Shown: in pieces, positions 1 through 32,000 of the stretch
Layout of the letters: each line of letters opens with the position of its first letter
Position numbering within the stretch: position 1 is the first letter of the stretch
Source of the DNA: Sinorhizobium meliloti
GTDB lineage: Bacteria; Pseudomonadota; Alphaproteobacteria; Rhizobiales; Rhizobiaceae
Direction of reading: 5' to 3'
DNA length: 32,000 nucleotides
NCBI RefSeq assembly: GCF_017876815.1
Contig: NZ_JAGIOS010000001.1
Location: forward strand, 2,520,001-2,552,000
Notes under the pieces: model-generated
Databases searched by the model: none
The model's input: only the letters and a program-made list of their open reading frames with translations
Told to the model about the DNA's origin: nothing
Program-made: the position numbers and the translations under genes

Positions 1-1021
1 TGTTCTGCATCGGACGGCGCATCGCCTCGACCGGCTTCTGTGTCGAGTGGCCGTGGCCGGAGTCGTCGCGGCTCGGGATCGTCCATAGCGTCGATTGCGA
101 GCGGTCCCCGCACCAGTTTCCCTTCTGCCTGACGGCATACCAGCACGGCTCGTGCTGCCAGTGATAATCGCCACGCGAAAGCGCGAAGCGGTCCTTGGCC
201 CAGATGATCTGCGAATGGATCTGAAAGCCGCAAGCCTCCAGCGACGCCTGCACTTCGCTGGCGTATTTCCCGGCGTGCCAGACATAGGCGACCGCGCCGG
301 GAAACAGGTCGTAAGCCTGCCGCCAGTCTGCGCGTTCGTCGTTGACGACCTCGCCCATCTTTTTCCGGTTGTTGTTGACGCCTGCCTCGGCCCGCCAGTG
401 CGGATCGTAGTCGACGCCATAGGGCGGGTCGGTCACCATCAGGTTCGGTTTCACGCCGGACAAGAGCCGCTCGACGTCCTGCGCATTGCAGGCATCGCCG
501 CAGAGGATGCGGTGCTGGCCGCACAGCCAGAGATCGCCTGCTTTTGACGTCGGGACGTCGGGCAGCGCCGGGGCCTCGTCGGGATCGGTCAGCCCCGGAT
601 TGCCGGTTAGACGGCCAAGGCGGCGAAGCTCGCTTTCCGAAAAACCGATCAACGCCGCCATATCCGGCAGCGTCTCCAGTTCGGCGGCGAGCAGCTTGAC
701 GTCCCAACCGGCATTCAGTGCCAGCTGGTTGTCGGCCAGCCGGTAAGCCTTGATCTGCTTTTGCGTCCAGCCGCGGGCAACCATCACCGGCACCAGTTCC
801 AGGCCGATCTCTTGCGCCGCCAGCGCGCGCCCATGTCCGGCGATCAGTTCGCCCGCCTCGTCGACCAAGAGCGGGATGGTAAAGCCGAACTCACGGATCG
901 ACGCGGCGATCTGCGCCACCTGCTCGGGCGAGTGCGTGCGCGCGTTGGCGCCATAGTGCTTCAGGCTTGTAAGCGGTCTGCGCTCGACCGCGTCGGCGGG
1001 CCACGGCAGGTTCATCGTCAT
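1..1021 (-). CDS. ParB-like nuclease domain fused to a beta-class N6/N4 DNA methyltransferase (C-terminus cut by window edge)
   Basis: Absent from the ORF track because it runs off the window. My own reverse-strand translation from ATG 1021 is open to position 1: MTMNLPWPADAVERRPLTSLKHYGANARTHSPEQVAQIAASIREFGF...ELIAGHGRALAA (ParB-N-like), then ...LMVTDPPYGVDY (DPPY motif)...HSTQKPVEAMRRP. ATGA overlap with the terminase small subunit stop. Confidence 0.8.
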   Translation of the reverse strand, partial: MTMNLPWPADAVERRPLTSLKHYGANARTHSPEQVAQIAASIREFGFTIPLLVDEAGELIAGHGRALAAQEIGLELVPVMVARGWTQKQIKAYRLADNQLALNAGWDVKLLAAELETLPDMAALIGFSESELRRLGRLTGNPGLTDPDEAPALPDVPTSKAGDLWLCGQHRILCGDACNAQDVERLLSGVKPNLMVTDPPYGVDYDPHWRAEAGVNNNRKKMGEVVNDERADWRQAYDLFPGAVAYVWHAGKYASEVQASLEACGFQIHSQIIWAKDRFALSRGDYHWQHEPCWYAVRQKGNWCGDRSQSTLWTIPSRDDSGHGHSTQKPVEAMRRPMQN

Positions 1022-1473
1022 TCTCCCAGAAGCAGCGTGATCGGGTCGCTGTCCCATTTTTCGGGATGCGCCAGCCGCGCCCGACCGGCAGGCGTCAGCC
1101 CGAGTTCCGAGCCGGTGGACATCATCGCCTTGACGGCGTTGTTCATCACCACCAGCAGCGGATTGCGGACCGGCCCCTGCGGCGACTGGACCAGCAGGCC
1201 GGTCTTGTCGAGCTTCTCGCGGGCCTGCCGGAACACCGACCAGTTGACCGCATAGGCTTCCAAAGCCGCTTCATCCGCCCGCGTCAGCACGCCGTCCGGC
1301 AGCGAACTAACGGTGTACAGCCACATCTCCTCAGCCAGCTCATTTAGCCCCGGAGGCATGCGCGGATGGCCGAGTCCCTGCGGCTCGTCGTAGATCCGAT
1401 GGATGCCGACATTGCTGCGGTTGCCTTCGGCCAGTTTGACTATTTTCGATTTCGGTTTTTCGCCTTTTGGCAT
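1018..1473 (-). CDS. Phage terminase small subunit, P27 family-like
   Basis: 151 aa. N-terminal basic stretch, then LNELAEEMW...LTRADEAALEAYA...NPLLVVMNNAVKAMMSTGSELGLTPAGRARL, which matches the P27-type TerS pattern. Lies directly after an HNH gene. Confidence 0.85.
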   Translation of the reverse strand: MPKGEKPKSKIVKLAEGNRSNVGIHRIYDEPQGLGHPRMPPGLNELAEEMWLYTVSSLPDGVLTRADEAALEAYAVNWSVFRQAREKLDKTGLLVQSPQGPVRNPLLVVMNNAVKAMMSTGSELGLTPAGRARLAHPEKWDSDPITLLLGE

Positions 1474-1748
1474 TTTCGCCGCCTTTGCTTTGCGTAACCA
1501 TCGAAAATATAGGCCAAAAAAACCCGTCCTGAAATTACAACGAGACTACGGGCGCGCCTCCGGCCCCCTTGGCGAGGATTTCTGGCCAGTCCCCCCCCCG
1601 GCCTGGGCCCCCGAGGGCCTGCGCTCCGAGCGGCGATGGTGAGCGGTCGAGGCCATGCCTCTCGGGCACGGCTCAAAGCAGGCACCAGAGCGCAGCGGCG
1701 ACCACCAGCGTCAGAACGGTTGCGTTGAGCCACGCCTCGATGCTCATC

Positions 1749-2147
1749 TCACCGCCTCTCGCCACGCACATAGCCGCGCTTCAACCGTGCTGCCGTCTCG
1801 GGGTCGGCGACAGGCTCACGGTTGGCAGCGGCTATCGCTTCCCGCTGGGTTGGCTGCGCCCATGGGTGGTTGGGGTCGACAGGAAAACCGTCCTCGTCGC
1901 AGGCACCCGTCAGCCGTCCCTGATCGTAAGCATGTGTCAGCCTGGAATGGTGGCGGTGACAGAGCGCCTGCAGGTTCGTCCAGTCCAGCCTGCGCTCGGG
2001 CGCTGCCCTGACCGTGACGACATGGTCGACGTGCTCTGCGGGTCTACTGCAGCCTCTGACCGAGCACAGCGGGAACACCTTCAGGAACCGACGGGCCAGT
2101 CGGTGCCATTCGTGGTCGTAAGGGATGTTGCGTGGGCGCTTGCGCAT
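1749..2147 (-). CDS. Phage HNH endonuclease
   Basis: 132 aa with CSVRGC...HVDHVV...NLQALCHRHHS (HNH/zinc-finger pattern). This is the classic HNH-next-to-terminase arrangement. Confidence 0.85.
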   Translation of the reverse strand: MRKRPRNIPYDHEWHRLARRFLKVFPLCSVRGCSRPAEHVDHVVTVRAAPERRLDWTNLQALCHRHHSRLTHAYDQGRLTGACDEDGFPVDPNHPWAQPTQREAIAAANREPVADPETAARLKRGYVRGERR

Positions 2148-2151
2148 CGCC

Positions 2152-2235
2152 TCATCCCGCCAGCAGCCACAGCGCCAGCAGCACCGCTGCGACGACGAGC
2201 ACGGTGAAGGCGAAGGTGTCGTGGTGCTCGCTCAT
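2152..2235 (-). CDS. Possible 27-aa single-pass membrane peptide
   Basis: MSEHHDTFAFTVLVVAAVLLALWLLAG. ATGA overlap with the upstream ORF stop (2232) and only 4 nt before the HNH start. Very short, so tentative. Confidence 0.3.
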   Translation of the reverse strand: MSEHHDTFAFTVLVVAAVLLALWLLAG

Positions 2236-2624
2236 AGCCTTCGCCTTACCGTATCGATGGCTTGCAGCATGGCGTCGAGCTTCTTCTCGATGAGCGAAGC
2301 CTGCCAGTCGATCTGACCGGCGAGACCTCGGCTGCCATCGTCCTTGCCGGGATCCTGGTCGAGCGCCTGGACGCCGGTCACGTGCTGGCAGAGCGCCTGC
2401 GCCTCGGTAAGCACCGCCTGCGCCTTGTCGACGACCGGCGCGAGCCGCTTGCCAAGCGGCTCGGTCTTCACCGGTTCGCCATAGCCGAACAATTTCCTCG
2501 GAGGCGGTGGCGTCGAAGGCGTGGTGGTGATCGAACTCATTCTGGCTTCCTCCTTCGGTTTGAAGTCGTTCAACGCGGCTCCAATCGCCTTTTCGGTTGC
2601 GTTGTCGAGGTCTGGGTTTGGCAT
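2232..2624 (-). CDS. Hypothetical phage protein
   Basis: 130-aa ORF with a purine-rich RBS (AGGAAAGGGAAAACACC) before the ATG. Coiled-coil-like C-terminal half; no recognisable motif. Confidence 0.55.
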   Translation of the reverse strand: MPNPDLDNATEKAIGAALNDFKPKEEARMSSITTTPSTPPPPRKLFGYGEPVKTEPLGKRLAPVVDKAQAVLTEAQALCQHVTGVQALDQDPGKDDGSRGLAGQIDWQASLIEKKLDAMLQAIDTVRRRL

Positions 2625-2710
2625 GGTGTTTTCCCTTTCCTGTTGTCATGGCGGCGTCCCGTTTGGTCGCGGGTTTTGCCCTGTCCTTCCCCTTCGTTCC
2701 CGTGTTCCCT

Positions 2711-2857
2711 TCCCGGTAGGGAAGAAGGGAACCGGGAGATACCGTTCCCGGTTCTCCCTCCCTCTCCGAAGGAGAGGGCAAAAAAGAAGAACCGGGACAT
2801 GTTTTCAGAGCGGTTTTCCCGGTTCTGCCCGGTTCCCCGGAATGAGAACCGGGACAT
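2711..2857. repeat. Array of a 9-bp motif GAACCGGGA / TCCCGGTTC, six good copies plus one partial, arranged as three inverted pairs
   Basis: Forward copies at 2729-2737, 2789-2797, 2846-2854. Reverse copies at 2746-2754, 2817-2825, 2827-2835 (8/9), plus a partial at 2711-2718. The 13-bp AGAACCGGGACAT is identical at 2788-2800 and 2845-2857. An extra 8-bp-stem hairpin CCCTCTCC-GAA-GGAGAGGG sits at 2760-2778. Confidence 0.7.
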
Positions 2858-4107
2858 CACGTTTCAGCGGTCGCCGAGGGGCGCTTGCTGTTGTCGACGA
2901 ACACTCCTTTTTTCAACCTTGACTTGCCGCCGGGGTATTCCTGCTCAAAGAGCAAACCCGACTTCTTCCAGCACTTGGCGATGCGGTCGGCGCGCTCCTC
3001 GCTGACGTCGAGCACGCGGACGATAAGGATGCCGACGTAACGGTCCCTCGATTGCGGCGCGAGCGTGTAACGCTCGTGTTCAAGACCGTCGGCGGACTGG
3101 ATCAGGTCAAGCACCCGGTCGATCTGCTCATAAGCGAGATTCTCGAACAGGCCGGGTGGCTGCCACGCGACGAGAATGCCGACCTTGTCCGAGTCGGGGT
3201 AAGCGGGCGGGCTCTCGTTTTCGAGATCGATGGACAGGAATTTGAACCAGCTCGCCTCGCCGGGATCGGGCAGATAATTGCCTTTGGCAAAATCGACGCG
3301 GACGATGCCGCGCGGGTTTTCGACGCCGAGCGAAGCTGCGGCATCCGCCGTCATGTTGGTAATAGTGTGCGCCAGCCGGACGATGCCGCCGAGCGCACCA
3401 GCGCCGCGACCGGCATCGATATCGCCGGGGGTGACGAGGCCCTTCTTGACGTGGTGCATCAGCAGGCACCCGGCGTCGAGGCGACGGATGACGCCGCGAA
3501 TGACGGCGACTGCCGCCTTGACCTGTCCGTTGTCGTTTTCCGCGCCCGACCATAGTTCGATGAAGGGATCGAGGATGAGCACGTCGACGCCATGCTGGCC
3601 GAGTTCCCATTCGAGGCGGCGAAGCTTCTCGGTGGCATGGATAACGCCTCGCTTGTCCACCTGCGCCAACAGCGGCGGATCGTCGATCTCGACGATGAAG
3701 ACGCGGTCGGACTCGTCTTTGCCGAAGCCGAAATGCTTGGCGATGGCGGCGAGCCTGCGGTCGATCTCATCATCGTCCTCCTCGACCGTCAGGATCGCGA
3801 CGCGTTTCGGGCCGTGGACGGTCTTGAACGGACCGAAGGAGATGCCCGCAGCGAGATGCAGCGCGACGCAAAGCCCGAAGATCGACTTGCCCGCGCCTCC
3901 GGCGGCGATGATCGAGGTGATCTGTTTTCTGAGGATGAGACCGCGCATGATCCATGGCCGTGGCGGGATGGTCTTGCCGTCCCGGAAACGGTAACGGCGT
4001 GCCTTCACCGGAAAGCGGACGACGTTTTCTTTGTTCGGCGGGCGGTCGCCGGGGAAATCGTCCTCACCCTTCATGGCGCGGACCCAATTCGTTGAAGCGC
4101 GCAGCAC
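2857..4107 (-). CDS. RepA-like / AAA_25-type RecA-fold replication ATPase (putative helicase)
   Basis: 416 aa. Walker A IIAAGGAGKS, Walker B-like VDVLILDPF, and the CLLMHHVKKG motif typical of RSF1010 RepA/AAA_25 proteins. An alternative start at 4074 (MKGEDD) is possible. Confidence 0.8.
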   Translation of the reverse strand: MLRASTNWVRAMKGEDDFPGDRPPNKENVVRFPVKARRYRFRDGKTIPPRPWIMRGLILRKQITSIIAAGGAGKSIFGLCVALHLAAGISFGPFKTVHGPKRVAILTVEEDDDEIDRRLAAIAKHFGFGKDESDRVFIVEIDDPPLLAQVDKRGVIHATEKLRRLEWELGQHGVDVLILDPFIELWSGAENDNGQVKAAVAVIRGVIRRLDAGCLLMHHVKKGLVTPGDIDAGRGAGALGGIVRLAHTITNMTADAAASLGVENPRGIVRVDFAKGNYLPDPGEASWFKFLSIDLENESPPAYPDSDKVGILVAWQPPGLFENLAYEQIDRVLDLIQSADGLEHERYTLAPQSRDRYVGILIVRVLDVSEERADRIAKCWKKSGLLFEQEYPGGKSRLKKGVFVDNSKRPSATAET

Positions 4108-4606
4108 GGCGCACGGCCCAGAACAGCGTGTCGCGGCGCATGCGCGGAAAGCCGATGGCCTGGACGAAGACGAGAAGCGCAGTGAGGTCGTCGCGGCAAA
4201 AAGCCCGCATCTCGAAGTCGGGCTTATCTATCCGCCAGTCGCCGGGGAGCGGTGCCTTCAGCATCATGCGGCCTGTCGACAGATCGTAGCCGACGAGGCC
4301 GGAAAGCTCCGGGCATTCGCTCATGCAGAGATAGGCGTTGTACTGGTTCGGCAATGGCAGGCCGAGTTCATCGTGTTGCATCGGCTCGCGCCAGTCGGTG
4401 TCCTTAACCGGGCGCGCGGGCTTGCGGGCTGCGGCGATCCGCTGGTAGCGGTGGTGGTTCTTGCGGTACTCGGCGCAGAAACGGTGCAGCTGATAGCGGC
4501 GGGCGAGCACCTCTGCGCGGCCTTGCCAGCGGGCCTCGAAAGCGAGCTTCGTGCGGTGAACGCGGAAAAGAAGCGCATCGATGCGCTCGCGGCGCTCGTC
4601 ATCCAT
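4064..4606 (-). CDS. Hypothetical protein, probably replication-associated (by position only)
   Basis: 180-aa ORF overlapping both neighbours in the operon. No motif recognised. Confidence 0.55.
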   Translation of the reverse strand: MDDERRERIDALLFRVHRTKLAFEARWQGRAEVLARRYQLHRFCAEYRKNHHRYQRIAAARKPARPVKDTDWREPMQHDELGLPLPNQYNAYLCMSECPELSGLVGYDLSTGRMMLKAPLPGDWRIDKPDFEMRAFCRDDLTALLVFVQAIGFPRMRRDTLFWAVRRAARFNELGPRHEG

Positions 4607-5840
4607 GCCACACCTCCCATTCGGTGATGCGGCTGGCGATCCAATCAGCGACGTTCAATGGCCATGCATTGCCGATGGCGCGATAGCGCGGGCCGTCCGG
4701 TGCGTGGCGTGCACCGCGCCACGGAATGTCGGTCCAGTCGTCGGGCAAGCCCTGCAGCCGTTCGCATTCGCGCGGCGTTAGCCGCCGGACGCCCCAGTGC
4801 GCTGCCACCGCTTGGCTGTAGCCGTCCTCGTCCAAGCTACCAGGCACGTCACCAGGCACTGGATCCTGTCGCGCGTTGAAGGACACCGCGACCTGTCCGC
4901 CGGCATTGGCGTGGCTGCCGGAAAATTCCATCGCGCGCAGCGTCGGCGAGACCTCGCCGCCGGAGCGGTGGCTTTTCGAATCGAAGGCAATCGGGATCAG
5001 CGAGTCGTGCATGTCCGCGCCCATGGTTCCGGGCGGGCGGTCGCCACCGGTCCGGTTGGCAGCACCTGAAAGCGTCGGTGCCACGACCGGGATCAACGGC
5101 TGGCCTCTGCCGGTGCCGTCTATTTCGTATTCGCCGAAGGAGACGAGGCGGTCGGCAACGACCGGATCCTGTCCGCGCGGCTCGCCGGGACGCTCGACGC
5201 CGCGGCCACTTGCGACAAGGCTTTGAGCAACATCGGCGAAAGCGCCTTGCCCCGGCGTGCGGCGCGGCGGAGAATCCCCGCGCATGCTTTCGGGCTCAAG
5301 TAGTATTTCGGCGGGACCGCGCCAGTCTCCAAGACATCCGACAACGAAGAGACGCCGTCGTCGCTGCGGCACGGCGCGGGGAAGGCGTTGTGTTCGGACA
5401 AACTGAGCGTCAAGCACCCGCCAGGCACAGCAATACCCGCATTCTTCCAGGCCCCGGAGGAAGGTCGCAAAAGACCGACCATCGTTGTGCGACAGGGCTC
5501 CGGCGACGTTTTCCCAAACCAGCCAGCGGGGGCGGTAGCGGCGAGCCACGGCAAGATAATCGAGCATGAGGACGCCGCGCGGATCGGCGAGCCCCTGTCT
5601 GAGTCCGGCGACCGAGAAGGCTTGGCAGGGCGTGCCGCCGGTAACAAGGTCGATGTCGAGGTCGGGCCAGTCGCGGTAGCCATTGACGTCTCCGAAGTTC
5701 GGCGTGTCGGGGAAGCGGTAACGCAAGAGCGTCGCGGCGAAGCGATCGATCTCTGCATGGGCGACGCAGTGCCAGCCATAGGGCTCGAAGGCGAGCTTCG
5801 CGGTGCCGATGCCGGAGAACAGGTCGAGCAGCTTAGACAC
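4599..5840 (-). CDS. DNA (cytosine-5)-methyltransferase
   Basis: Motif I DLFSGIG, motif IV GGTPCQAFS, motif VI ENV, motif VIII QRRRRLFVVG, then TPRECERLQGLPDDW, and motif X GNAWPLNV. Confidence 0.92.
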   Translation of the reverse strand: MSKLLDLFSGIGTAKLAFEPYGWHCVAHAEIDRFAATLLRYRFPDTPNFGDVNGYRDWPDLDIDLVTGGTPCQAFSVAGLRQGLADPRGVLMLDYLAVARRYRPRWLVWENVAGALSHNDGRSFATFLRGLEECGYCCAWRVLDAQFVRTQRLPRAVPQRRRRLFVVGCLGDWRGPAEILLEPESMRGDSPPRRTPGQGAFADVAQSLVASGRGVERPGEPRGQDPVVADRLVSFGEYEIDGTGRGQPLIPVVAPTLSGAANRTGGDRPPGTMGADMHDSLIPIAFDSKSHRSGGEVSPTLRAMEFSGSHANAGGQVAVSFNARQDPVPGDVPGSLDEDGYSQAVAAHWGVRRLTPRECERLQGLPDDWTDIPWRGARHAPDGPRYRAIGNAWPLNVADWIASRITEWEVWHG

Positions 5841-6609
5841 CGCACATGCCCTCGCACTCGTTGATGAACAGATTGAGCTGGCCGCGATCCTCGGCGTTGT
5901 CGAAAGTGACCTGATCGAGCGGTTGGCAGGAGCGGTGCAGATATGCCTTCTTCGACAGCGCCTTGAAGCCGGGACCGGCAGGCCGCATCAGCAGGTCGAT
6001 CTCGACCGCGTCGGCGAATTCCTGCGGGCGGTTGATCTTCATGTCGCGCCAGAGCGCGTTGTCGTGGAACGGGCAGCCGATGCAGGACGACTTCGGCGGC
6101 TCGGGATATCCGTGGCGCTCCAGCCAGCGCAAGCAGTCCCACCGGCTCATGCGAAGCTCGATCAGCGGCCAGCGGTTGGCCCACCAGCGTTCGTAAGCCG
6201 GTTTCATCCGCGACGCCTCGTCCCATGAGATGCCGATCCATTGCGTGGCGGCTGGCTCCTTCGGCGAGCGCCTGCCGACGATGCCGAGCAGTTCGCGCAC
6301 CTTCCGGCGGATAGGCACGATCTTGTATTCCTTGGTGCACTGGCGGCGGATCGAGGCGGGGATCGACGCCCAGCGGTGTCCCTTGGAACCGGCGACCAGG
6401 CCATCGCGGATGTTGCCTGCGGAGACGATGTGGACAGGGAAGGGCAGTTGCGGCATCAGCCAGTCGAGATGGCGGTAGACGGCGGCGGGCTCCCAGCCGG
6501 TGTCGGCGAAGATGGCGCAGTCGGGCATCGGCTTGATCCAGCCTTCAGCCGCCATCAGCGCCATGGTCGACGATTGCACACCCGCGCCAAGGGACAGGAT
6601 CGTCATCAT
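5833..6609 (-). CDS. PAPS-reductase-family (PP-loop ATPase-like) protein, phage type
   Basis: Start chosen at MMTILSLGAGVQSS (PP-loop-like SxGxxxS), with an ATGA overlap with the RuvC stop. WEPAAVYRHL...QCTKEYKI, and a cysteine-rich C-terminus (CIGCPFH, ECEGMCGV). The longer 322-aa track ORF has an Arg-rich, implausible N-terminus. Confidence 0.75.
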   Translation of the reverse strand: MMTILSLGAGVQSSTMALMAAEGWIKPMPDCAIFADTGWEPAAVYRHLDWLMPQLPFPVHIVSAGNIRDGLVAGSKGHRWASIPASIRRQCTKEYKIVPIRRKVRELLGIVGRRSPKEPAATQWIGISWDEASRMKPAYERWWANRWPLIELRMSRWDCLRWLERHGYPEPPKSSCIGCPFHDNALWRDMKINRPQEFADAVEIDLLMRPAGPGFKALSKKAYLHRSCQPLDQVTFDNAEDRGQLNLFINECEGMCGV

Positions 6610-7172
6610 CCGGCCAGCCCCGCGCGCATCAGTTTCAGGCTTTGCGAGCAGCGCGACGCCCAGATGGCGACGCAGGCGGCTTCGGCCTCGTTGTGGTTCT
6701 TGGCCGTGATGCCGAGCCAGCGGCAATAGTCGCGGGCGCGACGCTTGGCCTCGTCCTTTCCAAGCGAGCCGCCGCCGCGCCCATAGAGAGCGGCCCGCCA
6801 TGTCTTGACTGCGACCGTCTCGAAACCGATGCCCCGGTCGATGGCGAGCTGGCGCACATGACCCTGGATTTCCGGCAGCACCATCTGGTCGGCGTTCGGC
6901 GTCCAGTAGCCGGTGGTCTTGCCGCCAAGATCCGTCTTTACCCGCTTCTGGTAACCCGCGATCAGCCGCATCGCCGCTTCAAGGCAGATGAAATCGGGTC
7001 GGCGGGCCAAGCAGATGTCATGCAGGCGCAGGCCGAAGAAGGCGCATTTCTCTTCGGTCGTATCGCCTTGTGACGTAAACGACAGGCATTCGATCTCGCG
7101 CTCGGAACCGGGGAAGCGGTAGAGGGCCAGCCCGCATTGGGTGACGGAAGGATCGACGCCGAGGATCAGCAT
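6606..7172 (-). CDS. RuvC-like Holliday junction resolvase (phage)
   Basis: MLILGVDPSVTQCGLAL (RuvC N-terminal Asp motif), ICLEAA, and NEAEAACVAIWA near the C-terminus. Confidence 0.75.
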   Translation of the reverse strand: MLILGVDPSVTQCGLALYRFPGSEREIECLSFTSQGDTTEEKCAFFGLRLHDICLARRPDFICLEAAMRLIAGYQKRVKTDLGGKTTGYWTPNADQMVLPEIQGHVRQLAIDRGIGFETVAVKTWRAALYGRGGGSLGKDEAKRRARDYCRWLGITAKNHNEAEAACVAIWASRCSQSLKLMRAGLAG

Positions 7173-8137
7173 GGCTCGGCCTCGTTGCCCCATGCATCCC
7201 ATCCGTTGCGAGGTGAGCCACGTCGGTTGAGTTCGATCTTTGGAATGTTCGGGAAGTAGCTTTCGAGGATTTCAAGGATCCGTTCCGGCTTGGCCGAATG
7301 CTGGATCGCTGGCGAATAGACGACGGAAGGAAACTGGTCGCCCATGGCCGGTGCCGGAACATCGCCGCGAGTTCCGATCAGCAGAAGTTCATGCTGATTG
7401 CGGAACCAGTAACCGGTGCCGATCTTGTCTTTTACCCAGACAAGATTGCTCTTGTACTCGAAGCCCCACGATTCCATGACGAACAGCGCCTGCGGCAGCA
7501 TCGGCACGGTCGCCCATAATGCCAGCGTGCTATCGGCGGCGGCAATCCCGGCGATTGGCCTAGAGGCGATGATTTCTGTTGCTGATGTCGGATAGTGATT
7601 GTCGGCGGCGCGATCCATGCCGCTTTCCCGGCTATAAGGCTCAAAGCGCCATTCGGGATCGGCGAGGATCAAACCATAACGTTTTGCCGGCAGCGCTTCG
7701 ATCTTTGCGGAAAGTTCTCGCTCGCGAACAGCGCGCTTTTTCTTCTTCAGGAATTGAGTGATGGTAGCGCGTTCGCATTCTGGATTGATCGTGCCGTTCT
7801 CGACGAGCATCTGAAACGTGCCATCAGGCAGTTTTGTCATTTCATAGAGCGTGCCCCACGACGGCGGTAAAAGCGACACATGTGTCGAATTTACTAATCG
7901 TTGGTCGCATGCGATTGCCATTAACCGTTCGGTTGTTCTGGGACTGAACGGCAGTTGCTCAACCACTGCCAGCCATTCGCCGTGCCGCAATTCTGCCTTG
8001 GCGGCGATCAGCAACCGTCCGGTCTCGAAAATGCCATGGATCGTCGATTGCCACGCCTCGGTGACACTAGTCACCCATCGCGAGACAGTTTCATACAGGA
8101 TCAATTCGCTGTCATGATTGGATGCGACCCGCCTCAT
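7166..8137 (-). CDS. MT-A70-family N6-adenine DNA methyltransferase with a DUF3102-like N-terminal domain
   Basis: YGLILADPEWRFE (DPPW-type catalytic motif) and WGFEYKSNLVWVKD...GYWFRNQHELLLIG. The N-terminus has LRHGEWLAVVEQLPFSPRTTERLMAIA. Start placed at 8137, directly after the upstream stop at 8139. Confidence 0.85.
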   Translation of the reverse strand: MRRVASNHDSELILYETVSRWVTSVTEAWQSTIHGIFETGRLLIAAKAELRHGEWLAVVEQLPFSPRTTERLMAIACDQRLVNSTHVSLLPPSWGTLYEMTKLPDGTFQMLVENGTINPECERATITQFLKKKKRAVRERELSAKIEALPAKRYGLILADPEWRFEPYSRESGMDRAADNHYPTSATEIIASRPIAGIAAADSTLALWATVPMLPQALFVMESWGFEYKSNLVWVKDKIGTGYWFRNQHELLLIGTRGDVPAPAMGDQFPSVVYSPAIQHSAKPERILEILESYFPNIPKIELNRRGSPRNGWDAWGNEAEPC

Positions 8138-8138
8138 C

Positions 8139-8513
8139 TCAGCCGCCCTTGTAGAGTTCACGCTTGCGCTCGGCGATGGCGCTGTGGAATCGCCGCTGCA
8201 TGTCGCGCGCCGCCTCGGTCGGATTGCTCGCGACATAATCAGCGACCGCCGGGATCGCCGCTTCGAGGCCATCGAGGATGATGTCGCGCTCGGAAACGAA
8301 ATTCAGGAAGTAGGGACCGGGTGGTGGCAAATCCGATTGCGGCGCCGGTATGATCTCGCGCCCGCGTTCCTTGCCGTTCGGCTTGTCTTTCATGCCGTTG
8401 GCAACTTCGGCCACTCGACCAGCATTGATGCCGAAGAGCGCGGCGATATGGTGCTGGTCGTCGCCGCGGCGCAACATGCCTTTCATGAGGCCGATCTGAT
8501 AATCGCTAAGCAT
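8139..8513 (-). CDS. Hypothetical protein with an N-terminal HTH-like segment
   Basis: 124 aa. LSDYQIGLMKGMLRRGDDQHHIAALFGINAGRVAEV looks like a helix-turn-helix. Overlaps the upstream ORF by 8 nt. Confidence 0.55.
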   Translation of the reverse strand: MLSDYQIGLMKGMLRRGDDQHHIAALFGINAGRVAEVANGMKDKPNGKERGREIIPAPQSDLPPPGPYFLNFVSERDIILDGLEAAIPAVADYVASNPTEAARDMQRRFHSAIAERKRELYKGG

Positions 8514-8763
8514 GGCGGAGCCTCCGCCGCACCGGCTTCACCGGCTGACGGTCGAACGGCTCGTGTCTGCCGCGCCAGCAGAGCGCGTGGTGGTAGGGAC
8601 AGAAGGTCTTGCCGAGCGCCGTAGGCAGCCCGCAGAACAGATGTTTTCCCGGCACGTTCGCCGCGACGATGGGATAGCGGCATTGCAATTCAGAGACCTT
8701 GAACAGCGGCACGAGGCGGGGCGCGGCGGGTAATCCGGCGGCGATCTGTGCTTCGTGTCTCAT
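8506..8763 (-). CDS. Small GcrA C-terminal-domain-like protein
   Basis: LQCRYPIVAANVPGKHLFCGLPTALGKTFCPYHHALCW fits the GcrA C-terminal pattern C-x-W/Y-P...F-C-G...Y/F-C-x-x-H. The GcrA N-terminal DNA-binding domain is absent. Confidence 0.55.
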   Translation of the reverse strand: MRHEAQIAAGLPAAPRLVPLFKVSELQCRYPIVAANVPGKHLFCGLPTALGKTFCPYHHALCWRGRHEPFDRQPVKPVRRRLRHA

Positions 8764-8825
8764 GACGGTCTTCCCCAAAGGTGGATGGGCGGTCAGCCGT
8801 CATCGTGGCGGGAGGCCGTCAGGCG

Positions 8826-9050
8826 TCAGCGGGCTTCATCTGGGGCGGGCAGAAAAATATCGGGGCGCAGGACATAGCGCGGGATGCCCGTAATCTTTTC
8901 GTAACGGTCGAGTTTCTCAGCGGGAATCTTGCGCTTGCCGGATTCGTAGCGCGACACCTGCGCCTCCGTGACGCCGAGCCGACCGGCGACCGCCTGCAAG
9001 CTCCGTTGGCCTTCGGGAAGGCCCTCCCGCCATTTTTTCAAAGGATGCAT
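8826..9050 (-). CDS. Cro-like XRE-family HTH regulator
   Basis: 74 aa. LQAVAGRLGVTEAQVSRYESGKRKIP is a classic XRE HTH. First gene of the minus-strand operon, divergent from the cI-like gene. Confidence 0.8.
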   Translation of the reverse strand: MHPLKKWREGLPEGQRSLQAVAGRLGVTEAQVSRYESGKRKIPAEKLDRYEKITGIPRYVLRPDIFLPAPDEAR

Positions 9051-9179
9051 GCGGCCAACTTACCTCATAGGCACAAGCGGCGGCAATAAAATTCTTTAAC
9101 AGACGTGTTGCAGAATATGGCGCGAATGTGAAATCTAGGAATGTTGCACATGAATGCTGAAGAGAAGGGACAGACAGCC
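9051..9179. promoter_or_regulatory. Divergent promoter/operator region of the prophage immunity switch
   Basis: 129-bp, relatively AT-rich spacer between the divergent cro-like and cI-like HTH genes. Called from position only; operators are not resolved. Confidence 0.5.
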
Positions 9180-9563
9180 ATGAAGGCAAAGTCTCCAACC
9201 GGCCCCGTTTACTTCAAGGAATGGCGCATCCACGCAGGTTATTCGCAGGAGGAACTAGCGCTCATTCTCAACGTCAACGCCGCGACGGTATCCAGAATCG
9301 AAACACAAAAACGCGATTTTGTCGGGTCTTATCTGTTCAGATTCGCGAAAGCCTGCAATTGCCCCAGCCCCGGCGATCCGGTTGGCCGCCCCCCGTCGCA
9401 GATATCCATCGATGCCTTGTTTCGAGGCAACGCCGAGGATCGCAGGCGCGCCGAAGAGATCCTGACTGCCGCGATCCGCTCCTCGTTATGGTCTTCCGAC
9501 GAGTCGTCGCTATGGAAGAATGACGGCAAGGGCGGCGAGGACGGGAACGACAAGCCAAGCTGA
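9180..9563 (+). CDS. cI-like XRE-family repressor without a peptidase S24 domain
   Basis: FKEWRIHAGYSQEELALILNVNAATVSRIETQKRDF is an XRE HTH. Start at 9180 is preferred (RBS-like GAGAAGGGA upstream); the track ORF starts at 9141. No Ala-Gly/Ser-Lys autocleavage module is visible. Confidence 0.75.
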   Translation: MKAKSPTGPVYFKEWRIHAGYSQEELALILNVNAATVSRIETQKRDFVGSYLFRFAKACNCPSPGDPVGRPPSQISIDALFRGNAEDRRRAEEILTAAIRSSLWSSDESSLWKNDGKGGEDGNDKPS

Positions 9564-9704
9564 TTCGGCTTGTCAACCTTGCCTCCTAGGTATATCGTCA
9601 ATTTCCATATCGAATCTTCTTAATTACCACTTGCTGTTGCGTTTTGATCGCCCGCCGAATTTCGACGGGCGAATGGCTCTTTCATCGCGGGGAGGAAACT
9701 TGCG

Positions 9705-10013
9705 ATGTCGACTGAACGAGGGAGCCGAGCGTTGCGCGTGCGGCTGCGCGACGTACCGGAAGAATTTCGGGAAGATCTTCATTCTTTCATTGAAGATGGG
9801 ACATTGCCGTTAAAGAATGCCGTTTTGATGCAGATCCTTATCGGGCTCGACGTACTCGCGGCCCGTTCCCTGCACAATCGTCACCAGCATCTTTCAGCCA
9901 TCCTTGCTGCGCTCGCCTATGAATGTCCCGACCATGCATGGTCGTCGATTGGCGCGTGCATCCGGTGGGAGCGGCGCGGAGGCCTGTCGGGCTGTCGCCG
10001 TCAGCTGCAATGA
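9705..10013 (+). CDS. Hypothetical phage protein
   Basis: 102 aa. Good RBS (GGGGAGGAAACTTGCG before the ATG) and an ATGA overlap with the next gene. Confidence 0.5.
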   Translation: MSTERGSRALRVRLRDVPEEFREDLHSFIEDGTLPLKNAVLMQILIGLDVLAARSLHNRHQHLSAILAALAYECPDHAWSSIGACIRWERRGGLSGCRRQLQ

Positions 10014-10915
10014 TCGAACGTCGGGCAATCACAACCGTCCCGTTGTGGCTGGAATGGCGGCGGTCATTTCTCTGTGCCTCAGAGGTAGCCGCAGCCGTCG
10101 GCGTCGACGAGTATCGTTCGCCGTTGTCGCTCTACGCCGAAAAGCTGGGCTTAACCTCTGTCACCGAGACGCCGATCATGCGGCGCGGCAGGCACTTCGA
10201 GTCGGCGGCGGTTTCATACCTTGCGGAGGAGCACCACGACTGGCGCATCGCCCGCCCTCACGTCTTTGTCATGGACACCGAAAGGCGGCTTGCCTGTACC
10301 CCGGACGTGCTCGCCGAGGTGCCTGGAAAGGACGGCATCTGCAACGTCCAGATCAAGACGATCTCGGCACCGAAATTCGAGGAATGGCACGGTGTCCCGC
10401 CAGCGGGATACACGCTGCAGGTCGCGACCGAGAACATGCTGCTCGACGCCGCGCACGGCTATCTGGCAGTGCTGGCGGTGTCGACCTACGAGGCAAGCCT
10501 GCATCTTTTCGAGGTGCCGCGTCACGAAGCAGCGGAAAAAAAGATTGCCTCAGTGGCACAGGATTTCTGGCAAAACGTCGAGGCGGGCCGATTGCCGAAA
10601 CCGGACTATCGCCTCGACGTCGACGTGATCGCCGAAATGCATCCGCAGGCGAAGAAAGGCGAGACCATCGATCTTTCCGGTGACAACCGGCTGGCGGAGA
10701 TCCTGCCATACCGGCGGCACCTGAAAGAGCGCCAGAAGGCGGTGGCCGACGAGTTGTCGGCGCTCGACGCCGAGATCCGCGACAAGATCGGTGACGTCGA
10801 GGAAGCCGAGTTTCCCGGCTGGCGGATCACCTACCGAAACCAGACGCGCAAGAGCTACACCGTGCCGGAATGGTCAGGGCGCAAGCTCAACATTTCCGAA
10901 AGGGGCAGGGAATGA
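10010..10915 (+). CDS. YqaJ-type (lambda-Exo-like) recombination exonuclease
   Basis: CASEVAAAVGVDEYRSPLSLYAEKLG (YqaJ N-terminal signature), TPDVLAEV...NVQIKT (D...Q/E-x-K catalytic pattern), and a coiled-coil tail. Confidence 0.8.
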   Translation: MIERRAITTVPLWLEWRRSFLCASEVAAAVGVDEYRSPLSLYAEKLGLTSVTETPIMRRGRHFESAAVSYLAEEHHDWRIARPHVFVMDTERRLACTPDVLAEVPGKDGICNVQIKTISAPKFEEWHGVPPAGYTLQVATENMLLDAAHGYLAVLAVSTYEASLHLFEVPRHEAAEKKIASVAQDFWQNVEAGRLPKPDYRLDVDVIAEMHPQAKKGETIDLSGDNRLAEILPYRRHLKERQKAVADELSALDAEIRDKIGDVEEAEFPGWRITYRNQTRKSYTVPEWSGRKLNISERGRE

Positions 10916-11466
10916 CGCCGAGGATCTATCAGGTGGAGGAGGGCGCTGGCGGCATTTCCCGCGAGGCGCTGCACGAAAAAGCGGTGGCCTTCGTCGAGGA
11001 GCGTTATCCGAGAACCGGCGACGTGCCGTTCCTGTGGATCATCGACGACGGCGAGGCGCTGGTCTGGATCGAGACCGGCTGGGAAAGTGAAGCCGAGAAG
11101 CTCCTGTCCTATGACGCCATTGCGTTGGCGCTGATGATTTCCGAGGCGCGGCAATACGCGTCGATCGTCGAAGTCTGGATGGCGTCGCAGAAGCCCGCCG
11201 CCGACGGCTCCTTCGACCACGACGAACCGCTGCCATCGGAACGGCCCGAAAACGAGCGCGACGACGCAGTGATGATTTCCACCTTCGAGCGCAACGGCGC
11301 GTTCAGCCTGACGACGTTCATTGCCAAGCAACAATCGAAGCTGCTGGGCGCGCGGGTGGATGACGAAAGTTCCGGCCTCGGCCAATGGTCGGGTCGGATG
11401 TTCAACCTGTTCTCGCACGGCAGGAAGCTCGCAGTGGCGCTGGTCTCCAAGGAGAGGAGCGCCTGA
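10912..11466 (+). CDS. Hypothetical phage protein
   Basis: 184 aa from the MTPRIYQ start, which overlaps the exonuclease stop (ATGA). No motif recognised. Confidence 0.5.
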   Translation: MTPRIYQVEEGAGGISREALHEKAVAFVEERYPRTGDVPFLWIIDDGEALVWIETGWESEAEKLLSYDAIALALMISEARQYASIVEVWMASQKPAADGSFDHDEPLPSERPENERDDAVMISTFERNGAFSLTTFIAKQQSKLLGARVDDESSGLGQWSGRMFNLFSHGRKLAVALVSKERSA

Positions 11467-11936
11467 TGATGGACCTCCCGCAACATCAACGCCTCTGGCA
11501 TATCCTGATCGACTGCACCCGGCAGTACCGCGTGCACGAACGCGAGATCCGCGAAGAGGACATTGGCGGCGTCGTGCATGTCATCACTTACGAGCCGCTG
11601 GCGCATGCACGTGAAGCGCCGGAAACCGAAACCGTCGTCGATTGCGTGTTGCTGAAGATCGGCGTCGACAGACCGAAGGCCGAAAGCTACCGCGACGAAT
11701 TCGCAAGCCTGATGAAACCGCTTGGCCGGCTGCTTGAACAAGGCCCGTCCTACATCACGCTCGGAGCCGAGATCGGTGATCAAGGTGCGGCCTTCTGCCT
11801 GATGGCGCTCGGCCAGGTGCTCGGCCTGTGGCGGGTAATAACCCCGGTTGATCTCGGCATTACCGGCGCAAAGGCCATGGATGCCGCTGGCCTCGGCTAC
11901 GTCATGCTCACCGGTTACAAGGAGGAAGTCTCATGA
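11466..11936 (+). CDS. Hypothetical phage protein
   Basis: 156 aa from MMDLPQ. The start abuts the upstream stop (TGATG) and the gene is coupled to the next one. Confidence 0.5.
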   Translation: MMDLPQHQRLWHILIDCTRQYRVHEREIREEDIGGVVHVITYEPLAHAREAPETETVVDCVLLKIGVDRPKAESYRDEFASLMKPLGRLLEQGPSYITLGAEIGDQGAAFCLMALGQVLGLWRVITPVDLGITGAKAMDAAGLGYVMLTGYKEEVS

Positions 11937-13039
11937 CCGTGGAAGAAAACCGTGAGGGACGCCGCTCGGCGCTCGATGAATTCGCGGCGGCGCAAATCAC
12001 CGGGCCGACGAGTTTTCTGCCAGCGGCCCAAACGCAGTCGTTCGAAGTCGTCTCGGCGCAGGCGGTGGCCGTGCATCGCGACGAAGGGCTGGTGCTCACC
12101 CGGCTGCGCACATTGGCGCAGGCCGCAGGCACCGACTGGTACTATCGCTTTCCGGTGAAGAACCGCAAAGAGAACCGCACCGACTGGATCGAAGGCCCGT
12201 CGATCAAGCTCGCCAACGATCTTTCCAGACTTTATGGCAACTGCGCCGTCGATTGCCGCGCGCAGGATTTTGGCGATTTCTGGCTGTTCCATGCCCGCTT
12301 CGTCGATCTCGAAACCGGCTTTTCGCTCATTCGCCCGTTCCAGCAGCGCAAATCCGGCGGCAAGATCGGCGGCTCAGATGACGAGCGGCGGCTGGACATC
12401 GCCTTCCAGATCGGCGCAAGCAAAGCGATCCGAAACGTCGTCGTCAATGCCTTGCAGACGTTTTCCGATTTCGCCTTCGAGGAAGCCAAGGGCGCGCTGA
12501 TCGACCGCATCGGCAAGGATCTCGACGGTTACCGTCAACGCACCATCGAGCGGGTCGCCGCCCATGTCGACATCGAACGCGTCGAACGGGTGATCGGCAG
12601 GCCGCGTCAGGACTGGTTGGCGACCGACGTCGCCAAGATCATCGCCATGGCCAAGGCGGTCACCGACGGCATGGCGACATGGAACGAAACCTTCCCGCCG
12701 CTTCAGGGCGCGGACAATGAGACCGGCGAAGTCGAGACGAGCGCTGCTGTCAGTAAAACGCTTGAAACCTTCGCCGCAGGTTCCGGCACGGATCAAATCG
12801 CGGATCCGCAGGAGGATGCCGGGGCCGAGACCTCCGCCAGCGGGACGCCCCCCCCAACGCTGGCGGAGGACATCTACGATACCATCACCCGCCGCATGGC
12901 CGCCGCGCCGTCGAGCGAGGCGGTGCATGCGGTATGGGAGCAGATGGAGCTGGACGCCTATTTCGACGGCGACAAGAAGGGCCGCGACAAGGCCTGGAAG
13001 ATCGCTTCGAAAAGGCTCGAGCAATTCAAGGGCAAATGA
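11933..13039 (+). CDS. Hypothetical phage protein; candidate single-strand annealing/recombination partner of the exonuclease (by position only)
   Basis: 368 aa. Conserved-looking core (WYYRFPV...IEGPSIKLANDLSRLYGN...IGASKAIRNVV) followed by an acidic, low-complexity tail. Sits in the recombination module two genes after YqaJ. Confidence 0.55.
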   Translation: MTVEENREGRRSALDEFAAAQITGPTSFLPAAQTQSFEVVSAQAVAVHRDEGLVLTRLRTLAQAAGTDWYYRFPVKNRKENRTDWIEGPSIKLANDLSRLYGNCAVDCRAQDFGDFWLFHARFVDLETGFSLIRPFQQRKSGGKIGGSDDERRLDIAFQIGASKAIRNVVVNALQTFSDFAFEEAKGALIDRIGKDLDGYRQRTIERVAAHVDIERVERVIGRPRQDWLATDVAKIIAMAKAVTDGMATWNETFPPLQGADNETGEVETSAAVSKTLETFAAGSGTDQIADPQEDAGAETSASGTPPPTLAEDIYDTITRRMAAAPSSEAVHAVWEQMELDAYFDGDKKGRDKAWKIASKRLEQFKGK

Positions 13040-13722
13040 AAATGACCGAGCCCCGCTTCAAGGATCTGCCGCCGCGCATCGCCAAGCTGCCGACCGACGA
13101 GCGCGGCTATCCGGTGCCGTACTTCGTCGAGTGGATCGACGGCAAGCCGGACTTCCGGGTGATGTCGTCGAAGAATCTCGCTCGCGCCGTCAAATACCGG
13201 CGCTGCTGGATCTGCGGCGAGGAACTGGGCCGGTTCCTCTGCTTCACCATCGGGCCGATGTGCGGCGTCAACCGGATTTCGTCGGAACCACCGTCGCATT
13301 ACGACTGTGCCCGCTTCGCGGTTTCGGCCTGCCCCTTCCTGACACGACCACTGGCCCGCCGCAACGACCGCAACTTGCCGACCGGCGCGACCATAACCGG
13401 GATCGGCATTGAGCGTAATCCCGGCGTCACGCTGTTGTGGGTGACGAAGCGCTACCGTGTGATGAACGAACCAGATGGTGTGTTGTTTCGGATCGGCGAG
13501 CCGGAGCGGGTGCAGTTCTTCCGCGAGGGCAGATTGGCGACGCGCGCCGAGGTCGACCATTCGATTGCGACCGGCATCTACAACCTCGACCGCTTGGCCA
13601 AGCGCGAAGGTGCGAAGGCGGTCAATGAACTGGAAAAGTGCAAGCAGCGGTTTTCGGCGCTGCTCGACCAGCTGCTGCCTGCTCAGGCTGCGGCTCTGAA
13701 AGGGAGGAGAGAAAATGCATAA
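13036..13722 (+). CDS. Hypothetical Cys-rich phage protein
   Basis: 228 aa from MKMTEPRF (ATGA overlap). CWICGE...C...C...HYDCARFAVSACPF suggests a metal-binding cluster. Confidence 0.55.
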   Translation: MKMTEPRFKDLPPRIAKLPTDERGYPVPYFVEWIDGKPDFRVMSSKNLARAVKYRRCWICGEELGRFLCFTIGPMCGVNRISSEPPSHYDCARFAVSACPFLTRPLARRNDRNLPTGATITGIGIERNPGVTLLWVTKRYRVMNEPDGVLFRIGEPERVQFFREGRLATRAEVDHSIATGIYNLDRLAKREGAKAVNELEKCKQRFSALLDQLLPAQAAALKGRRENA

Positions 13723-14194
13723 CGTCCGCTTCACCGAAAAGCAGATCCGCTTGCTCGATCTCGCCAGTTACATCGAGCGATTGCCGCCGGATCACCGTTT
13801 CGACATGGAATGCTGGCTGGACGACAGCTACAGGCCGTCCTGTATTGCCACATGGGCGTTGTGGCGGATGCTCGGCGATTTGCCGGAGGGAAGGAAGATC
13901 GATTGGCTTCGCTGCTGCCCGAGCCTTCCCGGAGCCGCCGGTCAATATCTCTGCGTCTATGGCGACGATCTGCGGCAGCTGTTCATGCCGCTCTGGGTCG
14001 CTATCGTGGATACGCCGCCGTCGCGGAGCACGTCCGAAGCCACAATCATTACCCGCCACAACATCTCGAAGGAATGGGCGGCGTCAACGCTGCGCCATCT
14101 GGCGGCGACCGGCAAGGTCGACTGGAAAGCGGCAGAGCGTGAGATGCGTCCTGCTACCAGGCTGCTTGCGTTTGCGGAAATGGTGACGGCATGA
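13715..14194 (+). CDS. Hypothetical phage protein
   Basis: 159-aa ORF overlapping both neighbours. Confidence 0.5.
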   Translation: MHNVRFTEKQIRLLDLASYIERLPPDHRFDMECWLDDSYRPSCIATWALWRMLGDLPEGRKIDWLRCCPSLPGAAGQYLCVYGDDLRQLFMPLWVAIVDTPPSRSTSEATIITRHNISKEWAASTLRHLAATGKVDWKAAEREMRPATRLLAFAEMVTA

Positions 14195-14517
14195 ACAAGC
14201 GACCGGAATGGGTAAAGGCGGTTCATGCAGACGCCTCCGAGACGATGCGCAAGGTCTCCGACTGGCTGCTAAATAAGGCAGAGGTGATCTCCGCCGAGGA
14301 AAGCAGCGTGAGCGATCATGGCGTGATCTATATCCCGATCATCGTCATGGCCGCAGTCCATAAGGGTTCGCTGATCGGCTCGCTTTGCCAGTTCGGAACC
14401 AAGAGTTCGAGCGATTCGGTGGCGCAGCTGTTGCGGTTCACCGCCGAGCATCTCGATGGCAAGGCCATCGACGGCCAATTCGTCGCCGAGCGGGGAATCA
14501 TCAAAAATGACTCGTGA
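14191..14517 (+). CDS. Hypothetical phage protein
   Basis: 108-aa ORF with an ATGA overlap upstream. Confidence 0.45.
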   Translation: MNKRPEWVKAVHADASETMRKVSDWLLNKAEVISAEESSVSDHGVIYIPIIVMAAVHKGSLIGSLCQFGTKSSSDSVAQLLRFTAEHLDGKAIDGQFVAERGIIKNDS

Positions 14518-14782
14518 CAGGCATAAACACACGCTCGGCGACGGCCCGATCCAGTCCGATCTTCGTCAAATGATGAACGGTCTGGCGCACGGTCTCGACG
14601 AGATCCTGAACGGCCACGGCAGCGGCAAGAAGAACGGCTTCGTGCTGATGGTGTTTCCGTTCACCGGTCATGACGGGCGCTGCAATTACATTTCCAATGC
14701 CCGTCGCGAGGACATCGTCGTGCTTCTGAAGGAGCAACTGGCCCGCTTCGAGGGCCAGCCGGACATGGAGGGAAAGGCATGA
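14507..14782 (+). CDS. Hypothetical phage protein
   Basis: 91 aa from MTRDRHK. Overlaps neighbours by 11 nt upstream and 4 nt downstream. Confidence 0.45.
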   Translation: MTRDRHKHTLGDGPIQSDLRQMMNGLAHGLDEILNGHGSGKKNGFVLMVFPFTGHDGRCNYISNARREDIVVLLKEQLARFEGQPDMEGKA

Positions 14783-15036
14783 ACGACGACGCGACAAAAC
14801 AGGCGCTGGAGCATCTGGCCAAGCAGGGATTGCTGGCGGTCGGCAAGGATGGCGTCGTCCAGCTGCGCCAGCCGAAGCAATACGTCTGGCAGCCGAAAAA
14901 GGACATCAAGCCTTATGAACTGGCCCGTGCCATCGAGGTGATGTTCATGCCGATCCTGCAACAGGGCGACTGCGACAGCGCCTTCGAAAAACTGCCGGAC
15001 GAGGCCAAGCGGCATTTCCAGGTGGTCGAACGATGA
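14779..15036 (+). CDS. Hypothetical phage protein
   Basis: 85-aa ORF with ATGA overlaps on both sides. Confidence 0.45.
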   Translation: MNDDATKQALEHLAKQGLLAVGKDGVVQLRQPKQYVWQPKKDIKPYELARAIEVMFMPILQQGDCDSAFEKLPDEAKRHFQVVER

Positions 15037-15410
15037 CCAGCGAGCAGAGTATTCCCTATCTGGCGATCTTTCCCGGCAGGCGCGAGGGTGAGCGTTGCGT
15101 CGCGCACCTGCCCGATTTTTCAAGCCCGCGCTTCTGGCCGCGGCTGCGGGAGGTGATCGAGGCGGTGGTCGGCGATTCCTGCGAGCACGTCAACGTCTAC
15201 TGGAATTTTCCGGGCGAGGAGCAATATTGCTACCGCGACTTGTTCGTTAACGAGCTGGGACACGTCCGCCGGTTACAGAGAAACGAACTGGCGACGGCGA
15301 TCTACCGCAACAATGTGCTTGTCCACGATCCGGCCCGCAATCCGATACCGGAGGCGCTGCCGTGGATCGCCGGTCCAGCGGTGTTGTTTCGCGAAAGGGT
15401 TTGGCATTGA
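15033..15410 (+). CDS. Hypothetical phage protein (possibly DUF3846-like)
   Basis: 125 aa. DLFVNELGHV...IAGPAVLF loosely resembles the DUF3846 pattern. That resemblance is from memory only. Confidence 0.45.
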   Translation: MTSEQSIPYLAIFPGRREGERCVAHLPDFSSPRFWPRLREVIEAVVGDSCEHVNVYWNFPGEEQYCYRDLFVNELGHVRRLQRNELATAIYRNNVLVHDPARNPIPEALPWIAGPAVLFRERVWH

Positions 15411-15682
15411 CCGATGACCCGCGCGTTTTGCTGATCGAAAAGATAAAGGCGCAGATCTGGCCTTTGATCGAAGGTCATGGCCCGGAGATTCAGAGCGCGA
15501 TCATCGCCGACATGCTGGCGACGCTGCTGGCTGGCCACGCGCCGCCGATCAGGGAACAGGCGCTTGTTTCAATCATCGTTCTGACAAAACAGCTTATCCC
15601 GATCAACGAGGTGCTGCTGTTTCATGGGAGAGGCCACCCATACAGTTGGCCGGAGGAGACGAACGATGGAGAAAAACTTTGA
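15407..15682 (+). CDS. Hypothetical phage protein (TTG start)
   Basis: A TTGA overlap with the upstream stop suggests TTG at 15407. 91 aa. Confidence 0.4.
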   Translation: MTDDPRVLLIEKIKAQIWPLIEGHGPEIQSAIIADMLATLLAGHAPPIREQALVSIIVLTKQLIPINEVLLFHGRGHPYSWPEETNDGEKL

Positions 15683-15824
15683 TGACGCACTTATGGATTT
15701 GATCGATCAGTACATGCTTGTCGCCGAACAGAATAACGGCGACCTCGATGAATTGCGCGAGGATATTATCTCGGCGCTGGAACTGCGGCTGATCGCGTTG
15801 AGAGAAGAAATGAACAACGACTGA
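15666..15824 (+). CDS. Hypothetical small acidic phage protein
   Basis: 52 aa from MEKNFDD, with a GGAGGAG RBS about 8 nt upstream. Confidence 0.4.
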   Translation: MEKNFDDALMDLIDQYMLVAEQNNGDLDELREDIISALELRLIALREEMNND

Positions 15825-16051
15825 TGGCGACGATGAATTGGAGCGAGACCGACACGAGAACGATCGTCCAGGCGGTCACCGAATCGGATGATCCGGTGAT
15901 CGGGGCCTGCGCGGTGATCGGTGCGATGGTTGGTATCCTCGCTCACTACGAGGGCGACGATTTCGCGAGGCAGATGCTGAACGAAATCGTCGTCATGAAA
16001 TTTCCGCCGGACGCCGCCAATTCGAACTGCAAGAAGGATCGCATGTCGTGA
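15824..16051 (+). CDS. Hypothetical phage protein
   Basis: 75-aa ORF whose start abuts the upstream stop (TGATG). Confidence 0.4.
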   Translation: MATMNWSETDTRTIVQAVTESDDPVIGACAVIGAMVGILAHYEGDDFARQMLNEIVVMKFPPDAANSNCKKDRMS

Positions 16052-16302
16052 TCAAGGAGGGTGGTTCATTTGCCTATCCGCCGCGCGGCTTGAGCCGCGA
16101 GGAGGCTGCGCGATATGTTGGCGTCGGCACGACGTTGTTTGACGAGCTTGTTGCCGAAGGTGCGATGCCGAGGCCGAAGCGGCTGCACAATCGTGTCGTT
16201 TGGGATCGCGTTGAACTTGATATGGCTTTTTCGTCAGCGCCGCAGAATGGCGGCAGCGACATCCAGAGGGCGCTGGAACGCGCTCGGTCGCAGCGAAGAT
16301 AG
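16048..16302 (+). CDS. Excisionase / AlpA-like HTH DNA-binding protein (GTG start)
   Basis: LSREEAARYVGVGTTLFDELVAEGAMPRPKRLHNRVVWDRVELD matches the MerR-superfamily excisionase/AlpA pattern. Located just upstream of the integrase. Confidence 0.65.
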   Translation: MIKEGGSFAYPPRGLSREEAARYVGVGTTLFDELVAEGAMPRPKRLHNRVVWDRVELDMAFSSAPQNGGSDIQRALERARSQRR

Positions 16303-16367
16303 GACTTGCATTACTGCGCATGGTGCGCAATTGACATGAGCGTTGCAAACACCTGGAGAAAACGCTC

Positions 16368-16646
16368 TTGGCCCGGAAGAAGAATTCAGACGCGCCCGCC
16401 ATCTGGCGTGAATTTTCCAATTCCCTTGATGATCCCAAACATCTCGCCGAGATGGTGCGCGGCTGGCGTGCCTACTTGGATATCACTGCCGATTTTGCTG
16501 CTACTCTGCTCGGCATTTCGGTGCGCACGTTGAACGGCATCGAGCAAGGCAGGGGCTTTCGTTATCCGCTTATGCTCATGCAAGCCATGACTGCTATCGA
16601 TCACGATGTACAAAACCATCGTGCCTCGCACGGAGCCGCAAAATGA
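16368..16646 (+). CDS. Small HTH protein (XRE-like), TTG start
   Basis: ITADFAATLLGISVRTLNGIEQGRG is HTH-like. ATGA overlap with the integrase start. Confidence 0.5.
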   Translation: MARKKNSDAPAIWREFSNSLDDPKHLAEMVRGWRAYLDITADFAATLLGISVRTLNGIEQGRGFRYPLMLMQAMTAIDHDVQNHRASHGAAK

Positions 16647-17842
16647 CGCTCGACGAAATCAAGAAACAGTATCCCGGCATCACCCGGTGGGAGGACCGCC
16701 TCGGCAAATTGCGCTGGCGGTTCCAGAAAAAAGGGATGAAGACGACTCTGATCCCGGTCGGCATCGAGCCGGGGACGAAAGCCTTCGACGTCGCTTACCG
16801 AGCGATCATTGAGAACCGCGCACCGCGCAAGGCCGACGTCGTGGTCGATATCCCCAACAATGCGTCATTGCCCGAAACCTTCAACGCTGGTTGGAAGCTC
16901 GTCTTGAAGTCACAAGCGTGGCGCGATCTCGCTCCAGCGGGCCAAGCGAAGCCGGAACGCATGGCGCGAGAATTCTTGGCCATGCCAATTGTCGTAGGTG
17001 AGAAGCTGACATGGGGTGACGTTCCGGTCGCCGACATGACTTACGAGGATCTGGAACTGCTAATCGAGCGCTGGGAGGTCACGCCGTCGAAGCCGTGGCA
17101 CATGAAGGTAATGCTCAAGAAGATCTTCTTTGAGGCCCGCCGTAAGGGATGGCGCAACGACGATCCGACCGAGCTTGTCAAATGGAAGCGTGGCGGCGGC
17201 AAGAAAGGCGGCTACATCGGCTGGAAACGGTGGCCGGAAGAAGTCTGCCTCCAATTCGAGGCCCGCCACAAGATCGGTTCGGCGGCGCGCACCTGTTATG
17301 CTCTCGCCAAATGGATGGGTGGTCGCCGGGGCGATATTGCCCGGATCGCATGGGACCAGCTGATCACCGTCGAGATCGACGGTGAGGTCGTCGAAGGCTT
17401 CGAATATGAGCAGCACAAGCAAGTCCATAGCGACGAGGACATGACTCAGTTCCGACCGATGACTTCGATGCTCGCCGAGGCGCTCGCACCGCTTGATCGA
17501 TCTTTAGGGGGCACAGTCTTGAAGACAGCCTATGGCAAGCCGTTCTCGGAAAAGAGCCTGACCGGGATGATGGCGCATTGGTGCAAGCAGGCTGACATCC
17601 CGGTCTCGAACAGAAAAACCGGTGAGGTTGGCTACACGCTGCACGGCCTGCGCAAGAGTTATGCGACGATGGTCGCCGAGAGTGGTGCCAGCTTCCAGCA
17701 GCAGAAAGACATGCTCGGCCATACCACCATGCAGCAGGTGGCGCTCTATGCGAAGGGCGTCGACAAACGCAAGACAACGGCGGCAGGCAGTCGCCTACTT
17801 GAGGAAAAGCATGGTCAGCCGCGCCTGCGTCTCGTCAAATAA
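16643..17842 (+). CDS. int: Tyrosine recombinase (phage integrase)
   Basis: 399 aa. C-terminal catalytic pattern: GGRRGDI (Arg), HGLRKSYAT (H-x-x-R), LGHTTMQQVALYAKG (His...Tyr). Confidence 0.9.
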   Translation: MTLDEIKKQYPGITRWEDRLGKLRWRFQKKGMKTTLIPVGIEPGTKAFDVAYRAIIENRAPRKADVVVDIPNNASLPETFNAGWKLVLKSQAWRDLAPAGQAKPERMAREFLAMPIVVGEKLTWGDVPVADMTYEDLELLIERWEVTPSKPWHMKVMLKKIFFEARRKGWRNDDPTELVKWKRGGGKKGGYIGWKRWPEEVCLQFEARHKIGSAARTCYALAKWMGGRRGDIARIAWDQLITVEIDGEVVEGFEYEQHKQVHSDEDMTQFRPMTSMLAEALAPLDRSLGGTVLKTAYGKPFSEKSLTGMMAHWCKQADIPVSNRKTGEVGYTLHGLRKSYATMVAESGASFQQQKDMLGHTTMQQVALYAKGVDKRKTTAAGSRLLEEKHGQPRLRLVK

Positions 17843-17908
17843 TAAGTAAGAGCGACCTGCCGAACCGCGCAATCGATTGCTCGGGCAGGCTGCTGGATGG
17901 AGCGACGA

Positions 17909-18439
17909 ATGAAAACCTATCTGGCACTCATCCAGCCCGGAGACGAGTGCCGTGCGCATGGTGTTACGTTCCCCGATCTGCCCGGTGTGCATTCAGCTGC
18001 CGACGACGAGAACGACATTCTCCCGCAAGCCATCGAGGCGCTGCAATTGTGGGCCGAGGACATGGACATGCCGGAGCCTTCGGACGTGGCCACCGTTACC
18101 AGCCTGAAGGAAGTGCGCGAGCGGCTCAACGCTGGCCACTATCTCATCGCCATTCCGTTCATCGAGAACGACACCGCTGTTGTGCGCGTCAACGTCACCT
18201 TCGAGCGCGGTCTGCTTAGGGCAATCGACAAGGCGGCGAAGGATCGCTCTCTGACCCGCTCGGCCTTTCTGGCCAATGCCGCGCGCCGCGAGATCGAAGG
18301 CGCGCACTACACAATCTATTCAAATAGACGGCGCAATTTTAATCGCCGACCAGCTACGGCAGACGCCGCAGTTATTAGAAAACCCGCACGAGAAGATACG
18401 GGATGCGGCGAGAAAACCCGAGAACAAATAGGGAAATGA
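17909..18439 (+). CDS. hicB: HicB-family antitoxin (HicB_lk N-domain plus RHH), with a ~45-aa non-homologous C-terminal tail
   Basis: MKTYLALIQPGDE..HGVTFPDLPGVHSAADD...VVRVNVTFERGLLRAIDKAAKDRSLTRSAFLANAARREIE. HicB proteins normally end about there; here the ORF reads on into AT-richer repeat DNA. No hicA is visible. Confidence 0.75.
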   Translation: MKTYLALIQPGDECRAHGVTFPDLPGVHSAADDENDILPQAIEALQLWAEDMDMPEPSDVATVTSLKEVRERLNAGHYLIAIPFIENDTAVVRVNVTFERGLLRAIDKAAKDRSLTRSAFLANAARREIEGAHYTIYSNRRRNFNRRPATADAAVIRKPAREDTGCGEKTREQIGK

Positions 18440-18478
18440 GCGTTAGAAAACCTGAAAGGTTTCAAAACGTTAATTGGG
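18377..18478. repeat. Three direct AGAAAACC-headed units at exactly 34-bp spacing
   Basis: AGAAAACC at 18377, 18411 and 18445. Units 1 and 2 share further similarity (AGAAAACCCG..GAGAA.A.ATA.GGGA). Units 1 and 2 lie inside the HicB tail, and unit 3 lies after the stop. Confidence 0.6.
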
Positions 18479-18502
18479 CCCTCCGGGCCCACCATTTATT
18501 TT
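18476..18502 (+). terminator. Candidate rho-independent terminator
   Basis: GGGCCC-TCC-GGGCCC hairpin (18476-18490) followed by ACCATTTATTTT, 37 nt after the hicB stop. Confidence 0.4.
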
Positions 18503-18643
18503 CAGTATGTGATGATGAATGGCGGCATTCCAATCTCCGTTTGTCGTTGCATCAGCGGGAACGATGAATGTGGGCCGATTCGCAACCTAAGAACGACCTT
18601 CGTGAGAGTTGCACTCGAAACTCACAGGGATTGGGGATAACCG

Positions 18644-18955
18644 GTGAGACCTCAGCCGCCTCATTCTCTCTTCGCTGACATCAACTCTCCGGCCTTCGTC
18701 CCGGCTGAAGACATGCCTGAATGGATAGAGGCAACCTTCCTCGATCCGTCGTCTCCGCTCCGCAAAGAGGAGCATGCGCACCTGGCCCACGCCGAGATCT
18801 TCACCATCCGCGGCCATGACGTGGAAGAGCTCTTGGGTGTCGTTTGTCGCTATGGGGCAGACGCTGCTGATGTCCGAGCGATCGTCGATGCAGCCAACCA
18901 GCCGCCAGTGATCGCGAGAGGGCAGATCGCCATGCTTGCGGCACCTGCCAGCTAA
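18644..18955 (+). CDS. Hypothetical protein (GTG start), possibly an N-terminal fragment of a larger gene
   Basis: 103 aa with reasonable codon bias. PEWIEATFLDPSSPLRKEEHAHLAHAEI vaguely recalls N-termini of phage/ICE proteins that I cannot name with confidence. Confidence 0.35.
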   Translation: MRPQPPHSLFADINSPAFVPAEDMPEWIEATFLDPSSPLRKEEHAHLAHAEIFTIRGHDVEELLGVVCRYGADAADVRAIVDAANQPPVIARGQIAMLAAPAS

Positions 18956-18963
18956 GGGTGGCC

Positions 18964-19617
18964 TTAGGTCAGAGGTATTCTAAGGTTTGGCCCTTCTGGC
19001 CGTAGCCGAAGACTCGGAATCCACTTTCGGTCTCTTCCCCGGGGAGGTGAATCGCCTTTAGGGGCAAGCCTTGATCGCTGTCTCGGTGAGCGGGACTCTG
19101 AGCGGTGATGTCCCACCCCGAAGTTGCTGGCATATCGACCCGTTTGAAAATGATGGAACCACTCTCGGTCATCGCCGGAGTAGTGGCCATTGACGTCCTT
19201 GCAACGCCAGAGCGGCGGCCGATCAAGCGCCTCCATCGCGAAGCGCAGTTCACCCCACTTCGTGTTTTTTATTACGGGATGTAGCGGATACACTGATTTC
19301 GCTTCGCGTGAAGAGTCGACCGCGCCGGAGACTGATAGAGAAATGGCAAAGGAAGATTCAGCAAAGAGGTGAAGACCGTCATCGTGCAATGCTCGCCTGC
19401 TTCGACACGCCTTAGAACGCGTCGATGCGATCAGGAAGGAATACGGCGGACGATCACGCAGTCTGTAGAAGGCTACCAGCCGACGAAGAAGGTCGGCAGC
19501 AACCCGGCAGCGAAGTGGAAGGTGCTGCTCGAAGACCCGCAAGATCTTCAGATCTTCCTCGCCATCAGCCATAGCGGTTCGCCTGCTCGCTCCAACGCAA
19601 GGCAGAGAACCGGGCAA
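18964..19617 (-). pseudogene. Ambiguous or decayed coding region (frame conflict)
   Basis: The 217-aa ORF has an Arg/Ser/Pro-rich, implausible tail. A second minus frame (18969-19253) reads more protein-like at the 3' end. A plus-strand frame has higher GC3 around 19440-19570. No motif recognised. Confidence 0.25.
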
Positions 19618-19667
19618 GGTGCCGCGGCGTCATTGCTTGAGCATGCCGGCAATGAAGGAGGAGACAG

Positions 19668-21554
19668 CTACACACCCAGGTTTATGTTCATGGACACGGA
19701 ATGGGGTTCATACTGCGATATGACACAGACGAAATCCACTGACCCGTTGCCATTCGTACCCGCAAGGCCGAAGCCAAGCCGCGGATAGAAATCCGAAACC
19801 ATTGCGTTGCGCTCTGTTGGTATATAGCGCCCGCGAATGCTGACCACACCGGCAGACACCGCCTCCTCGATCAGGCTGTTCATCAAGCCCTGTTCAACGC
19901 CCCGCTCAAGGACGCGGCACGATTGCAGCCAGGTGTCGATCTCCCATTCGGACCCCTTCTTGATGACAATGACGACTCCGATCGTGCCGTGCTGCGCAAA
20001 CTTATCGTCGAGCCTTATCTGCCAACCGATAAAATTTGGGTCTCCCTGCATGCGCCGAACGTCTTCATCGTTGTAGCGGCGCGTGGTGAGGTTGAACTGG
20101 TTGGACTTGTTGATGAGTTGAACGATGCGCGGACGGCCTACCTCGTCGAAGGGTGAGATGGTCATCCGCATCTCTAGGGACTTCAGATACTCCTCATAAT
20201 TGCCTACCCGCGCGCGGATCTCCGCAACTGCCGCACGCCCCCCGTAGCTGTTTGCCCGCGCCAGATCGTCGCAGTTCAGCGGCAGATGGTCGAAAAGACC
20301 TGAACCCGCGACGCGATCGATGAAGAAGGACGGATCCTCGCCTACCTCAATTGTGGAAACGAGCGGAAGCTCCCGTCGGACGCGTTCGCGTTCGGCAGGA
20401 TTGTCGTCAACATAGGCAAGTGACTCAAGACCGAGACCGAGTTTTTCGGCGATCGCACGAATATTAGTGGCCTTGTCGTCCCAATTGGCCTGAAACACGG
20501 CGATGTGCTCTTCTTTTAATAGCATATCAGGGTGCCGCCGGAACGGCTCACGCGCAACGGCATCGGTGTTTTTCGAACAGACGGCGAGGACTACTCCGCG
20601 TTCCCTGAGCCCCAGGACGAAGTTTTGGAACGCGATGAAGGCCTCTCCCTCTGCCGAATTCTGGCCGATCCGGATACCAGCAAGGCCGTCGTCACCAATG
20701 ACGCCGCCCCAAAGGGTATTGTCGAGATCGAGCACGAGGGCGCGGGCGCTCTTGCCGGACTTGGCCGCGAGGAGAGAAGCAATGTTGTCCGCCGCCAGTG
20801 GGCAGAGCTCAACATTGAAGGGCACCTTCGCCGAATGATAGGCCACCGGGTCGAACCAGCGCTCAATGCCGATCCGTGAAGCAAGGGCGGCTTGGTCCCA
20901 CATCAGCCACCGCCCCTCAGCAGCGCCATCACCAAGCATCATGTTGACCCGCAGCCGGAACCGGGCGATCGAACCCGGCGTTGCGATGTCTGCGGAGGTC
21001 AGTTGTATGCACGGCGGCAGCGTCGCAATGATTGCCGGGCATCCGGTCTTCGATCGCGCCGCCTCGGCGATCGCGGAAGCGATCCTTTCGGCCTCAAGCA
21101 CAGCCTCATCCTCCGCGACCCTGTCCAGCAGTGGCCTTTCCCCGTGAAGGGCGCTCTCATCCAGAACGGCAAGCACGGCATCGAGTCCTCGCTCGAAACA
21201 ATTTTTGGCGGAGAAAGCGAAGCCAGCTACCCCGTCGTATGGCGCTTCATGCGCCGAGACGAGGAGACCACGCGCCAAACCTGCCGCACCCAAGGGATCG
21301 CAGAGATAGCTCAGCGTCCGGTTTCCGAGGAGGCCGAGTTCGATGCGGGTGAAGCCGTTTCCCTTAATTTTGCCCAGCCGCTTGCCGAGGCGCTCGATCC
21401 TGAGCTGTTGGCGTGGGCCCAACTGCTGGTTGGCCACCGATCTGGTGGCGGCGTAGTCGGGCATTTCGCCGCCGGCGGCAATTGCCTCGAGCTCGGCCAC
21501 GCGTGCGGCCCAGTTCTCCTCAAGCGGCCGTCTCCACGGAAAGAACGTGTTCAT
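19668..21554 (-). CDS. FkbH-like HAD-IIIC phosphatase/acyl-loading protein (HAD domain plus C-terminal GNAT-like FkbH domain)
   Basis: 628 aa. HAD motif I LVLDLDNTLWGG, motif II VCSKN, motif III/IV KATNI...VDDNPAER. FkbH-domain signature NKSNQFNLTTRRY and LQSCRVLERGVEQ. About 270 aa at the N-terminus are unassigned. Confidence 0.85.
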   Translation of the reverse strand: MNTFFPWRRPLEENWAARVAELEAIAAGGEMPDYAATRSVANQQLGPRQQLRIERLGKRLGKIKGNGFTRIELGLLGNRTLSYLCDPLGAAGLARGLLVSAHEAPYDGVAGFAFSAKNCFERGLDAVLAVLDESALHGERPLLDRVAEDEAVLEAERIASAIAEAARSKTGCPAIIATLPPCIQLTSADIATPGSIARFRLRVNMMLGDGAAEGRWLMWDQAALASRIGIERWFDPVAYHSAKVPFNVELCPLAADNIASLLAAKSGKSARALVLDLDNTLWGGVIGDDGLAGIRIGQNSAEGEAFIAFQNFVLGLRERGVVLAVCSKNTDAVAREPFRRHPDMLLKEEHIAVFQANWDDKATNIRAIAEKLGLGLESLAYVDDNPAERERVRRELPLVSTIEVGEDPSFFIDRVAGSGLFDHLPLNCDDLARANSYGGRAAVAEIRARVGNYEEYLKSLEMRMTISPFDEVGRPRIVQLINKSNQFNLTTRRYNDEDVRRMQGDPNFIGWQIRLDDKFAQHGTIGVVIVIKKGSEWEIDTWLQSCRVLERGVEQGLMNSLIEEAVSAGVVSIRGRYIPTERNAMVSDFYPRLGFGLAGTNGNGSVDFVCVISQYEPHSVSMNINLGV

Positions 21555-21592
21555 AAAGCCGTGCCTCCCCGCGCCGGGGCGTTGATGATCGA

Positions 21593-21841
21593 TCAGTTCT
21601 GCTTGCGCTTGACCACGGCATCGATAAGGCTGCCGAGGTTCTTGAAACCTTGCACCTCAGCCGTGCTGAAGCGGACTGCGAGCTCCTGCTCGATCAGAAC
21701 CATCAGTCTGACATTGGACAGGCTGTCCCATTGCGGAACGTCGCGGGCCGTCGTCTCCAGCGTAATCGGGCCGTCGTATTCATCGAACAGCTCACGGATC
21801 ACGTCTGCGACTTGAGATAGATAAAGTTGATGGTCAGACAT
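21593..21841 (-). CDS. Acyl carrier protein
   Basis: 82 aa. The phosphopantetheine attachment motif WDSLSNV (DSL) sits at the start of predicted helix II. Acidic, ACP-sized. Confidence 0.85.
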   Translation of the reverse strand: MSDHQLYLSQVADVIRELFDEYDGPITLETTARDVPQWDSLSNVRLMVLIEQELAVRFSTAEVQGFKNLGSLIDAVVKRKQN

Positions 21842-21901
21842 TTGTTCAACCTTGATTTGACAGCAGTATTTGGCCGTCGACAGCGCTATGCGGTGCGCGA
21901 T

Positions 21902-23131
21902 TCATTTCCTTGCAGTTCGTTCGAGATAACTGTTTCGAAGCCGATAATTCTTCACCTCGGTCCGGATACGGCGCTCATAGGCCTCGACGTCTGCCGCGGT
22001 AAGCCTGTTTTCGCCCGTCGAAAGTGACGTAAGCGTTCGCCTGAGTAGCCCCGGGTTATAGACGTGCCCAGGATCACGAAAGTTGCCGAGGTCACCGGCA
22101 ATCCTGGGGTCATCATCCCATGCAAAGACGCGCACATTTGGCAGGGTGTCTATCGATTTGACAAAGCACCGCCGCGACAGCAGCACCTCATCCAGCAACG
22201 TCGCGCTTATGTCGCTCATGCGAAAATAGTAATTGGCGTAGGAGAGGATGGGCATGATGACGTCGACCTGCGCGCCCTTCTCGACGAATTTCCGAATCCT
22301 CGGCACGAGCTGCTCATTCACGGCATTGAAGCTCGCACACGTCCTGCCGCTCGGGGCGTCAACAACCGACCGATACTCTTCGATCAGGGCCTGCAGTTCA
22401 GCCATTTGGGCGGGCATCTGAAAGGACCGGTATTGCCTCTCCGTGAACTTGGCGTACCTTTTGTCGTCTTGCGCTTCGTAGCTCGTTTCTCCCAACAGGA
22501 CCTTCCATGTACGCCGCAACGATTTCAGGTCGACCATTCGGATGTCGTCGCTGATTTCCTCGTCATAAAGATACTCCGGAAAGCCCTGACGCATCTTTTC
22601 CGGGTCGAGAATGTACATCCAGTCAAACGTGATGATGATCCGTTTGGCTTGCGCGTTGATGGCGAGTTGATCGAGAACGATGTCGCGGTCCAGCGGTCGC
22701 GGCCCGCCATAGCTGAGATTGTAGGCTACGACACTTCCGCCCAGCGCTGAGGATATGTCATCGGGGGAATACATGGCCGTGGTCGAGCCGCCGACAAGAA
22801 ACGTGTTGATTCCCGATTGCTTCGACACGACGTCTACCCACCGCACGACGACATCGCGCGGGACGTCATTGCGCGTCAGTTTGAGCCTCGCTCCCCAGCG
22901 GTAGATGTCGTATGGATCCGTCGCAATGACGATCGTCACGATCGAAAGATACCCCAGCCAGACAAGGCAAAAGGTCACGATCATTGGAAGGGCGGCGCGC
23001 CAGCGTGGCGAGAAGCTTGGTTTCTTGCGGAGCGTGCCCCTCCGGCCATGCACATGCTCCGCTCCCATCCACCGACCTGCGGCCGACGGTAAATGTGGAT
23101 TTGTCGACGCGACAAGCATCTTTCCGATCAT
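21902..23131 (-). CDS. Membrane-anchored DltD/AlgJ-like (SGNH-like) protein
   Basis: 409 aa. One N-terminal TM helix (AALPMIVTFCLVWLGYLSIVTIVIA). Candidate nucleophile in FLVGGSTTAMY and candidate D-x-x-H in FRDPGHV near the C-terminus. Only 3 nt after the MBOAT stop. An alternative later start is possible. Confidence 0.6.
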   Translation of the reverse strand: MIGKMLVASTNPHLPSAAGRWMGAEHVHGRRGTLRKKPSFSPRWRAALPMIVTFCLVWLGYLSIVTIVIATDPYDIYRWGARLKLTRNDVPRDVVVRWVDVVSKQSGINTFLVGGSTTAMYSPDDISSALGGSVVAYNLSYGGPRPLDRDIVLDQLAINAQAKRIIITFDWMYILDPEKMRQGFPEYLYDEEISDDIRMVDLKSLRRTWKVLLGETSYEAQDDKRYAKFTERQYRSFQMPAQMAELQALIEEYRSVVDAPSGRTCASFNAVNEQLVPRIRKFVEKGAQVDVIMPILSYANYYFRMSDISATLLDEVLLSRRCFVKSIDTLPNVRVFAWDDDPRIAGDLGNFRDPGHVYNPGLLRRTLTSLSTGENRLTAADVEAYERRIRTEVKNYRLRNSYLERTARK

Positions 23132-23134
23132 GGC

Positions 23135-24412
23135 TTAAAATCCCTGATAGAGGAAAGGCGGCTGCCGCGAGACATAGTGCAGCGACGAGATGGTGAGGAT
23201 GGCGGCAAAAGCAGCCCAGCCCCAGGAAGGTCGCCAAATGCTGCGCAGGAACGCGAAGCCGTAGCTCTCGTTTTCATAGGTCATCATGGCCGGCCGATAG
23301 CGGCGCATCAGTTCCACGGCGTTTGGCATGAGATAGATGATTGAAAATGCACAGAACAGCATGAGCACGGGCTCACGCATTTCGAAGGCCGATGGGGCAT
23401 CGAGTGATGCGCCGAACATCTGCGCATAAAGATGAAACGCGGCACCGACGCTTTCGGAGCGGAACATCGCCAGGCTGAAGCAGATCAGCATAAAGAATAT
23501 GACGCGTTCCACCAGCAATCGGATGAACGGCGATGTAACCTTGCACATGCGCTTGTATTTCTTGCTGCCCCTTATCTGCGCCTCGGCCGCAGACCAAACG
23601 CCTTGCATCAGGCCGAAGGCCACGAAGGTCCAGGCGGCGCCATGCCATAGGCTGAGAACCTGAAAGTTGATTAGCATCGGCAGCCAGAGGCCGAGGATCT
23701 GTGTCGGCAGCGGTGAAAGCCGATGCACCGCGCAGTAGCGCGTCCCCGCGATTGAAAGCGGCGTAAATAGGAAACGCGCGATCACGCGCGTCAGAGTCAT
23801 GTTCCAGCGCCGGTAGTAATCGAGGATACCATTGGCTTTGAACGGCGAATAGAAGTTGAGCGGGTATCGCAGACCAAACATGCGCGCGAGGCCGAGCGCC
23901 ATGTCGGAATAGCCTGAAAAGTCAAAATAGAGCTGCGCCATGTAGGAGAGAGCGCCGATCCAGGCATGTGCGGGATCCATCACCGCTCCGGCTCCCGCAG
24001 CACCAAAGACAAGATCGACGGTTGGTGCAATATTGTCGGCGATGACGACCTTCTTGAACATGCCGATCGAGATAAAGGCGAGTCCCACGGCGATATCGAG
24101 GGGGTCAAAACTGATGAACTTCCTGGATTTTACCTGGGGATGGAATTCGTGCAGATAGGTAATTGGGCCGATAATCAACTGCGGAAAGAAGCTGACGAAA
24201 GCGCCATAACGGCAAAACGCCCAAAAACCGGACCTCAACGAACGAGTCCCTTCGAAAAATTCGACCACGCTCTTTTCGCGAACATAGGCATCCGCCAGAA
24301 AGGCCGCCTGATGGAACGTGTAGAATGAAATACCAGCCGGTATCGCCACGCCGGCAATATCGGTCAGGAAGTCACTATTTTCGCCAAGGAGAACTGTAAC
24401 GATCTTGTATTT
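23135..24412 (-). pseudogene. MBOAT (AlgI/DltB-like) O-acyltransferase, C-terminal fragment, separated by an IS21 insertion
   Basis: KIVTVLLGEN...GISFYTFHQAAFLADAY...YFDFSGYSDMALGLARMFG...YYRRWNMTL...LSLWHGAAWTF (MBOAT catalytic His motif). The 507-aa track ORF (to 24658) is a chimera that reads on into the IS end. Confidence 0.85.
24406..24412. repeat. Target-site duplication, left copy (TGTATTT)
   Basis: Identical 7-mer at 27011-27017, immediately outside the TG...CA termini of the IS. Confidence 0.8.
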
Positions 24413-24510
24413 TGCAAATTCCGAGGCAATCCGCCCCCTGATTCCGAAATGATCTCGCCCCCCAATTCCGAGAAATAGTCGCCCCCTGATTCCGAGATGA
24501 TGCCGCCCCC
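24413..24510. repeat. IS21 left-end multiple terminal repeats (about 4 units)
   Basis: Units of the form ATTCCGA(R)..AT..CGCCCCC repeat four times: AAATTCCGAGGCAATCCGCCCCC, TGATTCCGAAATGATCTCGCCCCCC, AATTCCGAGAAATAGTCGCCCCC, TGATTCCGAGATGATGCCGCCCCC. Confidence 0.8.
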
Positions 24511-24583
24511 ATCGGAAAGCATCTGGCGTGGGTGTTCTGCTGGTGTGAAGTTTCTTCCTTCGACGTGACGAGGAAGGAACGGG

Positions 24584-26134
24584 ATGCCTGCGGAGAGACT
24601 GGAGATGCGGCGTGTCCGCGAGATATTGAGATATCGCTTCGAACAAGGACTTGGCCACAAGTCGATCGCGGTTCGGGTTGGAGCTGCGCCATCGACGGTG
24701 CGCGAGACGCTTCGGCGTGCGGCCATTGCGGAGCTATCGTGGCCGTTGGGTGACGACATCAGCGATGCAGTCCTGGAAGCGGCGCTTTACAAGGCAGCCG
24801 GGACGAAGACGGGTCATCGTCGGAGCCCTGAGCCGGACTGGACGCAGGTCCACCGCGAGCTGAAGCGCAAGCATATGACGCTGCAGATCCTTTGGGACGA
24901 ATACATCAGCCGTTATCCGGAGGGCTATCGTTACAGTCGCTTCTGTGACCTCTACCGCGGCTGGGCGATGAAGTTGCCTGTGACGATGCGGCAGGATCAC
25001 GCGGCCGGCGACAAGCTGTTCGTCGACTACGCCGGCGACACGGTCACGGTTGTCGTTGATCGGCTGTCCGGCAAGACACGGCAGGCGCACCTGTTCGTGG
25101 CGGTTCTGGGAGCATCCAGCCTTTCATATGCGCAGGCACGTTGGAGCGAGACGCTTCCCGACTGGATTGAATGCCATATCCTGGCGCTGGAGTTCTTTGG
25201 CGGTGCGCCAGCCTTGCTGGTTCCCGACAATGCCAAGGTAGCGATCATCAAGGCCTGCCACTTCGATCCCCAGGTCAACCGGACGTATTGCGGGATGGCG
25301 GCCCATTATGGCAGCGCCGTCTTGCCGACGCGGCCGCGACGCCCGCGGGACAAGGCGAAAGTGGAAGCTGCGGTTCGTATCGTCGAACGTTGGCTGTTGG
25401 GCCGGCTGCGCCATCGCATCTTCTATAGTTTGGCCGAGGTCAATGCGGCGATTGGCCAATTGCTCCATGATCTCAATGATAAGCGCGTTCTGCGCCGTGT
25501 CGGCGCCACGCGCCGCCAATTGTTCGAGGAGCTTGATCGTCCGGCTTTGCGACCGCTGCCTGTCGAACGTTATGTCTTTGCCGAATGGCGTATCCGGCGC
25601 GCCGGGCTGGATTATCACGTCGAGATCGAGCGGCACTATTATTCCGTTCCCTATCGCTTTGCCCGCGAGCAGGTCGAGGCTCGTATCACCGCCAATACGA
25701 TCGAGATCTTCCACAAGGGCGAGCGAATTGCCGCTCACCGGCGCTCCAGCGGCAACGGCAAGCACACGACGATCCCCGATCATATGCCCTCTGCGCATCG
25801 CCGCTTTGCCGACTGGACGATTGAACGGATTCAACGCGAAGCCTCTGCGATGGGGCCGGATGTTGCGCTGTTGTGCGAGCGCATTCTTGCCGACAGGCCT
25901 CATCCCGAGCAGGGCTTTCGAGCTTGCCTCGGCATCATCCGCCTCAACAAGAGCTTCGGCCGCGACAGGGTCAATGCCGCTTGCGGCCGTGCGTTGGAGA
26001 TTGGCGCACGAACCTATGGCTCGGTGCGATCCATCCTCGACAATCACCTTGACCGGACGGCTGCCTCAAATGGAGCGGCGCCGCATGAACCGATCCATCA
26101 CGCCAACATCCGCGGACCTCGCTATTACCACTAA
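24584..26134 (+). CDS. istA: IS21-family transposase IstA
   Basis: 516 aa. N-terminal HTH (MRRVREILRY...GHKSIAVRVGAAPSTV), a DDE core (FVDYAGD...LVPDNAK...PRRPRDKAKVE), and an IstA-typical C-terminus. Confidence 0.92.
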   Translation: MPAERLEMRRVREILRYRFEQGLGHKSIAVRVGAAPSTVRETLRRAAIAELSWPLGDDISDAVLEAALYKAAGTKTGHRRSPEPDWTQVHRELKRKHMTLQILWDEYISRYPEGYRYSRFCDLYRGWAMKLPVTMRQDHAAGDKLFVDYAGDTVTVVVDRLSGKTRQAHLFVAVLGASSLSYAQARWSETLPDWIECHILALEFFGGAPALLVPDNAKVAIIKACHFDPQVNRTYCGMAAHYGSAVLPTRPRRPRDKAKVEAAVRIVERWLLGRLRHRIFYSLAEVNAAIGQLLHDLNDKRVLRRVGATRRQLFEELDRPALRPLPVERYVFAEWRIRRAGLDYHVEIERHYYSVPYRFAREQVEARITANTIEIFHKGERIAAHRRSSGNGKHTTIPDHMPSAHRRFADWTIERIQREASAMGPDVALLCERILADRPHPEQGFRACLGIIRLNKSFGRDRVNAACGRALEIGARTYGSVRSILDNHLDRTAASNGAAPHEPIHHANIRGPRYYH

Positions 26135-26146
26135 GGAGAACGAAAG

Positions 26147-26884
26147 ATGCTTGCCCATCCAACACTGGATAAATTGAATGCCATGGGCCTGGCCGGCATG
26201 GCAAAGGCCTTTGGCGAACTTGTTGCCAACGGCGAAGCCGAACATCTCTCGCACGCCGAATGGCTCGGACTGCTGCTCGAACGGGAGTGGAGCTCCCGTT
26301 ACGATCGGAAGCTTGCGGCACGCCTCAGGTTTGCCAAGCTTCGCCACCAGGCCACCCCAGAAGATGTCGACTATCGCGCCGACCGCGGCCTCGACCGTGC
26401 TCTCTTCATGAAGCTGCTCGGTGGCGACTGGATCAACGCCCATGACAATCTGGCCATTTGCGGACCCTCGGGTGTCGGAAAGAGTTGGTTGGCTTGCGCT
26501 CTCGGCCACAAGGCTTGCCGAGACGATCGCTCAGTTCTCTATCAGCGTGTCCCAAGGCTGTTTGCCCAGCTTGCGCTCGCGCGTGGTGATGGCCGCTACG
26601 CCCGCCTGCAACGAACCTTGGGCCATGTTCAGCTCCTGATACTGGATGATTGGGGGCTCGAGCCGCTCAACGAACAGGCCCGCCACGACCTGCTGGAAAT
26701 CCTCGAAGATCGCTATGGACGCAAATCAACGATCATTACCAGCCAACTTCCCGTGTCCGCATGGCACGGCGTCATTGGCGACCCAACCTACGCCGATGCC
26801 ATACTCGACAGGTTGGTCCACAATGCCCACCGCATCGAATTGAGCGGCGATAGTCTGCGCCGAAATCTACCGCGCAAAGCTTGA
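26147..26884 (+). CDS. istB: IS21-family helper ATPase IstB
   Basis: 245 aa. Walker A CGPSGVGKSW, Walker B LLILDDWG, and a typical IstB N-terminus (LDKLNAMGLAGMAKAF). Confidence 0.92.
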   Translation: MLAHPTLDKLNAMGLAGMAKAFGELVANGEAEHLSHAEWLGLLLEREWSSRYDRKLAARLRFAKLRHQATPEDVDYRADRGLDRALFMKLLGGDWINAHDNLAICGPSGVGKSWLACALGHKACRDDRSVLYQRVPRLFAQLALARGDGRYARLQRTLGHVQLLILDDWGLEPLNEQARHDLLEILEDRYGRKSTIITSQLPVSAWHGVIGDPTYADAILDRLVHNAHRIELSGDSLRRNLPRKA

Positions 26885-26935
26885 CACCTCGCCTGAATGA
26901 ACTGACAACAATCATCGCCTGCAGACCCCACTAAA

Positions 26936-27010
26936 CAGGGGGCGAGATCATCCCGGAAACCGGGGGCGCAATCATCTCGGAACAAAGGGGCGGCTTCATC
27001 GGAATCGGCA
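26936..27010. repeat. IS21 right-end multiple terminal repeats (about 3 units)
   Basis: The reverse complement reads TGCCGATTCCGATGAAGCCGCCCC, TTTGTTCCGAGATGATTGCGCCCCC, GGTTTCCGGGATGATCTCGCCCCC. This is the same unit as at the left end. Confidence 0.8.
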
Positions 27011-27017
27011 TGTATTT
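27011..27017. repeat. Target-site duplication, right copy (TGTATTT)
   Basis: Identical to 24406-24412. Confidence 0.8.
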
Positions 27018-27308
27018 GAAGTAGCACAGTGAGGCTATGTTGTATCCCTGACCGCACCCATACAGCACTCGTCGATATGGATTACTGTCGTCCGTAGCAA
27101 GGAGTGCGTTGGAGACTCCGAAATTGACAAGCAGGGCGACCAGCAGAAGAAATACCGAAGATATTCCATAAGGGGCATAAAAGATAATTGACGCCGTGAA
27201 AATGACCAGTAGTGCTTCATTCCTGCCTCGCGTCAAAAGCGCAAGGTAAAACGCAATAAGTGTCACCGGCAGGAAGAGAAATAGGAAGAGTGGATCGATA
27301 AAGATCAT
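27011..27308 (-). pseudogene. MBOAT (AlgI/DltB-like) O-acyltransferase, N-terminal fragment
   Basis: MIFIDPLFLFLFLPVTLIAFYLAL... is a typical AlgI/MBOAT N-terminus and ends ...NIASLCYFKY at the IS junction. Removing the IS plus one TSD copy joins it in frame to 24405 (..CYFKY-KIVTV..), giving a 522-aa protein. Confidence 0.85.
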
Positions 27309-27682
27309 ATCAAACCCAACCAATGTCAAAATTGGTCCGCAGCCACTTATCTGAGGCTGCGAATCCTACATGTGATGTAATTCGTCTTTGTCTTGCGATG
27401 CCAACGCAGCTCGCTGCGGAGCCCGAATGTCAATAAGTTTTGACAGCCTTATTTGACGCTGCCGAACAATGAAGAGATAACTATAGGTTATGCACCGAAA
27501 CACGAGGTTATCGGCAGAGTCTTCTATTGCAGCTAAAATTCAGGGGTAAAAAAAGCACGCATTGAAAGAGATGTAAATAGGATAGTAATGCCTTCGGCCT
27601 ATGTGACTGCGATTCAAAATTAAAACCTACGGGGTGTTGACGAAAATGCGTTGGCGCCGCTCTCCTGAAGCCGGTGCTCCTT

Positions 27683-28150
27683 TCACGCGTGACCGTTGAG
27701 CGGCGCGAGCGGATCTCCCTCGGCGCCCTCCACGGTCGCTCTTGTCATGAGTTCGACAACCAAGCCGGCCCGAGTGACTACGAAAGCAAGACGCCTCTTG
27801 AAAACCGCGCCATAGCAGGGGGCAACCACCACCATTCCGCCATCTGCCTCGAGTTTCGCCACGTCGTGCTCCAGATTGTCTGAGAACAGGCAGACGTGAT
27901 CGAGACCGCCGCCCTTGGCCAGCCGACTCGCGACGGGATTCGGCCCGTCACGCAACGGAGCCACCAGTTCGATCGGAACACTGTCGAGATAAATAAGGAG
28001 CGCGCAGGACACATTCTGGGCCGGATCGATTGCAGGCGGCACAACCAGCCTAGCTCCCTGCTGCGTCCACGTTTTCAGCGCACGATCCATGTTCGGCACG
28101 ACGAACCCATAGTGGAACACTTTACGCGGGTCGAAAGTGATATCTGCCAT
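27683..28150 (-). CDS. VOC-family protein (glyoxalase / methylmalonyl-CoA epimerase-like fold)
   Basis: 155 aa. FHYGFVVPNMDRALKTW and GLDHVCLFSDNLEHDVAKLEADGG are the paired beta-alpha-beta-beta-beta module signatures with His/Glu metal ligands. Confidence 0.7.
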   Translation of the reverse strand: MADITFDPRKVFHYGFVVPNMDRALKTWTQQGARLVVPPAIDPAQNVSCALLIYLDSVPIELVAPLRDGPNPVASRLAKGGGLDHVCLFSDNLEHDVAKLEADGGMVVVAPCYGAVFKRRLAFVVTRAGLVVELMTRATVEGAEGDPLAPLNGHA

Positions 28151-28356
28151 AGCTGGTGGCCCTGCTTGGGTTTAATGGCGTGATTTTTGCACGGGACGTT
28201 AACCGACCCGGCGCGGCTGCGCGAGCAGTTTCTTGCGGAAGACCCCGAAGGCTTCGATAGCGGAAGCAGGAGCGGCAAACGCCGCTCCGTTGTTGAGTAG
28301 TACCTTATTGATGACATCGATCTGCGCAGGAATTTGCGGATAAACGCGCCAAGCCA

Positions 28357-28968
28357 GTGACAGGGTTGGCAAGATGGAGCCTGCTCTCGTCCCAAGTCGC
28401 AGCGGCGTCACTGTCCAGATCAATCCTTGCTCGGCTGGATGAGGGTGATTTGCTCTTGGTGGCCGGCCGCCCAGGGCATGGCAAGACCACGCTCGGCCTT
28501 CAGCTGTTGCTCGACGCTGCCCGAGACGGCAGAAAAGCGGTCTTCTTCACGCTGGAGTTTACAGAACAGCAGGCGAGGCGGCACCTTCGGTCTTTGGACG
28601 AGGGGCGCCACGGTCTCTGCGATAAGCTGCAAATCTTGACGTCTGATGATATCAGCGCGGACTACATCATTCGCCATTTATCGGGGTCGGAGCGCGGGAC
28701 GGTTGCCGTTATCGACTATCTGCAGATACTGGATCAGCAGCGAAGCAAGCCAGCACTCTCGGATCAGGTTCTGGCTCTTGGCGACTTCGCCAGACAGACC
28801 GGAGTTGTATTCGGGTTCATCTCGCAGGTAGATCGGTCGTTTGATCCGGAAAGTAAGCGCTTGCCGGACATTCGGGACATTCGTCTTCCAAATCTCGTTG
28901 ATTTGCGGCTCTTCAACAAAGCCTACTTCCTACACAATGGTGAGGCCCGGCTTCAAGACGTTGCCTAA
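28357..28968 (+). CDS. Stand-alone DnaB C-terminal-domain-like (RecA-fold) ATPase, minimal (GTG start)
   Basis: 203 aa. Walker A GRPGHGKTT, a DnaB H2-like VIDYLQILD, and an H3-like FARQTGVVFGFISQVDR. It lacks the DnaB N-terminal domain, and the C-terminal motif region is degenerate. Confidence 0.65.
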   Translation: MTGLARWSLLSSQVAAASLSRSILARLDEGDLLLVAGRPGHGKTTLGLQLLLDAARDGRKAVFFTLEFTEQQARRHLRSLDEGRHGLCDKLQILTSDDISADYIIRHLSGSERGTVAVIDYLQILDQQRSKPALSDQVLALGDFARQTGVVFGFISQVDRSFDPESKRLPDIRDIRLPNLVDLRLFNKAYFLHNGEARLQDVA

Positions 28969-28977
28969 TGCGCTCAA

Positions 28978-29008
28978 CTGCCGCGATGTCCTGGAAGTGT
29001 CGCGGCAG
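28978..29008. other. Perfect 9-bp inverted repeat (CTGCCGCGA-N13-TCGCGGCAG)
   Basis: Located 10 nt after the DnaB-like stop. No U-tract follows, so it is not called as a terminator. Confidence 0.4.
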
Positions 29009-29164
29009 TCGGTCCGGCAGTGACGGGTGTTGGCGCGATGCCTGAACAGAGCTTGCACGAACGTGGCTTTACTCATCGGTTGCCGCTTGCAAATCACAGG
29101 ATTTCGATTTTACGCCAGCCGTTTTCAGCAATACGCTTCACCGACGAAATGCTGGAGAATCGCT

Positions 29165-29791
29165 ATGAACCGCGCGCTTGCATTCACAGTAGCCGTCCTG
29201 ACCTGCTCTCCGCTGTCGGCACAGGCCCAGGACACCTCCATGAGCTTCTTCGTCACCAGCGCAAATCCGGGCAGGGGTGGCGACCTCGGAGGCCTGGCCG
29301 GAGCCGACGCATACTGCAATTCTTTGGCGACGGCGAGTGGTTCGACGGGCAAGACCTGGAGAGCCTATCTATCCACCGACACCGAGAACGCCAGGGATCG
29401 GATCGGAAATGGTCCCTGGTACAACGCCAAGGGCGAGAAGATCGCTGACGATGTCGCCTCGCTTCACAGCGACAACAACAACTTGACCAAGCAGTCGGCT
29501 CTCAACGAGAAAGGCGAAGTCATTCCCGGCCGTGGCGACAGCCCGAACCGCCACGACATCCTGACCGGCTCGAAACCCGATGGAACCGCCGCACCGGAAA
29601 CCTGCGGAAATTGGACAATGGGCGGTGCGGAAGGCGCGGCGATCGTCGGCCACAGCGACCGCACGGGCCTGGACGATTCCGATGCGGCGAAATCCTGGAA
29701 CTCGTCGCATTCGACAAGAGGCGGCTGCTCGAACGAGGCATTCAAGGGAACCGGCGGAGACGGTCTCTTCTACTGCTTCGCAAGCAATTGA
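29165..29791 (+). CDS. Secreted endostatin-like (collagen NC10 / C-type-lectin-fold, DUF1554-like) protein
   Basis: Signal peptide MNRALAFTVAVLTCSPLSAQA. The mature part parallels human endostatin: GGDLGGLAGADAYC vs GGMRGIRGADFQC, KTWRAYLST vs GTFRAFLSS, GSKPDG...ETCGNW vs GSDPNG...YCETW, and a C-terminal FYCF vs VLCI. Confidence 0.65.
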   Translation: MNRALAFTVAVLTCSPLSAQAQDTSMSFFVTSANPGRGGDLGGLAGADAYCNSLATASGSTGKTWRAYLSTDTENARDRIGNGPWYNAKGEKIADDVASLHSDNNNLTKQSALNEKGEVIPGRGDSPNRHDILTGSKPDGTAAPETCGNWTMGGAEGAAIVGHSDRTGLDDSDAAKSWNSSHSTRGGCSNEAFKGTGGDGLFYCFASN

Positions 29792-30010
29792 CGGCAACAG
29801 GACTGCGCAACGGCTGCCGGTCCCATCGTTGACTATGTCGCGCGGACGACCCAAAGCTGCTCACGGCCATTATCAGGCGGCGACCTAGCATCAATTCATC
29901 CGCGCCGACGAGGGCGTTTTGGGATGCTCGCAACCAGAGTTCACGCACTTGCAACATGAGGCAATTCGGGCTTGAAATTCGTCAGGATTCCCTTTGTCTC
30001 TGAAGCAGCC

Positions 30011-30772
30011 ATGCCAAAATTCGACTCCTACGTGATCTGCACTTCTCCGCGCAGCGGCAGTACGCTTTTGTGCAAGCTGCTGGCGGCGACGGGCATCTCC
30101 GGGAACCCCGGGTCCTACTTTCATCGCCCCTCGATTGCCGAATGGCTGGCCTACTTCGAACCGGCCGCAGACGCCTCAAGGCCCGAGGCCGATATTCTGG
30201 CTACGATATTTCGAGCGGCAATCGCCAAAGGAAGCGGTGATACAAGCATGTTCGGCCTGCGGCTCCAAAGACATAGCTTTGATTTCTTCGTCCAGAAACT
30301 GGCAGTCCTGCACCCGGAACGCTCCAGTGATTTGCAACGAATTGAAGCGGCCTTCGGACAGACACTTTTTCTCCATCTCACTCGGCTCGACAAGGTTGAG
30401 CAGGCTGTCTCGCTGGTAAAGGCCGAGCAAACCGGGCTGTGGCATGCAGCTCCGGATGGAACCGAGCTGGAACGGACCGCGCCGCCAAGTGCACCTGTTT
30501 ACAACTCCGATGAAATCCGAACCTGGTACGAGAGATTTGCAGCCTATGACCAGGCCTGGAACGACTGGTTCGAAATGCAAGGAATTGAGCCCTTTCGGAT
30601 CGCATATGAGGCGCTTTCAGCCGATCCCCTGGGGAGCCTGCGCAAAGTACTGAGCCGACTGGGATTGAAGTGCGAGGGCGCGAGCGGCATCACACCCGGT
30701 GTGGGAAAGCTAGCCGACGCCACCAATCATGAATGGGCAATGCGTTTCCGTTTGGAGCACAATATCGCTTGA
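30011..30772 (+). CDS. Stf0-family sulfotransferase
   Basis: YVICTSPRSGSTLLCKLL (PAPS 5'-phosphosulfate-binding loop, as in mycobacterial Stf0 YLILATQRSGSTLL), LFLHLTRLDKVEQAVSLVKAEQTGLW, and WNDWFEMQGIEPFRIAYEAL. Confidence 0.75.
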   Translation: MPKFDSYVICTSPRSGSTLLCKLLAATGISGNPGSYFHRPSIAEWLAYFEPAADASRPEADILATIFRAAIAKGSGDTSMFGLRLQRHSFDFFVQKLAVLHPERSSDLQRIEAAFGQTLFLHLTRLDKVEQAVSLVKAEQTGLWHAAPDGTELERTAPPSAPVYNSDEIRTWYERFAAYDQAWNDWFEMQGIEPFRIAYEALSADPLGSLRKVLSRLGLKCEGASGITPGVGKLADATNHEWAMRFRLEHNIA

Positions 30773-30791
30773 ATGGTTGACCCGAAGGAGT

Positions 30792-31130
30792 TCAGGTCAA
30801 AAAGGGCATGATATCTACGCCGTCTCCTGGAAAGACTGTAATATGCGGGTGGTCCTGGAACAGCCGCGCCGCGGCCTCGATGCTTTCCGCCTCGACGACA
30901 AGGTAGCCGCAAAAGGGGTTCACGGCAGCGGCGACACCGTCCTTGGTCACGCGCGTCGTCTTGCCCACCATGCCACCACGATCGAGGATGGATGCGGCGT
31001 TTCTGTCCTCCCACGCTGCCCACTGTTCCAGGCCGACGGCATCGACCGCGTCCTGCTCGGCCTTGGGCAGGCTGCGGAAAGAGGCGAGGTCTTCGGGCTT
31101 CATGGTGTACACGGCTAGAAAACGGGGCAT
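30792..31130 (-). CDS. Small conserved hypothetical protein (dimeric alpha/beta-barrel-like)
   Basis: 112 aa from MPRFLAVYTMKPEDL. Its size and the pattern ...GYLVVEAESIEAAARLFQDHPH... resemble YCII/EthD-type barrels. Weak call. Confidence 0.45.
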   Translation of the reverse strand: MPRFLAVYTMKPEDLASFRSLPKAEQDAVDAVGLEQWAAWEDRNAASILDRGGMVGKTTRVTKDGVAAAVNPFCGYLVVEAESIEAAARLFQDHPHITVFPGDGVDIMPFLT

Positions 31131-31245
31131 CGGCGCTCTCTTCGTGGTGGTAGATGGGTACAAACTTACACTCTGTGCGGCCGAAGTCACCCGCTTGCCG
31201 CCACCAATCGTGGTCGGGAGATAGGCAGCTTCCGGCCCAAACCGG

Positions 31246-31773
31246 TCATTTAGGTAGTCCCGCTTCCCATTCCGAACGGAGCATGCTCATGATTGCGGTG
31301 TCCCATCTCTCGTCACCAACTTTGACAGACGACCGCCTCACTCCCTCGTGAAAAAAACCGACCTTGTTGTAGGTTCGGATAGCGGCACTGTTCCAGCTAT
31401 ATACGTTTAGCTCAGTTCTCTCGATTTCCGGATGAGAGAATGCCTGTTCCAATGCCGCTTCCAGCAACGATTTAGCTAGTCCTTGCCCCCGCATTGTTGG
31501 CGCGACCATGACGCGGCCAATCCTTGCAACGCCATTTCTCCAGTCCACAGCTAATTGGATATGGCCTACCAGAGCTTGAGTGGCGTTAACAGCCATCCAA
31601 GATAGCCGCTTTGGTGGTGCCGTTGTCCCGTCGATGATCATCTGTTCAAGCTGATCGTCGGTGATCGGATAAGTCAGATCAGGTCCGCCCCACTGCACCA
31701 CATCGCGCTCGCTGCTGAGCCAACTGCGAAGGACTGGAAAGTGTTTTGTTTCGAAATCGATTAAATTCATCAT
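31246..31773 (-). CDS. GNAT-family N-acetyltransferase
   Basis: 175 aa from MMNLIDFE. Acetyl-CoA-binding motif A VAPTMRGQGLAKSLLEAALEQAF, and RimJ/RimL-like NVYSWNSAAIRTYNKVGF. Confidence 0.8.
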   Translation of the reverse strand: MMNLIDFETKHFPVLRSWLSSERDVVQWGGPDLTYPITDDQLEQMIIDGTTAPPKRLSWMAVNATQALVGHIQLAVDWRNGVARIGRVMVAPTMRGQGLAKSLLEAALEQAFSHPEIERTELNVYSWNSAAIRTYNKVGFFHEGVRRSSVKVGDERWDTAIMSMLRSEWEAGLPK

Positions 31774-32000
31774 CTGCTCATTACAAACCGAACCGAGATT
31801 AAGCCTATAGCTTGAGACATCCACAGCGCAATGACCGCTGTTGGCGCATAAAAGCCATGCCGGAAGTGGGCTCTAGTCTGTATTCTTCGGGCATAAATCT
31901 TCAATCGCTGCCAACCTAGCGAAAAGCATACTTCCCTGTTGCCAGTGTATGGCATTCCAGCCGCAGAGTCGTGCGGCATCAATATTTGCGGGCGGATCGT

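Follow-up and report, generated by a model that had tools for sequence, protein, structure and literature searches.

A proposed acyl carrier protein-dependent MBOAT cassette with an FkbH-like loader, predicted to acylate a cell envelope polymer, in Sinorhizobium meliloti and other bacteria

The window analysed here is a stretch of 32,000 nucleotides of Sinorhizobium meliloti DNA, the right flank of which is 99.9% identical to an S. meliloti chromosome. The following features, numbered from the first letter of the window, make up the locus under study.

19668 to 21554, minus strand: FkbH-like HAD-IIIC protein of 628 aa, predicted ACP loader (TIGR01686, TIGR01681)
21593 to 21841, minus strand: acyl carrier protein (ACP) of 82 aa with its phosphopantetheine site, Ser40, in WDSL (PP-binding match)
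21902 to 23131, minus strand: membrane-anchored SGNH/DltD-like protein of 409 aa, predicted final acyltransferase (fold model)
23135 to 24412, minus strand: 3' fragment of the MBOAT gene, codons ~98–522 and stop (PF03062, 58.4 bits)
24413 to 27010, plus strand: IS21-family insertion sequence inside the MBOAT gene (istA, istB, alignment to the uninterrupted locus)
27011 to 27308, minus strand: 5' fragment of the MBOAT gene with its start codon at 27308, joining the 3' fragment in frame
27683 to 28150, minus strand: VOC-fold (Glyoxalase_4) protein of 155 aa, accessory (PF13669, 50.8 bits)

An earlier note on this DNA had described five co-directional minus-strand genes, with the start of the gene for the 409-aa protein 3 nt past the MBOAT stop; all five ORFs lie where it had placed them, and the same spacing was found. 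The intergenic gaps in the cluster are 3–60 nt (38 nt between the FkbH-like and ACP genes) and the VOC gene lies upstream of the MBOAT gene, 374 nt from its start codon. Since dN/dS against orthologues is 0.03–0.27 for all five, they are real coding genes.

The suspected interruption of the MBOAT gene by an insertion sequence is due to an IS21-family element of 2,598 bp, the boundaries of which were set by alignment to the uninterrupted locus. It carries istA (24584–26134) and istB (26147–26884); IstB_IS21 is matched with 237.6 bits, and IstA possesses rve and Mu-transposase C-terminal domains (Pfam). The element terminates in imperfect inverted repeats, TGCAAATTCCGA at one end and TGCCGATTCCGA at the other, and is flanked by a 7-bp target duplication (TGTATTT, at 24406–24412 and 27011–27017); many S. 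meliloti replicons carry copies of it with 99.7–100% identity. Because the element splits the MBOAT gene, the copy of the cluster in the window is inactivated. Removal of the element and one copy of the repeat restores an in-frame ORF of 522 aa beginning at 27308, the product of which is 99% identical to that of the intact gene of strain ml59 and matches PF03062 with 59 bits.

Of the proteins with solved structures, DltB (6BUG) comes nearest to this MBOAT and aligns to it at E 4.7e-17, with H354 in LWHG matching the catalytic WHG histidine; against the DltB model TIGR04091 the MBOAT scores 116.3 bits, under the cutoff of 375. N301, H354 and a C-terminal FLYQGF (F517-L-Y519-Q-G-F522) all fall within the 3' fragment. 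The FXYXXF motif has been defined as an acyl-shuttle tyrosine motif, and an acyl-Tyr intermediate has been shown on that of PatA and on that of DltX in the Dlt pathway (PMC12148441). A hexapeptide of this type terminates 59 of the 61 MBOATs from the related cassettes considered below, as FxYxx[F/Y] in 41 and as I-[V/I]-Y-x-x-F in 18 more. Position 301 is Asn in S. meliloti and His in 113 of 120 relatives; we count the Asn in the S. meliloti MBOATs against the explanation preferred below.

The 409-aa protein had been described as DltD/AlgJ-like. Searches with Pfam and NCBIfam, DltD models included, gave no match, and DltD chains were not matched in a sequence-profile search. Its AlphaFold2 model (100-sequence alignment; pLDDT 92.1, pTM 0.87) has an N-terminal helix (42–71) followed by the catalytic domain, and in a Foldseek search of the PDB the best 12 matches were all DltD (E 1.8e-5 to 7.6e-4), with SGNH hydrolases next in rank. 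TM-scores to DltD are just 0.33–0.44, which we also count against the preferred explanation. The profile of this protein gathers 1,312 representative proteins at E≤1e-3, and G114, S116 and H356 are invariant in relatives down to 18% identity. The model points to a fold of the DltD/SGNH type, and Ser116 and His356 are invariant, in keeping with the description. Two loci with distant relatives were examined (L077 and L078); in both the gene adjoins an ACP gene and an FkbH-sized gene. L078 also shows an MBOAT gene, while L077 starts at the queried gene with its upstream side unseen.

Assignment of the 628-aa protein to the FkbH/HAD-IIIC family held up: it passed both profiles, TIGR01686 (FkbH domain, residues 271–597) with 285.8 bits (cutoff 146.65) and TIGR01681 (HAD-IIIC) with 59.6 bits (cutoff 35.75), and a Pfam search returned no match. 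The residues D276-x-D278-x-T280, S327, K361, D383-D384 and C546 (in an SCR motif) are conserved in 69–73 of 71–73 FkbH-like relatives. C546 is, by analogy with OzmB, presumed to be the acyl-enzyme residue. The nearest solved structure (3SLR, E 7e-52) is Bacteroides fragilis BF1531, comprising the N-terminal and phosphatase part. To our knowledge loaders of the FkbH type have so far been known only from antibiotic biosynthesis.

The ACP, for which a DSL site had been claimed (D39-S40-L41, visible in the translation), matches PP-binding with 21.4 bits (cutoff 20.8). Its NCBIfam matches are to generic ACP models only, every one below cutoff. The nearest PDB entry is 2LML, a 'putative acyl carrier protein' (E 4e-12), and no DltC-labelled chain occurs among the PDB matches at E≤1. 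This lack of sequence resemblance to DltC is counted against the preferred explanation as well. The ACP is the same in every S. meliloti copy examined; in other strains, the copies on pSymB and on the chromosome are 100% identical to it.

Relatives of the FkbH-like protein led to 70 loci from other genomes, belonging to the Alphaproteobacteria, Acidobacteriota and Vulcanimicrobiota. Within a few kb of the FkbH-like gene an ACP gene was present in 68/70 of these loci and an MBOAT gene in 63/70, with varying gene order; the linkage, which the earlier note had proposed to check by co-occurrence in Rhizobiales and beyond, thus extends far outside that order. Given these frequencies the arrangement is not due to chance, and FkbH, ACP and MBOAT constitute a widespread conserved cassette. 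A membrane-anchored SGNH-like protein is encoded in at least 45 of the cassette loci. The membrane-anchored proteins that fill this fourth slot have GxS and DxxH motifs and fall into five subfamilies unrelated in sequence, one of which matches Pfam AlgX/SGNH. The recurrent partners of the FkbH-like gene are MBOAT and SGNH-like proteins; neither an AMP-binding (DltA-type) gene nor a ketosynthase, FkbG/I/K-type or tetronate-forming gene was found among the recurrent neighbours.

One could argue that the MBOAT and SGNH proteins form an acetyl-CoA-dependent O-acetylation system that merely lies beside an ACP and an FkbH protein of some unrelated cytoplasmic pathway. The characterised MBOAT/SGNH pairs, Dlt excepted, all use acyl-CoA (PMC12148441), and an MBOAT with a fused Tyr motif has the acyl-CoA-type architecture. 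Against this coincidence stand the 3–60 nt gaps and the retention of the MBOAT gene in 63/70 loci, through several phyla and in rearranged order, where we would estimate a chance expectation of <1% per locus, assuming a few MBOAT genes per genome. We consider it very improbable.

A VOC-fold gene does lie in the cluster, as had been described, but it is an accessory and not a core member, being present in 11/73 loci. In these loci the homologue lies within the cassette; that of Bradyrhizobium lupini, for example, comes immediately after the ACP gene (L029, 12715–13191; PF13669, 58 bits). The S. meliloti protein passes the superfamily model PF13669 only; methylmalonyl-CoA epimerase (TIGR03081, 29.2 bits, cutoff 114.95) and glyoxalase I (TIGR00068, 17 bits, cutoff 120) were rejected as identities. 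Other loci carry a fusion of a MaoC dehydratase with a ketoreductase (MaoC-KR; 13 loci) or a methyltransferase (9 loci). No locus holds two of the three families, which suggests that they tailor an ACP-bound C3 unit. The MaoC-KR cassettes parallel the loading module of bryostatin BryA, in which the order FkbH-DH-KR leads to a lactyl unit.

A dihydroxy C3 unit suits the dehydratase-KR and methyltransferase accessories, and this bears on a second alternative, namely that the route of export is as we propose (from the ACP through the MBOAT and the SGNH protein to the polymer) while this FkbH subfamily loads an acyl group other than glyceryl, giving a different small ester. The subfamily differs from the FkbH proteins linked to polyketide synthases (PKS), whose ketosynthase and FkbG/I/K-type companions do not recur here, approximately 270 N-terminal residues have no assigned function, and a profile match to FkbH cannot tell substrate specificity. 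But the protein keeps every HAD phosphatase motif together with the conserved Cys, as would fit coupled dephosphorylation and thioester chemistry, and in the FkbH family we know of this coupled chemistry only for 1,3-bisphosphoglycerate (FkbH, OzmB). A non-glyceryl substrate is, in our judgement, rather unlikely.

The explanation that we favour, and regard as probable, is that loader, carrier, MBOAT and SGNH transferase form a four-gene cassette for O-acylation of an envelope polymer, with the VOC protein as an accessory. The nature of the acyl unit (glyceryl or lactyl), its hand-off from ACP to MBOAT and the acceptor polymer are what we infer from gene content and by comparison with FkbH proteins and with the mechanisms of Dlt and PatAB. 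By analogy with the FkbH family, the 628-aa protein would take 1,3-bisphosphoglycerate, the 3-phosphate would be removed at the HAD site (D276/D278), and the glyceryl group would be held on Cys546 before its transfer to the ACP, onto the phosphopantetheine at Ser40. Tailoring of the C3 unit on the ACP may follow, by the VOC protein in S. meliloti and some other lineages and elsewhere by the MaoC-KR fusion, with a lactyl-type product, or by the methyltransferase. Following the Dlt and PatAB mechanisms, the ACP would deliver its acyl group to the MBOAT on the cytoplasmic side of the membrane, and His354 would move it to the MBOAT's own Tyr519 in FLYQGF on the periplasmic side. The SGNH/DltD-like protein could pick it up on Ser116 and esterify a hydroxyl group on a polymer, either periplasmic or exported, the most likely acceptor being a capsular or other surface polysaccharide. 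We know of no report of a glyceryl- or lactyl-esterified polymer from S. meliloti, and this counts against the explanation.

As regards the acceptor, many cassettes are flanked by genes for Wzy, flippase, glycosyltransferases, GDP-mannose dehydratase-like proteins or rkp functions. The pSymB copy of the S. meliloti cluster adjoins the rkp-3 capsule genes, and the Aurantiacibacter copy adjoins Wzy, flippase, pyruvyl-transferase and sulfotransferase genes. No glycosyltransferase adjoins the S. meliloti chromosomal copy, and MBOATs elsewhere acylate lipids, proteins and small molecules (as reviewed); the cassette might accordingly act on a small secreted molecule, on a protein of the periplasm, or on a membrane lipid or the head group of lipid A. 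The only papers found to name FkbH and MBOAT together concern a natural-product cluster of the aeruginosin/suomilide family. Against such acceptors speak the polysaccharide genes around many cassettes, and the combination of a C-terminal Tyr shuttle on the MBOAT with a membrane-anchored SGNH neighbour, which defines bacterial polymer-acylating pairs. We regard an acceptor other than a polysaccharide as unlikely.

The proposed envelope-polymer cassette resembles the Dlt pathway in that a dedicated carrier protein is predicted to hand a thioester-bound acyl group to an MBOAT, and in that the acyl group would cross the membrane to be placed on a polymer by a membrane-anchored SGNH-like protein whose modelled fold is closest to DltD. 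It differs in several respects. The loader is an FkbH-domain protein and not an adenylating DltA; this exchange, put forward in the earlier note, is supported in silico by the FkbH profile and by the absence of an AMP-binding domain from all five genes (Pfam and NCBIfam profiles). The ACP is not DltC-like, the MBOAT fails the DltB equivalog model, the tyrosine shuttle forms the C-terminal end of the MBOAT whereas in Dlt it is on the DltX microprotein, the acyl group is predicted to be a C3 hydroxy acid where Dlt transfers an amino acid, and the hosts are Gram-negative. Since the MBOAT carries its own C-terminal FXYXXF, as do PatA and AlgI, and does not depend on a DltX, the cassette would combine donor logic of the Dlt type with an architecture of the PatA/AlgI type.

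The PatA/PatB (peptidoglycan), AlgI/AlgJ/AlgX (alginate) and WssH/WssI (cellulose) systems share with it this C-terminal acyl-Tyr shuttle and a periplasmic SGNH partner encoded alongside the MBOAT, and in some related cassettes the fourth-slot partner matches Pfam AlgX. Pairs of the PatA/AlgI/WssH type have been described as working without a carrier protein and with acetyl-CoA as donor (PMC12148441), whereas the cassette keeps a dedicated ACP and a loader as conserved parts. With FkbH, OzmB and the zwittermicin and tetronate loaders it has in common the FkbH domain above cutoff, the HAD-IIIC motifs, the Cys and the adjacent ACP; in contrast to those systems, no ketosynthase, FkbG/I/K-type or tetronate-forming enzyme lies nearby, and the acyl-ACP is predicted to serve a membrane MBOAT instead of a PKS. 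The literature search found no paper describing the combination of FkbH, ACP, MBOAT and SGNH genes, in agreement with the earlier note, which knew of no characterised example.

The cluster occurs twice in S. meliloti, as paralogues on the chromosome and on pSymB. Their MBOAT genes, SMb20843 and SMc01551, are known as 'algI paralogues', and SMc01553 is the ACP of the chromosomal paralogue. A later paper credits work of 2010 (Microbiology 156:230) with the recognition of SMc01553 as an ACP-like protein, the function of which it describes as in need of further investigation. The FkbH gene is frameshifted in the pSymB copy of strain 1021 and in one chromosomal copy. With several copies damaged, by the insertion sequence or by these frameshifts, the cassette may be decaying or dispensable in S. 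meliloti, which we likewise count against the preferred explanation; in the bacteria that carry it, it most likely attaches a small acid derived from sugar metabolism to a polymer of the cell surface.

All five minus-strand reading frames proposed in the earlier note were recovered, and the MBOAT gene proved to be interrupted by an insertion sequence. The features of the cluster are as follows:

19668-21554, minus strand, FkbH-like protein of 628 aa (TIGR01686, 285.8 bits against a curated cutoff of 146.65; TIGR01681, HAD-IIIC, 59.6 bits)
21593-21841, minus strand, acyl carrier protein (ACP) of 82 aa, which passes the PP-binding profile (site D39-S40-L41)
21902-23131, minus strand, 409-aa protein whose start lies 3 nt past the MBOAT stop
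24413-27010, IS21-family element of 2,598 bp with istA and istB
27308 (start of the restored reading frame), minus strand, MBOAT gene, split by the element at 24413-27010
27683-28150, minus strand, VOC protein (Glyoxalase_4 match)

The IS21-family element possesses imperfect terminal inverted repeats and is flanked by a 7-bp target duplication (TGTATTT). Removal of the element and one copy of the repeat restores a 522-aa ORF with 99% identity to the intact gene of strain ml59. Copies of the element that are 99.7-100% identical occur on many S. meliloti replicons, and it looks to have been recently active in this lineage. Since it interrupts the MBOAT gene, the copy of the cassette in the window is inactive. 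The dN/dS values against orthologues range from 0.03 to 0.27 for all five genes.

The cluster is bordered on both sides by other gene sets. Immediately beside it, from position 1 to approximately 18800, lies a prophage-like or integrative element, which had no match in the S. meliloti replicons of the plasmid collection; a tRNA scan of the window revealed no tRNA gene. On the other side, upstream of the VOC gene, is a set of four genes (AAA_25, DUF1554, Stf0 and GNAT) which recurs on another strain's chromosome. These flanking features are:

2857-4107, AAA_25 ATPase of the prophage-like element
4599-5840, C5 cytosine methylase
7166-8272, MT-A70 methylase
9923-10915, YqaJ recombinase-type protein
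16643-17842, tyrosine integrase
17897-18439, HicB antitoxin
28357-28968, KaiC/RecA-like AAA_25 protein
29027-29791, DUF1554 protein
29972-30772, Stf0-type sulfotransferase
31246-31824, GNAT protein

The window cluster is approximately 97% identical to the S. meliloti pSymB region which adjoins the rkp-3 capsule genes. That the window is itself the pSymB copy was rejected, the right flank (27011-32000) being 99.9% identical to the S. meliloti chromosome CP021818.1, which carries a matching set of genes for VOC, MBOAT, 409-aa protein, ACP and FkbH. The matches to both replicons therefore indicate two paralogous copies of the cluster in S. meliloti, in agreement with the published "algI paralogues SMb20843 and SMc01551", recombination between which fuses replicons. 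A comparison of positions 19000-28300 with loci L001, L002 (S. meliloti 1021 pSymB) and L075 (CP021818.1) revealed that the interior of the cluster is a mosaic, parts of it being 100% identical to a pSymB copy and others nearer to a chromosomal one. Thus, 20500-21400 is 100% identical to the pSymB copy of strain ml59 and only 92-96% identical to a chromosomal copy, while from 27011 onward the identity to the chromosome is 100%. This pattern of identity suggests that the paralogous clusters have undergone gene conversion or have recombined with each other; replicons are known to fuse through recombination at the MBOAT genes of these clusters.

The FkbH-like gene is split over two frames in both of these reference copies, near codon 361 on the 1021 pSymB (L002, 12071-13953) and near codon 138 on CP021818.1 (L075, 12150-14026); either the two frameshifts arose independently or the reads are in error. 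Along with the insertion in the window, they suggest that the cassette is decaying or redundant in S. meliloti. Regions overlapping both clusters are reportedly absent from strain AK21, namely pSymB SMb20823-SMb20841 and the chromosomal SMc01741-SMc01554, the description of the latter mentioning "acyl transferases; acyl carrier protein", and the cassette looks dispensable in this species. As regards individual genes, the ACP of the chromosomal paralogue, SMc01553, was the subject of a 2010 paper, and a later paper states that more work is needed on its function. SMb20840, by locus-tag order probably the pSymB FkbH-like gene, is tabulated with exoQ and exoY as an uncharacterised protein in the section of PMC12542648 which deals with PhaR (AniA) binding and global gene regulation.

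The assignment of the 628-aa protein to the FkbH/HAD-IIIC group, made in the earlier note from sequence inspection, is borne out by its TIGR01686 and TIGR01681 scores. It has no Pfam match, and its public annotation is merely "HAD family hydrolase". The residues D276-x-D278-x-T280 (HAD motif I), S327, K361, D383-D384 and Cys546 (SCR motif) are kept in 69-73 of 71-73 relatives. Only one related structure has been solved, PDB 3SLR, and it comprises the N-terminal plus phosphatase portion of BF1531 from B. fragilis. The established activity of the FkbH family is the formation of glyceryl-S-ACP from 1,3-bisphosphoglycerate, and to our knowledge these enzymes are known only from the biosynthesis of polyketide extender and starter units.

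The nearest solved relative of the MBOAT is DltB (6BUG; E 4.7e-17), and the histidine of the WHG motif is kept as H354; its score lies well under the DltB equivalog cutoff. The protein terminates in FLYQGF, an FXYXXF "acyl-shuttle" motif, the tyrosine of which is the residue acylated in PatA and, for the Dlt pathway, in DltX (PMC12148441). A C-terminal hexapeptide of this type is present in 59 of 61 MBOATs from related cassettes. At codon 301, which corresponds to the second histidine conserved in MBOATs and aligns with the histidine of the DltB RWHMSL segment, both S. meliloti paralogues have asparagine (YRRWNMTL); 113 of 120 relatives have histidine (YRRWHMTL). This substitution need not inactivate the enzyme, since many eukaryotic MBOATs have asparagine at the equivalent position.

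The 409-aa protein matched nothing in Pfam or NCBIfam, and a profile search of PDB sequences returned only noise; its likeness to DltD is one of fold. A first AlphaFold model, built from 26 close homologues (pLDDT 68, weak matches), was superseded by one based on a 100-sequence alignment. When 1.84 billion representative proteins were searched with a profile, 1,312 relatives emerged. The second model (pLDDT 92.1, pTM 0.87) gave DltD crystal structures as all 12 of its top PDB fold matches (E 1.8e-5 to 7.6e-4), followed by SGNH hydrolases, with PatB lower in the list. Residues G114, S116 and H356 are invariant in the alignment. Ahead of the single N-terminal helix (residues 42-71) lies a basic segment, an arrangement compatible with a cytoplasmic N-terminus and a catalytic domain in the periplasm. 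The description of this protein in the earlier note as DltD-like and membrane-anchored is thus consistent with the helix, the modelled fold and the invariant S116 and H356. One helix and an alpha/beta SGNH-like fold, with no beta-barrel, also mean that the PGAP label "TonB-dependent receptor", found for example at 14304-15533 of locus L001, is wrong.

Whether these genes travel together outside this genome was a question raised by the earlier note. In a scan of one genome per species, 70 loci encoded relatives of the FkbH-like protein (34-95% identity), from Alphaproteobacteria (Rhizobiales, Acetobacteraceae and Sphingomonadales), Acidobacteriota, Vulcanimicrobiota/Baltobacteraceae and one gammaproteobacterial MAG. 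An ACP homolog was present in 68 of the 70 and an MBOAT within a few kb in 63, the exceptions being mostly short contigs; gene order varies. Only 10 of 74 loci had a partner recognised by an HMM of the close 409-aa family, as though the fourth gene were not conserved. This reading was rejected: members of the 409-aa family occupy the slot among the closest relatives, and elsewhere it is taken by four other sequence-unrelated, SGNH-like families with an N-terminal membrane helix, GxS and DxxH, one of which matches Pfam AlgX/SGNH. Together these families account for at least 45 loci. Distant relatives of the 409-aa protein adjoin an ACP and an FkbH-sized gene in both loci examined, one of which (L078) also has an MBOAT, while the other (L077) begins at the queried gene with its upstream side outside the sequence. 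Such recurrent linkage rules out chance juxtaposition, and the genes constitute a four-part cassette of putative loader, carrier, MBOAT and SGNH transferase. Two acidobacterial loci (L009, 9697-14230, and L010) have two tandem MBOAT genes after the AlgX-like SGNH gene.

The VOC gene, counted in the earlier note as a member of the cluster, is not a core component, as most cassettes lack it, including those of Sphingobium and Aurantiacibacter; it does recur inside 11 cassettes, and in Bradyrhizobium directly follows the ACP gene. A MaoC-dehydratase/ketoreductase fusion occurs in 13 cassettes and a SAM methyltransferase in nine, and clustering revealed no locus with two of the three. Mutual exclusion of this kind would be expected if they provide alternative tailoring of an ACP-tethered C3 dihydroxyacyl unit. 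In the FkbH-DH-KR loading module of bryostatin, dehydration and reduction give lactyl, and by analogy the MaoC-KR fusion would produce lactyl from the C3 unit. Because the VOC protein is weakly similar to methylmalonyl-CoA epimerase (29 bits), it is a reasonable guess, and nothing more, that it acts as a thioester C2 epimerase, or as an enediol-type isomerase or dehydratase.

With the domain identities, conserved catalytic residues, tyrosine motif, DltD-like fold and conserved linkage established, a four-step route can be envisaged. The FkbH-like protein would convert 1,3-bisphosphoglycerate to glyceryl-S-ACP, and the C3 unit might be tailored on the carrier. The MBOAT would then accept the acyl group from the ACP and place it on Tyr519 at the periplasmic face; from there Ser116 of the SGNH-like protein would take it and esterify a polymer. 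Genomic context points to a surface polysaccharide as the acceptor, because the pSymB copy adjoins the rkp-3 genes, a strain-variable capsule region, and the Aurantiacibacter copy adjoins genes for Wzy, a flippase, a pyruvyl-transferase and a sulfotransferase. A sulfotransferase thus adjoins the cassette in Aurantiacibacter, and an Stf0-type gene lies upstream of the VOC gene in the window. In Sphingobium aquiterrae (L003, 1-8040) the cassette is downstream of a giant PGA_cap/Mur-ligase-domain protein and an ATP-grasp protein, and is not adjacent to classical polysaccharide genes, which hints that acceptors may differ between lineages. No S. meliloti polymer is known to us to bear a glycerate or lactate ester. 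Decoration of surface polysaccharides affects symbiosis and phage sensitivity.

The cassette resembles Dlt in having a carrier-protein donor, but its members fall outside DltA, DltB, DltC and DltX in membership tests. With PatA/PatB and AlgI/AlgJ it shares the fused tyrosine shuttle and the SGNH partner; in published descriptions these pairs have no carrier protein, whereas the cassette has a dedicated ACP. The predicted loader is a genuine FkbH-domain protein but feeds no polyketide synthase. A 2025 paper attributes the absence of a carrier protein from MBOAT/SGNH pathways other than Dlt to their use of acyl-CoA (PMC12148441). The cassette, in which a PatA/AlgI-type MBOAT is paired with its own ACP and a predicted loader of the FkbH family, would be a counter-example. 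Full-text searches found no paper linking FkbH with a bacterial MBOAT system, the sole co-mentions being in natural-product papers on aeruginosin and suomilide, although the 2010 paper on SMc01553 may already note the gene context. Literature searches for HAD-IIIC plus MBOAT, a gellan glyceryl transferase or the S. meliloti locus tags yielded no functional study, and the Sphingomonas promonan acyltransferase is an unrelated, OafA-type enzyme.

We propose tentatively, as possible rather than probable, that these loci represent a widespread and undescribed class of envelope acylation, in which FkbH diverts 1,3-bisphosphoglycerate to a dedicated ACP, optional tailoring gives glyceryl, lactyl, O-methylglyceryl or an epimer, and a PatA/AlgI-type MBOAT, to which the tyrosine shuttle is fused, acts with an SGNH partner to esterify surface polysaccharides. 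If true, Dlt would be joined by a second MBOAT pathway that depends on a carrier protein, and this pathway could be the missing genetic basis of the glycerate esters on exopolysaccharides such as gellan; the cassettes offer candidate genes for substituents without a known genetic origin, for example glycerate on sphingans, and should be of interest to cell-envelope and natural-product biochemists. Confirmation would tie central glycolysis directly to the decoration of surface polymers, and hydroxy-acid esters, tailored within the cassette, would join the known envelope modifications.
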